Shown here: piece after piece, positions 1 through 64,000 of the stretch | Layout of the letters: each line of letters opens with the position of its first letter | Numbering within the stretch: position 1 is the stretch's first letter | Made by a program: the position numbers and the translations under genes | IMG/VR virus record: IMGVR_UViG_3300046817_000498 | Length of the DNA: 64,000 bases | Source of the DNA: a virus | Direction: 5' to 3' (one strand) | Notes under the pieces: model-generated | Seen by the model: only the letters and a program-made list of their open reading frames with translations | Databases searched by the model: none | What the model was told of the DNA's origin: nothing

Positions 1-593
1 AGACCCTCTCCTCCCGCCCCGCGATCATCGAGGAATGCGCGAGGGTGTGCGATGAGCAGTACGAGAAGCACAAGCACTATTTCAGCGTCGGGCCCGGGTT
101 AGCTACGGCCTGCGCCACCGCCATCCGCGCCCTCGCGCCAGGGGGACAGAATGCAGCCTACACAGCGGCGGCAGGGTATCCATTGGAAGCACAGAGTCGT
201 GCCGCCTCCGCAGAGGTAGCCGAGGGTACGGATTTACGTCAGCAGTACAAGAACGCGACTCCAGAAGAACGCCAGCGGCTAATCCACGAGCACGACTGCC
301 CGAAAGCTTGGGCCTTTTACGACAAGCACGCTATCGGCTTGAAACCGTGCCCATCCTGCCTTGCGTGCGGGAAGCAGGAACCCGATCCCTCAAAGTGGGC
401 GATAAAGCACATGGAACTTCCGAATATTTACATCTGCGAAACCTGCGCTACCGCCCTCCGTGCCGCCCCCTCGCTGTCGAGGGAGGAGTGGAAGGTGATA
501 CTTCTGTCCATGGAATTTTACGACGATCGGGCCTCAGTCTGGCCCGCAGGCTGGGAAGCCCTCCGCGCGAAGGTGCGAGAGGCGCGGAAGTGA
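1..593 (+). CDS. hypothetical phage protein, 5' end cut by window edge; mosaic paralog of 38611..39498
   Basis: Frame open from nt 3. nt 1-157 are near-identical to 38810-38966. Shared blocks: CDEQYEKHKHYFSVGPGLATACATAIRALAPGGQNAA, AEVAEG, ALRAAPSLS, AKVREA. Stop overlaps next start (GTGA at 590). Confidence 0.7.
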   Translation, partial: TLSSRPAIIEECARVCDEQYEKHKHYFSVGPGLATACATAIRALAPGGQNAAYTAAAGYPLEAQSRAASAEVAEGTDLRQQYKNATPEERQRLIHEHDCPKAWAFYDKHAIGLKPCPSCLACGKQEPDPSKWAIKHMELPNIYICETCATALRAAPSLSREEWKVILLSMEFYDDRASVWPAGWEALRAKVREARK

Positions 594-919
594 GCAAGAT
601 CACCGAGAGCGCGCACGACCAGGTTTGCGAGCTGCGGATCCCGTTCGTCTGCAACCACGACCGGGCGACCACGGTCTGGTGCCACCGGAACGGGGCGGTG
701 TTCAAGGGCATCGGGGCCAAGAGCGAGGATATCCTCGGGGCCTACGGGTGTTCCTCCTGCCATGACGTGTACGACCGGCGGGTCCCGATCCCGAAGGCGG
801 CCGAAGCCATGGGCGTGACCAGGACGGAGGTTCTTCAGTGCTTCAACGACGGCCACGCTCGGAGCCTCCTGCGGCTCCTTGAACTCGGCATAATCCGGCT
901 TTCCGGCCGGACCCCCTAA
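590..919 (+). CDS. DUF1364 / YbcO-like phage nuclease
   Basis: GTG start coupled to upstream stop. CELRIPFVCNHD..TVWCH..GIGAKSEDILGAYGCSSCHDVYDRR matches the Cys/His pattern of the E. coli prophage YbcO family. Confidence 0.75.
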   Translation: MSKITESAHDQVCELRIPFVCNHDRATTVWCHRNGAVFKGIGAKSEDILGAYGCSSCHDVYDRRVPIPKAAEAMGVTRTEVLQCFNDGHARSLLRLLELGIIRLSGRTP

Positions 920-945
920 AATCGACGTTTCGGAGGTTTCACAAA

Positions 946-1194
946 ATGCCCGACACCCCTTCGCCGACGCATCAGCGCGAGCCACAAGCCTCGAACCTGC
1001 CATCCGCCGCCTGTCGGCAATGCCGGGGCTCTTTTAGCCCAAGGGCGGCGTGGCAGCACTTCTGTTCCACGGCCTGCCGGCGTGAGTGGCACAAGGCCAA
1101 CAAGGGCAAGCGGATCCGGCTGGTTGACCTCGAGCGCCGGATCGCCGACCTCGAGGCCCGGGTGACCGTACTGGACGACCCGACCCGGTCATGA
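946..1194 (+). CDS. small zinc-ribbon protein
   Basis: 82 aa with CRQC ... CSTAC cysteine pairs and a coiled-coil tail. ATGA overlap with next gene. Confidence 0.55.
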   Translation: MPDTPSPTHQREPQASNLPSAACRQCRGSFSPRAAWQHFCSTACRREWHKANKGKRIRLVDLERRIADLEARVTVLDDPTRS

Positions 1195-1460
1195 CCCTCT
1201 ACCTATCCCTGAAGCGGGAGTACTTCGACCAGGTGCGCGCCGGCACGAAGCCGGAGGAGTTCCGCCGGGTCTGCCCGTACTGGACGAAGCGCCTCGCGCA
1301 CCCGTTCACGCGGATCAGCCTGACGTGGGGATACCCGAAGGGGACCGACCAGGAGCGCCGCGTCGAGCTCCCGTGGCGCGGCATGAGGAAGACGACCATC
1401 ACCCACCCGCTGTTCGGGCCGGAGCCGGTCGAGGTCTACGCGATCAGGTTGACCCCGTGA
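1191..1460 (+). CDS. ASCH domain protein
   Basis: 89 aa. LSLKREYFDQVRAGTKPEEFR at the N-terminus is typical of ASCH-fold phage proteins. Confidence 0.65.
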   Translation: MTLYLSLKREYFDQVRAGTKPEEFRRVCPYWTKRLAHPFTRISLTWGYPKGTDQERRVELPWRGMRKTTITHPLFGPEPVEVYAIRLTP

Positions 1461-1561
1461 GCTGGCCCGCCTGCATCGGGGTTGTACTGCTGGTCTTCAC
1501 CGCCTTCCTGCTCACCGGCAGCCCGTGGTGCTTGCTCCTGCTCGGGCTGCTCTACCTCTGA
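1457..1561 (+). CDS. possible 34-aa hydrophobic peptide
   Basis: GTG 1457 overlaps the ASCH stop (GTGA). Encodes VSWPACIGVVLLVFTAFLLTGSPWCLLLLGLLYL. Its 3' end converges on and overlaps the spanin gene end. Confidence 0.25.
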   Translation: MSWPACIGVVLLVFTAFLLTGSPWCLLLLGLLYL

Positions 1562-2049
1562 AGCCCGCGCACGTAGGCGACGCACTCCGCAGCTAAATCC
1601 CGGTCCCGCTGGCCTTGTTCAGCGAGGTCCGTAATGCGTCGTTGAAGTCCTCCAAGAGCTTGGCGGAGTCCTCGATCAAGTTGTTCGGCGGCGTAGCATA
1701 TCCGGCCACCGCCGCCGGCGGCGCCGGGAGGCTCGGGCACGAGGCGGCGACTGGCAAGGGCATCCCCGCGCAACCTGGCAGCGCGAAGATCAGCAGCAAG
1801 GCGGTCAGTGCGTAGTTGGGCTTCACGTTCGGTTGCCTCCGCGAGTTGTTTCCATGCCTGTTCCTTCTGCCGCGCGAGTTCGGCCTGCTTGTCACCGGCC
1901 GCCTTGACCTGCGCGCGGTAGTCGTCGAACTTCACCTCCTCGTGCTCCACGCCCTTCCAGTAGAAGGCCAGGGCGGCCGAACCAGCCACCGCGGCGATCC
2001 CGAGCCAGCGCCAGGCCCACGATGGCAGGAGCCCGAGGACGGCGGTCAC
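1552..2049 (-). CDS. i-spanin (Rz-like)
   Basis: 165 aa with an N-terminal TM (WRWLGIAAVAGSAALAFYW) followed by charged coiled coil. Last gene of the lysis cassette. GTGA coupling to the holin stop. Confidence 0.7.
   Translation of the reverse strand: MTAVLGLLPSWAWRWLGIAAVAGSAALAFYWKGVEHEEVKFDDYRAQVKAAGDKQAELARQKEQAWKQLAEATEREAQLRTDRLAADLRAARLRGDALASRRLVPEPPGAAGGGGRICYAAEQLDRGLRQALGGLQRRITDLAEQGQRDRDLAAECVAYVRGLQR
1593..1826 (-). CDS. o-spanin (Rz1-like) lipoprotein embedded in the i-spanin gene
   Basis: Alternate frame lying wholly inside 1552..2049. GTG start, signal plus lipobox LLLIFALPGC, short Pro-rich mature part. Confidence 0.65.
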   Translation of the reverse strand: MKPNYALTALLLIFALPGCAGMPLPVAASCPSLPAPPAAVAGYATPPNNLIEDSAKLLEDFNDALRTSLNKASGTGI

Positions 2050-2405
2050 TTCTCGTCCTTCGCCGGCGACGAGGTCCGATCCGGGAGCTTGTTCGCCAGC
2101 ACGTGAGCTCCGAGCCAGATGGTCGCCATCAGCGAGAAGTAGGTGGTGATCTGGTCCGGGACCTTGTGGAGCACGTGCAGGAAGCCGTACATGCTCATGA
2201 GGTACAGGCCGACCCGCTCCATCGCGCGCCGATCGAGGGAGCCGTCCGAGCGGGTGATCATCTGCGCGAGCCGGAAGTTCCGGTACTCGCCGTTGGCGAA
2301 GTTCAGCCGGATCAGGAACACGATCAGGCTGAAGAAGAAGACCGCGAAGATCAGCGAGACGATGTGCTCCTCGAGGAACTGGAGAGCTTCCACGACGGCA
2401 CTCAT
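2046..2405 (-). CDS. holin-like membrane protein
   Basis: 119 aa from the ATG at 2405, with three hydrophobic segments and a charged C-terminus (SSPAKDEK). Lies between the endolysin and the spanins. Confidence 0.6.
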   Translation of the reverse strand: MSAVVEALQFLEEHIVSLIFAVFFFSLIVFLIRLNFANGEYRNFRLAQMITRSDGSLDRRAMERVGLYLMSMYGFLHVLHKVPDQITTYFSLMATIWLGAHVLANKLPDRTSSPAKDEK

Positions 2406-2827
2406 GCGACGAACATCTCGCGTTCCTGCTCGCGCCGAGCCGACAGCCCGGCGCTCACCTCGCCGCCGGCGTGGTTCCACCTGGAAAACTGCTCGGCAGC
2501 TCCAGCCGCGTCTCCGGCGTTCAGAAGGCGCAGCAGCGTGGAATTCCGCAGCGCCGTGCAGCCAAGGTTGAAGGCGAACGAGCACAGGGCGTCGAACTGC
2601 CCCTGCGTGAGCTCGGTCGATACGAGCCGTGAGACGCAGGCCTCGCACGGAGCCACATCCTGCGCGAACCACGCCTCGGCCTGCTCGATCGTGCAAACGT
2701 CACCGACCTTCACGCCTACGATGTGTCCCCAGCCGATGGTCCAAACGCCGATCTCGTCCTGGTAGGCCTCGAGACGCAGCCGCTCCTTAGACTTGATGAA
2801 CCGCTTGCCTTCATCGGATAGGTTCAC
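2402..2827 (-). CDS. endolysin, GH24 lysozyme family
   Basis: 141 aa from GTG 2827. KERLRLEAYQDEIGVWTIGWGH matches the T4/lambda-type lysozyme catalytic E-D-T region. Confidence 0.85.
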   Translation of the reverse strand: MNLSDEGKRFIKSKERLRLEAYQDEIGVWTIGWGHIVGVKVGDVCTIEQAEAWFAQDVAPCEACVSRLVSTELTQGQFDALCSFAFNLGCTALRNSTLLRLLNAGDAAGAAEQFSRWNHAGGEVSAGLSARREQEREMFVA

Positions 2828-3144
2828 GGCTTCTGTCTCGCGACGTGGATGTTGCTCGCCGCTGCCCCGCATCCGACCGCGGCGATGAAGATTCGCAGAG
2901 GAGGCCATGCCGCGTTCCAGTCCTCGTCGCTCACGCCCCACTTGATGTAGGAGGCGAGCGCGAGTTTGATCACGTCCAGCGCCGGGACCGGGATCGGGTT
3001 CTGCTCGGTCGCGGTCGGGTTGTGATGCAGCGCGTAGTGCGTGCTGGCGACGTCTGCGACCTGGCATCCGGCCGCCGCATCCTTGCTCGCCAGCGTCTCG
3101 CATGCTCCGAGCCAGAACGCGAGCGCGAGGACCAACAGCCGCAT
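2824..3144 (-). CDS. lipoprotein, unknown function
   Basis: MRLLVLALAFWLGAC gives an N-terminal signal with a lipobox. Coupled to the endolysin start. Confidence 0.6.
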   Translation of the reverse strand: MRLLVLALAFWLGACETLASKDAAAGCQVADVASTHYALHHNPTATEQNPIPVPALDVIKLALASYIKWGVSDEDWNAAWPPLRIFIAAVGCGAAASNIHVARQKP

Positions 3145-3425
3145 CAGGGCTTCGCGCCCTCGACTGCGGCGACGACGATCGGGGCGGCCTGCGCAGCCAA
3201 CACCGCAGCCGCGTCCGCGCGGAACGCTTTCAGCGCGTCGAGCTGACCGGTGAAGCCGGTGATCGCTTCGTCCAACCCCGCGAGATTGAACTGTTCGGGA
3301 CTGGTTGTGGGCTTGCCGGTTTCGGGGTCGTACTTGGTGGCGAACGACGCCACCGTGTCCGGGCCGACAGCCACCAGCTTCACCGTTCCCGCTGCCTTCA
3401 TCGCTGCGTATTTGAGCATGTCCAT
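3144..3425 (-). CDS. hypothetical protein
   Basis: 93-aa ORF in the operon, with ATGA overlap to the downstream gene. Confidence 0.45.
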   Translation of the reverse strand: MDMLKYAAMKAAGTVKLVAVGPDTVASFATKYDPETGKPTTSPEQFNLAGLDEAITGFTGQLDALKAFRADAAAVLAAQAAPIVVAAVEGAKP

Positions 3426-3452
3426 CTTAGTTTCTTCCTTGTGTTGTGCCGA

Positions 3453-4910
3453 TTAGTCGGCGTTGATGACTACGAAATCTATAGCCGTCTGACTGGTCAC
3501 GGCGGGCACCACGCTGATGGCACATGAGCCAGCAGCGGGAACGGCTATCAAATCCACGCCCACAGCATTACCCGGGGCGCTGGCAAATTGCAGCAATACC
3601 TTCGAAGCAGCGGTGATGAGCGAGTTGGTGAGCGTGAGCGTCGTGCCCGCCGCAGCCAGATTCACCCGCCCGGCAGGCTTGTTGATGGTCACGTTTCCGA
3701 CCGTGCCCGTATTGGTGAAGTCCATGTACAGGCGCTTCCAGCCGTTGCTGGCACTACCAAGGTCAATCGTGCCAGTAGCAGTCGGAACTAGCGCAGCGCC
3801 GAAAGCGATTGCTCCCGCCGTCGTCGAGATCGTCGGGTTGCCGCCGTTGGAGCCGGTGGCGGAGAGGCTGCGGGTTGCGCCAGCGGTGCGAAGAATGACA
3901 AATTGTGCGTTCGATCCAGAATCGCTATAAAAAACGTGGGAGCTATTTCCTTTGCCTATGTAATTGATGCCGATGTCCGTGTTTGCACCCCCGGCTTGAA
4001 TACCCGGAGCGTTCCCCGTCGTACCGGAAACCGCTTGAAGGAAATTAACTCCGCTTGCTACATCGACTACTTGAAGTCCTACGGTCCCATTGTTCGTTCT
4101 GAGCGACAGCGGCCCAGCCGTGCCAGAGTCGATGATGGGAGTGAAAGCGGCGCTTACACGATCTACCGATGTCCCGAGGGAAAAAGCGTTATCTACTGTT
4201 GGCCGCAACGTACCGGATGTACCGTCAAATAACCAGTTCCCGGAACCACCGCCTACAACAACATTCGCTGTACCGCCACTAAGAACCGCGAGCGTCACCA
4301 CGCTCGTTCCAAAGAAGCCTGAACGAACTCGATTTGTTCCAGTGATACCAAGATCAACTGCGTTATCTGCCGCTGGAATTAACGAACCGTTTCCTCCACC
4401 AAGCATAGCCCAAGTTGTTACATTATTTACTTGGAAGGTTAGTTGTCCTGCTGACGTTATTTGAGGTGTCACCACGCTCGTCGAGAATTTCCCGGTGCCG
4501 GTGACATCCAGCGTCTGAGTGGGCGCTGCGTTGCCTACTCCTAGACGCTTGTTAGTGTTATCCCAAAAGAGGTTCACGTCCTGCGCGACCGTGTTGCCCG
4601 CGGCGCCGAACAGGATCTGCCCTGCGACGAGCGGCGCGCCTCCGCCTCCGCCTATGTCGAGCAGGAGCACGTCCGGCGTGGTCGTGGTCGGCAGCCCGGT
4701 CTTCGCGAGCTGGACGTCATACCGACCGTTCGCCGCGTAGAAGAAGAAGTTGCCTAGAGCATCCGTCTGCGTCGGGTTCGGCTTCGGAGTCGCGACGTTG
4801 TCGCTGAAGAGCGAGGCGAGCGTCTGCGTCCCCGTGAGGAAGACCGAGACGGTCATCCCCTGGATGATGTTCCCGAGCGCGTCCTGTGCCGTGTTCTGAT
4901 ATCGCTGCAT
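3453..4910 (-). CDS. tail fibre protein
   Basis: ATG 4910 lies 4 nt after the upstream stop. The N-terminus is prealbumin-like (GMTVSVFLTGTQTLASLFSD..TDALGNFFFYAANGRYDV), followed by Gly/Thr/Ser/Asn-rich beta-type sequence. Confidence 0.6.
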   Translation of the reverse strand: MQRYQNTAQDALGNIIQGMTVSVFLTGTQTLASLFSDNVATPKPNPTQTDALGNFFFYAANGRYDVQLAKTGLPTTTTPDVLLLDIGGGGGAPLVAGQILFGAAGNTVAQDVNLFWDNTNKRLGVGNAAPTQTLDVTGTGKFSTSVVTPQITSAGQLTFQVNNVTTWAMLGGGNGSLIPAADNAVDLGITGTNRVRSGFFGTSVVTLAVLSGGTANVVVGGGSGNWLFDGTSGTLRPTVDNAFSLGTSVDRVSAAFTPIIDSGTAGPLSLRTNNGTVGLQVVDVASGVNFLQAVSGTTGNAPGIQAGGANTDIGINYIGKGNSSHVFYSDSGSNAQFVILRTAGATRSLSATGSNGGNPTISTTAGAIAFGAALVPTATGTIDLGSASNGWKRLYMDFTNTGTVGNVTINKPAGRVNLAAAGTTLTLTNSLITAASKVLLQFASAPGNAVGVDLIAVPAAGSCAISVVPAVTSQTAIDFVVINAD

Positions 4911-4914
4911 GGCC

Positions 4915-6495
4915 CTAGCCCCAGAGTTCCCCGGCGATGCCTGAGTGTGTGTTCGCGCCAGCAATCGCCCCAGGGTTGTTCCCTTCCCAAGTGGTGGTGC
5001 CTGCCGCCTGTGCGATCTCGAGCCATGCCAGGAAGTGACGGCCCACTCCAGGGAATCCCTCCCACTGCGCCGTAATCGGATAGATACCGTTGGTGACAGT
5101 GTTCGTCGCCGAGAGCGGGAAGAGGTCCGCGCTGTTCACGGTCGTTGAGTCGATACCGATGCCAACTTGGGCTTGGTTCCCGGCGCCGGTCGCAACCGCA
5201 GAAGCAGCGACGTTCGCCTTCACCACGCTCTCTTGAACCCCTACGACGAAATCCAGTTGGTTCGCTGCGTTCGCGTTCGCCTGGCGGTAGGTCGCCGTGG
5301 TGTAGGTCCAGCTCGCCGCAGTCTCCTGGACCAGCATCTTGCGAAGGGCGCGGTTGTAGTAGTTCCACAGGTATCGCTTGGCGATCGAGTCCTCGCTCTG
5401 CCCGGCCACGCCCGTCGTGCGGAACGAGCCCATGTAGCGCTGCGCGAGGTTCGCGGCGTTGACCAGAACGCCGTCCTGAGTCGCAAGACCGACCGCAGGG
5501 GTCCTCGATGTGTCGCTGGTCCACGCCGAGACCGTGAGCGAGACGACGCCGGCCGCCTGAGATGCGAACACGTCGTACATCTGAGCGGTCGTGTTCGGCA
5601 CCGCCACCGTCACTGCCTGCGTGAACGGGACGATGTTCCACTTCAACGCGAGCGTGTCGAACAGCGCGATCCTCGTCCCGCGAACCGGCTGCAGGAATAT
5701 CGCCGTGGCCGCGAGCACGTCGGCCGTGGGGAACGCGCTCCCCTGCGTGAACGTGAGCCTCGCCTGGCAGACTCCGGGGTCGCCTATGTCATAGTCGGCG
5801 TCCTGCATCGTGAGCGTGCGCGTGGTCGCGGTCGTGATCCTGTCGGAGTTCAGCTTCATGAGCTTCGTCGCGTCCGTCGTCCCGGTGATCGGGTTCGTGT
5901 CCGCCATCGGGATGCTCGTATTGCCAGGGAAGGCACTCGCGAATCCGTACAGGACCGAGCTCAGGCCCGAATCGAGTGCCTGGCCCGTGTCATTCCTGAC
6001 GGTGACGGTGGTTACACCTCCACCGAAGACCGATGACACCACGGCACCGTACAGCGTCCCGCCACCGTTCAACGTCTGGATACGCCTGTCGGCGTGGAGG
6101 ATGCCCGTGGCGTTCCCGGGTACCGAGAACTGCGTGGAGTTCAACTGCGTCGGGGTGAGGCCGAGCGCGACCCACTCCGACTGCGCGAACGCGAGGTCGT
6201 TCATCCCGGTCAGGTTGTCGTAGGTGGCGATGATGGACCCGAGCGCGTCCGCAAGGACCAACTTCATCGCCACGCCGGCCTGGAACCAGATTTCCTGCGG
6301 CGGGCGCCCGTCCGGGTTGAGGATGATCGGGTTCGCGTTGGCGATCGTCCCGGCGCTCGTGGTGAATGTCGCCGCCGGAGTGCTGGTCCCTGCCAAGTAC
6401 GTGGTAATCTGCCCGAGCGCGAGCGGCACGCCGTTCTGATCCATGAACTGGCCGCCAGCGCCGAAAACGCCCGGGGCGAGGAAGACCGCGGCCAT
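4915..6495 (-). CDS. tail fibre / tailspike protein
   Basis: 526 aa. The N-terminus FMDQNGVPLALGQITTYLAGTSTPAATFT..NPIILNPDG is typical of podovirus fibre adaptors. Confidence 0.6.
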   Translation of the reverse strand: MAAVFLAPGVFGAGGQFMDQNGVPLALGQITTYLAGTSTPAATFTTSAGTIANANPIILNPDGRPPQEIWFQAGVAMKLVLADALGSIIATYDNLTGMNDLAFAQSEWVALGLTPTQLNSTQFSVPGNATGILHADRRIQTLNGGGTLYGAVVSSVFGGGVTTVTVRNDTGQALDSGLSSVLYGFASAFPGNTSIPMADTNPITGTTDATKLMKLNSDRITTATTRTLTMQDADYDIGDPGVCQARLTFTQGSAFPTADVLAATAIFLQPVRGTRIALFDTLALKWNIVPFTQAVTVAVPNTTAQMYDVFASQAAGVVSLTVSAWTSDTSRTPAVGLATQDGVLVNAANLAQRYMGSFRTTGVAGQSEDSIAKRYLWNYYNRALRKMLVQETAASWTYTTATYRQANANAANQLDFVVGVQESVVKANVAASAVATGAGNQAQVGIGIDSTTVNSADLFPLSATNTVTNGIYPITAQWEGFPGVGRHFLAWLEIAQAAGTTTWEGNNPGAIAGANTHSGIAGELWG

Positions 6496-6579
6496 TTATC
6501 GAGGCTCCTTCGATGGATCTTGTTTCAGCATGGGTCGCCTTGTCCTGGTGGCTGAAGTTCTGGCAACGGACATATTCGC

Positions 6580-8508
6580 CTATTTCGCAATCTCGGACAA
6601 TCGAACGAACCGCTTCTGGGCCGCGCGCAGCGCCGCCCCTTCCGAGAACTTCGACGTCAACTTTGCGCCTACGAGCTCGCCCACCGCCGCCCCTGCCCCC
6701 GGAGCTCCAACGAGTGCTCCGGCAGCTCCGCCGGTTGCCGCCGCCCCGGCCCTGACCGCCGCCATCGCTCCGCGCGCGACGAGGTTGTGCTCCTGCACGG
6801 CCGCTCCCGGGTAGGACTGATCGAGGCGCAGGATACGGCCCGCCTCCTCGAGGTCACCCATCTTCGCGAGTTCCTCCGGAGAGAACACCATCTCCAGCCT
6901 CGCCTGGTTGTTCCGGATATAGCGCGACACGTCCCGCGCGCCCCATTGCCCGACGCGCTGCGTCCCGGCCTCGAGCATCTTGTTCGCGAAGTGCGCCCGG
7001 ATTTCCGAGAGCGCGGTCTGCGCCTGCGGCTGGAGTTCCTCGGGGACGGCTCGGAGCGTGCGGACCACGTGCGCGAGCTGGTCCACCGGCATCCCGGCGA
7101 TCGTGTCGGCGACCTTCTCCACCGGAACCGCTCGGTTGATCTTCTCCGGGCCCTCGGCGTCGAGCAGCTTCCCGATCCCGTTCGGCTCGTCCAGCGTGAC
7201 CGCCCGCATCCGGCGCAGCGCCCGCGCCTGCCCGTACACGTCCTCGCCGGCGCTTTGCATCACGTCGTCGTCGATCGCCTCGCGCAGGCCCCGGATCAGC
7301 CGGGAGGTCCTCGGCTGCCACACGTTGTTCAGGTACTGCTTGAGGCGCTCGGCCTGCCCGACGGTGATCCCTTCGCCCTCGCCCTCGCCTGCCATCCCGA
7401 GGGTCTTCATGCGGGCCTTCACGCCCTTCAGGAGGGCCTCGCCCTCGGTCGTCCCGAGGAACTCCGCCTGGTCTCCCGCCATGAGCTCGCGCACCTTCGG
7501 CATGTCGATCTTGACTCCCTCGGAGCGCGCGTCGGCCTCCTTGTAGAGCGACTTGATCTGCCTGTCGAAGTATTCCGAGAGCTTGTCGAGCGGCTCCAGA
7601 ATGGACCCGCCGCGGGCGTAGGCGGTGGTGCTGTCGCTCCCGACGGTGCCACCAGTGTCCTGAACGATCGACTCGGCGTGCTGGGTCAGCGCGGCCCGCT
7701 CCTGGTCGAGCTTGGCGCGCATGTAGTTCCCGGCCTGGTTGTCGAGCTTGGACTGTTGGAAGTCGGTCGCCGCCTCCTTGACGCTACCGGACAGGGCGCT
7801 CTTGCGGCCTTCCTCGATCCCGACGCGCTGGAGGACCTCCGCACGACGCGCCTGCTCCTCGATCGGCAAGGCGATGGGCGTCGGGCCTTCGGCAGCCGCC
7901 GTGGCGACCCGCCCATCGGCCACGCGCTCCGCTGACTCGGCGGCCGTGAGGTTCTCCATCTTGACCGGAGACCGGAGCGGCTCGTTGCCCTTCCGCATCA
8001 GGAGCAACGGGGCCGCGTTGATCGCGGTCTCGACCCCGGTTGCCACCGACGGCGGGGCCCCGAGGTCCTGCGATACCTCTCCCGCCTTCTTCGCGGCTAC
8101 CCCGAACCAGTTGAGCGGGTTCCAGGGCGAGGCCATGACGCGCGCGGTCGTCTCGCTCTCCGGGCGGTAGCCGCGGTGCTCGAGTTCCTCATTCACGTTG
8201 TCCGCTGCATCGTCCAGCGTTCCGCCGGTCGCCAGCGTCGCCATGCCGCGCCAGCCCGCGACGATCCCCGCCCCGGTGCTTTGCACAATGGACCGGGCGA
8301 CCTGGTCATAAGGATCCGGCTCGCCGGGCTTCGTCCCGAGGGCGTGAATGTTGACCCCGGCGGCCGCTGCAGCCCCTTTGGGCGCTGCCTTGGGCTTCTC
8401 CGGCGCCGCTGGCGTGGCGTCGAACTCCGACAGGAAGTCGCCGTCGCGGCGCTCGCGCTGGGGCGGGCCCGTCGGGGTCGCGTCGAACTGATCGAGGAAG
8501 CCCGTCAC
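6580..8508 (-). CDS. ejection / internal virion protein (P22 gp16 position)
   Basis: 642 aa from GTG 8508 (GTGA coupling). Size and gene order match the P22 ejection protein set. No enzymatic motif recognised. Confidence 0.45.
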   Translation of the reverse strand: MTGFLDQFDATPTGPPQRERRDGDFLSEFDATPAAPEKPKAAPKGAAAAAGVNIHALGTKPGEPDPYDQVARSIVQSTGAGIVAGWRGMATLATGGTLDDAADNVNEELEHRGYRPESETTARVMASPWNPLNWFGVAAKKAGEVSQDLGAPPSVATGVETAINAAPLLLMRKGNEPLRSPVKMENLTAAESAERVADGRVATAAAEGPTPIALPIEEQARRAEVLQRVGIEEGRKSALSGSVKEAATDFQQSKLDNQAGNYMRAKLDQERAALTQHAESIVQDTGGTVGSDSTTAYARGGSILEPLDKLSEYFDRQIKSLYKEADARSEGVKIDMPKVRELMAGDQAEFLGTTEGEALLKGVKARMKTLGMAGEGEGEGITVGQAERLKQYLNNVWQPRTSRLIRGLREAIDDDVMQSAGEDVYGQARALRRMRAVTLDEPNGIGKLLDAEGPEKINRAVPVEKVADTIAGMPVDQLAHVVRTLRAVPEELQPQAQTALSEIRAHFANKMLEAGTQRVGQWGARDVSRYIRNNQARLEMVFSPEELAKMGDLEEAGRILRLDQSYPGAAVQEHNLVARGAMAAVRAGAAATGGAAGALVGAPGAGAAVGELVGAKLTSKFSEGAALRAAQKRFVRLSEIAK

Positions 8509-9902
8509 CGGAGGATCCCGAGCTCGATGAGGCGTTGCCCCTTCTTCCGGAACTCGTCGCGCTCTCCTTGGCTCATGGAGGCCTTCATGTCCCGGCGCTC
8601 CTTCTCGTTCATTTCGGACCACTGGAGAAGCCGCGGGTCAGCGTTCTGGTTGAACTCGGACAGAGCCTTGTTGTAGCTCGCCGGGTCGTTCAGCGCCTTG
8701 ATCGGTCCGAGGTACTTCTGCTTGGCGATGGCGAGCTTGTGGATCGACACGACCTGGTTGGCCGCCTCCGCGATCGCCTCCTTGGTCATGTGCTGGTTCG
8801 GGTTCGACATTTCCGCGAGCGTGCGCGCGAGATTCGTATCACCGCCGGCCAGGGCGAGCATGTTCGAGTTCTTCGCCAGGAGGTCGGTGCTAGTCTTCGC
8901 GAGCTCCCCTTTGTCCATGCCGAGGAGCCCGGCGATACCAGCCACGAGCGTGCGCCGATCGCTCCCGACGCCGGTCTGGGCCTCGCGCGCGAACCGCTTG
9001 ATGTTCTGGAGGTTGGCGATGTTGGTCGACGCGAATTGCCCGCCTTGCAAGGTCGCCTGCCAGTCCTTATTCACCGCCTCGGCGCTGCCGGCGGCCGACT
9101 GTTCGAAGCCTGGCGGGTTGCCCGCGGCGACCGGCTTGCCACCCGCAGCCGGCTGGCCGAGGTAGACCGGGCGTCCCTGCGCATCCACCGTGGTGGTCGT
9201 CGGAGGCAACGTCTTTTGGATCGGCGCGCCCGACACGGCAACGCTCGGAGGCTCGCCTCCGACCGACGGCGTGACCACGGTCGGCTGGATCGTTGCGCCC
9301 GTGTCCAGTGTGCCGGCCTGCGGCGTGAGGCTCGCCTGTTGCTGCGCCGGGTTCAGGATGCTCTGTGAGGCGATCACCCCGGCCTTGGCGATATGCGGTC
9401 CGGGAGGAAGCATCGAGAGCGTGCTGTTGTAGGCGTCCACGAGCTTCGCGATGTTCCGATCGCCCGGGAACTGCGCCTTGAGCTTCTCGCCCTCGGCGAT
9501 GTAGGCCTGCGGGTCCTGAACGCCCGCGCGACCGAGCACGCCATACGGCCCGGCGACGATGCCGCGCTGCTCGTCGGTGAGCTTGAGCTTCGCCTCGGCC
9601 GACGTGGTCTGGTTGTTCTTCAGCGTGGTCCACTTCGAGATGGCCTCAGAACCCGTCATCGGAGCGATCGCCGGGACCGACTTGTTGATCTTGTCGAGGT
9701 CGATCTCTCCGTCGGTCTGGAAGTTGTCGGGCGAGCTGAAGAACTGCTGCAGCGCCTTGCGCTCGTTGTTCGCCTGCGTCTCGCGCTGGAGTTGGATCCC
9801 GCCGCGCCGGATATTGATCGCTGTGTTCGCGAAGTCAGCGATCCCCTTCAACGTGTTCAGCGTGTCCGGGGTCTTGATCTGGAGGCCTACGGGCTCTGCC
9901 AT
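8505..9902 (-). CDS. ejection / internal virion protein (P22 gp20 position)
   Basis: 465 aa. Call rests on synteny and size only. Confidence 0.45.
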   Translation of the reverse strand: MAEPVGLQIKTPDTLNTLKGIADFANTAINIRRGGIQLQRETQANNERKALQQFFSSPDNFQTDGEIDLDKINKSVPAIAPMTGSEAISKWTTLKNNQTTSAEAKLKLTDEQRGIVAGPYGVLGRAGVQDPQAYIAEGEKLKAQFPGDRNIAKLVDAYNSTLSMLPPGPHIAKAGVIASQSILNPAQQQASLTPQAGTLDTGATIQPTVVTPSVGGEPPSVAVSGAPIQKTLPPTTTTVDAQGRPVYLGQPAAGGKPVAAGNPPGFEQSAAGSAEAVNKDWQATLQGGQFASTNIANLQNIKRFAREAQTGVGSDRRTLVAGIAGLLGMDKGELAKTSTDLLAKNSNMLALAGGDTNLARTLAEMSNPNQHMTKEAIAEAANQVVSIHKLAIAKQKYLGPIKALNDPASYNKALSEFNQNADPRLLQWSEMNEKERRDMKASMSQGERDEFRKKGQRLIELGILR

Positions 9903-9905
9903 GGT

Positions 9906-10589
9906 CTACCCCGGGCCCGCACCTGCGTTATTACCCATCGCGAGGATTCGCGGCAGCGTGTACCAGGACATGGCGTTGTTCGTGGCCCCGGAGATGGCAT
10001 TTGCCGCTCCCACGGTTCCCCCGCCTAGAGCTGCACCAGCCTGCGCCATGGTAGAAGCCGCCCCTGTCCCGAGTGTCCCCGCAGCCTGCGCGGTGGTGGC
10101 GTTGGCCGTCTGCCCGAGGCCAGCGATCGAGGCCAGACGGTTGAAAATGTTCGACTGGTTCGCCGTGAAATTCTGGAACGCCTGCTGGTAGGAGTTCTGC
10201 GCGTAGTTGGTCGTGTAGTCGGCGATGCCCTTCAAGGTGTTGCCGCCGATCAGCCCGCCGGTTGAAGTCGCGAAGTTCTGGATCGCCCCGAGGCCCTGCT
10301 GCTTCGTGAACTCGTAGTTCGGGGCGAGGCTCGTCGCGAGGTCGTCCGGCCCGAATTGCTTGTTGAAGAACCCCGACATATCCGAGATGGACGAGAGCGC
10401 ATTTTCGCCAGCCTGCCGCCACGGGGCCTGCTGCTGGTTGACCGTGTTGAACATCTGGAGCTGAGCTGCCGTGGCGTTGTTCGCCGCGTCCGCCTGCTGC
10501 TTCGCCCCGCGCTCGGCTCCGATCGCTCCGATGGCCCCGCCGACGAGCGCCCCGCCGCCCGCGATCGCCGCCGCCGCTATGAAGGACAT
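9906..10589 (-). CDS. ejection / internal virion protein (P22 gp7 position)
   Basis: 227 aa with a Gly/Ala-rich hydrophobic N-terminus (MSFIAAAAIAGGGALVGGAIGAIG) and a Gln/Asn-rich body. Confidence 0.45.
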   Translation of the reverse strand: MSFIAAAAIAGGGALVGGAIGAIGAERGAKQQADAANNATAAQLQMFNTVNQQQAPWRQAGENALSSISDMSGFFNKQFGPDDLATSLAPNYEFTKQQGLGAIQNFATSTGGLIGGNTLKGIADYTTNYAQNSYQQAFQNFTANQSNIFNRLASIAGLGQTANATTAQAAGTLGTGAASTMAQAGAALGGGTVGAANAISGATNNAMSWYTLPRILAMGNNAGAGPG

Positions 10590-11002
10590 GCGAGCCTCCG
10601 AAGCTTGTTGCCCGGCCCGAACGGCGAGGTCGGATCATCCATGATCAGCTCGCGCTCGATCTTATCCAGGTTGCGCTTGTTGGTCCGGTGGACGGTCATG
10701 CAGATGGAGTCCTCCAGGGCGAACACGGCCCGCTTCGTTCCGGGCTGCGACACGATCACGTCGCCTGCGTGGTAGTCGCGCCAAGTCTCCCCGTCCGAGA
10801 CCCTGACCGCGCCCTTGGTCACGATGTAGAAGTGCTCCCGCCTGTGGACCTTCCCGACGATCACCGCGCCCTTCGGACGACGCACCACGCGCGCGTACAT
10901 GCCGTCGGCGAAATGGTGCTCGGTCTCCAGCTCGAGCTGCGGTAGTTTCGCCATCTCGGCTTGGAGAGCGGTGACCTTGCCCCTGGTGCTGATCTCATTC
11001 AT
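10577..11002 (-). CDS. cupin-like small beta-barrel protein
   Basis: 141 aa from ATG 11002 (ATGA coupling). HHFADGMYARVV..GAVIVGKVHRREHFYIVTKGAVRV..GDVIVSQPGTKRAVFALED resembles a cupin core. Confidence 0.4.
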   Translation of the reverse strand: MNEISTRGKVTALQAEMAKLPQLELETEHHFADGMYARVVRRPKGAVIVGKVHRREHFYIVTKGAVRVSDGETWRDYHAGDVIVSQPGTKRAVFALEDSICMTVHRTNKRNLDKIERELIMDDPTSPFGPGNKLRRLACPS

Positions 11003-11328
11003 CGTGGGAAGAATACCAGCGTGGGCGGGACGGTGTATGTGATCGTGACGTCGTCCTCGGTGGAACACGGGATGAAACCCGCCGTCAGGCCCGTCGCCTC
11101 GAGCGAGCTACGTGTGAGCGAGATGGCCGATACGGTGCCGCCGACTACGAGCAGATTCCCGGGCTGCGGGACATGGAACGTGAACGGCGAGCCTGTCGGC
11201 GTGACCGCAAACTCGGGCGAGGCGTTCCATAGGCTTTGGAACGCGAGGAACCAGGAGCGCGTGCAACGCCCGTTCTCGTCTGCGATCGGCGCGTCGAACT
11301 TGGGCTGCGTGAAGGTCGGGTTTGGCAT
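10999..11328 (-). CDS. hypothetical virion protein
   Basis: 109 aa from ATG 11328, coupled on both sides. Sits between the hub-like and ejection genes. Confidence 0.4.
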   Translation of the reverse strand: MPNPTFTQPKFDAPIADENGRCTRSWFLAFQSLWNASPEFAVTPTGSPFTFHVPQPGNLLVVGGTVSAISLTRSSLEATGLTAGFIPCSTEDDVTITYTVPPTLVFFPR

Positions 11329-12761
11329 CAGTGGACCCCTGCCGTCGCGCGCAGGTTCGCCGAGACGAGCACCCGGTAAACCGGATCGGTCACCGTCACC
11401 TCGTAGATACGGTCGCGTGCCTCGCCCATCTGCGTCCATCGCGCCCGGTTCTTGTACTTGCCGACCTTGCCAAGGCTGCGCCAGTGCTCGTTGCCGAACG
11501 TGGAGCCGCCATCATCGGACCAGTGGAGCATTGCCTGCGGGTCGGAACCCTGGCCGGTCTGAAGACCGACGCCGGGTTGAAATTGGAGCTGCATCTCGTG
11601 GTAGAACATTCGCTGAATGTCCTCGCCGACCAGGTGCGGAGCTCGCCGGATACATGGGATCGGCACCCCGTCGTCGGTGAATTGCGACAGGCTCATCGAG
11701 TAGAGCTTCCCGTTCTGCCAGTCGCCCACGATGATCTGGTTGTTGAAAATGGTCCCGCAGTTGCTCCGGTGGCGATGCAGCACGTTCTTCGAGTCGCGCC
11801 ACGCGCGCTTGTGCCAGAGTCCGGTCGCGAGGTCGTAGACCCACGTGACGTCCGCCGCTGGCAGAATCAGCACATAGAACTCGTGCCCGTTCTGCTGGTA
11901 GGAGTAGGCCCGGGCATCGTTCAGGGTCGGGTAGCTGTTCAGCGCCGTCTCGACCGCGAAGGTCGAGATGCGCTCCGGGCGGTAGCCGTTCATTTGAACG
12001 ACGATCGACTGCCCGCGGTCGTCCTTCGAGACCCATGCGAAGCTCTCGCCAAGGCGCGCGAGGCTGAATTTCGAGGCCACGCCATGCTGGCTCGAGGTCC
12101 CAGGGATGCGCTGGAACGGGAACGGGAACGCTCCGGTGTTCGTCCAGACCTCGGTCGTCTTCTCCCCGAGCAGGTAGACCTCGCGCTGATTCACGATCAG
12201 TGTGACCAGGAGGTCGGGTGCCCCGTCCTTCGAGGACAAGTTGAGCGCCGAGCTCACGATCGACCCCGCGTTCGTGCAGCCCCACTGGTTCGTCAGCGGG
12301 TTGTTGTAGACGATGAAAGTGTCAACTACGTCTACTCGATCCGCAGCCGGGAAGGCCCCATCGACGAGGACCGCCATCGTCCCGACGCCGCTCGAGTAGG
12401 AGTAGCGATTCACGCCATCGGCGATCATCGCCACCGTGCCATTGTCCACGATCGAGACCGGACCGCTCGAGGTGTTCAGGGTTCCGGCGAAGGTCTGCGC
12501 GTAGGACTTGTCGAGCGAGATGACCTGATTTCCGACGGCCGCCAGGAGTCGCGCGCTCCCGGTGTTCGTGAACAGGCCGCGCACCTCCGCCTGTAGCGGA
12601 AGCTGCGCCACCGGCACAAGCCCCGGGGTCGGGTACAGGGCGATCACCCCGCGATCCTTGCGGAACGGGTCGATCTCCGGGTACCAATTGATGCACTCCT
12701 GGTCGTCCTGGTAGATCGAGGCCGCCACGTAGGAGGGGCCGACGAAGCCAAAGTCCGGCAT
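11328..12761 (-). CDS. tail hub / packaged-DNA stabilisation protein (P22 gp10-like)
   Basis: 477 aa from ATG 12761. The N-terminus MPDFGFVGPSYVAASIYQDDQECINWYPE is typical of the phage stabilisation protein family. Size and position match gp10. Confidence 0.6.
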   Translation of the reverse strand: MPDFGFVGPSYVAASIYQDDQECINWYPEIDPFRKDRGVIALYPTPGLVPVAQLPLQAEVRGLFTNTGSARLLAAVGNQVISLDKSYAQTFAGTLNTSSGPVSIVDNGTVAMIADGVNRYSYSSGVGTMAVLVDGAFPAADRVDVVDTFIVYNNPLTNQWGCTNAGSIVSSALNLSSKDGAPDLLVTLIVNQREVYLLGEKTTEVWTNTGAFPFPFQRIPGTSSQHGVASKFSLARLGESFAWVSKDDRGQSIVVQMNGYRPERISTFAVETALNSYPTLNDARAYSYQQNGHEFYVLILPAADVTWVYDLATGLWHKRAWRDSKNVLHRHRSNCGTIFNNQIIVGDWQNGKLYSMSLSQFTDDGVPIPCIRRAPHLVGEDIQRMFYHEMQLQFQPGVGLQTGQGSDPQAMLHWSDDGGSTFGNEHWRSLGKVGKYKNRARWTQMGEARDRIYEVTVTDPVYRVLVSANLRATAGVH

Positions 12762-13762
12762 CAGTTGAACCCTCCGTGGAGGATCCAGCCTGCGTCCTTG
12801 CGGAGCGCCGGCAGGAGGTTCGGGTCGAAGTGCGCCGAGGGAGTCGGGCGCATGTTGGTCCGCTTCAACCAGGCGCGCGCCGCGCCCGCCTGCTGGTGGA
12901 TCAGCGCGATCTGGGCCGGGTCGGACTTCCCGAAGTCGGGCAGCAGAAGCTCGGCCAGGCCGAAGCGCAGGAACAGCTTGTACCCCTGCGGGAAGATGAC
13001 AGGCGAATCGATGGCCGGGAACTGGTTGAAGACCGTGTCGACGAACAGGTGCATCTCCGCGCCCTGGTTCGGGTTCGGCCAGTAGTTGAGCACGCTCTGC
13101 GGCATGGAGGGCTGGTAGTAAAGAATTTTCGGCCACGGGCCCGCCAGCGCCTTCAGGCCGATCAGCTCGTAGTCCTCAACGCTGATCACGTCCACCGGGT
13201 AGTCGAGGCTGCCCGCGATCGAGGCGGTGATTCGCACCATCGCGCTGTTGATCCGCAGCGGCCGCGGCGCGTAGGAGGTGAGCGCCCCATTCCCGAAGGT
13301 GTTCTGCGGGTAAATCTTGTAGGTCCCCAGAGCCGCGGTGCTCGAGCCGCCGAGCCCGGTCCCGAGCGCGGTGATGGCGGTGCCAGCTTGGATCCCGGCT
13401 CCCTGGATGATCTGCCCGACCGAGAGCGCCCCGCTCGAGATAGCGGTGACCGTCAGGACGTCGGCGTTGATCTGCCCGGTGAACGAGCACCCGACGTCGT
13501 TCTGCGGCTGGCCGATCGTGTACTGGAACTTGCCGGCGGCCATCGTGTGGATGACCTCCTGCACGCAGAAGATCAGGGATTTTTCGTTGCTGAGCTGATC
13601 GAGCCAGTCATTCAGCAGCGCGAACGTGTCGTTGAAGGTCTCGGGCGGAATCGGCTCGCCGGCGGCCACCGCGCCGATCCGGCGCAGCGCCCCACGGATA
13701 AGATCACCTGCTGTGAGAGTGGCCCCGACCGGTGAGGTCTGGGTCCCGATGATTACGGGCAC
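12761..13762 (-). CDS. head-to-tail adaptor (P22 gp4 position)
   Basis: 333 aa. DLIRGALRRIG..ETFNDTFALLNDWLDQLSNE resembles the N-terminal helix motif of adaptors. Synteny supports the call. Confidence 0.5.
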   Translation of the reverse strand: MPVIIGTQTSPVGATLTAGDLIRGALRRIGAVAAGEPIPPETFNDTFALLNDWLDQLSNEKSLIFCVQEVIHTMAAGKFQYTIGQPQNDVGCSFTGQINADVLTVTAISSGALSVGQIIQGAGIQAGTAITALGTGLGGSSTAALGTYKIYPQNTFGNGALTSYAPRPLRINSAMVRITASIAGSLDYPVDVISVEDYELIGLKALAGPWPKILYYQPSMPQSVLNYWPNPNQGAEMHLFVDTVFNQFPAIDSPVIFPQGYKLFLRFGLAELLLPDFGKSDPAQIALIHQQAGAARAWLKRTNMRPTPSAHFDPNLLPALRKDAGWILHGGFN

Positions 13763-13770
13763 CGGTCACC

Positions 13771-13998
13771 CTACTCGCCGTCTTCGGCGGGCTTGGCCTT
13801 GGACTTTTTCCCGGCGGGCACTGCCGTCGGATCGTTGACCAGCGTCTCGATGTCCTCGGCGACCACGAATCCGTCGGCGAGCTTCGCCTTCTCTTCCTTC
13901 AGCGAACCGACTGTCACGGTCTCGAGCACGCCGGCCCCGGCATCGCGGGTCCAGCTGCCACGGTAAAGCACTCGCGGATACTGTTGGCTCGGTTCCAT
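13771..13998 (-). CDS. hypothetical protein
   Basis: 75-aa ORF in the head module. Confidence 0.4.
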   Translation of the reverse strand: MEPSQQYPRVLYRGSWTRDAGAGVLETVTVGSLKEEKAKLADGFVVAEDIETLVNDPTAVPAGKKSKAKPAEDGE

Positions 13999-14007
13999 GG
14001 CGTCTCC

Positions 14008-14358
14008 TTATTGAGTACCGACCGGCCATGCCACGACCACGGCGGGGCCGGCGGCGCTCCCGATCATGTTCACGTCGAACGGTCCTCTGGGCGTCTGCAC
14101 GATCATCGGGACCGGCATGTTCGCCGGCAGGACGAACGTGTTGGCCGGGACTCCTACAGCGGGAAACACGGCGGCCGGGCACTTCCCGACCTGCCCCATC
14201 TGGACCGCCACGGTGTTCGGCCCGGTGTTCAGGAACGCGGCATAGTCGACCGGGTCGTTGTCGTAGAACGCCGCGAGCGTGATCGGGCCGGTGCTGGCGT
14301 TCGTGACCGAGAGCGCCTGCGAAGGGCCGACCTGCTTGGAGGTGATGGTCTCGGGCAT
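14008..14358 (-). CDS. hypothetical head-associated protein
   Basis: 116 aa from ATG 14358 (ATGA coupling). The longer 231-aa ORF in the track is rejected as an upstream extension. Confidence 0.5.
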   Translation of the reverse strand: MPETITSKQVGPSQALSVTNASTGPITLAAFYDNDPVDYAAFLNTGPNTVAVQMGQVGKCPAAVFPAVGVPANTFVLPANMPVPMIVQTPRGPFDVNMIGSAAGPAVVVAWPVGTQ

Positions 14359-14684
14359 CAGGCCGCGTTCACCGGCAGAGGCAGGTTCTCCGGGCGCGTC
14401 ACGTTCATCACGTACTGACCCGCCGCAGGGGTAAGGGCGCCCGCTGTGCTGTTCTGGAACAGGATCGTGAGCGTGTTCAGGGCTGAGACCCTGGCGTTCG
14501 CGATCCCGATCCCTGCGGTCTGCACGCCGTTGAAGAACACGTCGACGAAGTCCCCGACCTGAAGCCCGACGACCGTGAAGTTCTGCTCGGCGGACGTCGC
14601 CCCGGCCACCGACACGGGCGTGAGACTCGGCCCGGCCAGGTAGTCGTAGATCACGTTGCCGCGTCCGATGGTGGTGCCTGGCAT
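14358..14684 (-). CDS. small head-associated protein, paralog of 14732..15094
   Basis: Shares FxVxGLQxxDxV ... AGxGI ... LxIxFxNxTAGALTPxAGxY ... RP with the neighbouring gene. Confidence 0.55.
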   Translation of the reverse strand: MPGTTIGRGNVIYDYLAGPSLTPVSVAGATSAEQNFTVVGLQVGDFVDVFFNGVQTAGIGIANARVSALNTLTILFQNSTAGALTPAAGQYVMNVTRPENLPLPVNAA

Positions 14685-14731
14685 CTTCGTTTCTCCTTTT
14701 CAAGGTCCCGGAGCCGAAGCCCCGGGGTTTC

Positions 14732-15094
14732 CTAGAGGATCGGCATCGCGGTCAGGAGCGGGATCCCGGGGGCGGGGCGAAGCACCGTGATCAGGTACAC
14801 GCCAGCACCCGGCGTCAGAGCGCCCGCCGTGGGGTTGTTGAACTGGATCGAGAGGACTCCGGCCGCGGCGCAGAACGCGCTCCCGACGGTCGTCGCGTTG
14901 CCGGTAGGTGCGGGCGTCAGGACGACGATGTCCGTGGTCTGCAGGCCGGTCACGTTGAACGTCTGGAGAACGCCCGAGGCGTTCGCGGCTCCCACCGAGC
15001 CCGGCGTGATCGTCTGGCTGATCACTCCGATCTGCTGGATGCCGGAGAACGGCGCCTGGCTGTTGGGGGTTACTTGGCTGTTCGGGGCTGCCAT
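14732..15094 (-). CDS. small head-associated protein, paralog of 14358..14684
   Basis: 120 aa, immediately downstream of the coat gene. Carries the same motif set as 14358..14684. Confidence 0.55.
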   Translation of the reverse strand: MAAPNSQVTPNSQAPFSGIQQIGVISQTITPGSVGAANASGVLQTFNVTGLQTTDIVVLTPAPTGNATTVGSAFCAAAGVLSIQFNNPTAGALTPGAGVYLITVLRPAPGIPLLTAMPIL

Positions 15095-15103
15095 GTCCGT
15101 CTC

Positions 15104-16357
15104 CTATGAACTGACCCGGCACGCCAGCTCTTGGTAGAGCGGCGCCCACCCGTACAGCACGTCCAGACGGGTAGGAATCGAGTCGTTGTTGATCGTGTAC
15201 TGGCGCACGATTCGGATCGAGAGACCGATCTCCTCGTCGGAGGCACGGCCCGCGAAGTGGACACCCTCCGGCAGCTCGAGGTCGGCCACGGCCAGGGTGT
15301 AGGCGTTGCGGTGGAAGAGGACGTTCTGCGGTCCCACCACTGCGTTCGCCACGCCCACCGCCGCCGAGAACGGCGTCACGATGGCGCCCGCGCCCGGAGC
15401 CGCGGTCACGTTCTGGAACTGCCCGCCGAAGATGAGGGCTGGGCTGACCGTCAGCGAGAACGCACCGTTGGTGTTGACGATCGCGGTCGTCGCCACGAAG
15501 GACCGCAACCGGTTCGAGCCGTAAGCCTGCCGGTTCTGCGGGTTGACCGCGAAGACGCCCGCGATGGTGAACGTGTCCCCGACCGAGATATTGATCGCCT
15601 GCGTGGTCGAGAGGTTGAGCGTCGTGGTAGACGCCCAGCCGGTGGCGAGACCCTGCCCCGCGCCGACAGTGGTGACTACGCCCAGCGTGGTCTGGAAGCT
15701 GCCGAACGTGTGGCTGACCACGTTCTGGTCCATCTTCCAGTTCATGCCGCCGGAGTCGCGACCCATCAGCCCCTTCATGTACTGGTCGCCGATCCGATCG
15801 GACGGAACGAACAGGCCCTTGAGGGAGTCGACGATCGTGGCCGAGGTGAACGGCTCCACGACCATGCAGCGGCGGCCGTCACGCGGCGTACCTTCCGCAT
15901 CGCAGAAAGCCGCGGCGGTGAGATACGTCAGGAGTCCCGAGGGCGGCGTGCCCGCGGTGCCGACGATGTTGGCGGTGTTGTTCTTCGCCATCACCAGGCC
16001 GTCGCGGTCGACGCGATTCGCGATCGCAGCGACGCACGGCTTCAGCACTCGGTCGCTGAACATATCCAGCGAGAGCGCGAGGTCCTGCGTGGTGAACTGC
16101 GTGTCGACGTGGAACTGCGTGGTCAGAACGACCGGGATCGAGGTCTCGTTGAAGTCCTCGACGTTGAGCGCGGGGCCGCTGGTGCCGATGAACCGGCCCG
16201 GGCGCCGCACGTTGACTGTGTTGCCGATCTTCGCGCCTACGACGGCGAACTGGTCGTCGTACTCGCGATTCACTTCCGAGGTGAAGGTAAGCTCGTTTTC
16301 GAGCACCATCAGGGCCTCGTTCGTGATCTTGCTGATCGTGAGCAGAGTATTTGCCAC
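15104..16357 (-). CDS. major capsid protein, P22 gp5 coat family
   Basis: 417 aa from a GTG start with GGAGG 7 nt upstream. The N-arm TLLTISKITNEALMVLENELTFTSEVNREYDDQF and overall length are typical of P22-type coat proteins. Confidence 0.85.
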   Translation of the reverse strand: MANTLLTISKITNEALMVLENELTFTSEVNREYDDQFAVVGAKIGNTVNVRRPGRFIGTSGPALNVEDFNETSIPVVLTTQFHVDTQFTTQDLALSLDMFSDRVLKPCVAAIANRVDRDGLVMAKNNTANIVGTAGTPPSGLLTYLTAAAFCDAEGTPRDGRRCMVVEPFTSATIVDSLKGLFVPSDRIGDQYMKGLMGRDSGGMNWKMDQNVVSHTFGSFQTTLGVVTTVGAGQGLATGWASTTTLNLSTTQAINISVGDTFTIAGVFAVNPQNRQAYGSNRLRSFVATTAIVNTNGAFSLTVSPALIFGGQFQNVTAAPGAGAIVTPFSAAVGVANAVVGPQNVLFHRNAYTLAVADLELPEGVHFAGRASDEEIGLSIRIVRQYTINNDSIPTRLDVLYGWAPLYQELACRVSS

Positions 16358-16527
16358 GATGGGCCTCCGTTGTCAGGTTAAAAAACCGTACTGCCTCGGT
16401 CCTGACACGTGGGACCCGCACGAATAAGCCCCGATGCGCTCGGGTCTGCGGATGTTCGCTGGCTCCTGCACCCGCCCAGCTGGCGGCCCTACTTGTTCGC
16501 GATACTACGCCGAATTCCGGCGCGGTG

Positions 16528-17568
16528 CTACTTGATCTTGCCGGCCTTCCGCGCCGCCTTGTAGTCCTTGAAGCCGACGGTGATGTTGCCCTTGTCGTCC
16601 TCGACGCCCTCCGGGGCGCTGGAGCTCTTGAGCGGCTGCGCTGGCTTCGGAGCCTTCGAGACCTCGGCATCACCGGCGGCTTTGTTCTCGCCCTTGTCCT
16701 CGCCGTTGCCCTTCTGCTTGCCCTTGCCAGCCATCACCTTGTCCTCGATCCGCCCGAGCTCGCGGAAGGCGGCCGAGACGGTCATGCGGTTGATCTTGTC
16801 GGCCTCGGCCGGAAACTCGGCGAAGTAGTACAGGGCGCGCAGCCCCGCCTCGCCCATGCTCCGGATCTCGTCTCGCACCTCGTCCGATAGCACCGTCGTC
16901 GACCCGGCGATCTTGGCGTCGAAGTCCGGGATATCGGCTCGCACCGCATCCTTCGCCTTGTTCCAGGCCTCCGCCTGCAAGCGCCCGGCTTCGGCCTGCC
17001 TGCGGGTCTCCTCGTCGGCCTGACGCTTCGACTCGCGCTGGTCCTGCCTCCAGTTGAACAGGGCGTCCTCGAACTCGGCGTCGCCCTCACCCCCGGCCTT
17101 GAACTTCGTGCGATCCGGCCGCGGTGTAGCGTCGGCGGGTGGCGACTCTTTTGCCTTGTCCCCCTTCGCCGGACCCTTGGCCTCCTCCAGCTCACGCGCT
17201 CGCGCCTCTGCCGCCAGACGAGCCTCGCGCTCCTTCGCGGCTTCCGCCCGCGCGGTGTCGCGTTGCCCTGTCAGCTCGGAGAAGCGCATGTTGAGCCGTT
17301 GGCGCTTCGGGTCCTTCTCGGCCGCACGTTCGGCCTCGAGCGCCGCTTCCGCCTCGTCCGCGTTGGCGGCTGCAGCCGCGTTGCCCTTGTCGTCGGTCCC
17401 CGGCTCGCCTTTCGGCGCCGCAGTTTCCTTCGGGTCGGGCGTGGACTTGACGGGCGGCTCGATGCCGAGCTTGCCAGCCTGGAATTCCGCCAGGTTCTCG
17501 GACGTCACGACGACGGTTGACGGACGGACCGCCTCGCGCGATTGCTGCTGCTCTTGTTCAGTAGGCAT
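16528..17568 (-). CDS. scaffolding protein
   Basis: 346 aa, Ala/Glu/Lys-rich and helical with low complexity. Lies between the portal and coat genes. Confidence 0.65.
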   Translation of the reverse strand: MPTEQEQQQSREAVRPSTVVVTSENLAEFQAGKLGIEPPVKSTPDPKETAAPKGEPGTDDKGNAAAAANADEAEAALEAERAAEKDPKRQRLNMRFSELTGQRDTARAEAAKEREARLAAEARARELEEAKGPAKGDKAKESPPADATPRPDRTKFKAGGEGDAEFEDALFNWRQDQRESKRQADEETRRQAEAGRLQAEAWNKAKDAVRADIPDFDAKIAGSTTVLSDEVRDEIRSMGEAGLRALYYFAEFPAEADKINRMTVSAAFRELGRIEDKVMAGKGKQKGNGEDKGENKAAGDAEVSKAPKPAQPLKSSSAPEGVEDDKGNITVGFKDYKAARKAGKIK

Positions 17569-17613
17569 GGATCACTCCACGGATATTCCCCGCGGTCGCA
17601 CGGGTGCGTTTGT

Positions 17614-19740
17614 TCATTGGACGGCCGCTCCCTCGATCGTGGCGGCGTCGGCCTTCTCGCCTGCCTTGATCTGGAGCTCGACGTCGCGCCGCTTGATTTC
17701 CTCGGCGAACTTCCCGAGGCCAAGATGCTCGACGAGCAACCTGACCGCGCCCTGAATCTCGGCCACGTTCTGGGCCGTGAAGGCGCGCATCTCGACGTCG
17801 TGTTGCTTCGTCGCCGCGATCGTCTCGACGTCGTGAATCTTGGTCCCGGCCTTGATGTGCTCGCGCTCGGTCGCGCCCTCCTGGCGGAGCTGCTCGATCC
17901 CGGTCTTGAACTTCAGCTCGAGGCCGGCCTGTTGGAGAAGCTGATGGGCCTGCTGGAGCTGCTGCTGCAGCCCCTTGATCATCATCTGCGCGCGAGGCGG
18001 GACGTCAGACTGCTCGTCCATCTGCGCCAGCGGGTTCGAGGCGGCGAGGCGGTCGGCAAGTTGCTCGGCCCCCTCGGCGTCCGACATGCGGACCACGATG
18101 TCCGCTCCGACCTTGGCGATCAGGCCAGCCAGCGGCCCGTTCCCCATGAGCTCGGCGAAGTAAGCGCGGGCCTCCTCGCGCTTCGTGTTGAACCCGGGCC
18201 CGGTCTCCATCACCACGTCGTAGTCGCCCACCCGGACGTCGTTCAGGACCTGCTCGGCCGCGGCGGCCGCTGGATCAGGCCTCTTGTTGATCGTCACGAT
18301 CTGCGGCTTGTTGTCGTCACCGATGATCCGGAGCGTGCGCTGCGTGTCGTAGATCACCGGGGTCCAGTCGAGGAAAATCCGCCAGGTGTGGCAGATGGAC
18401 CGGGTCAGGTTGTCGTAGAAGTGGAAGTTTGACTGCTCGGACTGCCCCATCTCCTGGCTCAAGGCCTCGCCCGACTTCGGTCCGGAGTGCTTGAGGTTCA
18501 CCGGGTCGAACATGCCGACCACGCGCTGGAGGTTCTCGGAGGCCTGCATCGAGGCTTGGATCACGCCCATGGGCGGGGTCTCAGGCTGGATACGCTGCGG
18601 GACGTGCCCCGGAGGCAGCGGCTCGCCGTCCAGGCCGTATGGCTTGTAGTGCAGCACCGCCTTCGTGGACAGGTTCGCGTTGGCGAACTCGTTCTCGTGC
18701 CCCTCGTCCGCGCCCTCGGGCACCAGCCACTTGGCCTTCGGTGCCATCGCGAGAATCTCGGTGATGTTCGTCTGCCAGTAGTTGACCATGCGCTGCGGGT
18801 CGCGGGCGAAGCGCACGAGGCCGAACTTGCGGCGCTTGCCGTCGATGATCACGTTCACCCCGTAGACCGGGATAACCGGGATCCAGCGGCCGGGCAGCTC
18901 GGTGCGTTCGAGCTCGTCGAACGCCGTGAGCTTGCAGCACAAGACCTTGCGCCTCCAGCTCGGGCGGTCCCCGACCACGCGCAGTCCGGCGGAGTCGATC
19001 GCGCCGGGCGATGGCATGTCGTCCTTGTAGTAGATCGCCCCGTTGGAGAGCTTCACCAGGGTCGCGCGCACCTTGTCGATGTAGATGTACTCGCCGATGC
19101 GGATCGCGTCGCGCGTGACCCATGTGATCCGGCGGTCTCCTGGCCCGCTCTCCTTGAACCCGGCGCCATCGTTGGCGCCCGGGTACTCCTTGCGGAACTG
19201 CACCTTCGGTATCTCGTCGGTCACGAGGCACCGCTCCGCGTCCGATCCGTCCGGCAAGGCGCTGTACGGGTCGTAGTAGACCCCGAAGGGGTTGTCGATC
19301 TGCCGGACGAAAATATCCTGATCGAAGGTGGTGTCGCTCAAGTAGTCGTTGCAGACCCGCCAGTATCCCCAGCCGCTCGTGACCGCGAAGTCCGCGGCGA
19401 GGTCGTAGGCGTAGGAGGCATCGGAGTGCGTCTCGATGTGCCGCCCGAGCCCGGTGATCACCTTCGCGGTCTGCTTCGTGGACGTGTTGTTGACCGGGTG
19501 GGCTCGGCCACGCGGCCGTTGCTGGCGGATGTGATTCACGACCTGGCGGCAATAGCTGTCGGTCTCGTTTATCACGAGCATCGGCCGTGAGGCCTGCGGC
19601 TCGTTGCGCGACTGCTGGATCTGGACGAGCCACTGGTCGCCGTACCGGAACTTCAAGTCCTGCAGCCCCTCTTGGCGGTTGTAGTTGTCCGCCTCGCTGA
19701 CCAGGTGCATGAACTCGACCGCGTCGTCGTTGATCGACAT
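17614..19740 (-). CDS. portal protein
   Basis: 708 aa. N-terminus NRQEGLQDLKFRYGDQW, with size and position typical of P22-type portals. Confidence 0.85.
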   Translation of the reverse strand: MSINDDAVEFMHLVSEADNYNRQEGLQDLKFRYGDQWLVQIQQSRNEPQASRPMLVINETDSYCRQVVNHIRQQRPRGRAHPVNNTSTKQTAKVITGLGRHIETHSDASYAYDLAADFAVTSGWGYWRVCNDYLSDTTFDQDIFVRQIDNPFGVYYDPYSALPDGSDAERCLVTDEIPKVQFRKEYPGANDGAGFKESGPGDRRITWVTRDAIRIGEYIYIDKVRATLVKLSNGAIYYKDDMPSPGAIDSAGLRVVGDRPSWRRKVLCCKLTAFDELERTELPGRWIPVIPVYGVNVIIDGKRRKFGLVRFARDPQRMVNYWQTNITEILAMAPKAKWLVPEGADEGHENEFANANLSTKAVLHYKPYGLDGEPLPPGHVPQRIQPETPPMGVIQASMQASENLQRVVGMFDPVNLKHSGPKSGEALSQEMGQSEQSNFHFYDNLTRSICHTWRIFLDWTPVIYDTQRTLRIIGDDNKPQIVTINKRPDPAAAAAEQVLNDVRVGDYDVVMETGPGFNTKREEARAYFAELMGNGPLAGLIAKVGADIVVRMSDAEGAEQLADRLAASNPLAQMDEQSDVPPRAQMMIKGLQQQLQQAHQLLQQAGLELKFKTGIEQLRQEGATEREHIKAGTKIHDVETIAATKQHDVEMRAFTAQNVAEIQGAVRLLVEHLGLGKFAEEIKRRDVELQIKAGEKADAATIEGAAVQ

Positions 19741-20126
19741 CAGGGAGCCTTCACGTGGCGCGCGCCGTCAACGCCTTCTGGAAGCGGAAGATACCGAAGA
19801 TCCCGCCATGTCTTTCCCTCGTGCCGAAGTTGATTCCCGAGGATCAGGAACGCCACCTTGCGGCGCTCCTCAAGGTCTTCCTGTCCTCGAAGGCTCGAAA
19901 ATCCGTGCACGAGCTTCTGTGTCACATGCCACTGTCCGTCATCCGTGAGAATGTCGTGCCGAACGACGAATTTGTCGAGACCAATGTCGTAGGCCGCAAC
20001 TTCGCGAATGAACCCGACTGGTTCGGCGGACGCCTGCGCGAGCGGGACAAGTTGAAGCCCAGGCAACGCGATCCCCGCGCCAGCGGCCCCGGTGATCTTC
20101 AGGAACGTGCGTCTGGAGATTTCCAT
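19740..20126 (-). CDS. small exported protein with twin-arginine signal
   Basis: MEISRRTFLKITGAAGAGIALPG...AQASAEP gives a consensus S-R-R-x-F-L-K plus h-region and A-x-A. Its stop overlaps the portal ATG. Confidence 0.6.
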   Translation of the reverse strand: MEISRRTFLKITGAAGAGIALPGLQLVPLAQASAEPVGFIREVAAYDIGLDKFVVRHDILTDDGQWHVTQKLVHGFSSLRGQEDLEERRKVAFLILGNQLRHEGKTWRDLRYLPLPEGVDGARHVKAP

Positions 20127-20129
20127 GGC

Positions 20130-20348
20130 CTACAGGTGCGGCACCGTGTACGGAACGGCCTTGCCGTTGACGACGAGGTAGCGGGCTTCCTTGACGGTCA
20201 GCGACTTCCTCGCGTAGTCGGACACACCGGGCGCGGCGTAGGCTTGACCGTCGAGGTAGAAAATCGTCGCCATGCCCGGGATGCCGAAGCCGCCGGCCGC
20301 GAATCCGGTGTCGATGATCGCGTCGTCCTTGAGGTTGCTTGCGTTCAC
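20130..20348 (-). CDS. hypothetical protein
   Basis: 72-aa ORF in the operon, overlapping the upstream gene by 4 nt. Confidence 0.4.
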   Translation of the reverse strand: MNASNLKDDAIIDTGFAAGGFGIPGMATIFYLDGQAYAAPGVSDYARKSLTVKEARYLVVNGKAVPYTVPHL

Positions 20349-20638
20349 GATTTCACTACCTCCAGTTTCGGACCAACGGCCTCGCGGGCGCTCGGATCGC
20401 TCACCGGGTTGCGGAAAGAGCGAACCGTGTCAGCAGCGTCCACGAGCCGTTGCGCTGCATTCTCCTTCATCCGACGCGGGACCGCTACCTGCTTCGCCAG
20501 CCGGTGCAGCGCCTCCCAGCAATCGAAGAACTCCCGGAGCATCTCCAGCTCGGTCAGGAGCGCCTCGGCCTGCGCGACCTTCTCGGCCGGGACTATCGGC
20601 GGTGCCACCTTCGGCGGCATGACGGGCGGCTGGCTCAC
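20345..20638 (-). CDS. hypothetical protein
   Basis: 97-aa ORF, coupled on both sides. Confidence 0.4.
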   Translation of the reverse strand: MSQPPVMPPKVAPPIVPAEKVAQAEALLTELEMLREFFDCWEALHRLAKQVAVPRRMKENAAQRLVDAADTVRSFRNPVSDPSAREAVGPKLEVVKS

Positions 20639-20880
20639 GATAGGCGGGCCTCGAGCGGGTGGTGCGGGAGCTCGTGCGTGTGCCGGCGCGCGACGATCGC
20701 CGCCTTCACGGCCGACTCGTCGGCGAGGTGGTAGACCTTGCCACGCTCGGTCGGGATCACGCCATCGGGGAAGCCGTAGTAGCGCCCGTCGACCTGAAAC
20801 CAGGCCGTGGACCCGTCCGGGTCGTAGGCTTGCGCGAGTTTCCCGGCGGGAATGTAGCCGTTGACCGCGTCGAGCGCCAT
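20635..20880 (-). CDS. hypothetical protein
   Basis: 81 aa from ATG 20880 (ATGA coupling). The long upstream extension in the track is rejected. Confidence 0.4.
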   Translation of the reverse strand: MALDAVNGYIPAGKLAQAYDPDGSTAWFQVDGRYYGFPDGVIPTERGKVYHLADESAVKAAIVARRHTHELPHHPLEARLS

Positions 20881-21110
20881 CAGAACGACCCCCGGATAAA
20901 CACGAAGACCCAGAACACCACGCGCGCGATCTGCGCCAGCGCGCGGCCGGTGCGCTCGCCGACGTAGTGGAAGGATCCGTCCTCCATCAGGAAGCCCCAA
21001 TCGCGGCCGTCCTTGACGAAGCCCATCGGGGCACCGTAGCGCCCGTCGTACTTGCGCGACGCGGTGAGCTGCCACCGCAAGTTGAACGGAACCAGATGCT
21101 TCAGGCTCAT
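20880..21110 (-). CDS. hypothetical protein with C-terminal TM
   Basis: 76 aa from ATG 21110, ending IARVVFWVFVFIRGSF. Confidence 0.4.
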   Translation of the reverse strand: MSLKHLVPFNLRWQLTASRKYDGRYGAPMGFVKDGRDWGFLMEDGSFHYVGERTGRALAQIARVVFWVFVFIRGSF

Positions 21111-21202
21111 GGCCGCAGATTGTAGACCAGCGGCGGCACCGTGAGGGGAGAAAAGCCCACGGGCCGCGCCGGCGCTCGAGCGTCTGGCTCTCGAGCAAGG
21201 GG

Positions 21203-21275
21203 AAGCGCCGGATGGAATTGAACCACCTACCTTCGGCTTATGAGACCGACGAGCTACCCGATGCTCCACGGCGCT
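21203..21275 (-). tRNA. tRNA with CAT anticodon (Met or Ile2-type), phage-borne
   Basis: A cloverleaf folds by hand. Acceptor AGCGCCG/CGGCGCT, D arm GAGC-ATCGGGTA-GCTC, anticodon arm TCGGT-CTCATAA-GCCGA, variable AGGTA, T arm GGTGG-TTCAATT-CCATC. No encoded CCA. Confidence 0.8.
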
Positions 21276-21288
21276 GAAGGCGCGCATC

Positions 21289-21513
21289 TTACCCTTTCCA
21301 CCAGTAGGTCCGCACGCCGCGCAGCCACGACGCCGCGTACAGGAAGCACAGGGCGAACATGCCCCATTGCCCGGCCTTCCACGTCGCCCAGAACCAGAAC
21401 GTCTGCCCGAGCAGCCCGAAGACGCACGCCCAGCGCCGCCAGGACTCGCGACTGTCCTGGCTCAAGAAGATGGCCGTCACCCCGAACAGCGCGATCCCGA
21501 GCTGCTCGATCAC
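21289..21513 (-). CDS. small membrane protein
   Basis: 74 aa from GTG 21513, just after the TerL stop. Trp-rich with 2-3 TM segments (IALFGVTAIFL, ACVFGLLGQTFWFWATW, MFALCFLYAASW). Confidence 0.45.
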   Translation of the reverse strand: MIEQLGIALFGVTAIFLSQDSRESWRRWACVFGLLGQTFWFWATWKAGQWGMFALCFLYAASWLRGVRTYWWKG

Positions 21514-21514
21514 G

Positions 21515-22834
21515 CTACCCGCTCCACGGCATGGTCTCCACGCGCTGGCCGCGCGCCGCCTTCTTCTCCGCCCGCGCGATCCCCGGGAACAGCTCCGAGA
21601 ACAACCACACGAAGGCGTCCGCCCGGTTCGGACTCTCCTTGCCCGAGTACCCGGTCTTGCTGAACCCGAGCAGCTCGTCTTCGAGCTCCGGGAAGTGGCC
21701 GACCAGCTTGATCTTGCCGCGCTCGTGGAGCACCGAGATGGGCTCGGCCCGCACCGCCTTGCCGCGGGAGGCCGTGACCTTGCGAAACGGGCATTGAGGC
21801 TTCGCCGCCTGTACCACGAACCGCACCATGTCGCCCCCGAAGTTGGTCTCGCCCACGACCGCGTCGCCTGCGTGCCGGTCGAGCGCGTCGGTCGCAACCT
21901 TGCCCCAGACCTCGGGCGGGCCCTTCACCGTGAGGTCCTCGAGCAAGTAGCCCTGCCCGTCGGTCCCGAGGCCTCCGACCATGATCCCGATTTCGTCGTT
22001 GCCCTCGTCCTCGTCCTCCCCGGCGCCGCTCGGGTCGATCGACACCAGGAGCCGGATGAGGTCCGGGTACTCGGTCACCCGCGAGCGGTCGAACAGCTCC
22101 TCGGTCCAGAACGCGCCCGGCACCGCGTCTCCGTACTCCCCGCGGTAGAAGCGCCGCTGCAGGCGCTCCGGGAGCCGCTGGAGCTCGGCCAGGTACTCGG
22201 ATGGCAGGTTCTCCCGGTTGTCGACCGGGTTGATCCTGAAGTGCCGGTAGTTCTCCGGGTTCGAGAGCTTGGTCCGCGAGTCTGGGTCGAGGTGCTCGCG
22301 GAACATTTTGTAGACCCAGTGCGTCTTGCTGGGCGGGTTGCAGTCGTAGTACATCTTCAGCGCCAGCGTGCGGGCCTTCCCGTCGAGCGTGTACGGGACC
22401 TTCTGCGCGAGCCGCGTGACGGCCATGTTGCGCGACCCCCACGGGATCTGGCTCACCTCGTTCAGGAAGATCGTCGCGTACTCCCGGCCGAGGACCTTCT
22501 CGGTGCGCTCCTTGTCGTCGAGCCCAGCCAACCATATCTCCGAGCCACCAGGCAGCGGCAGATACCAGTCGCCCTTGTTGATATGCGCCGGCACGCCCGG
22601 GAAGCAATGCGCCATCACCCACGGGAGCGTCTCCATGCCGATCGACTCCTTAACGTGCGAGAAGCGGTACCGGAAGATCACGTGGCGGCTGCCCTTGGCC
22701 TTCAGGGCCCGCACGACGATGTTGCGGACGATCAGGACCGTCTTCCCGCTGCGGGATCCTCCCTCGCCGAGGATATGCCCCGCCGGGCTGTTGAGGATCG
22801 CGCGGGCCTCCTCCTGCTTCGCGGTCAGGATCAC
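21515..22834 (-). CDS. terL: terminase large subunit
   Basis: 439 aa from GTG 22834 (GTGA coupling). Walker A LGEGGSRSGKT, Walker B-like ATIFLNEVS, and a C-terminal nuclease region IDPSG..DE.GI. Confidence 0.85.
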   Translation of the reverse strand: MILTAKQEEARAILNSPAGHILGEGGSRSGKTVLIVRNIVVRALKAKGSRHVIFRYRFSHVKESIGMETLPWVMAHCFPGVPAHINKGDWYLPLPGGSEIWLAGLDDKERTEKVLGREYATIFLNEVSQIPWGSRNMAVTRLAQKVPYTLDGKARTLALKMYYDCNPPSKTHWVYKMFREHLDPDSRTKLSNPENYRHFRINPVDNRENLPSEYLAELQRLPERLQRRFYRGEYGDAVPGAFWTEELFDRSRVTEYPDLIRLLVSIDPSGAGEDEDEGNDEIGIMVGGLGTDGQGYLLEDLTVKGPPEVWGKVATDALDRHAGDAVVGETNFGGDMVRFVVQAAKPQCPFRKVTASRGKAVRAEPISVLHERGKIKLVGHFPELEDELLGFSKTGYSGKESPNRADAFVWLFSELFPGIARAEKKAARGQRVETMPWSG

Positions 22835-23112
22835 AGGAGCCACCGCCCGTCGACGACCGGCCACGAGCCTCGGATCCGCTTCATCGCGTCCACGAACGCT
22901 CGCCGGTCGAGTTCCACGGCCCCAGCCTCGAGCGCGGCCGCCCGCTTGCTCTTGCAAACGTCGAAGTGCGGCATGCTCGAGGAGGCCTGGAACCAGCGCG
23001 CAGCCACGCCGATCTTCTCGGCCATCGCGCGCAGCTCCTCCGGAGTGTCGGCGATCATGTGGCACATGACCATCCGGCCGAAGCCGTGCGCCGACTTGTC
23101 CACGTAGATCAC
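22831..23112 (-). CDS. DUF4031 family protein
   Basis: CHMIADTPEELRAMAEKIGVAARWFQ..HFDVCKSKRAAALEAGA matches the DUF4031 signature. GTGA coupling at both ends. Confidence 0.75.
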   Translation of the reverse strand: MIYVDKSAHGFGRMVMCHMIADTPEELRAMAEKIGVAARWFQASSSMPHFDVCKSKRAAALEAGAVELDRRAFVDAMKRIRGSWPVVDGRWLL

Positions 23113-23582
23113 GCGGCCGCCCCGGCGACCCACCGCCACTTGCCGCCCACGAGGTCCGAGCCGACCGGCTGGGCGTTACGCCCTGGCCGCGAGTGCCAGG
23201 CCTTGGCCTTCGTCCCCGCGTCGTCCTGGTCGAGCTGGAACCCGGCCGCCCGTAAGCTCGCCCCGCCCTCCTCGGGCAAGGTGTAGGTGAAGATCCGGTC
23301 TGGCCGGTAGCCGAGCGCAAGGAGCGCCCGACGGCACGCCCCATAGAGCATGGAGCAGGCGTTGCGAGTTCCGTCGGTGCAGCACCGCGTAACCTCCGCG
23401 CTGGCTCCATCGTCGAGCATCCGGGCCACTGGCCGGCCTACGATCGCCACGCCGCACAGGCGCCCGTCCTCCTCGATCGCGACAGCGAACAACAACCCCG
23501 GGACAGGACGGTGGTGTCGGTGAAAGCGCCGGACGAACTCGTTCGCCTCGGCCAAGTAGATCGGGCGGACGCGCAGCGTCAC
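23109..23582 (-). CDS. XF1762-family / GNAT-like protein
   Basis: 157 aa. ANEFVRRFHRHHRPVPG..FAVAI..CGVAIVGRPVAR is typical of the acetyltransferase-fold family found near phage terminase genes. Confidence 0.55.
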   Translation of the reverse strand: MTLRVRPIYLAEANEFVRRFHRHHRPVPGLLFAVAIEEDGRLCGVAIVGRPVARMLDDGASAEVTRCCTDGTRNACSMLYGACRRALLALGYRPDRIFTYTLPEEGGASLRAAGFQLDQDDAGTKAKAWHSRPGRNAQPVGSDLVGGKWRWVAGAAA

Positions 23583-23917
23583 GCCGCGAACCGGCCCGGA
23601 CGCCTCGTGTGGACGACCAGTCGCCGATCGAAGGACTCGTTGAACGCAGCGAGGTATCGGGAATTCATCGCCGAGCTGAACACGAGGTTCTCCTCGAGGA
23701 TACGCAAGGCCTCCTGCGTGATCTGGGAGACGGTCAGGAGTTGGCCGCCCCGCACCGCCATCGGGACCACGTTCTCGGTCGCCTCGATAATGTTCTCTCC
23801 CCAGACCACGAGCTCGGGCATCACGAGCTTGCGGATCGGCATCAGCACGCCGGACCCGACCACGGCCGGAGCTACGCCAGCGGCCAAGATCGCCTGCAGG
23901 AAACCGCGGCGGTTCAC
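23579..23917 (-). CDS. Tat-signal-like protein with a copy of the coat N-arm
   Basis: 112 aa from GTG 23917. VNRRGFLQAILAAGVAPAVVGSG is followed by LLTVSQITQEALRILEENLVFSSAMNSRY..TRRPGRF. This aligns to coat residues LLTISKITNEALMVLENELTFTSEVNREY..VRRPGRF. Confidence 0.6.
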   Translation of the reverse strand: MNRRGFLQAILAAGVAPAVVGSGVLMPIRKLVMPELVVWGENIIEATENVVPMAVRGGQLLTVSQITQEALRILEENLVFSSAMNSRYLAAFNESFDRRLVVHTRRPGRFAA

Positions 23918-24099
23918 GTGGTCTTCTCCTTGGCCTTCGCCGCAGCCCTGCGCTTCCGCATCAGCTCGCGCTGGTACTTCGTGCGGTCGAACTTCGCCTC
24001 GCGCGGGGTGCGCTCGCCGAGCTTGCGCCGCGCTGGGGTTCCAGCGCAGACGTGCCGCCACTCTTGCTTGCCGCAGATGGTACAGGTTGGGGCGTCCAT
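23914..24099 (-). CDS. small zinc-ribbon / basic protein
   Basis: 61 aa with CTICGKQEWRHVC and a Lys/Arg-rich tail. Confidence 0.4.
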   Translation of the reverse strand: MDAPTCTICGKQEWRHVCAGTPARRKLGERTPREAKFDRTKYQRELMRKRRAAAKAKEKTT

Positions 24100-24139
24100 G
24101 CCGTTTAGTCTAACTGTTAGCCTACGCGAAGTCTAACGC

Positions 24140-24442
24140 TCACGCTTCCTCGTCGCCCTTCGCCAGCCTCACGATAATGTCGCCCCCGTCGAACCCGGAG
24201 AGCGGTTGCACGCTCTTGCCGTCCATCCGGTCGGCGAGCTCCTTGATCGCCCGCACGTCGCCCTTCGTCGCCTTCGAGGCCATGGTCAGGAGCCGCTCGG
24301 CCGCAGCGCGGAGCTTCTTCCCGTTGTCCTGTTTGATCGCCCGGTCGAGCGCCTCGCGGAACGGCTTGTTCTTCGTGGCGTTCGTGTTCCCCGGCTGGGC
24401 CCCGCTGGTCTTCTTACCTGTCACGCTCGACTCCAGTTGCAT
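24140..24442 (-). CDS. terminase small subunit-like protein
   Basis: 100 aa. PGNTNATKNKPFREALDRAI resembles the DUF5681-type small terminase N-terminus. Positioned upstream of TerL. Confidence 0.4.
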   Translation of the reverse strand: MQLESSVTGKKTSGAQPGNTNATKNKPFREALDRAIKQDNGKKLRAAAERLLTMASKATKGDVRAIKELADRMDGKSVQPLSGFDGGDIIVRLAKGDEEA

Positions 24443-24463
24443 TGCTTTGAACCGTCGGGGATT

Positions 24464-25339
24464 CTACACCCCGCACATGCCCTCGCACTCGACCGCGAAG
24501 CCGTGCTCGTCGAACATGGCCTGTTGCCCGGCGTCCTCGGCGTTGCGGAGGTCCACCTCGTCGAGCGGCTTGCAGGATCGGTGCAGGAAGACAGGGGCGT
24601 TCACGCCGCGCACGGTGCCGAAGCGGATCCCGCGGTCGAACTCCACCGCGCGGGCGAACTCGGTGGGCTGGTTGATCTTCATATCGCGCCACATCGCGTC
24701 GTCGTGGTAGGGGCAGAAGTAGCAGGCGGACTTGGCTGGCTTCGGGAAGCCGTGCGCCTCCATCCAGGCGAGGCAGTCCTGCCGGGACATGCCGATCTCA
24801 AGGAGCGGGTGCCGGGAGATAGCCCACGGCTCGTTCGACAGCTTGGCCCGGTGCGCCTCGTCGGTGGAGATACCGATCCACCTCGTTGCGAGGACCTCCC
24901 TCGATCGCTGGCGCGGGACTAGCCCGACGAAACGGCGCAGCCACTTGTTGATCGGCTCGATCTTGTACTCGCGGGTGCATTGCCGGCGGAGCTGCCCCTC
25001 TTTTCCCTGGTTGACCGTGTAGAACGGCGCGGTCAGGTTGTACCCATTCTTCCCGCGCTCGTGCGTCTGGATCGGGGCCGTGTAGAAGGGAGGGTTGGCG
25101 ATCCTCGGAAGCGCGTTCGAGTTGAGCGTGTCCTGCTCGAGGTTGCCGGTGGTGACGCGGAAGACGGGAAAGGGTAGCTGCTTCTCCAGCCACGCCAGCC
25201 ACTCGTAGACCGCCAGCGGTTCGGCTTGGGTGTCGGCGAACACCGCCGCGTCCGGCATCGGGGTTATCTCGCCAGCTCCGGCCATCAGCGCCATCGTCGA
25301 GGACTGGACCCCGGCGCCGAGGGAGATGATGTGCTTCAC
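24464..25339 (-). CDS. phosphoadenosine phosphosulfate reductase family protein
   Basis: 291 aa. The PP-loop-like ISLGAGVQSSTMAL and overall length are typical of phage PAPS reductase-like proteins. Confidence 0.7.
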   Translation of the reverse strand: MKHIISLGAGVQSSTMALMAGAGEITPMPDAAVFADTQAEPLAVYEWLAWLEKQLPFPVFRVTTGNLEQDTLNSNALPRIANPPFYTAPIQTHERGKNGYNLTAPFYTVNQGKEGQLRRQCTREYKIEPINKWLRRFVGLVPRQRSREVLATRWIGISTDEAHRAKLSNEPWAISRHPLLEIGMSRQDCLAWMEAHGFPKPAKSACYFCPYHDDAMWRDMKINQPTEFARAVEFDRGIRFGTVRGVNAPVFLHRSCKPLDEVDLRNAEDAGQQAMFDEHGFAVECEGMCGV

Positions 25340-25461
25340 CGGAACAGCGCGAGCAACGCCAAGCCGAGACAGACCAGGAGCACCCAGCCGAGGATGCGGG
25401 CGCCCTCGATCGCGTCGCGCGACTTCTGGGCGGTGTACTCGTTGAGCTCGCGCGGTGTCAT
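25336..25461 (-). CDS. 41-aa membrane peptide
   Basis: ATG 25461 is coupled to the upstream stop. C-terminal TM ILGWVLLVCLGLALLALF. Confidence 0.35.
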   Translation of the reverse strand: MTPRELNEYTAQKSRDAIEGARILGWVLLVCLGLALLALFR

Positions 25462-25598
25462 CGCACGACCTGGTTGACCTTGGGCTGCTTCGGGTCGACC
25501 TTGATGGTCACGTCGTAGTTGGCACCGACCGACCAGCCAGCCACGAAGAACAGGAGCATGAACAGCAGGACGACTTCTCCCTTCTGCTTTCGGCGCAT
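25458..25598 (-). CDS. 46-aa membrane peptide
   Basis: Hand translation gives MRRKQKGEVVLLFMLLFFVAGWSVGANYDVTIKVDPKQPKVNQVVR. Below the ORF-track length cutoff. Confidence 0.35.
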   Translation of the reverse strand: MRRKQKGEVVLLFMLLFFVAGWSVGANYDVTIKVDPKQPKVNQVVR

Positions 25599-25601
25599 TG
25601 G

Positions 25602-25949
25602 TCAGGCTCCCGGGTAGTTGCAGACGCGAACGATGGCGCGGAACAGGTGGTCCTTGACGCGCTGGTCCTCCGGGAGCTGCGCCCACGGCAGCATGTTCGG
25701 GTGCGTCTTGAGCTCGACGTCCTTGGGGCCGAGCGTCCAGCCTTGATCGGTGCGGTCCTCGAGCCACTTCGCGTGGCTATCCTCGGGTGAGGCCTCCGGG
25801 TGGTCGAGGTGGAATCGGACGCCGCGGATCACCCCGAGCTGGAGCCAGTCTGGCGCGTCTTCCCACGCCGGTTGTTCGGGGTCTCCGATGGCTTTGCAGT
25901 AGGCGCGGTTGACCTCGTGCGCGACTCGCGCGATCTCCTTGATCTGCAT
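25602..25949 (-). CDS. RyR domain protein
   Basis: 115 aa from ATG 25949. AHEVNRAYC..SHAKWLEDRTDQGWTLGPKDVELKTHPNMLPWAQLPEDQRVKD fits the ryanodine-receptor-like repeat seen in phages. Confidence 0.6.
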   Translation of the reverse strand: MQIKEIARVAHEVNRAYCKAIGDPEQPAWEDAPDWLQLGVIRGVRFHLDHPEASPEDSHAKWLEDRTDQGWTLGPKDVELKTHPNMLPWAQLPEDQRVKDHLFRAIVRVCNYPGA

Positions 25950-25951
25950 GT

Positions 25952-26152
25952 TCACCCCGGGGGCGGCCGCGAGATGCCGCGGTTGATAATCAGCGAGACC
26001 TGGACCATGTTCTGCTCGGCCTGGTCGTATTGGCGTTGGAGTTCCTTCAGGCGCTCCGGGTCCTTCGTGTTGTCCATGATCGCCTTGAGGCGCTGGCACG
26101 CGGCGGCCGCGTCGCGAATCTTCATGGAGATTTGCGGGTCGAGCTCGGTCAC
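25952..26152 (-). CDS. hypothetical protein
   Basis: 66 aa from GTG 26152 (GTGA coupling to the GroES stop). Confidence 0.35.
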   Translation of the reverse strand: MTELDPQISMKIRDAAAACQRLKAIMDNTKDPERLKELQRQYDQAEQNMVQVSLIINRGISRPPPG

Positions 26153-26463
26153 GCGCGGCCCTCCTCGATCCAGCAAATGTCCGGCTCGCGCAGGACGAGG
26201 AACGTCTCGCCCTCGATGTCGAGCTTCGGGTAGTCGAGGTACGTCCCGTTGCCGTAGCAGACGCGATCACCGACGCGCACGGCCATCGGCAAGAGCCCGC
26301 CGGTCTTCTCGTCCTTGAGGCCTGGCCCGACTGCAACGACCTCGCCGCGGGTGTCCTTCTCGTCGGAAACGACCTCGATGATCGAACTCAAGTTCTTGAG
26401 CCGGTCGAACGGCCGCACCAGGAGGTAGTCCCGGAGCGGTATGAACTTGATGCTGGCGCTCAT
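26149..26463 (-). CDS. groES: co-chaperonin GroES (Cpn10) homolog
   Basis: 104 aa. IPLRDYLLVRP ... GEVVAVGPG ... VRVGDRVCY ... FLVLREPDI follows the Cpn10 pattern. Confidence 0.8.
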   Translation of the reverse strand: MSASIKFIPLRDYLLVRPFDRLKNLSSIIEVVSDEKDTRGEVVAVGPGLKDEKTGGLLPMAVRVGDRVCYGNGTYLDYPKLDIEGETFLVLREPDICWIEEGRA

Positions 26464-26669
26464 TTCTTCGAGCCGTAGGCAGTCTTGAAAGCTGCCGTCT
26501 CTCCTTCGTCGGTCCCGCCGCCGTGCTGGATCGCGTAGCGCATCGCGGCTCTTTGACGATCATGCTGGTAGTGAGGGCCTTCACCGGATTTCCCGGTATT
26601 CAGCTCTCCGGCTTCCTTTTTCCCGACGTGGCCGGGGTTTCGGCCCGTCGTCGCGTCGTGCTGGCCCAC
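26460..26669 (-). CDS. hydrophilic His/Gly/Lys-rich protein, paralog of the C-terminus of 26674..27030
   Basis: GTG 26669 lies 4 nt after the upstream stop. VGQHDATTGRNPGHVGKKEAGELNTGKSGEGPHYQH parallels MGQHDKITGREASHAGKHDGRTGEHNTGRTDGVVYRH. Confidence 0.45.
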   Translation of the reverse strand: MGQHDATTGRNPGHVGKKEAGELNTGKSGEGPHYQHDRQRAAMRYAIQHGGGTDEGETAAFKTAYGSKK

Positions 26670-26673
26670 GGCC

Positions 26674-27030
26674 CTAGTACCCGGCCTTCGCGTGGCGGTA
26701 GACCACTCCGTCCGTGCGCCCGGTGTTGTGCTCGCCCGTGCGTCCGTCATGCTTCCCGGCGTGGCTGGCTTCGCGCCCGGTGATCTTGTCGTGCTGCCCC
26801 ATCCCGACGCCCCCGGTGATCGCCTCCTTGCGCTCGCCGCTCTTGTCGGCCGCGCTCGAGGCTTCCGGGATCCGCTCTCCGCTGACGCCTTGCGCGCCAT
26901 GGACGCGGTCTGCCTTCGGGACGCTGACTTTGCGCTGGCCCGAGCTGTCGCTCGAGGTTGCGCCCTTGGGTTCCTTTTCGCCGCTCTCACCCTTCAGGCC
27001 CTTCGTGGTTCCTGTCTGGCTCATCTTCAT
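26674..27030 (-). CDS. hydrophilic Gly/Lys/Glu/His-rich protein
   Basis: 118 aa, probably disordered. Confidence 0.45.
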   Translation of the reverse strand: MKMSQTGTTKGLKGESGEKEPKGATSSDSSGQRKVSVPKADRVHGAQGVSGERIPEASSAADKSGERKEAITGGVGMGQHDKITGREASHAGKHDGRTGEHNTGRTDGVVYRHAKAGY

Positions 27031-27202
27031 GTTCGATCTCCTTCAGTTCGTTGCGGATATGCTGCGCCAGCCGTTGCCGGTACTCGACGTTCATCTCCAG
27101 CTCGTAACGCTCGACGAGGCGAGCGGCCAGGAGCATCCCCGCGCGAAACCCCGGAAGTGGGTCAGTGCGGACAAGGTGAAGTCTAGGCGTGCGGTTCGGC
27201 AT
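26987..27202 (-). CDS. hypothetical protein
   Basis: 71-aa ORF overlapping the downstream start by 44 nt. Confidence 0.3.
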   Translation of the reverse strand: MPNRTPRLHLVRTDPLPGFRAGMLLAARLVERYELEMNVEYRQRLAQHIRNELKEIEHEDEPDRNHEGPEG

Positions 27203-27229
27203 TGTCCAGCGCCTCCGATGTTCGCGTCG

Positions 27230-27523
27230 TCACCAGCTCCTCCGGTGGTTCCTGTGCCGGAAGTGCGACCGATCGAGGATCGCCCGGCGCTCTTTTCCTG
27301 ACCGCGCGCCGCCGAGGTGCCATTTACCGCAGTACTCGCAGCGGTACGGCTGCACAAACCCGCGCACCTCCATCCGGATCTTCGTTCGCGCAATATCGAA
27401 CGAGTCGAATCCCTGCTTCCCGGAGCACTTCGCCAGCGTGAAGTCGCGCTCGACGTTCGCCCGCTGCCGCGCAACGGCGAGGCGGATCAAGTGGCCGAGC
27501 TCCTCCATCTCCTTCTCGGTCAT
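27230..27523 (-). CDS. hypothetical zinc-ribbon protein
   Basis: 97 aa with YRCEYCGKWH near the C-terminus. Confidence 0.4.
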   Translation of the reverse strand: MTEKEMEELGHLIRLAVARQRANVERDFTLAKCSGKQGFDSFDIARTKIRMEVRGFVQPYRCEYCGKWHLGGARSGKERRAILDRSHFRHRNHRRSW

Positions 27524-27858
27524 CCGAGCGTCGCCTGTGGGGTGAGAATCGCCACGACGCGCGGGACGTCGCGCGCCTGGTCGTCGGTCGGCCAGCCGTG
27601 GACCTCAACTTGGATCCCGGCCGTGAGCACCTTCGGCAGGTTCTCGTGGTTCCTGATCTTCGCGATCCGGTGCGAGGCGTTCGTGCTGTCGGTGGTCTGG
27701 ACCGCGACAACCTCGCCCGGGCCGCGCAAGGCGAGGATATCGCAGAAGCCCCAGAGGTCGTGCCGCCGGCGCTTGAACCAGTGCTCGACGACGGTGCAGA
27801 AGAACCCCTGCTGGCGCAGGTATGCGAGCGAGCGTTGCGTCGGGCTTTTCGTGGTCAT
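27520..27858 (-). CDS. PD-(D/E)XK nuclease, Holliday-junction-resolvase-like
   Basis: 112 aa. SLAYLRQQGFFCTVVEHW..DLWGFCDILAL..EVVAVQTT fits a restriction-endonuclease-fold D...(D/E)xK-type core. Confidence 0.5.
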   Translation of the reverse strand: MTTKSPTQRSLAYLRQQGFFCTVVEHWFKRRRHDLWGFCDILALRGPGEVVAVQTTDSTNASHRIAKIRNHENLPKVLTAGIQVEVHGWPTDDQARDVPRVVAILTPQATLG

Positions 27859-28040
27859 CGGTTCCTCGTTTCCGCCCAGCGGATCAGCGCCTCGTCCCAG
27901 AGGTCACCTTCCTTGCGGGCCATGTACTCGATCGTGATCCATCGCTCCTGGTCGCCCTCAACCACGCGCAGGCTGCGCGAAACGCGCGAGTTCGCCCATG
28001 GGTTCGGGTCGTAGTCACTGGCTTGCCGCTGCGCCATGTT
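27855..28040 (-). CDS. hypothetical protein
   Basis: 61 aa from the ATG at 28040 (MAQRQASDYD). Confidence 0.35.
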   Translation of the reverse strand, partial: NMAQRQASDYDPNPWANSRVSRSLRVVEGDQERWITIEYMARKEGDLWDEALIRWAETRNR

Positions 28041-28371
28041 CTTCGTCGTCCTGCCCTGGCTCGCGGTCCTTGTCTCCGCCGAGCTGCCGCAGCGCGTCCC
28101 GCGCCATGTTGAACGCATCCCTCGAGCAGGCGTTCGCCAGCACCCACCGCCAGTTGGCGATGATCTGTTCGCGCGTTCGGGTGTTGCGGAGGTGCCGGGA
28201 GGTGTAGGTCGCGATGTCCTTGATCGCCTCGCGCGCTCGAGCTGGTGAAGCGCGCGGAGTTTCCGCTGCAGGCGCTTCTGACGCCGGACGCGCGGCCGCT
28301 GGCTTGACCCACCCGCAGATGCAGCCGCGCACGTCCTCGCGGACCTCGGCGCGACATTCAGGACACCGCAT
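28015..28371 (-). CDS. hypothetical zinc-finger protein
   Basis: 118 aa. N-terminus MRCPECRAEV..CICGW. Confidence 0.4.
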   Translation of the reverse strand: MRCPECRAEVREDVRGCICGWVKPAAARPASEAPAAETPRASPARAREAIKDIATYTSRHLRNTRTREQIIANWRWVLANACSRDAFNMARDALRQLGGDKDREPGQDDEEHGAAASQ

Positions 28372-29050
28372 GGAGTTCTCCCTGATACTGAGCGAATTTA
28401 GTTCGATTGAACAACGTCGCCGGACGCAGGTACGGGGCCATCTTCTCGTTCCCGGTCCACTCCCGGCACTTCTTCGCCACGACCGCGCGGAGCTCGTCGA
28501 TCGTCGCCCCGTCCTTCAACCTCGCTTCGATCATCTCAAGGTTCGCGCGGACGGCCTGGTAGTGTCTCCCGGTCTTCTCGTTCAGGAAGGCGAGGACCTC
28601 CCGGGCTTGTCCCTTGAAAGGCAGACGGGCGTCGGGCCTGCCCGACGTTGTAGTTGGTGATCTATTCTCTGTCTCTGTCTCTAGTAACGCTGGTGTTACG
28701 CTGCCAGCGTTACGATGGCGTTTCACCCGTTGGTAGCTAAGTGCCCGAGACTTCGCGCTTTTCCCGTTGTGGCGGTCGAAGTTCGGGATGCACGTACCGT
28801 TCAACCACCCGACCTTCTGCATGGCGTCGGCGAACCCTGCAACGCCGGTGAGCGCATCAATGCGTTTCAAAAGCGTTTCATTTGTAACGCTCCGAGCGTT
28901 ACCGTCTTCTGTCTGTTCGTCGAACCAGAACCAGACCCGAAGGAGTTTCCCCATCACGGCATCGGGCTCGATCCCGAGCGCCTCAGCGATGCCCCAGACT
29001 TCCGGCTTGTCCGGGGTCGCGCGCTCGAGCTTGATCCAGTCCCCGGCCAT
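28358..29050 (-). CDS. phage replication protein (replisome organiser-like)
   Basis: 230 aa from ATG 29050. The C-terminal EVLAFLNEKTGRHYQAV..IEARLKDGATIDELRAVVAKKCREW..MAPYLRPATLFNRTKFAQY matches the conserved phage C-terminal domain of O/DnaD-like proteins. Confidence 0.65.
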   Translation of the reverse strand: MAGDWIKLERATPDKPEVWGIAEALGIEPDAVMGKLLRVWFWFDEQTEDGNARSVTNETLLKRIDALTGVAGFADAMQKVGWLNGTCIPNFDRHNGKSAKSRALSYQRVKRHRNAGSVTPALLETETENRSPTTTSGRPDARLPFKGQAREVLAFLNEKTGRHYQAVRANLEMIEARLKDGATIDELRAVVAKKCREWTGNEKMAPYLRPATLFNRTKFAQYQGELHAVS

Positions 29051-29286
29051 TAGAAGCGCACCCGCGCCCTGCCCTTCGAGGTCAGGCCTTGAGCGACCAG
29101 AAGCGCCCGGCGCTGCCGTTGTCGCTGGCGCTCGGCTAGGCGACGCGATCGAGACGGCGGCCGCTTCTCTCGTGGCGTGTACGGCGCGGTGCCATCGCCC
29201 CGAGTCACGATCCCGACCACGAGCCGAGCCCCGGCGATCGGGGCCACGCGCGGGCACAACCAGGCCGGCCAGAGGTCGAAGTTCAC
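29050..29286 (-). CDS. hypothetical basic protein
   Basis: 78 aa from GTG 29286 (GTGA coupling). Confidence 0.35.
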   Translation of the reverse strand: MNFDLWPAWLCPRVAPIAGARLVVGIVTRGDGTAPYTPREKRPPSRSRRLAERQRQRQRRALLVAQGLTSKGRARVRF

Positions 29287-30035
29287 AGGAGCGCGGCCTG
29301 AACGCTCGTCGGTGCCGTCTTCTCGAACAACGACCCCTGACGCTCGGCCTCCTCCAGCCGCTTGCACGCGGTCTCGAAGTGCTCGGCCTCTATCTCAACG
29401 CCGATAAAGTCCCGGCCCTGTTGGACGGCCGCGATCCCGGTCGTGCCGCTTCCCATGAACGGGTCGATCACGAGCGCGCGGTTCGCAGCTCGCACGAGCT
29501 CGCCGAGGACGAACACCGGCTTCTCGGTCGGGTGGAAGACGTTGCCAGATCGGTCGCAGTTGATCACGTTTCCGGCACCCCAGCCGACGTCAAGGTTCCC
29601 GCGGGCCCCCCAGCAAATTAACTCGTGCTGGCTGCGCCACTTCACCCCGAGGCCTCCGTGGCCCTTGTTCCAGACGATCATCGAGCGCACGCGGAAGCCG
29701 CCGTCCTCGATCGCGTCGAACGTGTTCGGCCACATGCGCCAGTCGGTGAACAGGTAGACCTCGGCCACCCGGAAGCCTTGGCAGATGCCGCGCATCAAGC
29801 GAAGGTATCCCCGGGTCGAGTAGGTGTCGCCCGTGATCCGCGCTCCGGTCGTGGTGCCGATGGAGCCGGACCCCTTGCCCGCCTCCTGGTAGCCGCCCGA
29901 GCTGTAGGGCGGGTCCGATATGATGGCCGACGCGAAGGGGAGGCGGGCGAACTCCCCGGCCTCCAGCATGTCCCGCACGTCTCCGAGGTACAGGGTCGCC
30001 CGACCGACGACCCGCTTGTCCTTCCACCCGCCCAT
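29283..30035 (-). CDS. DNA methyltransferase, beta-class (N6-adenine or N4-cytosine)
   Basis: 250 aa. Motif IV IISDPPY is N-terminal and motif I VIDPFMGSGTTG is C-terminal. Confidence 0.8.
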   Translation of the reverse strand: MGGWKDKRVVGRATLYLGDVRDMLEAGEFARLPFASAIISDPPYSSGGYQEAGKGSGSIGTTTGARITGDTYSTRGYLRLMRGICQGFRVAEVYLFTDWRMWPNTFDAIEDGGFRVRSMIVWNKGHGGLGVKWRSQHELICWGARGNLDVGWGAGNVINCDRSGNVFHPTEKPVFVLGELVRAANRALVIDPFMGSGTTGIAAVQQGRDFIGVEIEAEHFETACKRLEEAERQGSLFEKTAPTSVQAALL

Positions 30036-30052
30036 CTACACCTCCACGAGGG

Positions 30053-30259
30053 TTAGGCTGCGACTGCTTCCGCCCGGCGCTCTGCGTCGGCCAGCTTGAC
30101 CAGTTGTTGAGCTCGGGTCCGGGATAACGGCTTCCCCGGCTGGCCGAGGGCCTCGGCAATCTCGGCCCAGCTCTTACCTTTGTCGCGCAGCACCAAAGCC
30201 TTCCGGCGGCGCTTCCTCGCCTCGGCGGCGAGTCGTTCGTTGAATTTGTGGAAGTCCAT
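30053..30259 (-). CDS. small HTH regulator
   Basis: 68 aa from ATG 30259. LRDKGKSWAEIAEALG..LSRTRAQQLV is a helix-turn-helix. First gene of the leftward unit, facing the divergent promoter region. Confidence 0.55.
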   Translation of the reverse strand: MDFHKFNERLAAEARKRRRKALVLRDKGKSWAEIAEALGQPGKPLSRTRAQQLVKLADAERRAEAVAA

Positions 30260-30267
30260 GGGCGGCG

Positions 30268-30296
30268 ATAGTACCCCCCTTTCGGGAAAATGTACA
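30268..30296 (-). promoter_or_regulatory. putative sigma70-type promoter for the HTH gene, near-leaderless
   Basis: On the minus strand: TGTACA, 17 nt, TACTAT. The -10 element ends 8 nt before the ATG and no Shine-Dalgarno is present. Confidence 0.35.
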
Positions 30297-30315
30297 GGGG
30301 CACCCCACCGGGGGC

Positions 30316-30345
30316 TTGACACCCGCTCGGTTCTTCCCTTAGTAT
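30316..30345 (+). promoter_or_regulatory. putative sigma70-type early promoter
   Basis: TTGACA (30316-30321), 18 nt, TAGTAT (30340-30345). CAGGAGG Shine-Dalgarno before ATG 30393. Confidence 0.45.
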
Positions 30346-30392
30346 TCGGCTTGTAGGGCGGCAATCCAGCCACCCGCAAACAGGAGGCCCCG

Positions 30393-30926
30393 ATGTCTTA
30401 CACCCTAACGAAGATCAAAACCTTCCGCGGCATGGAAGGCCAAGGCCTGAACGCCACCCTCATGCACAACGGCGAGGCCATCGCGTTCGTGCTCGACGAC
30501 GCAAACGGCGGCGAGGTCCACTTCGATTTCCGCAACCCCGGCCAGACCCCGAAGTCCTTCAACGCCACGACCAACGAAGACGCCGACCGCGAGGAGAAGG
30601 AGTTCGGCGAGTACTGCCTCGTCTGGTTCCTCGAATCCGGCGGGCAAGCCGAACGCGCCGAGCGCCACAAGGAGTTCGCCGCCGATTGGGACAAGCCGCC
30701 GCACGCGAGCGTGGCGATGGAGTATTGGGTCAACCATCACGTGGACGAGGCGCTGAACAAGCGCAGGTTCGACCGTCTGTCGAAGACCCGCACGCTGTTC
30801 CGTCTGGTCGGCGACAAGCCGGAAGTGTGGCGCACCATCAGCGCCCCGTGGTCGCCCGCTGTTCAAGCCTCCATCGAAAAGAAATACGGCGCGGACAAGA
30901 TCGCCACCGTCTGGAGGGCGTCATGA
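30393..30926 (+). CDS. hypothetical early protein
   Basis: 177 aa, with a strong RBS. First gene of the rightward operon. Confidence 0.6.
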   Translation: MSYTLTKIKTFRGMEGQGLNATLMHNGEAIAFVLDDANGGEVHFDFRNPGQTPKSFNATTNEDADREEKEFGEYCLVWFLESGGQAERAERHKEFAADWDKPPHASVAMEYWVNHHVDEALNKRRFDRLSKTRTLFRLVGDKPEVWRTISAPWSPAVQASIEKKYGADKIATVWRAS

Positions 30927-31396
30927 CCCGCGCCCAACGAGTGGCCGAGCGTTGCGACGACGCCTTTTCCTTCGATCGCTACTTGAGTTGGCGCGGGTGC
31001 GCGACTGCGGTCCTCGCGCTCGGGTTCAACGAGCAGGAGACCGAGGCCGTTCTGCGGAGCAAGTTCACCAGATGGGCGGCGGACTCCTCGGACAAGTCCT
31101 ACGGGTACGCGACGGGCGCTGACCTGTCGCGCTGGATGCAGAAGACGTACCCGGGCGAGAAGTTGAAGAAGGAGGTCGAGCAACTCACGCGCGAGACCTT
31201 CGGCGACAACTACAAACGCCGTGGCGGCGTGATCGTTGCCCGACGACTCGTCGATAGCGATGCCATCCTCGAAGTGCGGCACGATCCGGAAGACGGCGTC
31301 GTGCTGGAGTTGAAGTGCGCCGGGGCGCTGCATGCCGACCTGATCGGCAAGGCGCTGATCGACGGCCTTGTCTCGTTCGATTCGAGGGCGGAGTAG
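30923..31396 (+). CDS. hypothetical early protein
   Basis: 157 aa from ATG 30923 (ATGA coupling). Confidence 0.5.
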   Translation: MTRAQRVAERCDDAFSFDRYLSWRGCATAVLALGFNEQETEAVLRSKFTRWAADSSDKSYGYATGADLSRWMQKTYPGEKLKKEVEQLTRETFGDNYKRRGGVIVARRLVDSDAILEVRHDPEDGVVLELKCAGALHADLIGKALIDGLVSFDSRAE

Positions 31397-31399
31397 CCG

Positions 31400-31615
31400 A
31401 TGACCGACCTCCACAAGCGCGTGAAGCGGCGGTCGATCGCACCGCATCGCGGTCGCCGCATCGTGGTCTCGCTCGAACCGGGCGACCTGATCGGTCTCCG
31501 CGAGGAGCGGACCCGCAAGACCTACTACTTCCCCATCGCGGCCGCGTTCGACTTCGCGGTCAAGATGTACGTCGCCGCCGCGCGCCGGGAGAAGGCCAAG
31601 GCGAAACAGAAGTAA
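31400..31615 (+). CDS. hypothetical basic protein
   Basis: 71-aa ORF. Confidence 0.45.
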   Translation: MTDLHKRVKRRSIAPHRGRRIVVSLEPGDLIGLREERTRKTYYFPIAAAFDFAVKMYVAAARREKAKAKQK

Positions 31616-31656
31616 CGGACGCGCCCACGATTTGGGCGCACAACAAGGAGAGCAAC

Positions 31657-32154
31657 ATGCAGATGAACGAACGACCGGCACCGCTGGACTTCAACGAGGA
31701 TCCGCCCGACAACATGTACGAGGCCGTCTCCCGCGTCCTTCGCCACTTCGGCGATCAGGGCGCGACCATGGAGGAGGTGTGCGGCATGTTCCAGCGGAAC
31801 TGCCCGCAATGGAAGCCGGTGAGCGTCTCCCCGGTCTTGACCCTGCTGATCCGCGCCGGCTGCGCTCGCGAGGAGCGGAATTTCGGGACTCGGCGCATCT
31901 ACCACATGAAGTTGGTGACCCACGTCGAGATGGACGATATTCGAGCCCTTCAGCGCGAGGCGAAGGAGAAGGGGATGCGCGAGCGGATCGCGGCCGAACT
32001 CCCGACCCGCTCCGCTCCGGTGCTTGGTAAGGACATGGCGGTGGTCGTCCAAGGCGCGAAGATGATGCTCGCCATCGGAAAGAACAACACCATCGTGATC
32101 GAGGCCCGCGAAGCGCGCGAGCTCTACGAACAGTTGAAGGCGTTGTTCGGATGA
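31657..32154 (+). CDS. hypothetical protein, winged-helix-like N-terminus
   Basis: 165 aa from ATG 31657, with AAGGAG 7 nt upstream. Confidence 0.5.
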   Translation: MQMNERPAPLDFNEDPPDNMYEAVSRVLRHFGDQGATMEEVCGMFQRNCPQWKPVSVSPVLTLLIRAGCAREERNFGTRRIYHMKLVTHVEMDDIRALQREAKEKGMRERIAAELPTRSAPVLGKDMAVVVQGAKMMLAIGKNNTIVIEAREARELYEQLKALFG

Positions 32155-32390
32155 ACTCCATCCGCCGCCCGGTCGCGTTGTCGCTGACCCCGCGCCATGC
32201 TGTTATGGCGCTCGGGGTCTTCCGACGCGAGCGCAAGCGGTCCATGAAAAACCACGAGAAGGCGAAGGCGGACGGGTTCACGCCAGCGCCGGGCAAGTTC
32301 GACGCGAACCTGATGCGGGTATCGGTGCTCGACGACTTCATCGCTCAACTAGAGCGGCAGTTGGACGAGTTGACCAGGAGGGGCAAATGA
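32151..32390 (+). CDS. hypothetical protein
   Basis: 79 aa, ATGA coupling. Confidence 0.4.
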   Translation: MNSIRRPVALSLTPRHAVMALGVFRRERKRSMKNHEKAKADGFTPAPGKFDANLMRVSVLDDFIAQLERQLDELTRRGK

Positions 32391-32572
32391 CGTGCGAGGG
32401 CTGCAAGCGGATCAGGTTCAAGAGGTGCCAGGCGTGCGGCGGCGAGATCAACAGCTTCGGCGATCACCGCGAGCACCAGCGGCCGCGCCAAGTGTACGAG
32501 ACGAAGCGCGAGTGGCAGGAGGTGAACGGCACGCCCGAGCAGAAGGTGCCGGGCCGGAGGTCGCAGCCGTGA
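32387..32572 (+). CDS. small zinc-ribbon protein
   Basis: 61 aa with CEGC ... CQAC. Confidence 0.4.
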   Translation: MTCEGCKRIRFKRCQACGGEINSFGDHREHQRPRQVYETKREWQEVNGTPEQKVPGRRSQP

Positions 32573-32814
32573 AGAACCGCATCCTCGGATTGATGGCGGC
32601 GGCGTTGGCCTTCGGCCGCGACCTAATCACCTACCGCGACAAGGTTGTGCCATACATAGCGACCGTGCCGCACGACACACGGGAGAGGCGGATACCGGAA
32701 CGTCGGAAGTCTCGCGCCCCGAGCGGGCCGCAGCGATCGACCCGACGGGTTGCGATGGACCTCCGCGACGCGCGCAAGCGCAGGAACCAACTACGCGAAA
32801 AGGGGAAACGATGA
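32569..32814 (+). CDS. hypothetical protein with N-terminal TM
   Basis: 81 aa from GTG 32569 (GTGA coupling). Confidence 0.35.
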   Translation: MKNRILGLMAAALAFGRDLITYRDKVVPYIATVPHDTRERRIPERRKSRAPSGPQRSTRRVAMDLRDARKRRNQLREKGKR

Positions 32815-32978
32815 TCCAGCCTATGAGGTGCCCGCAATGCGGGTCCGAGTTGTGCGGTCCGATCCGGTGCCGCTTCTCCATGATCGAGCACAACGAGGCG
32901 AAGACCATGCCGCAGCCGCTCCAGCCAGCCGAGGCTTGCACCGAGCTCGGGATCGACGTGGAGCACCGCGATGAGTGA
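32811..32978 (+). CDS. 55-aa zinc-ribbon protein
   Basis: Hand translation gives MIQPMRCPQCGSELCGPIRC... Below the ORF-track cutoff. ATGA coupling. Confidence 0.35.
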   Translation: MIQPMRCPQCGSELCGPIRCRFSMIEHNEAKTMPQPLQPAEACTELGIDVEHRDE

Positions 32979-33378
32979 CCGCGAACACATGGGGACCGAG
33001 CAGAACGAGGCCGATCGTCAGTGGAACGGCCGGCGCGAGACGCTATACGATCACCCGCCGGAGTGGAACGCCAAGCTCGCCGGGATTCTTCTCGCGTGCA
33101 TCCTGTCGTTCGCCGCTGGCGTTGCGCTCGAAGATCAGATGACGCAAAGCCAGAAGATCACCGAGAAGGCGGACGAGGCGGTCCGCTTCGCCGCCAAGGT
33201 GCGCGCGTGCGAGAGCGACCCGAAAGCGGGCACGGCCGTCGCCCGTCAGAACGGCACGATCGAGTGCCACTCCTTGATGCCGCGCTTCGCGATGCCGCTC
33301 GAGGGCCAGCGATACAACCCGACCCGGCGCGAGCTGCGCCGGATTCTACGAACCGCCATGAAAGGAGAACAGCAATGA
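32971..33378 (+). CDS. membrane-anchored hypothetical protein
   Basis: 135 aa with one TM (LAGILLACILSFAAGVAL). Confidence 0.45.
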   Translation: MSDREHMGTEQNEADRQWNGRRETLYDHPPEWNAKLAGILLACILSFAAGVALEDQMTQSQKITEKADEAVRFAAKVRACESDPKAGTAVARQNGTIECHSLMPRFAMPLEGQRYNPTRRELRRILRTAMKGEQQ

Positions 33379-34127
33379 CGAGCAAGACCGACGTAGTCCC
33401 GAAGGGGCAAGCCTCCACCGCCGTGATCGCCACGGCGGATCCGTTCCTCGCGATGATCGAGAAGGTCGCCACGACGCCGAACATCAACGTCGACACCCTC
33501 GACCGACTCCTCGCGATGCAGGAGCGCGTGATGCTCTCCAACGCCGAGGAGGAGTTCAACGAGAAGATGACCGCGTGCCAGATGGAGATGAAGTCCATCG
33601 TCGCCGACGCGGAGAACCCGCAGACCCGCAGCAAGTACGCGACCTACCAGAAGCTCGACCGCGCGCTGCGGCCGCTCTACACGAAGCACGGGTTCGCGAT
33701 CAGCTTCAACACCGCGCCGATCGACGGCAAGGAGGCGGTCCGAGTGCTGGCCTACGTCTCCCGCGGGCGCTTCACGCGGCCCTACCAGGTGGACGTGCCG
33801 GCCGACGGCAAGGGCGCGAAGGGCGGAGACGTAATGACGAAGACGCACGCGGTCGGAGCCGCGATGTCCTACGGCGCCCGCTACCTCCTGAAGTTCATAT
33901 TCAACGTGGCGGTCGGCGAGGACGACACCGACGGGAACACTCCGAAGGACAAGCCTACCCCGGACGAGAAGGGGCGCAAGGTGCTCGAGGCATGTGGCTC
34001 CATGGCCTCGCTCGCCGAGGCGTGGAACAAGTTGAGCAAGGAACAGCGCCGGACGCTGGTCGAGGTCCGGGACGAGTGCAAAGCGAAGATCGCGGCCGCC
34101 GACAAGGCCGCAGCGGGGGCGAAGTGA
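33375..34127 (+). CDS. ERF-family single-strand annealing protein
   Basis: 250 aa from ATG 33375. NPQTRSKYATYQKLDRALRPLYTKHGFAISF and downstream blocks fit the essential recombination function family. Confidence 0.7.
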   Translation: MTSKTDVVPKGQASTAVIATADPFLAMIEKVATTPNINVDTLDRLLAMQERVMLSNAEEEFNEKMTACQMEMKSIVADAENPQTRSKYATYQKLDRALRPLYTKHGFAISFNTAPIDGKEAVRVLAYVSRGRFTRPYQVDVPADGKGAKGGDVMTKTHAVGAAMSYGARYLLKFIFNVAVGEDDTDGNTPKDKPTPDEKGRKVLEACGSMASLAEAWNKLSKEQRRTLVEVRDECKAKIAAADKAAAGAK

Positions 34128-34867
34128 GCACCGCCACCGAGATCGTCGCCTACAAGGCCACCGAGGCGGTCCTCGCGGATCTAGCCTCGAAGTACAAGGG
34201 GGTCGTCTTCAACGTCAAGGACTCGAAGGGCATGGAGGACGCGAAGGCGGCATACAAGGACATCGCCGCTCACAATAGAACGCTCGAAGCCGCGCGGGTC
34301 GCCGAGAAGGCCGCGAGCCTCGCCTACGGGCGGTTCGTGGATTCAGAGGCCCAGCGTATCGCCGAGCAGTTGGATGCGCTGCGGCTCCCGATCAAGGAGC
34401 AGATAGAGGCCGAGACAAAACGTGTCGAGCGCGAGCGCGAGGCCGCGATCCAAGCCGAGATGGCACGCCAAGAGGCCGAGGCCAGGGCGAGGAAGGAAGC
34501 CGAGGAACGGCGCATGGCCGAGGAACGCGCCGAGCTCGACCGCCAGCGGGCCAAGTTCGAGGCCGACCAGCGCGAAGCGCGCGAGCGGATCGCGGCCGAG
34601 GAGGAGCGCGTCCGGCGGGAGCGGGAGGTGGTTGAGCGGGCCCGGCGCGAGCAAGAGGAACGTGAACGTGCAGAGCGCATGGCGAAGGAACAGGCCGAGC
34701 GGACCGCGCGGCTCGCCGAAGAAGCGCGGCAACGCGCAGCGCAGAAGGCCGAGAACGACAAGGCCGACGCTCGCGGGATGCTTGCGAGCTTCGTCGAGCG
34801 GTACGGGAAGATCAAGGAGTTCGCCGACGTCGTGAAGGCGATCAAGCGGTACCAGGGGGGCAAATGA
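34124..34867 (+). CDS. coiled-coil Glu/Arg/Ala-rich protein
   Basis: 247 aa from GTG 34124. The long ER-rich helix lies between globular ends. Sits between the annealing protein and the exonuclease. Confidence 0.5.
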   Translation: MSTATEIVAYKATEAVLADLASKYKGVVFNVKDSKGMEDAKAAYKDIAAHNRTLEAARVAEKAASLAYGRFVDSEAQRIAEQLDALRLPIKEQIEAETKRVEREREAAIQAEMARQEAEARARKEAEERRMAEERAELDRQRAKFEADQREARERIAAEEERVRREREVVERARREQEERERAERMAKEQAERTARLAEEARQRAAQKAENDKADARGMLASFVERYGKIKEFADVVKAIKRYQGGK

Positions 34868-35493
34868 TCGTCCATCCCGCAGCGCAAGGAACAGAGGAGT
34901 GGGCCGCAGCTCGGGCGGGGCATTGCACCTCGTCCGAGTTCGCGGCGGTGCTCGCCAAGGGCGAAGGAAAGACCCGACGGGCTTACATGCGCCGGGTGCT
35001 CGCCGAGCGCATGATCGGGAAGCCGATCGACGGCTACCGCAACGCGCACATGGACCGCGGCAAGGAGCAGGAGCCGTGGGCGCGCGAGGCCTACGAGGTG
35101 GAGACCGGCAACCTGGTCGAGCTCGTCGGCTTCGTGAAGCACGACGCGATCGAGTGGTGCGGGTGCTCACCCGACGGTCTGGTCGGCAACGATGGCGGGG
35201 TTGAGGCGAAGTGCGTGATCCCGACCGTCCAGCTGGAGACCATCATGGGCGGCAAGTACCCGACCGAGCACGTCGCGCAGGTTCAGGGCAACCTGTGGAT
35301 CACCGAGCGGAAGCATTGGGACTTCGTCTCGTTCTCGCCGGATATGCCGGAGCGGCTGCGCCTGTACGTCTACAGGGTCCAGCGCGACGAGGCCTACATC
35401 GCGGCCCTCGACCTCGAGGTCCGGCGCTTCCTCGCCGAGGCGAACACGATCTACCGCAGCCTGATGGGGATGCCCCTGTTGGCGGCGGCATGA
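34864..35493 (+). CDS. YqaJ-like viral recombinase exonuclease
   Basis: 209 aa. QGTEEWAAARAGHCTSSEF ... GCSPDGLV ... EAKC fits the PD-(D/E)XK motif set of the YqaJ/lambda Exo family. Confidence 0.8.
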   Translation: MIVHPAAQGTEEWAAARAGHCTSSEFAAVLAKGEGKTRRAYMRRVLAERMIGKPIDGYRNAHMDRGKEQEPWAREAYEVETGNLVELVGFVKHDAIEWCGCSPDGLVGNDGGVEAKCVIPTVQLETIMGGKYPTEHVAQVQGNLWITERKHWDFVSFSPDMPERLRLYVYRVQRDEAYIAALDLEVRRFLAEANTIYRSLMGMPLLAAA

Positions 35494-36858
35494 ATGTCGG
35501 CCTACTACAACGAGAACGACCCGATCGCCGCGGAGTGGCTGCGGCGCCTGATCGCGGCCGGGCTGATCGCGCCGGGCTTCGTCGATGAACGCTCGATCCT
35601 CGAAGTCCGCCCGGAGGACCTCCGGGGCTTCCGTCAATGCCACTTCTTCGCCGGTATCGGCGTCTGGTCACACGCCCTCCGACTCGCTGGCTGGGCCGAC
35701 GACCGACCTATTTGGACAGGCTCTTGCCCCTGCCAGCCCTTCAGTTCCGCCGGAAAGCGCGCGGGGCATGAGGACGAGCGCCACCTATGGCCGGCTTGGT
35801 TCGGGCTCATCGGCGAGTCGCACCCTGTCGCTGTCGTTGGCGAGCAAGTTGCAGACGGTGACGGCAAGGCTTGGCTCGACCTTGTGGCGTCTGACCTGGA
35901 AGGCCGAGGCTACGCCGTCGGGGCGGTATCTACCTTGGCTGCTGGCTTCGGATCGCCCAATCTCCGACAGCGGCTCTACTTCGTGGCCCACTCCGACGTC
36001 GTCGCGGACGGGCGACTACACCAGGGACGGCCGAACGGGCCTCGAGCGTCCGAGCACCCAAGGGTTGGTGGGCTGGCCGACTCCAGCGGCGACCGAGCTC
36101 GGGAATTCACTAGAATCTTACAGGGCGATGAAGGCGAACATGGCGAGCGGCCCGCGCGAGACGATCACGCATCTGTCGCAGGCCGTACAGTTGGCGAGCT
36201 GGCCGACCCCTCGGACACCGACCGGAGGCCCGGAGAGCGCCGAGCGAAAGAAGGAACTCGGCCGGATGGACAGCGGCGGCGGGGACCTTCAGGCGGTGGC
36301 GCTACTCGCGAGCTGGTCGACGCCGAGCTCGCGCGACTGGAAGGACACCGAAGGGATGGCGACCGAGGGGACGAACCCGGACGGGACAAAGCGGGAGCGG
36401 CTGGACCAGTTGCCGCGGCAAGCCGGGCTGGCGATGTCGCCTTGGAGAACACCGACGGCGGAGGACGGCGTTCGATCAGTCCACCCGAACCCGGACGCGA
36501 AAGCGGGGCAGCACAGTCTCACGACGGAGTCGAGCCTCGCAGCATGGCCGACGCCCAACGCGGGGTCCGAGAACAGCACGAGGGGACACGGGCAGGACCC
36601 GGCGCTCCGGCGAGCGGCTGGGCGACAGGTGGACCTGAAGGACGCGGTGACCCTGGTCCCGTCAACGGCTTCTGGTCCGATGCCGAATGGCTCCCCTGCA
36701 CCGACGGGAAAGCGCGGCCAATTGAACCCGGCACATTCCCGCTGGCTCATGGGGCTCCCGCCCGAGTGGGACGCCTGCGCGCCTACGGAAACGCGCTCAA
36801 TGCTTATCAAGCGGCGCACTTCCTCGCCGCCTACCGGGAGCTGATCGATGGCGACTAG
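35494..36858 (+). CDS. DNA (cytosine-5)-methyltransferase ORF (central third doubtful)
   Basis: Motif I FFAGIGVW, motif [10 protein letters not shown], motif VI GEQV, motif [17 protein letters not shown], and a C-terminal [13 protein letters not shown]. The middle is Arg/Gly/Asp/Glu-rich with rare codons. Confidence 0.6.
35768..36844 (+). CDS. alternative-frame ORF with W-P-T-P repeats overlapping the methyltransferase ORF
   Basis: The +1 frame is open from 35585. [15 protein letters not shown] is followed by six WxTP repeats and ends [17 protein letters not shown]. Third-position G/C bias is higher than in the annotated frame by hand count. Confidence 0.4.
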
Positions 36859-37246
36859 GCGGACCTTCGACGTCGAGACCGACGGGCAACGGGCGTACCT
36901 GCTGAAGTTCCTCGAGCGGCAAGCGCCGCCCTTCCGCGCGGAGCTCGGGCCGATCGCGAAGCAACGCACCGCGACCCAGAACGCGCGCCTGTGGCTCCTC
37001 CATACCATGGCCGGGCAGCATCTCGGCTACGAGGCCGAGGAGATGCACGAGTTCGCCCTGTGCCACCACTTCGGCTTCGTCGAGAAGGAGGTGGTCGACC
37101 CCATGACGGGCGAGCTCGTGCAGAAGCGCATCCCGAACAAACGCTCGAGCACGCGGAGCCGCGAGGAGTTCCGCGCGTTCATGGACGCGACCGAGACCTG
37201 GTACGGGACCGAGTTCGGGTGCTGGCTCAATGCCGATCAAGCCTGA
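36848..37246 (+). CDS. NinB/Orf-like recombination protein
   Basis: 132 aa. RTATQNARLWLL and SSTRSREEFRAFMDATETW parallel the RS.DQN..LW and STS....EF blocks of lambda NinB. Confidence 0.5.
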   Translation: MATRRTFDVETDGQRAYLLKFLERQAPPFRAELGPIAKQRTATQNARLWLLHTMAGQHLGYEAEEMHEFALCHHFGFVEKEVVDPMTGELVQKRIPNKRSSTRSREEFRAFMDATETWYGTEFGCWLNADQA

Positions 37247-37568
37247 ATCCGCCAAGCGGTATCCGAAACACTGGAAATTCATGGTCGCTGCGGTGCGCGC
37301 TCGTGCTGGAAATCGCTGTGAAGGCTCCCCCGCCTATCCTGACTGCCGAGCGCACAACGGCAAGCCCCATCCCGTAACGGGTAGCAAGGTCGTGTTGACC
37401 ACGGCGCATTTGGAGCATGACGATCTGGAGACGCAGGACTTGGACAGGCTTCGCTACTGGTGCCAGCGATGCCATCTGACCTACGACGCGAAGCACCATG
37501 CGAAGAACGCTCGCGCAACCAGACGAGCACGTAAAGCGATGGCCGATCTACTGGACCGCGCCCCCTGA
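37230..37568 (+). CDS. HNH endonuclease
   Basis: 112 aa. GNRCEG ... TTAHLEHD ... CQRCHLTYD. Confidence 0.7.
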   Translation: MPIKPESAKRYPKHWKFMVAAVRARAGNRCEGSPAYPDCRAHNGKPHPVTGSKVVLTTAHLEHDDLETQDLDRLRYWCQRCHLTYDAKHHAKNARATRRARKAMADLLDRAP

Positions 37569-37590
37569 TGGACAGAGACAGGAGAGAAGG

Positions 37591-37776
37591 ATGAGTAAAG
37601 AATCAAGAGAAGGCGCATTACGTATGGACCAGCGCAAGGATGAGTCAGCAGACTTCTGGCTTATGCGCGCTCTCGTGAAGGCGCTCTCGTATATGGGTCA
37701 AAACGAAGCTAGAGCAGCTACCCGATGGATGCACGACTACGCCAGTGATCCTAAGAATTGGAGGGGGAAACCATGA
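37591..37776 (+). CDS. hypothetical protein
   Basis: 61 aa from ATG 37591, with a GGAGAG RBS. A visibly lower-GC segment begins here. Confidence 0.4.
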   Translation: MSKESREGALRMDQRKDESADFWLMRALVKALSYMGQNEARAATRWMHDYASDPKNWRGKP

Positions 37777-37964
37777 CCCTCCGCGACCAGCTAGTGAAAC
37801 TTCGTAGCAGGATTGCCGCACGGCTGATGTGCTGGATCGTAGGCCACGACCTGCGCCCGATCACCGACTTCATGGATCAGAAAGAAATCCGGGATGAACT
37901 CACGCGAACAGGCGGCAACATACAACGCTGGACCAAGTGCGCGAGGTGCGGCTATGAACGCTGA
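37773..37964 (+). CDS. small zinc-ribbon protein
   Basis: 63 aa, ATGA coupling, C-terminal KCARCG. Confidence 0.4.
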   Translation: MTLRDQLVKLRSRIAARLMCWIVGHDLRPITDFMDQKEIRDELTRTGGNIQRWTKCARCGYER

Positions 37965-38088
37965 CTCCCTCCGCGACCAGCTAGACCAGATAGCGAGGCT
38001 GCTGTCTTGGCTGTGCAAGTGCGGGGCAGAGAATCCAGAGAATGCTGGATTCTGCTGGAAGTGTCATCGACATAGGACTGGATGGTAG
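37954..38088 (+). CDS. 44-aa zinc-ribbon protein
   Basis: MNADSLRDQLDQI..CKCGAENPENAGFCWKCH. Shares an 18-nt N-terminal repeat with the preceding gene. Confidence 0.35.
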   Translation: MNADSLRDQLDQIARLLSWLCKCGAENPENAGFCWKCHRHRTGW

Positions 38089-38348
38089 CCATGACGCCAG
38101 AACGAATCGAACAACTTTACGCGCTACTTAAGCGTGCTAATTTCTCTCCGCAGTTATTCCCTGATGAGGAAGTGGAAGCCTTGCGCGACCTCGCCCTCAA
38201 GGGCCTGCATGCCCGCGACCTCGAATGCTCCCTCGACCGCAAGGAGGCGCTGCTGCTGCATTGGGTGAGGCTGTTGCGCTCAGAACGCCCGACAACGATT
38301 ACGTCTGCGCTGATTGCAGAGATCGAGCGCGAACTGGAGGGGAAATGA
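38082..38348 (+). CDS. hypothetical protein, paralog of 38345..38614
   Basis: 88 aa. Shares ALRDLALKG / ALCDLALKG with the next gene. Confidence 0.4.
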   Translation: MVAMTPERIEQLYALLKRANFSPQLFPDEEVEALRDLALKGLHARDLECSLDRKEALLLHWVRLLRSERPTTITSALIAEIERELEGK

Positions 38349-38614
38349 GGCCCGAGCAGATTGAAGAGTGGCGCTTCGCTCTCAAGGAAATTCACAAAGA
38401 TTCCGATAATCGTAGCGAGGAAGAACTTGCGGAGATAGACGCCCTCTGCGACCTCGCCCTCAAGGGCCAGCAAGCCGAGGCAGTGCGGGAGGCGATTGGA
38501 CGGGCAGTGGAGAAGATGAAGAATTCTATGGGACACAAGGAACACGATTGCAAACGAATCTCCAGTGCTATCGCCGATCTGGAGCACGCCCTGAACGAGA
38601 GGAAGGAAACATGA
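38345..38614 (+). CDS. hypothetical protein
   Basis: 89 aa from ATG 38345 (ATGA coupling). Confidence 0.4.
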   Translation: MRPEQIEEWRFALKEIHKDSDNRSEEELAEIDALCDLALKGQQAEAVREAIGRAVEKMKNSMGHKEHDCKRISSAIADLEHALNERKET

Positions 38615-39498
38615 GCGAGTGTATCCACGGAGTTTTGCTGCACGAGTATTGCCCAGAATGTCACGCCGTACCTACCGCCCCCCGCGCTACCGAGGCTAGG
38701 ATTGATCGCGGCGATGCAGTCAATCTAGCGATGGACTGGCTGGAGAATAGGCCGACGCTGACGCCGAAGGGGATTCAGGCCCTTTGCAACGCGGTCATGC
38801 TCATGGACAAGACCCTCTCCTCCCGCCCCGCGATCATCGAGGAATGCGCGAGGGTGTGCGATGAGCAGTACGAGAAGCACAAGCACTATTTCAGCGTCGG
38901 GCCCGGGTTAGCTACGGCCTGCGCCACCGCCATCCGAGCCCTCGCTCCAGGGGGGCAGAATGCAGCGCCGCAGGCTGGGCGGAAACCGTGCTGGTTCATC
39001 GAACGCAAAGAAGACCCGCGCTGGATCGAACCGTGGCCGAGTCGGAATTGGACAAACGATCCGCTTGCCGCTCGCGTGTTTAAGTCAAAAGCAGATGCTG
39101 AATTGTGTATCAAAGAAGGGCAAGTCTATGGAAGCGAAGCCTTTGCGACTGAGCATGCGTGGCTCGACGCCCCTCCCGCCCCCGCAGAGGTAGCCGAGGG
39201 TGCGGGGGAGGACTTGCGGAAGCTAGCGCTGAATCTTCCGGTATTCGACAAGAACCGAAACCAGTTCACAGTCGCAATGATGCAAGTAGCGATGGAGCAG
39301 GCAGCGAATTGCATCACTGACTTGCTCGCCCTCCGTGCCGCCCCCTCGCTGTCGATAGACTTCGATCTGCTGCAAACGCTCCAGATGCGGTGCAACTACA
39401 TCATCAATGGCTACAGCGACGCAAAATTAGAAGCCAAAGAAATGGGACGCCTGATCGGAGAGGCCCTCCTAGCGAAGGTGCGAGAGGCGGGGAAGTGA
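38611..39498 (+). CDS. hypothetical modular protein; mosaic paralog of 1..593
   Basis: 295 aa from ATG 38611. N-terminal CxxC..CPEC. Shares end blocks with the window-start gene. Confidence 0.55.
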   Translation: MSECIHGVLLHEYCPECHAVPTAPRATEARIDRGDAVNLAMDWLENRPTLTPKGIQALCNAVMLMDKTLSSRPAIIEECARVCDEQYEKHKHYFSVGPGLATACATAIRALAPGGQNAAPQAGRKPCWFIERKEDPRWIEPWPSRNWTNDPLAARVFKSKADAELCIKEGQVYGSEAFATEHAWLDAPPAPAEVAEGAGEDLRKLALNLPVFDKNRNQFTVAMMQVAMEQAANCITDLLALRAAPSLSIDFDLLQTLQMRCNYIINGYSDAKLEAKEMGRLIGEALLAKVREAGK

Positions 39499-41255
39499 AG
39501 AACATGCTGAAACTCGCGAAGGATCTGGTGCTACCGCTCGAAGCGGTGACGCAGACAATCGCGATCCTCGCGAAGCGGAGAGCAGGCAAGAGCTACACGA
39601 TGCGGCGCCTGGTCGAGCAGTTGTTCCAAGCCGGGCAGCAAGTCGTGCTCGTCGACCCGAAGGGCGACCAGTGGGGTGTCCGTTCCTCGGCCGACGGTAA
39701 GGCTCCAGGTCTGCCGATCGTGATCCTGGGCGGTGAGCGCGGCGATGTGCCGCTCGAACCGAACTCAGGTGAGGTTGTCGCAAAGCTCGTTGTCGAGGAG
39801 CGGGTCAGCGTCCTGCTCGACCTCTCTACCTTCCGTAAGCACGAGGTCGCCACCTTCATGACCGCGTTCATGGAGAACCTGTACCGACTGAAGGCGCGCG
39901 AGATTTACCGGACGCCGATGATGCTCGTGATCGACGAGGCGGACGCCATCGCTCCGCAGAAACCGCAAAAGGGCGAGGAGCGCATGCTGGGTGCCGCCGA
40001 GGACATCGTGCGCCGCGGTGGGCAGCGCGGCATCGGCTGCGTGCTGGTGACGCAGCGCTCGGCGGTGCTGAACAAGAACGTCCTCACCCAGGCGCAGATG
40101 CTGGTCGCCCTGCGCACAATCGCGCCGCAGGATCTCGCGGCGATGAATGCCTGGATCGATGTGCATGGAACGCCGGAACAGCGCAAGACCCTGATGGAGT
40201 CGCTGCCCTCCCTTCCGATCGGTGATGCCTGGTTCTGGTCCCCTGGTTGGCCGACGGCCGAGGGCATCTTCAAGCGCACCCACGTCCTGCCGATCGAGAC
40301 CTTCGATTCCGGCAAGAGCCCCGAGCCCGGTGTAAAGCCCGTCGAACCGAAGAACCTGGCCGACGTCGACCTCGATGCGCTCAAGGGCCAGATGGCCGCG
40401 ACGATCGAGAAGGCGAAGGCCGACGACCCGAAGCGCTTGAAAGCCAGAATCGCCGAGCTCGAGCGCGCCGCCAAAAAACCACAGGCCGCAGACGGGCCAA
40501 CGCCAGCGTGGCGCGCCGAGTACGAGGCGGCGCACGCGCGGGACACGGCAGTAGCGCACGCTTCCGGCTTGCAGGAAGGGCTGCGCAAGGCCCTACCGCG
40601 CCTGCGCCAGGCATCGGCCGCGCTCTCCGAGGCCACGAGGTCGCTCGATGCAGCAATGGCCGAAGCCGAGCGCGAGCCGGCCCCTGCTGCGGTGTATGTC
40701 AAACGTCATACATCTGGCGTACGGCCGCGCACGAACGGAAGCGGCCGACAGTCGGGGCACGTACCCGTTGAGGGCGTCAGCCGGTCCCAGCAGCGCATCC
40801 TTGACTCCCTGGAATCCCTGGAGGGCATGGGAATCGCCCAGCCGAGCAAGGAGCAGCTCGCGCTCTGGGCGGAGGTCTCGCCCACGAGCGGGGGCTATTT
40901 CAACAATCTGGGGACCCTCAGAAGCGCCGGTTTGATCGAATACCCCTCCGGGGGCCTGGTCAGGCTCACGGAGGCCGGTAGGAAGGCCGCCCAGGCCTCG
41001 GAACCGATGAGCGTCGAGGAAATGCAGGAGTCACTCTGCCGCAAGATCGGGGCGTCCAAGGCGGCCATCGTCCGCGCCCTGATCGAGATCTACCCGAAGT
41101 CGATCGCGAAGGACGATTTGGCTGGGAAGATTGGGGTATCCCCGACCTCGGGCGGGTACTTCAACAACCTGGGCTCGCTGCGCACCCTCGGCGTGATCGA
41201 CTATCCCACGCCCGGGCAGGCCGTCGCGCTGCCGGTGCTATTCCTGGAAGCCTGA
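39495..41255 (+). CDS. HerA/DUF853-like P-loop ATPase fused to two winged-helix-like repeats
   Basis: 586 aa from GTG 39495. Walker A AKRRAGKSYT, VVLVDPKGDQWG, Walker B MLVIDEADAIAP, VLVTQRS. The C-terminus has two copies of SPTSGGYFNNLG(T/S)LR..G(L/V)I(E/D)YP. Confidence 0.65.
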   Translation: MKNMLKLAKDLVLPLEAVTQTIAILAKRRAGKSYTMRRLVEQLFQAGQQVVLVDPKGDQWGVRSSADGKAPGLPIVILGGERGDVPLEPNSGEVVAKLVVEERVSVLLDLSTFRKHEVATFMTAFMENLYRLKAREIYRTPMMLVIDEADAIAPQKPQKGEERMLGAAEDIVRRGGQRGIGCVLVTQRSAVLNKNVLTQAQMLVALRTIAPQDLAAMNAWIDVHGTPEQRKTLMESLPSLPIGDAWFWSPGWPTAEGIFKRTHVLPIETFDSGKSPEPGVKPVEPKNLADVDLDALKGQMAATIEKAKADDPKRLKARIAELERAAKKPQAADGPTPAWRAEYEAAHARDTAVAHASGLQEGLRKALPRLRQASAALSEATRSLDAAMAEAEREPAPAAVYVKRHTSGVRPRTNGSGRQSGHVPVEGVSRSQQRILDSLESLEGMGIAQPSKEQLALWAEVSPTSGGYFNNLGTLRSAGLIEYPSGGLVRLTEAGRKAAQASEPMSVEEMQESLCRKIGASKAAIVRALIEIYPKSIAKDDLAGKIGVSPTSGGYFNNLGSLRTLGVIDYPTPGQAVALPVLFLEA

Positions 41256-41587
41256 TGTTCACCCAGGCCGGCATCAACACGCACCCCGTCGCCGTCGTCT
41301 GCTTCGCGCGCGTATCGCGCAACAGGCGCGGCGGAGGCATGCGCTGGTGCTGGCTCATGCGCTGGGCGAGCGGCGACATGGCCTGGTGCTCGAGCACGAT
41401 GGCGAGCTGGGGAGAGCAGGTGCACTTCCACAATGTGTTCGAGCTCGATCACGGCGTCTGGGGCCCGAGCTGGCCCACGGATCCGGCCGCCGGCGCGCGC
41501 CATTGGATCGAGAAGGGAGTCGCGCCAGACGCGAACAGCTGGAAGGCAGAGCTGCAGGTCGAGGCGCTCCAGGAACAGCACGCGTGA
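41255..41587 (+). CDS. Trp-rich hypothetical protein
   Basis: 110 aa. The ATG overlaps the upstream TGA by 1 nt. Confidence 0.35.
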   Translation: MFTQAGINTHPVAVVCFARVSRNRRGGGMRWCWLMRWASGDMAWCSSTMASWGEQVHFHNVFELDHGVWGPSWPTDPAAGARHWIEKGVAPDANSWKAELQVEALQEQHA

Positions 41588-41835
41588 CGCCCTATCTCAC
41601 CGACGCCGAGATCGAGCACATCACCGAGCCTCTCACCCAGGGCGCAGCGCGGATCCGCTTCTTCGAAAAGCTCGGCTGCAAGGTGAAGCAGCGGCCGAAT
41701 GGCCAGCCCCTCGTCGGCCGCGTCGAATACGAAGCCGTGATGACCAGCCGCAGGAACGCGCAGCTCCCGCCCGCCGCCGGCGAGCTCGTGCGCCCCGATT
41801 GGGCCAAGCTCCGAGCGGCTCGTCATCGAGCGTGA
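41584..41835 (+). CDS. DUF4224-like protein
   Basis: 83 aa from GTG 41584. YLTDAEIEHITEPLTQGAARIRFFEKLGCKVKQRPNGQPLV fits the integrase-adjacent DUF4224 pattern. Confidence 0.55.
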   Translation: MTPYLTDAEIEHITEPLTQGAARIRFFEKLGCKVKQRPNGQPLVGRVEYEAVMTSRRNAQLPPAAGELVRPDWAKLRAARHRA

Positions 41836-41851
41836 TAGGCTGGCCGCCCCC

Positions 41852-42124
41852 ATGAGCACCGAAAAAACCTGCGGCACATGCCGATTCAGCGAAGGAGAGG
41901 ATCACCGAGACGCTCCGGACGATCTGCCTGATGGATATTTCGTCTGCACGTTGATCAAGCATGAACAGGTCGCGCCCTATCGGAGTAAAGACCGAGCGGA
42001 ATTTACTGGCCTCGGCGCTTTCGTGACCGATGCCAGCGGCTATTTCGCGGCACTTTGCGTAGAAGCCGATTTCGGCTGCAACAAGTGGCAACCGAAAATA
42101 GACCCAGTTCCGGGACAAAACTAG
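41852..42124 (+). CDS. Cys-rich hypothetical protein
   Basis: 90 aa with CGTC ... C ... C ... C. Immediately upstream of the integrase. Confidence 0.4.
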   Translation: MSTEKTCGTCRFSEGEDHRDAPDDLPDGYFVCTLIKHEQVAPYRSKDRAEFTGLGAFVTDASGYFAALCVEADFGCNKWQPKIDPVPGQN

Positions 42125-42129
42125 CACAG

Positions 42130-43215
42130 ATGGGACGCCGCAGAAAAGACGGTAATCCCCTCGGCCTCGAGCCGCGCGTCTACGCGCACCATGGCCAGTT
42201 CATCTATCGGCACCGCGACGGCACGGCCGAGCAGCTCGGCAAGGACGTCGCTCGCGCGAACGCGCGCGCCAAGATCTACAACGATCCGGATCATCGCTTC
42301 GGCACCCTCGGCTATTTCCTCGATCTCTACATCGCCGAGGCTGAGGCTGGAAGACTCCTCCGGAAGAAGAAGCCACGCACGATCGCCGACTACAAGGTGC
42401 ACGCGCCTTTCCTGAAATCGGTGTTCGAGCAGCTGCTCCCGACCGACCTGGTGCGACAGCCGGAGCTGCTCGCGGAATACCGCGATCGTCGCAAGGCCAA
42501 GGTCCGCGCGAATCGCGAGCTCTCTCTCCTGTCCGCGATGTATGCATGGCTCATCGAGAAAGGCTACTCCCCGGGCCTCAATGTGAATCCAGTGGGCAAC
42601 GTCGCGCGCAATCCTGAGAAGCCGAAGGAGCGCTATGTGGAAGATGCTGACGCCGGCGCCGTTGCTGCGATCGCGCTCCGATCCGTGTGCATGGCCATGC
42701 GCCTGGTCTATATCACGCTGCAGCGCCCGGCTGACATTCTCGCTCTCTCGCCTCAGTCACTCACAACGAAGACCGTCGGCGGGGTCGCAAAGCGCGTGCT
42801 CTCCGTGACACAAGGAAAGACAGGACGCACAGTCAATATCGAGCTGACGGACGAGCTCGAGGAAACGCTCTATATGCTGTCTCCCGATCGCGAGCCCGGG
42901 AAGATGAAGATCTCGGAATCGGTGACGAAGCTCGTAAAGACCTTCGTGCACACCTCCGACGGATCAAGGTATTCGGATGACGGAATGCGCGCGATGCTGC
43001 GGCGCTATTGCTTGAAGTGCGGAGTCTCGACCTTTGGGCTGATGGATCTCCGTGCGAAGGGCGCGACGGATATGTATCTCAACGGTATCCCGCTCGAGCG
43101 CATCCAGATGCTCATGGGCCACAAGTCGGTTGTGACGACGGAGATCTATATCAAGCGGCTCCTGGCGCTCGTGCGGATCGCCCAGCCGAACCGGGTTAAA
43201 ACCGGGTTCGCGTGA
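42130..43215 (+). CDS. int: tyrosine integrase
   Basis: 361 aa from ATG 42130. ITLQRPADIL, DLRAKGATD and LMGHKSVVTTEIYIK provide the R, H-x-x-R-like and Y catalytic elements. Confidence 0.85.
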   Translation: MGRRRKDGNPLGLEPRVYAHHGQFIYRHRDGTAEQLGKDVARANARAKIYNDPDHRFGTLGYFLDLYIAEAEAGRLLRKKKPRTIADYKVHAPFLKSVFEQLLPTDLVRQPELLAEYRDRRKAKVRANRELSLLSAMYAWLIEKGYSPGLNVNPVGNVARNPEKPKERYVEDADAGAVAAIALRSVCMAMRLVYITLQRPADILALSPQSLTTKTVGGVAKRVLSVTQGKTGRTVNIELTDELEETLYMLSPDREPGKMKISESVTKLVKTFVHTSDGSRYSDDGMRAMLRRYCLKCGVSTFGLMDLRAKGATDMYLNGIPLERIQMLMGHKSVVTTEIYIKRLLALVRIAQPNRVKTGFA

Positions 43216-43347
43216 AGATCGGTGAAGGAGAATATACAGTGACCGCTCATAGCGAGCCGTACAGGTCGAAATGGCGGAATAATTTTCACCGAGCTTTCGA
43301 CGTTGTGGCCTCAGAATTCGCTGGCTTACGTCGTTTGCGCCCTCTGT

Positions 43348-43392
43348 CTGTTAATCCGCAGGTCCCAGGTTCGAGCCCTGGTCGGGGAGCCA
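43348..43392 (+). other. att core: 3' 45 nt of a tRNA-Asn(GTT) gene
   Basis: CTGTTAA TCCGC AGGTC CCAGG TTCGAGC CCTGG TCGGGGA G CCA covers anticodon loop through CCA. No matching 5' acceptor, D arm or 5' anticodon strand lies upstream. Confidence 0.75.
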
Positions 43393-43415
43393 AAAACAAC
43401 GAGTTGGAGAGGAGG

Positions 43416-43859
43416 ATGACTCGGACGCGTCGAAGAATATTCACCACTGGTGAAAATCTTCTGTGCGTCTGCGCGCTCGCCTTCGCTCACACGAGCGCAT
43501 TCGCTGCAGACCCCTGGAGCACTGGAGACACCGTGCGAGAGGTGATCAACGCATCGCTGCTCGTGACCGATTGGGCGCAGACCCGTTATGCCGTGCAGCA
43601 TCCGTGCGGTCAATACGAATTCTGCACCGACCCCAATCATGAACATGGCTATGCCAGATATTTCATCAGCGAACATCCCACCCTCGGACAAGTGGACGCC
43701 TATTTCGCAGCGAGCATCGTTCTGCACGCCGCAATTTCATATGTCCTTCCACGCGGTTGGCGCGATGGCTGGCAATACGGCACGGCCGTCCTCGAGCTGA
43801 GGACTGTAATCAGGAATCACCATGCTGGGATCGACATCGGGTTGAGCTTCCCGATTTGA
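43416..43859 (+). CDS. secreted hypothetical protein
   Basis: 147 aa from ATG 43416 with a GGAGAGGAGG RBS. Signal peptide LLCVCALAFAHTSAFA. Lower GC by eye. Confidence 0.55.
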   Translation: MTRTRRRIFTTGENLLCVCALAFAHTSAFAADPWSTGDTVREVINASLLVTDWAQTRYAVQHPCGQYEFCTDPNHEHGYARYFISEHPTLGQVDAYFAASIVLHAAISYVLPRGWRDGWQYGTAVLELRTVIRNHHAGIDIGLSFPI

Positions 43860-43864
43860 CATTT

Positions 43865-44164
43865 TTACTGTTTCGGCAAATAAATCCCGAAGAGCTTCAC
43901 TATGCTTTCGGTGACCTGGCCAGTCTCGAGCAGCTTCTTCGCCCGCACCTTCACGTTGAAGAGCTCCCAGGTCGCCGGGTGCATGCGCCGATTGTCCTGG
44001 CCGTCCGATTCCCAGTTCTGCCAGCTCTTGAGCGCCGAGTGCACGAGCTCGCCCGCTTGCGTTTGCGTGAGGCCGGCAGCCTCGCGCGCGCGCTGGATCT
44101 CGGCCGGTTTCGGATTCGCGCTGAAGCCGCGATTGGTCTGGCTTCGGTTGGGATGGTTGCTCAT
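43865..44164 (-). CDS. XRE-type HTH protein
   Basis: 99 aa from ATG 44164. IQRAREAAGLTQTQAGELV is a helix-turn-helix. Confidence 0.55.
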   Translation of the reverse strand: MSNHPNRSQTNRGFSANPKPAEIQRAREAAGLTQTQAGELVHSALKSWQNWESDGQDNRRMHPATWELFNVKVRAKKLLETGQVTESIVKLFGIYLPKQ

Positions 44165-44241
44165 GGTCCGCCCTCTTCTGGTTGCGATCGTTTGACGATC
44201 TGGCGCACGTGCGCTCGGTCGATAGAGAATAACATTCGTCC

Positions 44242-44526
44242 TCATGATGTTTCCCGCCAAGGCGCAAGCGCGCGCTCGAGCTCATCCAGATCGACATCCA
44301 GCTCGCCGGCGGCCGATCGAGGCGCCCTCGCCTTCTGCGGCCACACGGATTCGAAGATCACGGTAAGCGGGATCCGCTTCCGCTGCTGTGTGTCCTTCAG
44401 GTGCACCTCGAGCGAATCTGGTAGGCCGCGCTCAGGCTCCGCCGGCAGCAGCGTGACATTGCCCAAGCGGCCGTTGATGACGATCGAGGTTTCGCGTCGG
44501 ACGGGTGAATCGAGTTTCGTGGTCAT
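44242..44526 (-). CDS. hypothetical protein
   Basis: 94 aa from ATG 44526, with GGAGG 7 nt upstream. Confidence 0.45.
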   Translation of the reverse strand: MTTKLDSPVRRETSIVINGRLGNVTLLPAEPERGLPDSLEVHLKDTQQRKRIPLTVIFESVWPQKARAPRSAAGELDVDLDELERALAPWRETS

Positions 44527-44604
44527 GAAGTCCTCCAACTGCCCCAGAACCCCGAGGCGCGGGAGAGTCCCGGAAAACCCGGGACTCCGTTGAGGTTTCG
44601 GATT

Positions 44605-45279
44605 TCAATGCGTCCCGGCCGCGGCGATCTCGGCCTTCGAGAATTCGCGCGCGAACGGTGTATTGCAGTCGTTGCAGGTCGCACGGAACTCATCGCGCGA
44701 AACGCGGGCGATCACACCGCAGCCGCAGACGAACTTGCGAAGGCGCGAGCCCGAGCCGACGCCGCGTGATTTGCCGCCCTTCGCGCCGACTCCTGCGCCG
44801 CAGCCGCGCAGCTTGATCTGGAGCGGCGTGCCGTTCGGATTGATGCCACCGAACGGAGTCGGGCACCCGTCGGTCGGCTGCGGAAGCGCGGCGATCGCTT
44901 CGCGGATGTCGGAGGAGAAGCACGCGAGGGAATATTTGGTGCCAGCCGCGCGCACGAACTGCAGGCCAAGGCGCTCGCACGCTTCCTGCCAGCCCTTGCC
45001 GTGGCCCTTACCCATTCCGGCGAGCACATGACCGAGTTCGTGCAGCGTTGTGCCTGCGACTTGAACCGGAGAGTCCTCGCCGAAAGCGCAAATCTCGGCG
45101 AAGGCATGCTCGTGACCGTTTTTCCAGCAGCCGAAATAGGTGACGCCGCGCGTGGCCTTGGATCCGGCGCCGTAGACCAGCTTCGCATCGAGGGCGGCGG
45201 CGCGCTCCTCTGCGGTTAAACGCTGAACGGCGATCTGACGGACGGCTTGGATGAACTGCTCGTGGGTGAAGGATTGCAT
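44605..45279 (-). CDS. SprT-like zinc metalloprotease with C-terminal zinc ribbon
   Basis: 224 aa. HELGH motif, C-terminal CGCG ... CNDC, AAGGAG RBS. Confidence 0.65.
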   Translation of the reverse strand: MQSFTHEQFIQAVRQIAVQRLTAEERAAALDAKLVYGAGSKATRGVTYFGCWKNGHEHAFAEICAFGEDSPVQVAGTTLHELGHVLAGMGKGHGKGWQEACERLGLQFVRAAGTKYSLACFSSDIREAIAALPQPTDGCPTPFGGINPNGTPLQIKLRGCGAGVGAKGGKSRGVGSGSRLRKFVCGCGVIARVSRDEFRATCNDCNTPFAREFSKAEIAAAGTH

Positions 45280-45334
45280 CTTCTACTCCTTGGCCCCTGA
45301 TTCCCGAGGCGCGGTATTGCGGGGCGCTGCTTTG

Positions 45335-45403
45335 TGGAGGCGGCGGGAGTCGAACCCGCTTGGTCTGGATCTAGAGCCCTACCTGGTTACCGAACCCACC
45401 CCC
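45335..45403 (-). other. tRNA/tmRNA-like 3' element (T arm plus acceptor strand), probably a displaced att fragment
   Basis: Minus strand reads GCGGG-TTCGACT-CCCGC CGCCTCC A, then CAA rather than CCA. GGGGGTG 37 nt upstream can pair with the acceptor strand, giving G-U at pair 3, but no D or anticodon arms fold. Confidence 0.45.
45370..45391. repeat. imperfect direct repeat, copy 1 (tctagagccctacctggttacc)
   Basis: Matches 45580-45599 (tctagagccgacctggtacc) with one substitution and a few indels. Lies inside the tRNA-like element. Confidence 0.6.
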
Positions 45404-45408
45404 TACAA

Positions 45409-45438
45409 TTCACACGATACGCTCAATGGGCGTATATG
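45409..45438 (+). promoter_or_regulatory. weaker back-to-back promoter reading rightward
   Basis: TTCACA (45409-45414), 18 nt, TATATG (45433-45438). Would give a transcript of about 190 nt ending at the 45607-45635 terminator. Confidence 0.25.
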
Positions 45439-45442
45439 TCAA
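45414..45442 (-). promoter_or_regulatory. putative sigma70 promoter reading toward the tRNA-like element and the SprT operon
   Basis: Minus strand: TTGACA (45442-45437), 17 nt, TATCGT (45419-45414). Confidence 0.45.
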
Positions 45443-45579
45443 GGGGTAGATCAAACTATTTTCGAGAGGAGTGCTGCGAGGGGTGGCCGCCGGGGGGGCG
45501 GGCTGGCGGTGGGCCAGGCTTGGAGGGGGACGGTAAAGCGCCCTTGACCGCGGGTAATACACGGGGGATACTTCGGCCT

Positions 45580-45599
45580 TCTAGAGCCGACCTGGTACC
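45580..45599. repeat. imperfect direct repeat, copy 2
   Basis: See 45370-45391. Sits next to the terminator hairpin at the end of region B. Confidence 0.6.
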
Positions 45600-45606
45600 A
45601 CTGAAG

Positions 45607-45635
45607 AGCCCCGCCGCGAGCGGGGCTTTTCTTTT
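45607..45635 (+). terminator. intrinsic terminator hairpin
   Basis: AGCCCCGC-cgcga-GCGGGGCT is followed by TTTTCTTTT on the plus strand. On the minus strand the hairpin follows the stop of 45640..45891 but lacks a U tract. Confidence 0.6.
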
Positions 45636-45639
45636 GGGG

Positions 45640-45891
45640 CTATCCGACCGGTGCCGCGCCGGGCGCCGCGACCTTGGCAGCGATGGCCACATGCAGAGCC
45701 GCGAGGTCCGCGTTGTCGGTCTGGAACAAGCCGGCGATCTCCTCCGGCGTCGGATCCCTGTTCTGAGCTTGGGCGTTCTGCACGACCGCGCTCGCCTGCT
45801 GGAGCGATACCGCGAGCTCGGCAACGGCCGCCGCGATCGCCGCTGCCCTGGCGATCAGAAGTGCTGTACCTGTAAGGGCTACTGCTGACAT
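45640..45891 (-). CDS. small membrane-anchored protein
   Basis: 83 aa with an N-terminal hydrophobic helix followed by Ala/Gln-rich sequence. Last gene of region B. Confidence 0.4.
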   Translation of the reverse strand: MSAVALTGTALLIARAAAIAAAVAELAVSLQQASAVVQNAQAQNRDPTPEEIAGLFQTDNADLAALHVAIAAKVAAPGAAPVG

Positions 45892-45918
45892 TTCGGTTCT
45901 CCTCGGATTCGAAAAAAG

Positions 45919-46692
45919 TTACTTCCCGACGGTCTGGTAGTAGACCGCCAGTTGGTTGAGGACCACGCTCACCAGTTGCAACTGCTGAAGTGGCGTCGTG
46001 GCCTTGTTGCAGGAGATCGTCTGCACCGCGAGCGCCGCGACCTGGATAGTCGAACCGGGACTCGCCGGCGCCTGAACGACCCCCTGAACCGTAGCCGTCG
46101 GGCAGCCGGAGAGTGCCAGGTTCGAAGCATTCAGCCCGACCTGGGTCTTGTCGAGGTATCCGGCGACCTCGTCCGCCTGGGCAGCAGTGATGCTGCCGCT
46201 GGCGAGCGCATTTGCCGTGCTCTTCACCAGGCCATCGTGAAGCGAAACGGCATAGACCACCTGGTCCGCGGTGCTCGTCGCAGGAGCGAGTCCAAGGGAG
46301 GAGCATCCGAGGAACATCGACATGACCGCGAGCAGCAGGAGCACAAACGAGAGCCGCGCGAACCCTGCCTGCTTCGGAGCCGCGACGGCCTCAGGTCCAG
46401 CAGGCGCAGCTGGCTTGCTTTTGCCGATGGTGATATTGCCAAGTCTGCCCGCGAGATTCGCGAGGCCGTTATTCAGCGCGACGACAGCGCCGACGAGCGA
46501 TCCCAGGATCGCGACAACCCACGGCGTAGCGGTCCCGATCGCGACCGTGACGAAGCCGCCCAGGGCCTGCTCGAGCGAGGGCGATGAGAGGTCGATTCCC
46601 TTGGTTTTGAGGTAGGCCACGACCGCGGGCGCGAGCGTCGATCCGACGCCCGTCACGAAGGCCGTGGTCAGCGTGCTAGGTTGGTCCTGCAT
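45919..46692 (-). CDS. multi-pass membrane protein
   Basis: 257 aa with several hydrophobic segments, including FVLLLLAVMSMFLGC. Confidence 0.45.
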   Translation of the reverse strand: MQDQPSTLTTAFVTGVGSTLAPAVVAYLKTKGIDLSSPSLEQALGGFVTVAIGTATPWVVAILGSLVGAVVALNNGLANLAGRLGNITIGKSKPAAPAGPEAVAAPKQAGFARLSFVLLLLAVMSMFLGCSSLGLAPATSTADQVVYAVSLHDGLVKSTANALASGSITAAQADEVAGYLDKTQVGLNASNLALSGCPTATVQGVVQAPASPGSTIQVAALAVQTISCNKATTPLQQLQLVSVVLNQLAVYYQTVGK

Positions 46693-46707
46693 CTGCGTTC
46701 TCCTTGA

Positions 46708-47130
46708 TTATTGCGGTTTGAAAAATCTGGTGCGGATCCAGTCCAGGCCACGAGAGCCAGAGAATCCTGCGATGCCGACCAGGACGAATAGAGTCATTTC
46801 AGGAGGCGCCGAGTCGAGGCCGATCCATTTGGGCGAGCTCTTCGCGAGGAAGTAGGCCATGACGCCGGCGAGCTCGGCCGCGAAGAAGCTCTGCACAATC
46901 TCAAGGCGCGTCTTCAGCAGATTGCCGCCGTTCAGTGTGATGTCGACCCAGCCGGCGAGCTTGGGAAGATCCGACGCGACCCACCCGAGCAGAGCGAAGC
47001 CGGCGAGCCAGATGTAAGTCGCGAAGTGCACCTTCTCAGGATCGAGATCCGATACTTGCGCCTGCGCTATCTGCGCAAGGAACACGGTCATCAGCGTCGC
47101 TCCGAATAGCCTTACCCCTCTCCCGTCCAT
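46708..47130 (-). CDS. holin-like membrane protein
   Basis: 140 aa with 3-4 TM segments. Confidence 0.4.
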   Translation of the reverse strand: MDGRGVRLFGATLMTVFLAQIAQAQVSDLDPEKVHFATYIWLAGFALLGWVASDLPKLAGWVDITLNGGNLLKTRLEIVQSFFAAELAGVMAYFLAKSSPKWIGLDSAPPEMTLFVLVGIAGFSGSRGLDWIRTRFFKPQ

Positions 47131-47146
47131 TGCGGCCTCCGTCTGT

Positions 47147-47623
47147 TCAACGCTTGAAGATCATCGTGCTGGTTGGAATGCTCTCATCGACGGCGAGCCG
47201 CACGCGAAAGTTTTCCCAGAAGATCCATCCCTGCATCGCGAAGGTCGATGGCGCGATGATGATCAGGACGAAGACCGTCTCCCAGACGTGCGTGTCGATC
47301 ATCATCTTCACGATCCAGAGCCATACGAGCGCGGACAATCCAGAGACGAACAGGCGCGCTTTCGCCGAATGCAGCAGCTGCGAGAGCGTCCAGCGACGAC
47401 CGTAAAACCATTCCACGAACGCCGCGATGCATTGGGATGAACCGACGACGCCCAGCATCACGAGCCACCAGATCACGCTGTCGTGGTTCTCGAGCAGAAC
47501 CTCGCGCAGCAGGCCTCGGCCGAGGCCTCCCGACAGGGCCCACGCGATCGCCATCAGTCCCAAGTAGAACTCAAGCGGCAACAGGAATCGGCTCGCAACC
47601 TTTTTGACAGGTCCAGACATCAT
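47147..47623 (-). CDS. membrane protein
   Basis: 158 aa from ATG 47623, directly after the upstream stop. Four hydrophobic, Trp-rich segments. Confidence 0.45.
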   Translation of the reverse strand: MMSGPVKKVASRFLLPLEFYLGLMAIAWALSGGLGRGLLREVLLENHDSVIWWLVMLGVVGSSQCIAAFVEWFYGRRWTLSQLLHSAKARLFVSGLSALVWLWIVKMMIDTHVWETVFVLIIIAPSTFAMQGWIFWENFRVRLAVDESIPTSTMIFKR

Positions 47624-47624
47624 T

Positions 47625-48095
47625 TCAACCTCCGGATGGGAACTGCTCTTCGATAAGCAGCTGAAACTGAGCGACGTCCCGTTGCGCCGCCATGAATTCC
47701 GCGAAAGTAGCGCGGCTCTCGGTGACCATCTCGTCCGGGCCGTCGACGCCATCGCGGTCTTCGCCCGTCAGGATGATTTTCTTACCTACGCAAAAACAGC
47801 CCTTGGAGCTGTCGCCCCAGTTGCCCCAGTGAAAGAGGATCCCGCTGTGCCCCGCGACGCCGAGCACCGCAAATGTTTCGAAATCTTCGGTCATGCCGTC
47901 GAGCCGATGCGGCCCGCGCGCGCATTCGTAAGCGCCAGCGCGAACCTTTGGGCGCCAGGTGCCATCGGGCTGCTTGTAGGCGTGCGTGACGAACACGCAA
48001 AGAGGGCGCGCCTCGCCGTCAGCCGTATCGTCCAATAGGATCCATCCGAAGATCCCGTCCGAACGGGCCTCGGTATATTTGAGCCTGAGATTCAA
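47625..48095 (-). CDS. DUF5675-like protein, candidate cell-wall hydrolase
   Basis: 156 aa. SDGIFGWILLDD ... GAYECARGPH ... GILFHWGNWGDSSKGCFCVG follows the DUF5675 pattern. Confidence 0.5.
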   Translation of the reverse strand: MNLRLKYTEARSDGIFGWILLDDTADGEARPLCVFVTHAYKQPDGTWRPKVRAGAYECARGPHRLDGMTEDFETFAVLGVAGHSGILFHWGNWGDSSKGCFCVGKKIILTGEDRDGVDGPDEMVTESRATFAEFMAAQRDVAQFQLLIEEQFPSGG

Positions 48096-51000
48096 AGGCT
48101 GCCGCTTGCGACTATGTAGGTGCTCGTGCCGCCCGAGTTTCCGCCGACGCCTATGGCTCTCCGGCCGGACCAGGCTAGCCCGAAAACGTACTTATTGCTG
48201 CCGCCGGGATTCGCCGCTCTTCTCCAGTTCGAACCGTCATCGGAGAGCTTCATGCTCGTGACCACCGAGCCAAGACCGTCCACGCCTCCGGCGACCAAGA
48301 CCGCGCCCGTAGAAACCAGCGACCTAAAGTCGTCTCCACTGGCGAAACTGTTTGAGACATTGCTCCAATTGTCACCGTCAAAACTCGAAAGGATTAGAGG
48401 TGGTGTAGTCGATACATGATCGCCGACGGCGATCCAGCGCAGAGTCGCTTTGTGCCAGGCCACGCTATATAGGCTAGCTGCAGATGCAGGAACGCTCGCG
48501 GCCTGCGCCCATGTTATGCCGTCGTCGCTGAAAGCTATGGACGGCGTGCCGGCGTTCGAATCTCCGACCGCCACATAGCGCTTGCCATTCCAGGCAACGG
48601 CGCGCAGCCTAACTGTGCTGCTATTGGTTCGCACCGTCCAGGTAACACCATCTGGACTCGTTAGCGTGTAGGCGCTGCCGCTTGATGCATTGCCTACTGC
48701 GACGAACTTGTCGCCGAAGCAGACACCGTTCAGTCCGGCCGTGGTCGTACCTCTCGCCGTCCAGGTGACAGCGTCAGCGCTCGAATACGCATTCTGGACG
48801 CCGGCGGATCCGCCGACCGCGACGATGATCGATCCGGAGGCCGCCAAGCCTTGGATCGCGGATGTCATGCCGTTCGACTGGTTCGTAAGCACCAGGTCGT
48901 TTGCGAACGTATAGAGTAACGGGTTGCTGGTCACGATGTCGCCGGCCGCCACGAACTTCTGAAGGAATCCGACCCATGCGACGGCATGCAGGATCTTCGC
49001 GGTAGCCTGGTCCAGCACGGCTATCCAGCTGCTCAAGACCGAACTCTCGAGATCTCCGCCAAGGACAGTCGGATTGTCCTGAACTGCGGCGGGGTTACCG
49101 GGCACATACTGAACGCGCGAGCCGCCGCGCGCGCCGGACATATCCGGGAGCGGGAACGCAATTCCGTCTCCGGTGCCGACGTAGTAAGAGTAAAGATTGA
49201 GCGCGCCTTGAAAGTCAAACTCTGTACTCGGCGACGGAAGCGTGGCAGCGACAATGGGCGTCGATCCATTCCTCGCAACGAATCCTGTTGTCAGGCCAGT
49301 CGCGATGGTGCTGGCCCCGTCGAGGATGATCAGTAAGCCGCCCGGAGCTCCGCCGGCGCCGCTGCCGCCGTACATAAAATAGTTCCCGACGTCCAGGGAG
49401 TCGCCTGGGAATCCGTCTGCGCCGCTCGTGTCTATCTGCCCGGCGACGCCGAAAGAGATTCCCTTGCATGTGATGAGGATGCCGCCGCCGCCGGCGCCCC
49501 CAACGCCTCCGCGCACGCCGGCGCCCCCGATCTTTCGCGGATCGCCGAGCAGCGGATTGCCGCTATTCGCCCATACGCCGGTCGATCCGGAAGAGCCACG
49601 AAGATCATTCGGGACTCCGGAAAGATTGGCGCCGTCCCACGAGAGGACGAAGACGGGCATCGTCGGATTGTTCCCCTGAACAACGTCGCCGCGAATCGAG
49701 TTGGCGATCACGCCGTCGATGTAAGCGCCGCCTCCGGCCTCAGTTGATCCGATGAAGCCCTGCGTGCCAAGGTTGGTGGTGTAGCTGGATGGATCTCGTG
49801 ACAAGGGCGCAACCTTCGAGGCACCAAGAATCCCGGCACCCTTACCAGTCATCCTGCCGTTCACGGTGAGAAATCCGTTCACGCGCAGCCAGATATTTTG
49901 CGTCCAGTTGATGAGCACGGACGCGTCTATCTGCAAATCGCCGTTGTAGTAGTAGACGGCAGAGGTCGAAAGCAGCGACGTCGAACCCTGAAGAGTGCCG
50001 CCGGCGGTGACATGCCCTGGGCTCGACCCCGCGATCGTGATCACGCTGGCGAGCGATGTTCCGGTTCCTGTATACCAACCAGACGTAAGAACGGACGCAT
50101 CCGCCGTCGCGGCAACCGCGTCCGGCGCGCGCGAGGTTGCCATGAGCTTGAAGGAGAGCTTCCCGGTCTCCCATTCGATGCTGACATTCTGGATCTCGAA
50201 AGAGCGATCGAGCGAGACGATTTGTCCGGACGAAGACGCGATGTAGTCGCGGATGTTCGCCAGTTTCACGCGAGCTATCTCGCCTACCTCGAGCCCGTTT
50301 TGCGTCGCGTACGTCGAGATGTCTAGCCTGAGCGGCGGCGAGCTGTACCGATCACGGAAGGCGTCGAATCTGCCTTGCAGCATCGCGGCCGTGTGCCTGC
50401 TGCCATAGAGGCCGCGGAACGCGAGCGTCAGAACATCGGCCGTCTGGTAAATCTCCGTCGACCCCTCATCGATCAGGAAATTCTGACGCGTGAAATCGTC
50501 CTGGACGAGCTCGTAATTCCAGTCGATCTCGAGGACATTGTGCAGGGAAACGAAATCGTGCAGCAGGTCTCCATAGCTCACGACGTTCGTCTCGTCGAAC
50601 TGCGCTGAATAGGCCGCCCCAGTCAGGATGTTCGACATGCGCTTCAGGCCTAGCGAGCCATCGGCATAGACCGGCATGAAGACACCAAGCAAGAGCGCGA
50701 GCTCTGTCTCGAGGAACTTCTTCCCGTCGGTCTTCTTCATCGCCTGGAAGAAGACGTTGAATCCAAGATCGTCGTCGATCGCGCTGTAGAGATCGTCCTT
50801 GTTCAGATAGTCTGAGAGCCGGACGAGGCTTGGATCGACGCCAAGATTCCACGAGGTCGGAAGCATGGATCCTGCGCGCGCGGCTGAGGTCGTGACTGCA
50901 TAGGGCAGCGCGAGCGGGCCTACATTGAGCTGCTCGGCCCAGAGCAGCACGCCCGAGGTTCCGTCGCCTGCATAGTTCGAAGGGCCGCCGTTCGACTGCG

Positions 51001-52231
51001 CCATGTAGGTGATGCCGACCACCAGATTGACCGAGGTCGAAACGCCGGTGACGCTGCAACGATAGAAGCCGCCCGGGACTGGCGTGATCGTCGCGGCGCC
51101 GAGTGCGTTCCCGATGATGCCGGCTGAAATATCGAAATAGACCGAAGACCACGCAGTTGTTCCGTCCTGCACCTGCAGGATGATCCAGTTACGGCCGGCG
51201 GCCTTGGCGCAGACCGAATAGGTATATTGGACAGGGGCCGTAGCCTTCGAGAGATTCTGAGCGATCGAATGCGAGGTGCTCGTGTTGTCCTCGACGAGCT
51301 TGTCCGCGGTGACCGTTCCGTCCGGAGCGGCTCCGGCATTCGCGCTGACTGACGAGGCGGTCTTCGTCCAGGCCGCATTGTCCAGAGTCTGCGATTGCGG
51401 GAAGAGGTTCTCCGTCCCGAGGATATTCCCCGTGAGGACCGCATACATCAATTTGAGCGCCGGCAGCTCGAGATAGACGAATTCGTCTACCTTCGGCTGC
51501 TGATCAGCGGTCGACGTGGGATCAACCGGGTGGTCCGCGGCGAGCGTATTCAAAACGCCTCGAGCGCAACCAGTGAACGAAGTCGGCGTCGTCGCGGTAG
51601 CGCGGATGACCTCGTCATTCAACTTGAAATAGAGAACGGTCGCGTTCGGCGCATCGCTATACGTCGAGCCGTGCTCGAGGAGCTCGAAGTCGGTTGTCGA
51701 AACCACATTGATCGTGGTGTCTGCCGCCAGAACGCTCGCGGTGATCGTGGTGCTCGCGACGTCGAAGATGTTGTTCCGCAGCTGCCGCTGCACGTCCAGG
51801 CATCGAATCGAATACGCGCCGTCCTTGTAGGAGGCGTCCTGAACCATCTGAGTCTGGACAAGGGAATAATCCGACCAGGCCAGCCCGGCGTACCCGACAT
51901 AAAGCCTCACGCGCTGTGACCTGGTCGAACGCCCGAGGGCGAGCTGTCCGCCCAGCGCGAGAGTCACGGATCCAGAGCGATCGACAAGAGAGAAGTTGAA
52001 ATTCCCGATCGACGCGTTGGCCGTGTCTGGATTGAGCGTCTGGCTGGTGCCGGAAAGCGCCTGTACGACGTTCGATATGGCGACTGCGCCCGCCGGCAAA
52101 GCCGCATCGGTGTGCGAGGTGAAATATCGGAGCACTGTTGCCCCGAGATCGAACGCCATCTCGATCACGTAGCGCGGCTCCTTCGAGAGAGCGCGATTCG
52201 CGGCCGCGAAGACTGCGGTGTCTGTCCTCAC
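48092..52231 (-). CDS. large tail / host-specificity protein with C-terminal Asp-box (BNR-like) repeats
   Basis: 1379 aa. The N-terminus is like phage central tail proteins. The C-terminus carries spaced S-x-D-x-x-x-W motifs (SADAVTWT, SPDGVTWT, SDDGITWA, SFDGDNWS, SDDGSNWR). Confidence 0.6.
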   Translation of the reverse strand: MRTDTAVFAAANRALSKEPRYVIEMAFDLGATVLRYFTSHTDAALPAGAVAISNVVQALSGTSQTLNPDTANASIGNFNFSLVDRSGSVTLALGGQLALGRSTRSQRVRLYVGYAGLAWSDYSLVQTQMVQDASYKDGAYSIRCLDVQRQLRNNIFDVASTTITASVLAADTTINVVSTTDFELLEHGSTYSDAPNATVLYFKLNDEVIRATATTPTSFTGCARGVLNTLAADHPVDPTSTADQQPKVDEFVYLELPALKLMYAVLTGNILGTENLFPQSQTLDNAAWTKTASSVSANAGAAPDGTVTADKLVEDNTSTSHSIAQNLSKATAPVQYTYSVCAKAAGRNWIILQVQDGTTAWSSVYFDISAGIIGNALGAATITPVPGGFYRCSVTGVSTSVNLVVGITYMAQSNGGPSNYAGDGTSGVLLWAEQLNVGPLALPYAVTTSAARAGSMLPTSWNLGVDPSLVRLSDYLNKDDLYSAIDDDLGFNVFFQAMKKTDGKKFLETELALLLGVFMPVYADGSLGLKRMSNILTGAAYSAQFDETNVVSYGDLLHDFVSLHNVLEIDWNYELVQDDFTRQNFLIDEGSTEIYQTADVLTLAFRGLYGSRHTAAMLQGRFDAFRDRYSSPPLRLDISTYATQNGLEVGEIARVKLANIRDYIASSSGQIVSLDRSFEIQNVSIEWETGKLSFKLMATSRAPDAVAATADASVLTSGWYTGTGTSLASVITIAGSSPGHVTAGGTLQGSTSLLSTSAVYYYNGDLQIDASVLINWTQNIWLRVNGFLTVNGRMTGKGAGILGASKVAPLSRDPSSYTTNLGTQGFIGSTEAGGGAYIDGVIANSIRGDVVQGNNPTMPVFVLSWDGANLSGVPNDLRGSSGSTGVWANSGNPLLGDPRKIGGAGVRGGVGGAGGGGILITCKGISFGVAGQIDTSGADGFPGDSLDVGNYFMYGGSGAGGAPGGLLIILDGASTIATGLTTGFVARNGSTPIVAATLPSPSTEFDFQGALNLYSYYVGTGDGIAFPLPDMSGARGGSRVQYVPGNPAAVQDNPTVLGGDLESSVLSSWIAVLDQATAKILHAVAWVGFLQKFVAAGDIVTSNPLLYTFANDLVLTNQSNGMTSAIQGLAASGSIIVAVGGSAGVQNAYSSADAVTWTARGTTTAGLNGVCFGDKFVAVGNASSGSAYTLTSPDGVTWTVRTNSSTVRLRAVAWNGKRYVAVGDSNAGTPSIAFSDDGITWAQAASVPASAASLYSVAWHKATLRWIAVGDHVSTTPPLILSSFDGDNWSNVSNSFASGDDFRSLVSTGAVLVAGGVDGLGSVVTSMKLSDDGSNWRRAANPGGSNKYVFGLAWSGRRAIGVGGNSGGTSTYIVASGSL

Positions 52232-52235
52232 GGAA

Positions 52236-54179
52236 TCAGGTCAGAAGCAGGAGGTTGAACGAGAGCTTGAACTTGCTCGGGCCGATGCGGGCCTCCTGAT
52301 AGCCGTCATCATCGAGCACGGCCGGGACGATCGCGCCTGGGACGGCGATGGTGCCGTATCGATCGAACTGCATCACCTCACCGGCAAAGGACGAAGCGAG
52401 CATCTCTCGCCATTGCGGCATGGAAGTTTCATCGATCAGATCCCCGCTCGGCGGTCCCAGGGCTGTTACCGCCATACGTACCTCGCGCCTGGTGTAGACG
52501 ACCTCGGGCTGGCCGCCGCCCAGGGCGGTCTGCGACGCCCTGATCGCCTTCGCGCTGCGATCTGAGACCTCTGAATAGAACTCGAGTTGATAGGTCTGGC
52601 CGAAGCCGCGTTTATAGCCAGTGATGAGCACGGGCGTCGTGCGCACTAGGGCGGCAGGTGTCCCGCCGCTCGTGTTGATCGTCCAGGTTTCTCCTGTATA
52701 GGAGACGACGGAGGTTGCCCCTGCAGCGGCGCGTCCCGGATTGAAGACCGCCGCCACCGTGCCGTTGATGCCATTGCGCATCTCCGCGTAGTAGTACTTG
52801 CCGGAAAAGAACGTCGCAAGTCCGGCGCTCTCGGTGCCTAGCTCAACCGGAGAAGTTCCGTCGAAGATGCTCGTCGCCGTGGCCTGCGTCACCGTAGCGC
52901 CGAGCTGTGTCCACGTTCCAAGTCCGGTCGTCGGGTCGTAGTCGTCGCTGGTGTAGAAGACGAAGGTGCGGCCGCTCGCGCCATTGTTGACGTCAAACGT
53001 CACGCGCACCCAGTGAGCGCTCCCCGCCGAGAACCCTACGGCGGCAGTTGAAGTAGCGCTCTTTAGAGCGGTGCCGTTCTCCGTCCAAAAGAAGGAGAGG
53101 AATCCGCTCAGGTCCATCACCCAGGCGTAGGAATAATTCGAGCCCACGTTGTCCTTGACGATGATCGCCTGCGATCCAGACCCAGTCGCCCAAAGATTGG
53201 GAGCGATCTTCGAGCGGAAGTCGATGTCTCCGGTAAAACTTACAGCCGCGCTGTCTGGCGTAGTCACGTTGTTCCCGGCGATACCCGGTATGCTCAGATA
53301 TTCCGCGCCCTCGTCGAAAAGCTGCGGCCCTTGCAGCAACGCCGGCGGCGTGCCAGAGCTGTTGATCGTCCACGTTTCTCCGGTCGCGGCCACGAAGGTC
53401 GTCGCGCCGCGCGACGCGCGAGTCGGGTCGAACGCAGCCACGATTGGTCCGCCGATGCCATTGCGAACCTCGGCGTAGTAGATGCTTCCAACGACGAGAG
53501 AATTTCCGACAAACAGGGCTCCAGTGCCGTTGTGAATCGCGCCCGATGTAATGGTGATATTGGTGCCCAGCTGCGTGAACACCACGCCATCTGTGCTGGT
53601 GAAGAACTGGACGACACCGCTGCCCGAATTGTAAGTGGCCTTGAACCAGCCGATGACGCCGTCGACAAATGGCACCGGCGCAGAACTGGTTGCGATGCGG
53701 CCGCTCGTCGTTACCCCATCGCTCGTGTATTGAAAATTCAGTGTGCCGGCGGAGCCGATAAAGATGACGTAATCCCGATTTGTGCTTGCGTCGTCTTTTC
53801 CGATGAGCTGCCAGTTTCCGGATTGCGTCCAATCTGGCAGAACGGCGCGCGCCGTAAGCTCTATGCTGCCTGTGACGCTCGCCGCTGCGCTGTCGGGAGT
53901 GCTGGCAAAATTTCCCGCGACGCCCGGCAACCTCAGATGATCGATCGGCGGCGTGAGCGTCAGGATCTTCCCCGAGGTCGAATTGGCCTTCACCTGGTAC
54001 CATCCTGAGCTGCGCGTGAAGCCAGAGACCTGCACCCACTGGTCCTGGACGAAACCGGAAAGCACGGATGAAAGCGCATTGATCGAATCGTCGGCGGCGG
54101 AGGTGAACGCGTCCGTGATCGAGAGCGCAGGGCCGAGAGTCTCGATGTCGCGCTTGGCGGTATAGGCGATCGTGCCCAT
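52236..54179 (-). CDS. distal tail protein with two tandem lectin-like (LamG/ConA-type) repeats
   Basis: 647 aa. Two repeats of about 190 aa start L(R/S)(L/I)PG(V/I)AGN..(S/T)TPDSAA and end YYAE(V/M)RNGI(G/N)G..AAF(D/N)P.RA. Confidence 0.5.
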   Translation of the reverse strand: MGTIAYTAKRDIETLGPALSITDAFTSAADDSINALSSVLSGFVQDQWVQVSGFTRSSGWYQVKANSTSGKILTLTPPIDHLRLPGVAGNFASTPDSAAASVTGSIELTARAVLPDWTQSGNWQLIGKDDASTNRDYVIFIGSAGTLNFQYTSDGVTTSGRIATSSAPVPFVDGVIGWFKATYNSGSGVVQFFTSTDGVVFTQLGTNITITSGAIHNGTGALFVGNSLVVGSIYYAEVRNGIGGPIVAAFDPTRASRGATTFVAATGETWTINSSGTPPALLQGPQLFDEGAEYLSIPGIAGNNVTTPDSAAVSFTGDIDFRSKIAPNLWATGSGSQAIIVKDNVGSNYSYAWVMDLSGFLSFFWTENGTALKSATSTAAVGFSAGSAHWVRVTFDVNNGASGRTFVFYTSDDYDPTTGLGTWTQLGATVTQATATSIFDGTSPVELGTESAGLATFFSGKYYYAEMRNGINGTVAAVFNPGRAAAGATSVVSYTGETWTINTSGGTPAALVRTTPVLITGYKRGFGQTYQLEFYSEVSDRSAKAIRASQTALGGGQPEVVYTRREVRMAVTALGPPSGDLIDETSMPQWREMLASSFAGEVMQFDRYGTIAVPGAIVPAVLDDDGYQEARIGPSKFKLSFNLLLLT

Positions 54180-54180
54180 G

Positions 54181-56217
54181 TCAGGATTGCAGGATCGCGG
54201 CCTGGCGCGAGTTCTGGCCGATGATCACGATGTCGCGGTTGTCCACCGCGTCCTTTATCTGCGGGATTACCTCATCCTGCACGAGCTTCCGGATACCATC
54301 GTCACCCAGAACGCCGCTATTCGTGATGTTGACGTTCACCACGGTTTGCGACGATGCCGGCAAGCTGGTGGCTGGCGCCGTCGATCCAATGCCGGGCGTG
54401 GTGGCGATGGGATTGGACACGGATCCCGCACTCGCGCCTCCTGATCCAACTTGGGAGGCCTGGGCGATTCCGGTCGCTGCGATAAGCGCGATCTGAATTG
54501 CTCCCAAGGATTGTATTTGCGCTGCCAGCGCGGCACCGGCGACGGGACCAAGGCCGATCGGAGGAGGAGCAAACGCGGCCATGGACGCGACGGCGGTCTG
54601 CTGAATCACCTGCGCGATCGCGAGCGCCTTTTGGATAGCGATCACTGCGATGGCCGCTGCTTTCGACTTGCCTGCGAATACCTGGAGGAAGTCGGCCGCG
54701 AGCTGCCAGGTGTTCATCTCCAAGTTCGTGACGATCATGGCCTTCTGCCGTTGCTGCTCCTGTTCCTGATATATCGCTGTCGCACGCGCATCCTGGTAAC
54801 GGGCGAATACCAGCATGCTCTGGCCCTGCCAATAGTCGTCGGTGATGAACTCCTTTTCCCGGGCTTCATTCAGGAGCGACTGTTCCTGCGTATAGCGTTG
54901 CTCGATGATCTGGAGCGCGGTCTGATTGTGCGTTAGGAGCGCGCTGAGCTGAGCGGCAAGCGCCGCGTTGTATTGGTCTTTGGGCGTGATACCGAGATCT
55001 CCGCCGCCTTGATTCATGGCCGCTCGCTGCGCTGCGATCTGCTTCGCCGCGGAGTCCATTTCTGTTTTCATGCGAGCCACGAAGGCGACGAACTTGTCGT
55101 GCGGCAGGCCCTGGGCGATCAGGTCGTTCAGCTCCTTCTGTACCGAGTCGCCGACGTCGAAGAATCCTTGGGCGAGCGAATGAAGGTCATCGCCTATGTC
55201 GCCAGCGTTCTGCTGCACCGCGCGCGCCGCCTCTCCCATCGCTCCTGGGAGTCTAGCCGCCCACTTCGTGATCGGGTTGTCGGAGACAGCCTTCGCTATC
55301 ATGGAGAACGACTCGAGAGTCGCGCCCGTGAAATCGGCCAGCACGACCTTGATCGCCATATAGGCGTATTTCACGCCCTGGAGCGCGTTCAGGAGATATC
55401 CGATCGCCTCGACCGTGAACCCGGTGCTCTCCACGACCTGATCACGGAAGCCATTCGCTTCCTTGGAAGCGTCCGCGAAGCCGTTCGCCAAGCCAGCAAT
55501 CATCGGCGCGAGGTTGAGGGCGATCGTAGTGAAGAGACCCTTGCCGGCTGCGTCGGCCCGCTTCATGGCGTCGTTCGCGAGCTCGATCTTGGCCGCGTCG
55601 ACGCGATCGAGCGCCAGGCCCCAAGCCTTCGTATCCTCTTCGGCCTCCTGGAAAGCCTTGGAGCCCTCTGCGACTAGACCCGCCATCTGTCCAGCCTGAC
55701 GGCCCATGACCGCCTGCGCGGTCGCGTTCCTGACCGTCGCGTTCTCCATTTTCCCAAGACGATCGATCACGAGCGAGAGCTGCTGGTCCATCGGGAGCTT
55801 CAGGAACGTCGACACCTCGATCCCGAGGCGTTGATACGCGAGCCTCGAGGCCTCAGTGCCCTGCATCGCGTCCACGCTGCTCTTCGCAATTCCTTTCAGG
55901 GCATTCGATAGACCGTCCTGCGAAACGCCGGCGAGGTCCGCGGCGTGCTGCATGCCGATCAGGGTTTCTGTAGCGATCCCGAAGCGGTCTGAGAGCTTAG
56001 CTGCCTGGTCGGCTGCGTTGGCCGCGTTCTTCGTCAGGTCAGCGAACCCGGCGATCGAGAGCCCGACCCCCAGGCTCGCGAACATGCTCTTGAGGCTGCC
56101 GACCGCGTCGCTCATGCTCTTGGTCGCGTCTCCGACCATCGCTTTCGCCTTGGCCATATCATCGGCCAGGCGCGCGATATTCGCGCTCATCTGGATTTCA
56201 AGGGAACCGGCGATCAT
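54181..56217 (-). CDS. tape measure protein
   Basis: 678 aa, Ala/Gln/Gly-rich and helical. Position follows the chaperone genes. Confidence 0.75.
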   Translation of the reverse strand: MIAGSLEIQMSANIARLADDMAKAKAMVGDATKSMSDAVGSLKSMFASLGVGLSIAGFADLTKNAANAADQAAKLSDRFGIATETLIGMQHAADLAGVSQDGLSNALKGIAKSSVDAMQGTEASRLAYQRLGIEVSTFLKLPMDQQLSLVIDRLGKMENATVRNATAQAVMGRQAGQMAGLVAEGSKAFQEAEEDTKAWGLALDRVDAAKIELANDAMKRADAAGKGLFTTIALNLAPMIAGLANGFADASKEANGFRDQVVESTGFTVEAIGYLLNALQGVKYAYMAIKVVLADFTGATLESFSMIAKAVSDNPITKWAARLPGAMGEAARAVQQNAGDIGDDLHSLAQGFFDVGDSVQKELNDLIAQGLPHDKFVAFVARMKTEMDSAAKQIAAQRAAMNQGGGDLGITPKDQYNAALAAQLSALLTHNQTALQIIEQRYTQEQSLLNEAREKEFITDDYWQGQSMLVFARYQDARATAIYQEQEQQRQKAMIVTNLEMNTWQLAADFLQVFAGKSKAAAIAVIAIQKALAIAQVIQQTAVASMAAFAPPPIGLGPVAGAALAAQIQSLGAIQIALIAATGIAQASQVGSGGASAGSVSNPIATTPGIGSTAPATSLPASSQTVVNVNITNSGVLGDDGIRKLVQDEVIPQIKDAVDNRDIVIIGQNSRQAAILQS

Positions 56218-56564
56218 AGGGCGGCGAGCTTTCTCATGGAACGTTTGAGCGCGTTTGCAGAGGCGCGCGGATCCGCCTCATGCTTCCAAGGCGGCTGGCG
56301 ATTGGCGTCGGTAGCCAGAGCGGCCTCGACCAGATATTCGTTAGAGAGTCGGCGCAAGAAAGAGATCTGCCACGGCTCGAGCTCGACGCCCGTGTTCTGT
56401 TGCCAAGCGAGGATCTCTGCGTGGGTAAGCACTGATTGGCCTGTGACAGGGCCCGCGCCCCAGAGGTAGTCGAGGATGAATTCTGCGTCCTCGACCGGTG
56501 GAAGATCCGGCTCATAGGTCGGATCCTCGAGGTCGAACCGCACCTGCTCGATGCGCGAGAGCAA
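56214..56564 (-). CDS. tail assembly chaperone, frameshift-extension (T) part
   Basis: This frame stays open upstream to the slippery site at 56663-56669 and is -1 relative to 56639..57061. Confidence 0.6.
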   Translation of the reverse strand: MLSRIEQVRFDLEDPTYEPDLPPVEDAEFILDYLWGAGPVTGQSVLTHAEILAWQQNTGVELEPWQISFLRRLSNEYLVEAALATDANRQPPWKHEADPRASANALKRSMRKLAAL

Positions 56565-56638
56565 TTGCTGCGGCTTCGAGGATTCGTCCTGCCTCCGCGG
56601 GACCGCGTTGAGCCATGCGACGAAGCGAACTCGCCGGC

Positions 56639-57061
56639 TCAGGTCGCCGTAGAGGCCTTCGTAAAATTTGCCTTCTCCCGATGGAAGACCTCGACCTGAT
56701 CGGAGAGGAGATAGCCGATATCTGGATCGGAATAGATCGCGATCGCGAGCTGCTCCCCGGTCAAATTGGGGAAGAGCTCTTTCGCGAGATTGTCAGAGAA
56801 TCCGCGGGTGACGTCGGCCGCGAACTTCGCTTTGTCACGCGAGACCTCATCGCCTGATTTCTTCATTTTTCCTTTGCGCTGGATCATATCCATCGCTTCG
56901 CCCTGGGAGCGCGCGAGCGCGCGCATGTGCGCCCTCGAGCCAGGCCCATAGATCTCGGCCGTGCACGGCTTGCCGTCAGCTCCCAGCATCACCTCTTCGT
57001 TCGCGTCCTTGAAAATCAGAACGGCGGCCTCGGTCAGACCATACTGCTTGCGAATATCCAT
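56639..57061 (-). CDS. tail assembly chaperone (G part)
   Basis: 140 aa, between the tail tube and tape measure genes. Confidence 0.6.
   Translation of the reverse strand: MDIRKQYGLTEAAVLIFKDANEEVMLGADGKPCTAEIYGPGSRAHMRALARSQGEAMDMIQRKGKMKKSGDEVSRDKAKFAADVTRGFSDNLAKELFPNLTGEQLAIAIYSDPDIGYLLSDQVEVFHREKANFTKASTAT
56663..56669 (-). other. -1 programmed frameshift slippery heptamer A AAT TTT
   Basis: Minus strand gcA AAT TTT acg lies 8 codons before the G stop. The -1 frame reads KFYEGLYGDLSRRVRFVAWLNAVPRRQDESSKPQQLLSRIEQV, joining into 56214..56564 with no stop. Confidence 0.6.
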
Positions 57062-57267
57062 CGGATCACCTCATTAAAATTTAGAATTTACGTCCGCGCT
57101 TATTGGGCACAGCCTCTGCGGCCAATGCCTTCGCGGTTCCTTTTGAAGCGCCCTGATTTCGCATCAGGGAACGACGCAGCCGCCACCGCCTCGACTGAAC
57201 GAGGCGGTGGCGCGCGTCGCGACTTCTAGCACGGAGAAACGAGCCGCGCACCCGAGGAACGGCTTTC

Positions 57268-57837
57268 CTACGGCTGCGGGATGATGACCGGCTTGCGGCA
57301 GATTTCGAGATCGACGTTCACCTTCTGGACGTCGTTCACCGTGCCGTCGGCGTATTCGAACTTGGTCACCAGCACGTCGAGATAGTGGAACTCGCCATCC
57401 GGATACCGCAGCTCGATCGAGTAGTGGATGCTGCCGTTCTCCGATGCCGTCTTCAGCAGGACCTGGCCGGCATCGCCCGGGACGCTGCCCATCGAGAGCG
57501 ACATCGTGCCGTAGTCCTTCGATCCCTTGATCTTGTTGACGGTCGCAGTGTCGATGGGCGTGAACTTGGTCACCGTGGCCGCCATGCCGTGATTGCCGAT
57601 CGACTCGACTTTGCCGACCGTCGTGAAGAGCATTGCGGAGGCGTCGTAGCCAGCAGTGTCGAACGTCGCCGGCAGCTGCGCCGAGATCCCGATGATCGCG
57701 CCGGCGATGGATTCGATATCGGTGCGCTGGATCTCGAGCAGCAAACCTGTCGAGCGCAGGTATTCGAAGGCCAGATCGTTCAGCTTTTCGCCGAGCGCGG
57801 CGATAATGGACAGCAAGAAGAGCGTGATTCGTTTCAT
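57268..57837 (-). CDS. major tail tube protein with hydrophobic N-terminal extension
   Basis: 189 aa. The region from about residue 33 (LEIQRTD..VGKVESIGNHG..TPIDTATVNKIKGSKDYGTMSLSMG) resembles phage tail tube proteins. The first 15 residues, MKRITLFLLSIIAAL, are signal-like. Confidence 0.55.
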   Translation of the reverse strand: MKRITLFLLSIIAALGEKLNDLAFEYLRSTGLLLEIQRTDIESIAGAIIGISAQLPATFDTAGYDASAMLFTTVGKVESIGNHGMAATVTKFTPIDTATVNKIKGSKDYGTMSLSMGSVPGDAGQVLLKTASENGSIHYSIELRYPDGEFHYLDVLVTKFEYADGTVNDVQKVNVDLEICRKPVIIPQP

Positions 57838-57864
57838 GGCTCATTTCCCCTTTCGCGGGTTGAT

Positions 57865-57888
57865 TAAAAAAAGCCCGCCTCGGGCGGG
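57865..57888 (-). terminator. intrinsic terminator 1
   Basis: Minus strand: CCCGCC-cga-GGCGGG, then C TTTTTTT. Confidence 0.6.
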
Positions 57889-57902
57889 GTTACGGTTCTT
57901 GG

Positions 57903-57932
57903 AAAAAGAAAAGGGCCGCAAGCTGCGGCCCC
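57903..57932 (-). terminator. intrinsic terminator 2
   Basis: Minus strand: GGGGCCGCAGCTTGCGGCCC, then TTTTCTTTTT. Confidence 0.65.
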
Positions 57933-57959
57933 TCGTTTAAACGACTTCGCCTGTTGTGA

Positions 57960-58388
57960 TCAGGCGTTGAACTTGACGATGAAGTCCCTCGACTGCGTAT
58001 AGAGCGCGGTCGTCTCATCCGAGAGATCCGGGCCCTCGAGGTCCGGGAGGATGCTGTCCACCAGGACGCCGTTGATCGCGCCGCGCGCATTCCTGCAGGC
58101 CGCCATGACCAGGGCGAGCAGCTGCTTCACTGCCGGGTATCCGGCGCCAGCGGGCGCGCCCTCAGTACCTTTGACGAGCGCTGTGATCTGCACGCGTTCG
58201 CTCTGCATGAACCGCGGGTCTGTCATGCCAATAGTGAGCATCGGCACCCCGCTGATCTCCTTCACAGAAAGCGCCGGCATCTGCAAGTTGATCGGCGCGT
58301 CGCCCGCGAAGATGTGATCCTCGGCCACGGCCGCGAGCACGCCCTGGTCGTGCGCCAGCAAATACCTGATGACCGCGACGCCGCTCAT
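57960..58388 (-). CDS. DUF3168-like tail completion protein
   Basis: 142 aa from ATG 58388 (ATGA coupling). Position and size are typical of tail terminator / neck proteins. Confidence 0.5.
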   Translation of the reverse strand: MSGVAVIRYLLAHDQGVLAAVAEDHIFAGDAPINLQMPALSVKEISGVPMLTIGMTDPRFMQSERVQITALVKGTEGAPAGAGYPAVKQLLALVMAACRNARGAINGVLVDSILPDLEGPDLSDETTALYTQSRDFIVKFNA

Positions 58389-58885
58389 TGATCGGCCTCG
58401 ATCGAGATATCGGACGTGTCCAGCCCCTCTTTCGTTGCGAGGCGCTCCTTCATATATTCGGCGGCCGCGACGACGGCAGAGCTCGCCTGCCCGTCCAATG
58501 CCGGGCGCATGAAAGGGTGCGGCGCTGCGCCTGGATGTACGACGCCCTCCACGATCTGGCCGTCCGGAAAGCGCAAGCCGTGTCCAGGCTGACCGCCGAT
58601 GAAATGCGCCTTCGTACCGTACTCGACCCATTTCGCGACAAACGCATGCGGGCCTGTGGCCTTGATATTGGCGGTCACGAGACCGCCCTGGGCGCGGGTA
58701 CCGACCTTCAAGCCCGCGGCGAGCTCGCCAGACACCGAATGGATGCCTTGGCGCGCCGCCGGGAGCACGACCATCATGCCGGCGCGGAGCGCGCCGCGCA
58801 TCACGTTGCGCTCGACCTTTGGCGTGAGCTGGTCCAGGAACTCCTGCAGGTCCGATAGGCCTGTGACGTTGATGTCCTCGCTCAC
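58385..58885 (-). CDS. HK97 gp10 family neck protein
   Basis: 166 aa. AKWVEYGTKAH ... HPFMRPAL matches the gp10 family signature. Confidence 0.65.
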   Translation of the reverse strand: MSEDINVTGLSDLQEFLDQLTPKVERNVMRGALRAGMMVVLPAARQGIHSVSGELAAGLKVGTRAQGGLVTANIKATGPHAFVAKWVEYGTKAHFIGGQPGHGLRFPDGQIVEGVVHPGAAPHPFMRPALDGQASSAVVAAAEYMKERLATKEGLDTSDISIEADQ

Positions 58886-59283
58886 GACGAATAGCGCTCG
58901 CAGAAGACCTCGATCATCGTTTTCCTGCCCTCCGCGGTCACCTGCGCCGGGCCGCCGATGATCTGATAGACGGTGTCGGCGTCGTCCCCGTGGACGGTGA
59001 TGCGCATCGACGAGTCGATATCATCGCGATACCGCATCCGGATCCTGGCCTGGTTGCGAGCGATCACCGCCCCGAGGGCGATCCCCTCGGCGCGGCTCGG
59101 GAGAGATTCCTGCACCTCGGCCCAGGACTTGACCGCGGCCGAGGGATTCGATGGATCCCGATCCAATGGTGCCCAGGCGACCTTTTGCGTCCCGAACTTG
59201 GCATCGTTTGTGACGAACTCGGGGTCGCCGGCGACGGCCTTCCGCTCGATCGTGATCTGCCGATCTAGAGCGCCTGCCCTCAC
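58882..59283 (-). CDS. head-tail adaptor (head closure) protein
   Basis: 133 aa from GTG 59283 (GTGA coupling). LDRQITIERK ... WAEVQESLPSRAEG ... ARIRMRYRDDIDSSMRI ... VYQII fits the phage head-tail joining family. Confidence 0.7.
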   Translation of the reverse strand: MRAGALDRQITIERKAVAGDPEFVTNDAKFGTQKVAWAPLDRDPSNPSAAVKSWAEVQESLPSRAEGIALGAVIARNQARIRMRYRDDIDSSMRITVHGDDADTVYQIIGGPAQVTAEGRKTMIEVFCERYSS

Positions 59284-60503
59284 GCTGCGATCCTCGGTTT
59301 CGCCGCGGCCGCACGGCGCCGCGCGTTGATCGCCTCGCTGCCTGCTAGGAGCACCAGCTCGTGCTCCCAGTTCGACGCCAGCGGCTCGACCTTGCCGAAT
59401 ACCTCGCTCACCCACCGGATCCACTCGGAGCGCGTCAGCAGCGTCACATGCGCATTGCGGCCGTCCGGAAGCTTCGCGCGCGCGAGCTTGGTCGAGATCG
59501 TGAAGACCGCGGTCGCGCCCTTTTGCCTGACCTCGCCCAGAACGCGATCGACCCCGGACATCGGGATGTGCTCGAGCACGTCGCAGCAGAAGATGAGATC
59601 GAAGACCCCGGCCGGCATGCTCTTGAAGGTCGGGATCGCAGGGTCGTAGCGCGCGATCCTGCGCTCTCCGTCGCGCCAGAAGTGGGCCACCAGGTCGCTC
59701 CGGCCGCAGCCGTAATCCAGGATTGAGGCGGGCTGCAGATCTCGCACGATCTCTGCCACCGCGTCCAGATGCAGTTCGGCCGAGGAGCTCCCGTAATGCC
59801 GGCTGGCGTGGATCTCCTGGTAGGCCAGCAGGTGGTCGTGATAGTCCGGGAGATCCCGTTTAAACGCAAAGGCGCCGATCGCCTCGCGCCCGGCGGCGAT
59901 CTCGTGATCGCTTCCCTCGAGGAACCTGAATCCGTGGAGCGCCATCCAGTCGACGAATCCGTTCCTGGTCCAGTAGTAAAGGTGCTCGCCCGGGCGATAG
60001 TGCTTCGAGGCCCTGATGCTCCTCAGGTCCTCGAAGATCGGGACTGAGGCAAAGAGTAAGGCGCCCTTCTTCACCTGCTGCAGGCGCAGCTGCGGATCCT
60101 CGAGGTGCTCGATGGTGTCCCAGAGGGTCACGGCATCGAACTGGAATGGGTCGTCCGCATACAGGCGTGCGTCTGTGAGCGCCTTCGCCGCCTCCGGGAT
60201 GACCTCGTAGCCCTTCGCCTCGAAGCCCGAGGCCTTCGCTTGAAGCAGAAACTCACCTGTTCCGGCGCCGACATCGAGCAGGCTCGCGCCCGCCGGCAGC
60301 TGGCGCTGCAGCATGGCGCAGCGGCCGGCGTTCACCGCCTTGGCGATCGCCGTCCCCTCGTAGGCCTGCACCTTCGCCAAGTACTCGGAACCGTAGAGCA
60401 CGCGGCCTGCGCGCATATCTGCCTGGTAGGCTACGCCGTGGCGCTCGCAAAGCATCAGATCGGCGTCGACCTCGGCGTCCCAGCGCTTGATGAGTCTATC
60501 CAC
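59280..60503 (-). CDS. tandem double-domain class I SAM-dependent methyltransferase
   Basis: 407 aa from GTG 60503. Domain 1: LLDVGAGTGEF ... FDAVTLWDTIEHL. Domain 2: ILDYGCGRS ... FDLIFCCDVLEHI. Confidence 0.7.
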   Translation of the reverse strand: MDRLIKRWDAEVDADLMLCERHGVAYQADMRAGRVLYGSEYLAKVQAYEGTAIAKAVNAGRCAMLQRQLPAGASLLDVGAGTGEFLLQAKASGFEAKGYEVIPEAAKALTDARLYADDPFQFDAVTLWDTIEHLEDPQLRLQQVKKGALLFASVPIFEDLRSIRASKHYRPGEHLYYWTRNGFVDWMALHGFRFLEGSDHEIAAGREAIGAFAFKRDLPDYHDHLLAYQEIHASRHYGSSSAELHLDAVAEIVRDLQPASILDYGCGRSDLVAHFWRDGERRIARYDPAIPTFKSMPAGVFDLIFCCDVLEHIPMSGVDRVLGEVRQKGATAVFTISTKLARAKLPDGRNAHVTLLTRSEWIRWVSEVFGKVEPLASNWEHELVLLAGSEAINARRRAAAAKPRIAA

Positions 60504-61104
60504 GCTTCGCTTCCCAGTAGGCGAGGCAGTCGAATTTCGCCCAGACAACTTCATTCTTCGGTAGCGAGTGCACAAGATTCCAGACCGCTGGCTGGAGCGG
60601 CCACGCCTCATGGAAGAGCACGCGACCGCAGCGTTTCACCAAGTCGAAATCAGTCTGCGTGTCATTCGTGTGGTCGCCGTCCTGGTAGCAGAAGTCGAAC
60701 TTCAGTCCCTTTACCACAGCAGCCTTGTGCGCGTTATCGTCTGCGTTGACGAAACGCAAATTCTTGATTTCCAGGTGCGCGATGATCCTGTCTCGCATCT
60801 TGATGTCCTCGCCACGATCGCGCGTGACCCCGATCACCTCTTCGAAGTATTGCGACATGATCGCGGCCGTGATGCCGTAAAACGATCCGATCTCGAGGCA
60901 GATTTTCCCGAGGAAGGTCGCTTCGCGGAGATCCACGAGGAAGCTCTCGAACTCAGCGCACGCGCTGCAGCGTCCGAATGCGGCTTTGCCGAACTGCCGC
61001 ATGATCTCCTTCATGAATGGCGATGCGAAGGGGCCACTCTTGATCGATTCGACATCGAGCGGCGTCTTCAGCTCGACGTCGGGCTGGATGCGCTCATTCA
61101 GCAT
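60496..61104 (-). CDS. class I SAM-dependent methyltransferase (O-methyltransferase-like)
   Basis: 202 aa from ATG 61104. CLEIGSFYGITAA ... FDFCYQDGDH ... DFDLVKRCGRVLFHE. Confidence 0.65.
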   Translation of the reverse strand: MLNERIQPDVELKTPLDVESIKSGPFASPFMKEIMRQFGKAAFGRCSACAEFESFLVDLREATFLGKICLEIGSFYGITAAIMSQYFEEVIGVTRDRGEDIKMRDRIIAHLEIKNLRFVNADDNAHKAAVVKGLKFDFCYQDGDHTNDTQTDFDLVKRCGRVLFHEAWPLQPAVWNLVHSLPKNEVVWAKFDCLAYWEAKRG

Positions 61105-61655
61105 GGCGCCGTCCACAAAGCGAAGATGTCCATCACCTGGATCTGCTCCTTCGGAAGTGCATTGACGAAGTCGTACACATGGTCCTGGCCGCGCACGCCG
61201 CCGCGGTCGTAGTCGTGAAACAGAACCCGGCCGCAACGCTTCACGAGCTCGAAGTCGTCCCGGATCCGCTCGTCATGGGCGCCATCGACGAAGGCCAGAT
61301 CGAACTCGAGGCCCGCGACGACCCGCGCCTTGTCCTCGTCATCATCGACGAGGACGAGCTCCACGTTGGTCACGCCCAAGGACGCCCAGAAAGCCCTGCG
61401 ATCGAACTTCTCTCCCATCGCCTCGATCTTCCCGTGCACCAGGTCGATCGTGACCACGCGATCGCAATAGCGGGAGATCTCTGCAGCCGAGACGCCCTTG
61501 TAGGTGCCGATCTCGAGGACGGTGCCGTAACCTTTGCCCTCGAGGACTCGTTTAAACACGCCCGCGCCGCCGCGGATGTTCATGGCGCTTCGCTTCAGGA
61601 CGCCGGCGCCGTGGATCTTGGCGATCCGCTCGCGCATCTCGAACTCGTTCAGCAT
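61098..61655 (-). CDS. class I SAM-dependent methyltransferase, paralog of 60496..61104
   Basis: 185 aa. VLEIGTYKGVSAA ... FDLAFVDGAH ... DFELVKRCGRVLFHD. Confidence 0.65.
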   Translation of the reverse strand: MLNEFEMRERIAKIHGAGVLKRSAMNIRGGAGVFKRVLEGKGYGTVLEIGTYKGVSAAEISRYCDRVVTIDLVHGKIEAMGEKFDRRAFWASLGVTNVELVLVDDDEDKARVVAGLEFDLAFVDGAHDERIRDDFELVKRCGRVLFHDYDRGGVRGQDHVYDFVNALPKEQIQVMDIFALWTAPC

Positions 61656-62218
61656 GGAAGAATGTTCGCGGTCATTCCGCTGTCAACGTTGGTTTTCTCC
61701 GGAACGAAACCGACTACTGAAAAGCTCCACATCATGTCGCGCTCGCTTTGGATCACGCTCACGAAGCCGAGATCGCGCAGCATCTGGGCGACATCGTCAG
61801 GACGGAAAAGGTGCAAATGCTTTCGACAGTTCTGCGGTCGCCAGTACGCCATGTCCGGATGCGGCAAAAACAGATAAAGCACGCCGCCGGCGCGCAGCCT
61901 GGTCTTCCAGTGCTCGATCGCGGCCACCGGGTTCGCGAGGTGCTCGAGGCAATGGGATGAAAAGACGTAGTCCCAGATGCCCTCAGGGAGAGCGCAGGCG
62001 TCTTTCCCGTCCGCCAGATCAATCGGGCGTGCGCCCTTCAGCGGCCATTTCCCGCATCCCACGTCCAGGCCGATCCCGCGGCAGAACTGCTTCGCGATCG
62101 GCTCGATGAACTGCATCGCGTTGCCGTGCTTCAGGTAGTCCGGATACAGCTGGCCGCGATATTCGAATAGTTCGACGACCTCGGAACCGATGTTCCGGTT
62201 TTTCACGACGGCGCTCAT
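61649..62218 (-). CDS. class I SAM-dependent methyltransferase
   Basis: 189 aa. GLDVGCGKW ... WDYVFSSHCLEHL ... GGVLYLFLPH. Confidence 0.65.
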   Translation of the reverse strand: MSAVVKNRNIGSEVVELFEYRGQLYPDYLKHGNAMQFIEPIAKQFCRGIGLDVGCGKWPLKGARPIDLADGKDACALPEGIWDYVFSSHCLEHLANPVAAIEHWKTRLRAGGVLYLFLPHPDMAYWRPQNCRKHLHLFRPDDVAQMLRDLGFVSVIQSERDMMWSFSVVGFVPEKTNVDSGMTANILPC

Positions 62219-62901
62219 GCGGCCGCCCGCGCCTGCATCAATCCGGCGAGCTTAGAATCGAATGTAATCGGGCGCGCGACTGAGTTTTCTCTAAGCCATT
62301 TCGCCTCAATCCCGGGCCGATGCCCAATCGGGTCCGACGGATCGCCGGCCTTCCAGCGCTCGTCGACATTGTGGATCCCGGAGCTGAAGAAGTCGAAGCC
62401 GGTCAGGTAGGCGTTCTTGGGCTCGCAAGCCAGCACGTCGAGAATCGCGGCGAACCCGGTCGACGGAATATGGCGCCCGAGCAACTCGAAGGATCTGAGG
62501 AAATGCTCGACCGTCGGCACGAACGTATCGCAGAACCAGAAGCGCGTGGCCGCGCGCACCGAGTAGATATACCGGAAGTCGATCCCGGCCTGCTTGTAGT
62601 TGCGCTCATGCCATTCAGATTCCAGCGCTTTGGCGTCGGGGCATTTACACATGCAGAGTTGCACGCGGTCGTGCTCGAGCTCATCTCGAGTCTTCCGGAT
62701 CGAATTGCCATAGAACGAATAGTGCACATCGCAACGCGCGCCCGCGGCCGCCCCCAGCTTGTAATTGTTGACCCGGATGACGACGTCGTGCGAGTCGATG
62801 AAGCCCGGGGTGTTCTCGAGAACGGAGGGCGCGCTACCGACGATCGCCACGCTCTTCCCGCGCAACCGCTCGGCGACCTCAGAAAAGCTCACGAAACGCA
62901 C
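62215..62901 (-). CDS. glycosyltransferase family 29 (sialyltransferase)-like protein
   Basis: 228 aa. Motif L-like SVAIVGSAPSVLE..FIDSHDVVIRVNN, motif S-like IPSTGFAAILDVLAC..AYLTGFDF, then GHRPGIE. Confidence 0.55.
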   Translation of the reverse strand: MRFVSFSEVAERLRGKSVAIVGSAPSVLENTPGFIDSHDVVIRVNNYKLGAAAGARCDVHYSFYGNSIRKTRDELEHDRVQLCMCKCPDAKALESEWHERNYKQAGIDFRYIYSVRAATRFWFCDTFVPTVEHFLRSFELLGRHIPSTGFAAILDVLACEPKNAYLTGFDFFSSGIHNVDERWKAGDPSDPIGHRPGIEAKWLRENSVARPITFDSKLAGLMQARAAA

Positions 62902-63661
62902 GCGTTGCTCCTTTGATTTGCTCTACCGGCCAGTCGTCCACGACCCAGCACGATGTGTCCTTGCTGAGCACTTTCTGCGGCGTGATGCTCGAGATGTAGT
63001 AATGCCTAGCAGGCGACATTCCATCGGCCGCCCAAACCACAAGGAGCGGCTTGTCGAACATTTCGGCGAGCGGCACGCAGAATGAAACCTGCGCGACGAA
63101 TCCGTCCGCGATCTTCCCCAGGTCCATGAGGTCAGACACGGAGGTGCCGCCGTTCAAGCTGATGTCGGCCTTGATCGGATAGACCTGCTCGGCCTTTCCG
63201 ATTTGCACCAAGAAGCAGCCATCCAATGCGGCCAGCGCGGCGTGGAACGCGGAACTGCTGGGCAACAGCTCGGCGCCAAATCCATCCTTGCGCTCCATCG
63301 GCGTGCGCCCGCCATGCACGATGACGATGGGGCGAGCATCGGCCTTCTCCTTGAGCCCTTCGACCAGTTTGTGATTGCGTACCGTCCAGTCGATCGATAG
63401 CGGGATATCGCTTCCGAGACCGGCGGAAATCGCCATGTCCTGAAATTGATTCGAGCCCTTAACCAGCTTGCGAGTGGTGTAATGCGCAAGCGTGGTCACC
63501 CCGAAGCGGTCGAACGGCTCGACCTTGACTTCAAGCCCAATGAAGGCATCAGGATAGTTGGAGCGAACGGTCACCGGCTCTCCGCCGCGCAGCATTTCCG
63601 CAGCTATGGAGCGCAGATAGAAACTGTCGCCCAAGCCTGAACCGGCGCGAATGATGTTCAC
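62879..63661 (-). CDS. glycosyltransferase family 9 (heptosyltransferase)-like protein
   Basis: 260 aa. MNIIRAGSGLGDSFYLRSI N-terminus, and a C-terminal half with IVIVHGG ... VQIGK ... SDLMDLGKIADGFVAQVSFCVPLAEMF. Confidence 0.5.
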   Translation of the reverse strand: MNIIRAGSGLGDSFYLRSIAAEMLRGGEPVTVRSNYPDAFIGLEVKVEPFDRFGVTTLAHYTTRKLVKGSNQFQDMAISAGLGSDIPLSIDWTVRNHKLVEGLKEKADARPIVIVHGGRTPMERKDGFGAELLPSSSAFHAALAALDGCFLVQIGKAEQVYPIKADISLNGGTSVSDLMDLGKIADGFVAQVSFCVPLAEMFDKPLLVVWAADGMSPARHYYISSITPQKVLSKDTSCWVVDDWPVEQIKGATRAFRELF

Positions 63662-63686
63662 GATTCCCCAAAATTGGCACAGTCTG

Positions 63687-64000
63687 TCAAGCGATAGCCT
63701 CCTCGAGCGTCATTTTCGGAAACGAGTCGATCGCCGAACGAAGATTGCAGTTGATGACCGTGATGCCGGCGGCCACGATCTCGCGCTCCGCGGCCGAGAA
63801 AGAGCGCCGCATGCTCTCGAAGAAAAGCTGCCACGGCACGCTGCGGGGGTTTTCCCCGAACCAATGGCTGCGCCCTGCCTCGTCTTGCGCGCCGTCGAAT
63901 CCAAAAAGCAGGATCTTCTTCGCTCCGGCTAGGATCGCGAGATTCAGCGCCTGATATCCGCTGTTTCTTCCGGAAGCGAGCATCTTGGGATCGAGCGAGA
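63687..64000 (-). CDS. DUF115 / Maf-like glycosyltransferase, C-terminal part (gene runs off window)
   Basis: GRNSGYQALNLAILAGAKKILLFGFDG resembles the MptE/motility-accessory-factor core. The frame stays open upstream of the listed ATG to the window end. Confidence 0.45.
   Translation of the reverse strand, partial: SLDPKMLASGRNSGYQALNLAILAGAKKILLFGFDGAQDEAGRSHWFGENPRSVPWQLFFESMRRSFSAAEREIVAAGITVINCNLRSAIDSFPKMTLEEAIA

Follow-up and report, generated by a model that had tools for sequence, protein, structure and literature searches.

Overlapping reading frames at a phage locus probably encode the two subunits of a DNA (cytosine-5) methyltransferase

Does the C5-methyltransferase locus of IMG/VR virus record IMGVR_UViG_3300046817_000498 encode one protein or two? 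In the stretch of 64,000 nucleotides that was analysed (hereafter the window), the annotated ORF, here called alpha (35494..36858, frame 1, 454 aa; plus strand, as are all features below), is accompanied by a second ORF in the +1 frame, here called beta (35585..36844, frame 2), which encodes 419 aa from ATG 35585 or 358 aa from ATG 35768. Beta lies fully inside alpha on the same strand, a nesting of the M.EcoHK31I type that is also present in about 40 homologs. The initial annotation had pointed out this double signal and offered a nested gene, a gene with two compensating frameshifts, or indels and decay as possible explanations, choosing none. Its statements on the sequence all held when rechecked: both frames are open and the internal ATG at 35768 is present in the ORF list; N-terminal C5 motifs and a motif X-like end are found in frame 1; the centre of about 215 codons described as Arg/Gly/Asp/Glu-rich corresponds to frame 1 residues 171-385, with 65% R/G/D/E/A; frame 2 has six W.TP repeats (first TGG at 35984, last at 36545); and the motif IX-like element (frame 2, 36719-36772) and motif X (frame 1, 36763-36834) sit in different frames. 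Third-position G+C, which had been counted by hand, is highest in frame 2 across approximately 35764-36660 (0.67-0.93 versus 0.53-0.80 in frame 1), and the two frames tie in two overlap windows (35899-35988 and 35944-36033). Taken with the comparisons below, these features make it quite probable that two overlapping genes on the same strand specify the subunits of one DNA (cytosine-5) methyltransferase. Among the explanations first proposed, the nested gene is therefore the one that we retain, and compensating frameshifts, indels and decay are not; the proposed confinement of the nested gene to the variable region does not hold either, because the first codon of beta falls at alpha residue 31 or 92, and motifs IV/V-VIII are within the overlap.

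Alpha belongs to the C5 methylases (PF00145), with a match above the gathering score (E = 5e-12, 46.3 bits versus a cut-off of 22) that covers residues 74-168 only and leaves the TRD, IX and X, in the profile's C-terminal half, unmatched; it also matches phrog_363 (E = 1e-75). Its catalytic domain (residues 1-170, 35494..36003) contains FFAGIGVW (35644-35667), SCPCQPFS with the PCQ cysteine (35722-35745), the ENV-like GEQV (35839-35850) and a further motif of 10 residues (35959-35988). Motifs I-VIII and X are all present, in the unusual order II-III-I-IV-V-VI-VII-VIII, motifs II (YYNENDP..AAEWL) and III (GFVDERSI) being assigned by eye. The AF2 model of this domain alternates strands and helices, with pLDDT of 80-96 in most 10-residue blocks and dips to 58 and 63. 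In Foldseek searches, the alpha model matched M.HhaI, M.HaeIII and other C5 methyltransferases with probability 1.00, over approximately 170-190 aligned columns that cover only the large domain of M.HhaI and M.HaeIII; the alignment to M.HhaI spans its residues 2-32 and 71-171 and includes motif I and motifs IV-VIII.

The remainder of alpha is of a different nature. A spacer (residues 171-385, 36004..36648) is stop-free, with an unconstrained amino-acid sequence that carries 25 changes with respect to a 94%-identical relative, and is modelled at pLDDT 29-54, with a disordered region at residues 174-381. It is followed by a conserved segment (residues 391-408, 36664..36717) where frame 1 constraint is dominant, with invariant W394, C402 and R408 and a hairpin at 398-410 (pLDDT 62-72), and by motif X (YGNA) and the C-terminal helix (36763..36858), where G432 is invariant and N433 and A434 nearly so. 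The helix covers residues 437-453, and blocks over residues 431-454 have pLDDT of 71, 94 and 81.

Beta has at least 4973 database homologs, none of which has a Pfam domain, and 10,830 representatives in a library clustered at 50% identity. Hosts or source bins of the family include Proteobacteria, Cyanobacteria and Bacteroidota, and phages N15 and epsilon15 are among its carriers; a scan of genome contigs gave three distant loci only. Sequence searches of Pfam, NCBIfam and PDB and a profile search of PDB with beta found nothing, and Foldseek returned only noise (best E = 0.45), the model being too poor. Indeed, the AF2 model has a mean pLDDT of 60 with three short confident islands, which counts against a two-subunit reading, as does a leader of about 60 residues (alpha residues 31-92) that is open yet unconstrained in sequence. 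The two ATGs are the sole in-frame beta start codons between 35573 and 35812 and correspond to positions where starts recur in homologs: of 34 loci, 32 have a beta-frame start codon within alpha residues 30-41 and 29 have one within residues 84-99. Either ATG, or both, may be used; no Shine-Dalgarno sequence was recognisable upstream of them, nor upstream of the alpha start, and a scan of 34700-37400 for promoters and terminators found none.

Downstream of the leader, a helix and beta-hairpin (beta residues 75-124, 35807..35956) are dual-coded with alpha motifs V-VIII and modelled at pLDDT >90 (helix 76-96, strands 101-109 and 115-123); a 15-residue frame 2 motif lies at 35882-35926. Next is an array of six WxTP modules of approximately 30-45 residues each (35984..36718, W codons at 35984, 36074, 36200, 36314, 36443 and 36545), under purifying selection in frame 2 only. 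Relative to the gene of the window, a near-identical one (L049) has the module at 36443 swapped and one extra module, and in L048 the only differences are substitutions within the module at 36443. Among 118 proteins we counted 110 architectures built from at least 24 recurrent module families, these being clusters at 80% coverage and 50% identity (single linkage lumped nearly all modules). The array is followed by the motif IX-like segment (beta residues 379-396, 36719..36772), where frame 2 constraint is dominant and L380, P382, W387, P392 and W395 are invariant in 121 sequences.

A clue to the nature of beta came from single-chain C5 methyltransferases of actinophages of the LLPTP type (Mycobacterium phage IrishSherpFalk gp71, L051). 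Motifs IV-VIII are homologous between the two types, the alpha profile aligning to gp71 residues 67-158 (hhalign probability 98.8%), and the beta profile aligns to gp71 residues 266-358, that is, to the last LLPTP module and LNPAFPEWMMGWPTGW (probability 94%; E = 1e-7 for the beta C-terminus against the LNPAFPEWMMGWPTGW region). Both types have homologous (L/W)PTP repeats followed by LNP..(E/R)W(L/M)MG.P..W, and in gp71 LNPAFPEWMMGWPTGW sits about 20 residues ahead of GNGVVP. They differ in that most modules, motif IX and motif X of the gp71 type are in frame with motifs I-VIII, and in that its motif order is the canonical I-II-III-IV. On these alignments, the centre of beta is not a de novo overprint, being homologous to the target-recognition and motif IX part of single-chain relatives; it is the annotated frame that is a derived, meaningless reading in the centre. 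Similarly, indirect evidence suggests that beta carries motif IX: the label relies on homology and position in gp71 and on pattern resemblance, and Pfam and PDB searches with the segment returned no match.

The caveat of the initial annotation that openness alone proves nothing is sound, and shuffle tests and substitution patterns take the question further. In about 40 homologous loci with GC of 0.46-0.68, frame 2 stops are confined to the first ~38 and last ~15 codons, whereas the third frame contains 5-31 stops per locus. When codons of frame 1 were shuffled among synonyms in 29 homologs, 13.4 + 37.8 frame 2 stops were predicted from motif I to VIII and none was observed; in the control, the first ~36 codons under the same shuffle, 38 were observed versus 34.5 expected. 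Conversely, shuffling frame 2 codons in the centre of 22 loci predicted 46.9 frame 1 stops, with none observed and 89 in the third frame. Three independent near-identical metagenome contigs also have both frames open end to end. Both frames are thus held open by selection.

A homolog alignment with a check of synonymous sites, as had been suggested, found selection in both frames, alternating along the locus. Between the window and its relative L048, 21 of 28 substitutions in the centre are synonymous in beta and only 2 of 28 in alpha; those 21 fall at frame 2 third positions (binomial p = 8e-6), and the two sequences differ at 4 amino acids of beta and at 25 of alpha. Selection in the centre therefore acts in frame 2 only. 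Elsewhere the diversity at 4-fold sites of alpha is informative. It amounts to 0.64-0.68 at residues 1-103, an ordinary single-frame constraint, falls to 0.40 under the beta helix-hairpin (versus 0.68, p = 3e-4), where third positions of alpha are fixed (P111 always ends in T, CCT in the window, and V115 and V119 likewise, GTT), is 0.69 at residues 391-408, where third positions are free, falls to 0.17 under beta motif IX (p = 6e-6), and is back up to 0.57 at alpha motif X and the C-terminal helix. Since synonymous sites of alpha are frozen only under the beta helix-hairpin and motif IX, constraint is interleaved between the frames, in the order alpha 1-168, beta from about alpha residue 104, alpha 391-408, beta 379-396 and alpha 424-454. 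The comparative case for the overlap is as strong as sequence alone can make it.

The alternative that survives best, though we regard it as improbable, is that alpha alone is the methyltransferase and the nested ORF has a separate function, for instance as an anti-restriction or DNA-binding factor. The mostly low pLDDT of beta and its failure to match Pfam, NCBIfam or PDB would fit such a function, and so would the conserved C-terminal elements that alpha retains for itself. However, alpha has neither a folded region between motifs VIII and X nor a motif IX, exactly the parts of a single-chain methyltransferase to which beta is related; no beta-like ORF without an overlying catalytic frame was seen among the loci examined; and the alpha chain of M.EcoHK31I is inactive without beta (PMC2836561).

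Less plausible still is a single polypeptide whose synthesis would involve programmed ribosomal frameshifting twice, by +1 once motif VIII has been read and by -1 ahead of motif X, restoring the series I-VIII, TRD, IX, X. It is true that gp71 has motifs I-VIII, LLPTP modules, IX and X in one frame, and that motif VIII ends where the first WPTP starts (35984-35988). Yet under this mechanism each frame need be open only in its own segment, and both are open nearly end to end in the ~40 loci. Moreover, each frame stays open and under constraint across the putative junctions: frame 2 is constrained, and confidently folded, for about 60 codons upstream of motif VIII, and frame 1 is constrained at residues 391-408, a segment that this mechanism would assign to frame 2. 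Splicing would also place motif X about 8 residues past motif IX, against about 27 in gp71, and no slippery heptamer was noticed on reading 35980-35995 and 36740-36775 by eye. Two fusions were considered and discarded, one of alpha residues 1-~95 to beta by an early +1 shift, which would lose motifs VI, VIII and X, and one of beta to alpha by a -1 shift at 36770, which gives a wrong spacing from motif IX to X.

Given the 68% G+C, the long shadow ORFs common around the locus and the splitting of an E. coli homolog into two partial pseudogenes by PGAP, one might suspect an artefact, whether a high-G+C shadow ORF, a gene in decay or a pair of assembly indels. This can be dismissed almost entirely: the locus is built alike on contigs assembled from other metagenome samples, where the N- and C-terminal parts of the gene are free of indels, the two-frame structure persists at GC 0.46-0.53, and no artefact would be expected to produce the shuffle results, the frozen synonymous sites or the excess of changes synonymous in frame 2. 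Because both frames are open in ~40 homologs and three contigs, and both are selected beyond their own segments, we consider indels, decay and a simple double frameshift to be excluded.

In the two-subunit enzyme that we favour, alpha would supply the AdoMet-binding and catalytic large domain (motifs I-VIII, with the PCQ cysteine) and the motif X helix, joined by the spacer of about 215 residues, which would need only to be free of stops because the same DNA encodes beta. Beta, translated from ATG 35585 and/or 35768 to 36844, would supply the parts that alpha lacks: its N-terminal helix and beta-hairpin may serve as a docking element, the six WxTP modules as target-recognition units, and its C-terminal segment would contribute the motif IX helix. 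The two chains would then combine, as those of M.EcoHK31I do, into a single methylating enzyme whose substrate would be phage or host DNA.

M.EcoHK31I, from E. coli HK31 (Lee, Kam & Shaw 1995), is a heterodimeric C5 methyltransferase in which motifs I-VIII and X belong to alpha and motif IX to beta, both chains being required (PMC2836561, PMC3404938). The N-terminal part of its beta is needed for association, although the very first residues are not, and translation can begin at more than one Met codon (PMC2836561, PMC3404938); going by the published description, these traits have their parallels here in a leader without sequence constraint, two possible start codons and a helix-hairpin under constraint. 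It counts against our reading that the predicted TRD of M.EcoHK31I was placed in alpha (PMC2836561, PMC3404938), whereas alpha here has at that position a disordered spacer and no folded region for a TRD. M.EcoHK31I is also part of a restriction-modification pair, whereas the present gene lies among phage recombination genes (ERF, YqaJ), and no nuclease was seen next to it. Beta here is about twice as long as its counterpart, with 358-419 aa and six recombining modules; that of M.EcoHK31I is reported to have 176 aa.

The two-frame arrangement has been proven once before, in M.EcoHK31I, and is here apparently spread over thousands of phage genes; with respect to that enzyme, the novelty lies in a beta subunit built of modules and in how large the family is, with more than 10,000 cluster representatives. 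What was an oddity becomes a large family that includes the textbook phages N15 and epsilon15. No paper on this family came up in a literature search for phage methyltransferases encoded in overlapping or alternative frames, the M.EcoHK31I papers being the only relevant ones. To our knowledge, a fully nested +1 ORF of 358-419 codons with both frames under selection would rank among the longest same-strand overlaps of phages and bacteria. Annotation pipelines get such loci wrong, by calling one frame only, by labelling the beta frame as the methyltransferase or by reporting two pseudogenes, and methylome-to-gene assignments and surveys of defence and anti-defence systems will miss the putative specificity subunit.

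Another natural two-polypeptide C5 methyltransferase is M.AquI of Agmenellum quadruplicatum (Karreman & de Waard 1990, cited in PMC3404938). It is split within the variable region into two chains, as here, but at the present locus motif X remains with alpha and beta is fully nested. The ORFs of M.AquI are said to overlap at their ends only. The Bacillus phages SPR, phi3T and rho11s, studied by Trautner and colleagues, reportedly encode multispecific C5 methyltransferases as single polypeptides in one frame, with tandem exchangeable target-recognising domains of ~40-50 residues between motifs VIII and IX. Going by that description, the WxTP array, with its modules shuffled among near-identical phages, looks analogous to these domains.

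A bolder proposal, which we put forward tentatively as somewhat less probable than its opposite, is that beta serves as a plug-and-play subunit for specificity. Every WxTP module would then recognise a target by itself, recombination of modules among phages would alter or broaden the range of sequences methylated by alpha, and the nesting of the two genes would keep catalysis and recognition together whenever they are transferred. If the modules do set specificity, the family would offer ready-made natural parts for building split C5 methyltransferases that can be targeted, a use to which M.EcoHK31I has already been put. Were the proposal correct, the dual-frame layout of actinophages would make dual coding an old and general trait of the superfamily, not a one-off of M.EcoHK31I. 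Actinophage genes of the LLPTP type do have a +1 ORF of their own, shorter and containing one to three LLPTP modules, which beta matches weakly by hhalign (probabilities of 51% and 1.5%), a similarity partly forced by the shared motif VIII DNA.

The annotated frame of the methyltransferase locus (frame 1, alpha; 35494..36858, + strand, 454 aa) encloses a second ORF in the +1-shifted frame (frame 2, beta; 35585..36844, + strand, 419 aa, with a second in-frame ATG at 35768), confirming the two long overlapping same-strand ORFs of the initial annotation. The motifs quoted there were all found in place, including the six W.TP codons of the frame 2 repeat modules (starts 35984, 36074, 36200, 36314, 36443 and 36545, + strand), as was the higher third-position G+C of the shifted frame; over roughly 35764-36660, G+C is greatest at the third positions of frame 2, apart from ties in two overlap windows. 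R, G, D, E and A make up 65% of frame 1 residues 171-385. The PF00145 match of frame 1 is limited to residues 74-168, and phrog_363 is matched end to end with a big central insertion. Frame 2 matched two other PHROGs, both likewise labelled 'DNA methyltransferase', but no family in Pfam or NCBIfam. The alpha ATG directly abuts the stop codon of the preceding gene (TGA ATG), and at its other end alpha shares 11 nt with the gene that follows (36848..37246).

The alpha profile aligned to residues 67-158 (motifs IV-VIII) of gp71 of mycobacteriophage IrishSherpFalk (probability 98.8%), and the beta profile to residues 266-358 (probability 94%, E 1e-7), corresponding to the last LLPTP module and LNPAFPEWMMGWPTGW, just upstream of GNGVVPQQA. 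These alignments equate beta with the variable region and motif IX of an ordinary C5 methyltransferase, and alpha with all its other parts. In the heterodimeric M.EcoHK31I, motifs I-VIII and X lie in alpha and motif IX in a nested beta, and both are required (PMC2836561, PMC3404938). As far as sequence can tell, the window locus agrees with this type in all architectural criteria examined. The first ~40 residues of M.EcoHK31I beta are dispensable, with Met17 or Met26 usable as start (PMC2836561), and the open, unconstrained leader and two starts of the window beta resemble this N-terminus. In contrast to M.EcoHK31I, the window beta is long and modular. The gene also has phage recombination genes as its neighbours: YqaJ directly precedes it and, in near-identical contigs, ERF is found further upstream. 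Moreover, the predicted TRD has been placed in alpha for M.EcoHK31I in the literature, whereas the window alpha has no folded region for one. We would class the locus as a new form of the M.EcoHK31I-type nested heterodimeric C5 methyltransferase, one that is modular and very widespread; our literature search found no description of this phage family as dual-coding. The nested second gene proposed initially stands as a second gene in the other frame, with its extent and evolutionary direction corrected. We consider it likely that alpha and beta are two subunits of one C5 methyltransferase, and most of the remaining doubt concerns a beta that would work on its own, without alpha.

The two-frame layout is conserved across the family. 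Six annotated phages were compared (hosts Erythrobacter, Pseudomonas, Klebsiella, Salmonella, Cylindrospermopsis and Edwardsiella): the +1 frame is open over nearly its whole length in all six, and the annotated frame is open in five, the exception being Pseudomonas phage PMG1. Across 41 IMG/VR loci, frame 2 stops are confined to the two ends of the frame 1 ORF (first ~38 and last ~15 codons), and the third frame has 5-23 stops. The layout persists at low G+C, namely 0.48 in locus L032, 0.52 in phage N15, 0.53 in a Cyanobacteria MAG and 0.57 in a Bacteroidota MAG. When synonymous codons of frame 1 were shuffled in 29 loci, 13.4 frame 2 stops were expected from motif I to just past motif IV and 37.8 over the remainder up to motif VIII, and none was observed in either segment; the test is unbiased, since the first ~36 codons, used as control, gave 38 observed against 34.5 expected. 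In the reverse test, shuffling frame 2 codons in 22 loci, 46.9 frame 1 stops were expected centrally and none observed; 89 occur there in the third frame.

In PMG1 (NC_016765.1, L002 1440-1620), stops break the alpha frame in the first ~45 codons, and the YYNEFDP...VDERSI part lies in another frame than HFFAGIG onward, reflecting either a sequencing indel or real alpha loss. In L009 and L022 the alpha frame extends 150-200 codons past the beta ORF end, and L009 and L038 have a stop in the centre of the beta frame; these three IMG/VR loci may be fusions or variant architectures.

The window and the near-identical contig L048 differ at 28 positions of the gene, every one within gene positions 913-1126. 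Twenty-one hit third codon positions of frame 2 (binomial p = 8e-6). Synonymous differences number 21 for frame 2 and 2 for frame 1, which leaves 4 amino-acid changes in beta against 25 in alpha. Pairwise diversity at four-fold third positions was computed on the frame 1 codon alignment of 34 loci, with p against control. It was 0.68 in alpha 1-38, ahead of the frame 2 ORF (no p given), 0.64 in 39-103, where frame 2 is an open leader (not significant), and 0.40 in 104-168, where alpha motifs V-VIII overlie the beta helix-hairpin (p = 3e-4). Towards the end it was 0.69 in 388-408 (alpha W.D.EW..C.DGK.R; not significant), 0.17 in 409-427 (beta motif IX-like segment; p = 6e-6) and 0.57 in 428-452 (alpha motif X helix; not significant). 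The third position is always T at alpha P111 (CCT in the window) and at V115 and V119 (GTT), which is unexpected because the gene's third-position G+C is high; T is what frame 2 requires there for the leucines of SLxxSLxxRLQ. Together with the diversity pattern, these frozen codons indicate that constraint is interleaved between the frames: frame 1 is constrained over residues 1-168 (104-168 shared with frame 2), then 391-408 (W.D.EW..C.DGK.R), then the motif X segment and final helix, and frame 2 across the centre and at the motif IX-like segment.

A gene needing two compensating frameshifts, also proposed initially, predicts neither this interleaved constraint nor end-to-end openness, and was rejected. 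Uncorrected indels or a decaying gene were likewise rejected. Three contigs from other metagenome samples (80-94% protein identity to the window) share its structure, which excludes assembly indels.

All 28 window-L048 differences inside the gene lie within ~210 nt (36406-36619) around one module, and the 3 kb upstream hold 44 differences from this 39.8-kb metagenome contig, which suggests that a diverged allele of the module was exchanged by patch-wise recombination.

In the AF2 model of alpha (121 sequences), strands and helices alternate over residues 1-170, where confidence is mostly high (block pLDDT 80-96, falling to 58 and 63 in places). Residues 174-381 have pLDDT 29-54, residues 398-410 form a hairpin, and residues 437-453 form a C-terminal helix (block pLDDT 71, 94 and 81 across 431-454). 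Foldseek retrieved M.HhaI, M.HaeIII, DNMT2, DNMT1 and others with probability 1.00, over ~170-190 columns covering the large domain only. The alpha motif order is permuted (35494-35750, residues 1-85) in the window and all homologs: YYNExDxxAAxWL (motif II-like) and GxVDERSI (motif III-like) precede FFAGIGxW (motif I), itself only ~25 residues ahead of PCQPFS (motif IV). M.HhaI 2-32 aligns to alpha 36-66 and 71-171 to alpha 70-166, and the AF2 strand order agrees with the permutation. Unlike alpha, gp71 has the canonical order.

The AF2 model of beta (mean pLDDT 60) has three confident islands, namely helix 76-96 with hairpin 101-123 (>90), 261-282 (~89) and 380-400 (~78), after ~75 disordered residues. 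In-frame starts between 35573 and 35812 number just two, ATG 35585 at alpha residue 31 and ATG 35768 at residue 92, and no Shine-Dalgarno match was found at either or at the alpha start. In 32 of 34 loci, a start codon occurs after the last upstream stop of frame 2 and by residue 48; loci with this stop at residue 38 have an ATG shortly behind it, at residue 41. A start at residues 84-99 is present in 29 of the 34 (ATG in 19) and absent in five, where the upstream start is thus obligatory, and frame 2 stops near residue 63 mean that N15 and L027 must use the downstream one. The ~60-residue leader is kept open, its sequence unconstrained.

Splitting 118 beta homologs at W.TP gave at least 24 recurrent module families of 26-48 residues each, except the largest, which includes C-terminal tails, plus 110 rarer types and 110 distinct architectures; the window order is [rare]-I-B-A-T-A. 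In the near-identical contig L049, one module is swapped for another kind and one added, with a net length change of 12 nt, both frames preserved and the remaining gene nearly identical, which together with the module census shows recent recombination of modules. Multispecific methyltransferases are known from Bacillus phages; by this analogy, and from their position between motifs VIII and IX, the modules are predicted target-recognition units.

Among actinophage methyltransferase loci (L051/L059-L089), frames were translated for 20 (e.g. L066 300-1700, L077 300-1170), and all but two or three carry a +1 ORF; exceptions have a PCQDLS motif IV (L063, L071, L073). This ORF covers the motif VI-VIII region and beyond (in the PCQPFS group, everything from motif IV onward) and encodes a conserved unit and one to three LLPTP modules; L077-79 have it too, at GC 0.46 and with 31 stops in the third frame. 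For the mycobacteriophage loci whose full length was read, it ends exactly at the onset of the frame 0 LLPTP modules, and frame 0 is R/G/D-rich filler along it. Dual coding may therefore predate the alpha/beta type and take more varied forms.

Homologs of beta number at least 4973 in a 90%-identity database; at 50% identity there are 10,830 representatives, 6884 of them with E <= 1e-10. Alpha has at least 8000 matches. By tblastn, 219 phage records match beta, and a relative occurs in 68 of 5426 complete E. coli genomes. Annotation is inconsistent among records: phage K1H lists both ORFs, as 'C-specific methylase' and 'Mte8-like', PMG1 has 'DNA methyltransferase' on the beta frame, Cr-LKS3 has a feature at the beta ORF position (matched by position), and R6L the C-terminal fragment alone. 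PGAP split the E. coli cS100a homolog (NZ_CM176582.1, L055 592-1761) into two partial pseudogenes ('missing C-terminus', 'missing N-terminus'), presumably because nothing resembles the alpha spacer at protein level, and left the nested beta ORF unannotated. Long overlapping 'shadow' ORFs of 100-430 aa are also numerous on both strands at 33575-35643 of the window, surrounding the YqaJ-like gene (34864..35493) and the coiled-coil gene ahead of it; unlike the methyltransferase pair, these look like ordinary high-G+C artefacts.

Follow-up and report, generated by a model that had tools for sequence, protein, structure and literature searches.

Why should a phage place a set of glycosyltransferase-like and methyltransferase genes in the middle of the genes that build its virion, and what would their products act upon? 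In the window (the whole stretch of viral DNA analysed here, 64,000 nucleotides), seven co-oriented genes called as open reading frames occupy the minus strand from 59280 to past 64000; they overlap or closely adjoin one another and run directly into genes for head completion and tail. In the order of transcription, the features are:

63687..64000, continuing beyond the window, minus strand: partial DUF115/GT42-like gene (3' part, C-terminal 103 aa)
62879..63661, minus strand: GT9-like compact GT-B glycosyltransferase (260 aa), as predicted from its fold
62215..62901, minus strand: sialyltransferase-like (GT29/GT42 fold) glycosyltransferase (228 aa), as predicted from its fold
61649..62218, minus strand: SAM methyltransferase, Methyltransf_23 (189 aa; Pfam PF13489, 3.3e-11)
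61098..61655, minus strand: SAM methyltransferase, Methyltransf_24, O-methyltransferase-like (185 aa; Pfam PF13578, 1.1e-7)
60496..61104, minus strand: paralogue of the Methyltransf_24 enzyme (202 aa)
59280..60503, minus strand: double-domain SAM methyltransferase (407 aa; GTG start; PF13489 over two stretches, 8.6e-24)
58882..59283, minus strand: head-closure/head-completion protein Hc1 (PF05521, 1.5e-13; phrog_25 "head closure Hc1")
58385..58885, minus strand: Neck1/tail-completion protein, HK97 gp10-like (PF04883, 4.2e-6; phrog_5, 2.3e-18)
57960..58388, minus strand: probable tail-completion/terminator protein (weak PF11367, 0.0082; operon position; ATGA overlap with the Neck1 stop)
57873..57934, minus strand: two terminator-like hairpins (11-pair and 6-pair G+C-rich stems, each followed by T runs)
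57268..57837, minus strand: putative major tail protein (189 aa), named from its position and from homologues at the equal position in related loci, no direct family match having been obtained

From the partial gene to the 407-aa gene the junctions are a gap of 25 nt and then overlaps of 23, 4, 7, 7 and 8 nt; an ATGA joins the 189-aa methyltransferase gene to the gene upstream, the GTG start of the 407-aa gene overlaps the preceding stop, and its own stop, read directly in the sequence, overlaps the start of Hc1 by 4 nt (GTGA), Hc1 in turn overlapping Neck1 by 4 nt. Reading frames and junctions are thus as an earlier note on this DNA had described them, and an independent gene caller placed every boundary identically on a public contig of identical sequence. 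The gene that follows the cassette, which that note took for the head-tail adaptor, is in fact Hc1; the gp6-like adaptor, Ad1, lies upstream, beyond the end of the window. The order on the identical contig is portal, three small open reading frames, Methyltransf_21, GT9, Gp80, fibres, Gp77, a 404-aa fibre, Ad1, cassette and Hc1, so that the cassette is inserted between two neck genes. The sequence beyond 64000, which the earlier note had proposed to inspect for such genes, holds the portal, with fibre-like genes and an additional GT9 and methyltransferase, and no gene for sugar-nucleotide synthesis or activation is present nearby in this upstream sequence.

At the borders of the cassette neither a promoter-like site nor a convincing terminator was detected, and its G+C content does not shift from that of its surroundings. 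Terminator-like matches are weak and intragenic as far as the gap of 122 nt that precedes the putative major tail (tail-tube) gene; this gap holds the two hairpins and is the first real break in the coupled genes. The view that the block is wired into the structural genes is thus upheld, by tight overlaps throughout, neck genes on either side and the lack of promoter-like sites or convincing terminators at its borders, and the cassette is probably cotranscribed and cotranslated with the head-completion and tail genes. The source phage is a tailed, HK97-type siphovirus of a Gram-negative bacterium, and the cassette belongs to its virion module.

The identity of the 228-aa protein as a GT29 sialyltransferase-like enzyme is weak by sequence (PF00777, 21.1 bits versus a cut-off of 23, matched by 14 of 33 relatives) and firm by predicted fold. 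The protein can be aligned to the L-motif and the PSTG S-motif of ST3Gal-I, and its AlphaFold2 model (pLDDT 93) retrieves sialyltransferases as all of its top 35 Foldseek matches in the PDB, Cst-II being the best. Columns of His, Asp, Asn and Glu are invariant in the GT29-like family, the pattern expected of an enzyme. Foldseek also finds this fold in the non-transferases MptE/HPPK and SteA. The 260-aa protein has no Pfam or NCBIfam match, and its GT9-like assignment likewise stands firmly on a predicted fold, that of a compact GT-B, heptosyltransferase-like enzyme: the best Foldseek matches of its AlphaFold2 model (pLDDT 95) in the PDB are WaaF (1psw), the GT9 entry 3tov, TibC (4rb4/4rap) and WaaC, with probability 1.0 and TM of 0.5-0.6, and R5, G9, G11, D12 and Y15 are invariant in the N-terminal segment. 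Among these relatives, TibC is a protein O-heptosyltransferase.

The partial first gene, open to the window edge, extends 418 nt further on the identical contig (L001, 7539-8270) and encodes 243 aa in full. Its DUF115/Maf-like label is only partly sustained: the Maf/DUF115 component is weak (PF01973 at 16-21 bits versus a cut-off of 34.6), while membership of the sialyltransferase-like superfamily holds. The fragment matches phrog_4603 "alpha-2,3-sialyltransferase" at 1.2e-20, the best PDB matches of the 243-aa family profile are to Cst-II, below significance, and hhalign joins this family to the GT29-like one with 90% probability (E 1.5e-6). Judged from these profiles, the protein is a minimal relative within the sialyltransferase-like superfamily of the 228-aa protein. 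Glycosyltransferase folds are thus supported for the 260-aa and 228-aa proteins, and for the third only membership of the same superfamily.

The count of five methyltransferase domains, in three single-domain proteins and one double, holds: Methyltransf_23 matches the 189-aa protein once and the 407-aa protein twice (the latter also matching phrog_6564 over residues 36-216 and phrog_24759 over 246-375), and the 202-aa protein, which has no Pfam match, is a paralogue of the 185-aa enzyme (38% identity, E 2e-26). These enzymes belong to small-molecule/O-methyltransferase families and not among DNA methyltransferases. No transmembrane segment was found in any of the glycosyltransferase-type or methyltransferase proteins.

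A large family of phages has kept the cassette together as one conserved unit. The trio of glycosyltransferase-type genes with one to four methyltransferases recurs in 86 other loci, always on one strand; the arrangement is the same in 80 IMG/VR viral contigs, and phage synteny is preserved in all six genome matches. The GT9-like gene is adjacent in 70 of 71 cassette loci, the DUF115-like gene lies upstream in 69 of 71, and at least one methyltransferase follows in 65 of 66. The association with neck genes is borne out by this survey, since recognisable flanks are neck genes in every case, with three or more insertion points (Hc1|cassette|Neck1 in 18 loci, Ad1|cassette|Hc1 in 14, before Ad1 in 2), whereas 33 of 38 related neck modules lack the cassette and have Ad1, Hc1 and Neck1 contiguous. 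The cassette enzymes are conserved at least as well as the adjoining structural proteins, and the GT29-like gene, with more than 1119 homologue clusters, is the most conserved (median identity 59%). Natural fusions of GT9-like with GT29-like (hhalign 99.65%), of GT29-like with Methyltransf_24 or Methyltransf_23 and of a sulfotransferase with GT29-like link these enzymes to one pathway; fusions to GT2 domains also occur among the relatives.

We think that these data are best read as a pathway that acts late and in the cytoplasm to assemble an O-methylated glycan on a virion protein, and give this reading a probability of roughly 0.55; its target, sugars and activity we infer from gene position and fold. 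The transferases would draw on host nucleotide sugars; genes for sugar activation are absent from the vicinity. As donors, the two sialyltransferase-like folds suggest CMP-activated ulosonic acids (Kdo or nonulosonates, for example), and the GT9 fold ADP-heptose or a similar compound. Acting together, before or during assembly, the three would furnish a virion protein exposed at the surface with a short glycan. The methyltransferases would O-methylate its sugars, and their variable number (1-4 genes) could generate glycan diversity. The likeliest acceptors would be the fibre-like proteins encoded just upstream, among them a 404-aa protein with collagen-like repeats, encoded near the portal, and the Ser/Thr-rich Gp80-like proteins, one of them encoded beside the extra GT9; subunits of the capsid or the tail tube could serve instead. 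A gene similar to that of the 404-aa protein (fib404-like) lies upstream in 41 of 50 cassette loci versus 0 of 33 cassette-less relatives, counts that ignore shared ancestry. In E. coli Stx2 phages, which have no cassette there, a fib404-like gene (31% identity) stands between portal and Ad1.

It is conceivable, if unlikely, that, late in infection, the cassette instead remodels the host envelope. The GT9-like and sialyltransferase-like enzymes would then work at the membrane's inner face on LPS core or another lipid-linked glycan by Kdo- or heptose-type chemistry, with capping by the methyltransferases, and the masked receptor would spare progeny from loss on debris or block superinfection. 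CMP-Kdo and ADP-heptose are LPS-core precursors, the 260-aa protein has the LPS core enzymes WaaF and WaaC among its best structural matches, Cst-II acts on lipooligosaccharide, and Waa-type GT9 enzymes, which work on lipid A-core, are soluble or peripheral and also without transmembrane segments, so that solubility is compatible with a lipid-linked acceptor. However, phage genes known to modify the envelope are placed next to int/att or at the edges of modules and differ among close relatives, whereas this cassette keeps its place within the neck module in 86 other loci, overlaps neck genes and is conserved as its structural neighbours are, or more so. A membrane partner of flippase, Wzy or Gtr type is absent from the 10 kb to either side. 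By position and conservation, the target would be a virion protein rather than envelope or DNA. Rather improbable is a role of the glycosyltransferase-like proteins as virion components or assembly factors, either as a non-catalytic Rossmann-like scaffold or as enzymes packaged and delivered to the next cell. The original record of Pseudomonas phage PAJU2, which has a reduced, uncharacterised version of the cassette, labels the DUF115-like ORF010 "structural protein", as it does the capsid and major tail protein, so that this protein could be a virion component instead of, or besides, being an enzyme; the genes always lie among neck genes, and the fold is common to non-transferases such as SteA and HPPK. 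The catalytic-type invariant polar residues of the GT29-like family, the fusions to methyltransferase, sulfotransferase and GT2 domains, and the four to five accompanying SAM-methyltransferase domains, which would be senseless in a purely structural role, argue against it.

We consider it very unlikely that the enzymes attach sugars to bases of the phage's own DNA ahead of packaging, and methylate them there, in evasion of restriction. There is a report of phage transferases that place Kdo and heptose on 5-hydroxymethylcytosine (bioRxiv 10.1101/2023.12.21.572611), and modification just before packaging is compatible with late expression, but the clusters concerned adjoin C5-cytosine methyltransferase, 5mYOX or thymidylate-synthase genes, none of which occurs in the 10 kb to either side of the cassette in four annotated loci. 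Moreover, the methyltransferases are not of DNA-modifying families, and the fold searches retrieved no DNA glycosyltransferases (S-TIM5 DNA alpha-GT, probability 0.06). Finally, clusters of glycosyltransferases and methyltransferases are typical of bacterial surface-polysaccharide loci, and the block might have been a host polysaccharide or flagellar glycosylation locus merely abutting a prophage. We give this almost no credence: it is refuted by the phage genes that flank the block, with Ad1, fibres and portal on the upstream side and Hc1, Neck1 and tail genes on the other; no boundary signal was detected at 59283, and the viral contigs and genome matches repeat the arrangement.

How does a glycan built on a virion protein compare with known systems? 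The pair formed by GT9-370 and Gp80, kept in other contigs with 52-66% identity, recalls TibC and TibA, in which the gene of the enzyme is adjacent to that of its substrate. Among 50,697 GenBank phage records, the two core enzymes of the cassette have no homologue. The module is not unique but belongs to a widespread family, with reduced and unstudied versions in jumbo phages of Caulobacter and Brevundimonas and in the cultured phages PAJU2 and IME307. A prophage of Pseudoduganella sp. UC29_106 also bears the cassette. A precedent for the chemistry on particles is that of mycobacteriophages, whose capsid and tail tube are glycosylated by phage-encoded transferases (Freeman et al. 2023, as cited in PMC12619734 and PMC13313380); a methylated sugar chain on a virus-particle protein, if true, would be something not previously shown for Gram-negative tailed phages such as this one.

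All seven minus-strand genes that the earlier note had described from 59280 to beyond 64000 are present, the first frame being open up to the edge of the window, and we think that this cassette most likely equips a virion protein with an O-methylated glycan, in the cytoplasm and late in infection (a reading to which we would give a probability of about 0.55). The folds and domains of the encoded proteins, the tight overlaps between their genes, the location in the neck module, the conservation as a unit and the existence of fusions are directly supported. In the direction of transcription, the genes are the following:

63687 to beyond 64000, minus strand: DUF115-like protein, partial in the window (243 aa at full length)
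62879-63661, minus strand: GT9-like protein (260 aa)
62215-62901, minus strand: GT29-like protein (228 aa)
61649-62218, minus strand: SAM methyltransferase (189 aa)
61098-61655, minus strand: SAM methyltransferase (185 aa)
60496-61104, minus strand: SAM methyltransferase (202 aa)
59280-60503, minus strand: double-domain SAM methyltransferase (407 aa)

The junctions of the cassette consist, in order, of a 25-nt gap and of overlaps of 23, 4, 7, 7, 8 and 4 nt, and 4-nt overlaps carry the gene run onward into the neck gene Neck1 and the tail-completion genes. Direct reading of the sequence shows that the 407-aa gene starts at 60503 with a GTG that overlaps the preceding TAG, and agrees with the GTGA overlap at 59280/59283 between this gene and the next (the latter noted previously), and the stored gene calls of an identical public contig give exactly the same cassette boundaries. 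The G+C content is flat (0.60-0.62) over the cassette and the tail genes, no promoter-like site was found in window 56000-64000, and none of the cassette proteins has a hydrophobic segment (maximum 19-residue Kyte-Doolittle mean of 1.36). The only convincing terminator-like hairpins are two strong, neighbouring ones on the minus strand at 57873-57934, within the 122-nt gap that precedes the putative major tail gene, where they might act as an attenuator, adjusting how much tail-tube protein is made relative to the neck and cassette products.

A public Logan contig (L001), 100% identical to window 52215-64000, extends 7956 nt beyond it, and a near-identical JGI contig reaches still further upstream. 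The portal gene that the earlier note had thought might lie past 64000 is there; sugar-nucleotide synthesis genes, which it had also considered, were not found within 10 kb on either side, nor were DNA-modification genes, at this locus and at three other annotated loci. The order of genes, in the direction of transcription, is:

portal (PF04860), three small ORFs, Methyltransf_21, 370-aa GT9 (above the Pfam cut-off)
Gp80-like protein, 392-aa protein, two small proteins, second Gp80-like protein, 374-aa repeat protein
Gp77-like fibre adaptor, 404-aa collagen-like repeat protein with a CBM5/12-like end (fib404), gp6-like adaptor Ad1
cassette, Hc1, Neck1, tail completion, major tail, tape measure, distal tail proteins

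With Ad1 upstream and Hc1 downstream, the cassette is inserted between two neck genes, and the virion module of the whole phage encodes at least four transferase-type proteins and six methyltransferase domains. A host polysaccharide locus, which the earlier note had named as a possible refutation, is excluded by the phage genes that flank it on both sides.

The proteins encoded just upstream of the cassette (the fib404-like protein, and the Gp80-like protein beside the extra GT9) are candidate acceptors. A fib404-like gene lies upstream of the cassette in 41 of 50 loci and in none of 33 cassette-less relatives (Fisher p 4e-15, a test that ignores shared ancestry). We had considered the fib404-like protein as a proven substrate, and keep it as a candidate only, because of this neglect of ancestry and because E. 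coli Stx2 phages have such a protein without the cassette. The fib404 protein itself (L001 5675-6889; 5671-6894 in the related contig L192) is made of helical repeats broken by P-x-P-x-D-G and by collagen-like G-E-R-G triplets, followed by the CBM5/12-like C-terminal domain. In E. coli Stx-converting phages its homologues bear the annotation "portal protein", which is probably a misannotation, since the true portal gene precedes them. The 374-aa protein (L001 4234-5358), encoded between the second Gp80-like gene and the Gp77-like adaptor, contains many "LPGVGSLNA"-type units, and a 27-nt tandem repeat (ISAQDRELL) is present in 2.8 copies at the 3' end of its gene; the protein matches no family and is unrelated to the 392-aa protein.

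None of the three transferases of the window reaches the Pfam cut-off of its respective family, and their assignment comes in part from structural models. Although the 228-aa protein scores 21.1 bits against PF00777, below the cut-off of 23, its AlphaFold2 model, built from a 33-homologue alignment (pLDDT 93), bears out the glycosyltransferase fold previously claimed for it: its best 35 PDB matches are all sialyltransferases (probability 1.0, TM 0.45-0.58), including Cst-II and Cst-I of family GT42 and ST8SiaIII, ST3Gal-I and ST6GalNAc2 of family GT29, and the predicted fold is that of a sialyltransferase (a GT-A variant). PF00777 is matched at E<0.01 by 14 of 33 close relatives, and three more distant, fused relatives exceed the cut-off with 34-43 bits; sequence-only PDB searches with the protein or its family gave only sub-significant sialyltransferase matches. 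Residues 16-46 align with ST3Gal-I 98-130, the N-terminal CMP-binding segment (sialyl motif L), and "HIPSTGF" with the ST3Gal-I PSTG segment (sialyl motif S); H144, P146, G149 and F150 are invariant in the GT29-like family, as are H177-x3-E181 and H194, which are candidate counterparts of the catalytic His and Glu of motif VS. We think that CMP-Kdo or another ulosonic acid is as likely a donor for this enzyme as sialic acid. Its homologue clusters number more than 1119 and are nearly all unnamed. The family also has a near-invariant Cys-x-Cys-x-Cys (LCMCKCP, residues 83-87) and a fourth conserved Cys at 159, which, in a cytoplasmic protein, suggests a possible metal site; to our knowledge this motif has no counterpart in GT29 or GT42 enzymes.

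The GT9-like assignment of the 260-aa protein likewise stands in the model, despite the lack of a family match: there is no match to PF01075 at E 0.01 or to any other family in Pfam and NCBIfam, and only one of 32 relatives matches PF01075 (3.8e-4). The model (pLDDT 95) has a compact GT-B fold whose closest solved structures are the GT9 enzymes WaaF, 3tov, TibC and WaaC (probability 1.0), so that the protein is best described as a predicted GT-B fold nearest to solved GT9 enzymes; it has 179 homologue clusters. In WaaC, an N-terminal G-x-G-D motif bears the catalytic Asp and a C-terminal D-T-G is the donor motif. In the 260-aa family G9, G11 and D12 are invariant, and the C-terminal motif reads S-x3-P-L-A-E where GT9 has D-T-G. 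The 370-aa GT9 encoded upstream of the window carries both "GVGD" and "PDTGP" and passes PF01075 (25.1 bits, cut-off 22); it has no BLAST similarity to the 260-aa protein, and sequence-only PDB searches returned nothing for either the 260-aa family or the 370-aa protein. The gene of the latter is always directly followed by that of a Ser/Thr-rich Gp80-like protein, in three contexts (L001 294-1808 and the related contigs L096 and L097), a Methyltransf_21 gene precedes it in L109, and a metagenome scan with the GT9/Gp80 pair found only relatives at 52-66% identity and not the contig of the window itself. The C-terminal end of the 370-aa GT9 has a Cys cluster (CWPC...C...C), and more distant relatives adjoin Methyltransf_23/24 genes in other metagenome contigs.

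For the first gene of the cassette, we could not retain the label "Maf-like" of the earlier note: the PF01973 scores (21.4 bits for the full-length protein, 16.3 for the fragment) are below the cut-off of 34.6, the protein is small (243 aa in this phage, about 190 aa in a second subfamily), and the annotated loci show no genes for flagellin or nonulosonate synthesis over 10 kb to each side. The window fragment is the end of a protein matching phrog_4603 (1.2e-20), and about 17 among the 120 relatives listed have a precomputed PF01973 match. Against the PDB, the best matches of the family profile are all Cst-II, at non-significant E values (0.04-0.2), and hhalign relates the family to the GT29-like one (90% probability, E 1.5e-6). 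Together these matches place the protein, as judged from sequence profiles, in the sialyltransferase-like superfamily, in a family of at least 2211 homologue clusters.

The five methyltransferase domains reported previously were all recovered. Pfam finds one Methyltransf_23 domain in the 189-aa protein, two in the 407-aa protein (PHROGs also resolves two methyltransferase domains in the latter) and Methyltransf_24 in the 185-aa protein, and the 202-aa protein, without a Pfam match, is a paralogue of the 185-aa enzyme (38% identity, E 2e-26). Natural fusions link these activities: a 485-aa protein is GT9-like over residues 1-241 (hhalign 99.65%) and GT29-like over 273-484, and other GT29-like domains are fused with Methyltransf_24, Methyltransf_23, sulfotransferase or GT2 domains (the fusions are carried by P0389, P0366, P0370, P0375 and P0481, relatives of the 62215-62901 product). 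Fusion of a transferase to methyl- or sulfotransferases is expected of sugar-modifying enzymes, not of protein or DNA methylases.

The exhaustive profile search of the family-size survey gave 47 representatives at E<1e-30 and 1525 at E<1e-3, and gene order was surveyed in 86 loci: 80 IMG/VR contigs and six genome contigs (Betaproteobacteria/Burkholderiales metagenome-assembled genomes, a complete Pseudoduganella chromosome and one bin assigned to Anaerolineales). Immediately upstream of the GT29-like gene stands the GT9-like one in 70 of 71 cases, a DUF115-like gene lies upstream in 69 of 71, and one to four methyltransferase genes follow downstream in 65 of 66; opposite-strand matches are absent from all 86 loci, and some loci have a second DUF115-like or GT9-like paralogue. 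Among the transferases, the GT29-like protein varies least (median 59% identity to the window protein), and two methyltransferases are equally conserved (60-63%), whereas conservation is lower in the neck and tail proteins (Hc1 46%, Neck1 47%, Ad1 37%). The co-occurrence with neck genes, which the earlier note had proposed to survey, was found at every recognisable flank. The insertion point nevertheless varies, being Hc1/cassette/Neck1 in 18 loci, Ad1/cassette/Hc1 in 14 and before Ad1 in two, and in a Neck1-centred scan Ad1, Hc1 and Neck1 are contiguous, with the cassette absent, in 33 of 38 related neck modules with enough upstream sequence. Given neck-only flanks and varying insertion points, the cassette behaves as a mobile unit restricted to the neck module.

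How might such a set of enzymes work? The two sialyltransferase-like enzymes would use CMP-activated ulosonic acids and the GT9-like enzyme ADP-heptose or a similar sugar (donors deduced from the fold families and from the absence of activation genes), the glycan acceptor would be a virion protein, and the methyltransferases would O-methylate the glycan. Combining these elements, we tentatively propose, at somewhat less than an even chance for the whole, that a large, so far uncultivated family of siphoviruses (with Gram-negative hosts, mainly Betaproteobacteria) makes an O-methylated glycan of its own and attaches it to neck or head fibres near the portal, taking ulosonic-acid and heptose-type sugars from the CMP- and ADP-sugar pools of the host, with the variable methyltransferase set as a glycan-diversifying module and Pseudomonas phage PAJU2 as a reduced cultured relative.

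The same enzymes may instead remodel LPS or another lipid-linked glycan late in infection; LPS and LOS enzymes are among the closest solved structures, and Waa-type enzymes are likewise soluble, but we consider this unlikely. We regard as still less probable a structural role of the transferase-like proteins, or their packaging as enzymes, an idea that comes from PAJU2, whose DUF115-like ORF010 (AP009624.1, 3781-4350) is labelled "structural protein" in the original deposit, as are the capsid and the major tail protein; the RefSeq name of the same protein is alpha-2,3-sialyltransferase, and if the label rests on an analysis of virion proteins, then an enzyme-like protein is in the particle. 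Hypermodification of DNA by glycans seems to us very improbable: Kdo and heptose on DNA are known (bioRxiv 10.1101/2023.12.21.572611), but 10 kb to each side, at four loci (L001/L109, L007, L110 and L111), contain no gene for a C5-methyltransferase, 5mYOX or thymidylate synthase.

Most of the window (3000-43300) is filled by a second, unrelated phage genome of P22 type, with the following features:

15104-16357: P22 coat protein
17614-19740: P22-type portal
21201-21275, minus strand: tRNA-Met gene, just downstream of the terminase gene (the sole tRNA in the window)
21515-23410: large terminase
33021-34127: ERF recombinase
39390-41255: HerA-like ATPase
42055-43215: tyrosine integrase

Its presence beside the cassette-bearing siphovirus suggests that the window is either a pair of tandem prophages or a chimeric assembly. 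Family scans beyond the tail genes (43-48 kb) gave only a marginal holin-like match.

If the tentative proposal of glycan-bearing neck or head fibres holds, no earlier virion glycosylation system would be known from phages of Gram-negative bacteria, and GT29-like enzymes would gain their first biological role in phages. Virion glycosylation by the cassette would in itself place GT29-type enzymes in the context of a prokaryotic virus and give a function to two almost entirely unnamed enzyme families (more than 1100 and 179 clusters). Many environmental phages of Gram-negative bacteria, and a group of Pseudomonas aeruginosa phages, would then carry a sugar coat invisible to genome annotation, which would matter for adsorption, for the stability of particles, for antibody recognition in phage therapy, and for the reading of structural maps and virion proteomes. 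The proposal is directly testable, since PAJU2 is cultured and the complete genome of Pseudoduganella sp. UC29_106 bears the cassette.

Among GenBank phages, neither a DNA search of the region nor tblastn of the GT29-like and 260-aa proteins (50,697 records) gave a match, and NCBIfam was uninformative for all the transferases. The DUF115-like protein is matched, at 27-29% identity, in Pseudomonas phages PAJU2 and IME307 (vB_PaS_IME307) and in Caulobacter and Brevundimonas jumbo phages. PAJU2 (Detrevirus), with the order Ad1, Hc1, gp10, gp11, gp12, gp13, tail terminator, is the closest cultured relative: gp10 is DUF115-like (29% identity), gp11 is distantly homologous to the 260-aa family (hhalign 93.7%, E 1.8e-7), sharing "GLGD" with it and without similarity to the GT29-like profile, and gp12 is a methyltransferase with 34% identity to the double methyltransferase. 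These genes lie between Hc1 and the Neck1/terminator genes, as in the 18 metagenomic loci, so that PAJU2 carries a smaller version of the cassette where the larger metagenomic lineage has its own, without the GT29-like enzyme and with only one methyltransferase. The annotations of the PAJU2 and IME307 genes go no further than "sialyltransferase", hypothetical or methyltransferase, with gp10 a "structural protein" in the original deposit, and we found no published functional study of them. The jumbo phages have a DUF115-like gene, three to four unknown genes for proteins of about 275 aa and a methyltransferase gene, between the tail genes and the endolysin gene; in Caulobacter phage CcrBL9 (7064-11553, after the tail genes), three of the hypothetical proteins show no similarity to the GT9-like profile.

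The nearest functional precedent comes from mycobacteriophages, where, in the descriptions available to us, virion glycosylation is demonstrated and not, as here, deduced from genes: it is reported for Che8, Corndog and Myrna (Freeman et al. 2023, Cell Host Microbe, via PMC12619734 and PMC13313380), with phage-encoded glycosyltransferases acting cytoplasmically on virion subunits, a methyltransferase alongside in some actinophages, and glycans at the C-termini of capsid and tail-tube proteins (PMC12619734, PMC13313380). Actinobacteriophage virion glycosylation affects immune recognition; no sialyltransferase-like/GT9-like trio is described for the mycobacteriophages, and the cassette differs in its constant location within the neck module and in being conserved as a whole. 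The hosts differ as well, being Actinobacteria there and Gram-negative bacteria here.

Other systems resemble parts of the cassette. The predicted 228-aa fold is common to Cst-II and Cst-I (GT42) and to animal and viral GT29 enzymes, whose N-terminal nucleotide-binding (L) and PSTG (S) motifs have aligned counterparts in it, and giant-virus, herpesvirus and poxvirus GT29-like proteins are its structural neighbours (a viral structure library gave giant-virus GT29s, herpes/pox sialyltransferases and an "uncultured Caudovirales phage GT29" protein); it differs from GT42/GT29 sialyltransferases in being shorter, in having no membrane anchor and in its sub-cut-off PF00777 score. Maf proteins (DUF115, PF01973) carry out the cytoplasmic O-glycosylation, with CMP-nonulosonic acids as donors, of a protein later built into an extracellular filament; they are large, multi-domain enzymes with flagellin-binding regions, whereas the phage protein, of the same fold superfamily, is a bare catalytic-type domain of 190-243 aa. 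TibC and AAH are GT9-fold protein heptosyltransferases, glycosylating a protein, not LPS, in the cytoplasm, and their genes adjoin those of their substrates, as does that of the extra GT9 the Ser/Thr-rich Gp80-like gene in its three contexts. TibC (PDB 4RAP, 4RB4) is one of the best structural matches to the 260-aa protein, with the LPS enzyme WaaF slightly better, but the phage protein is about 120 residues shorter than TibC/AAH and has no sequence-level similarity to them. Chlorovirus PBCV-1 makes a methylated capsid glycan with virus-encoded cytoplasmic glycosyltransferases and a sugar O-methyltransferase (a fused domain); it is a eukaryotic giant virus, its enzymes are unrelated to those of the cassette and its glycan is N-linked. 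Finally, the lysogenic-conversion O-antigen modules (Gtr-type, phage D3-type) are also phage-encoded sugar-modifying enzymes of phages with Gram-negative hosts, but they consist of membrane proteins whose genes lie near int/att and are expressed in the lysogen, whereas the cassette proteins have no hydrophobic segments and their genes lie between neck genes, overlap them, and have no promoter-like site of their own in 56000-64000. We found no published description of a sialyltransferase/methyltransferase neck cassette, and virion glycosylation by phage enzymes is established, as far as we could find, only for actinobacteriophages and some giant and archaeal viruses. Phage-encoded virion glycosylation is thus known in itself; what had been undescribed is this set of enzymes, its constant location within the neck module, and its presence in phages with Gram-negative hosts.
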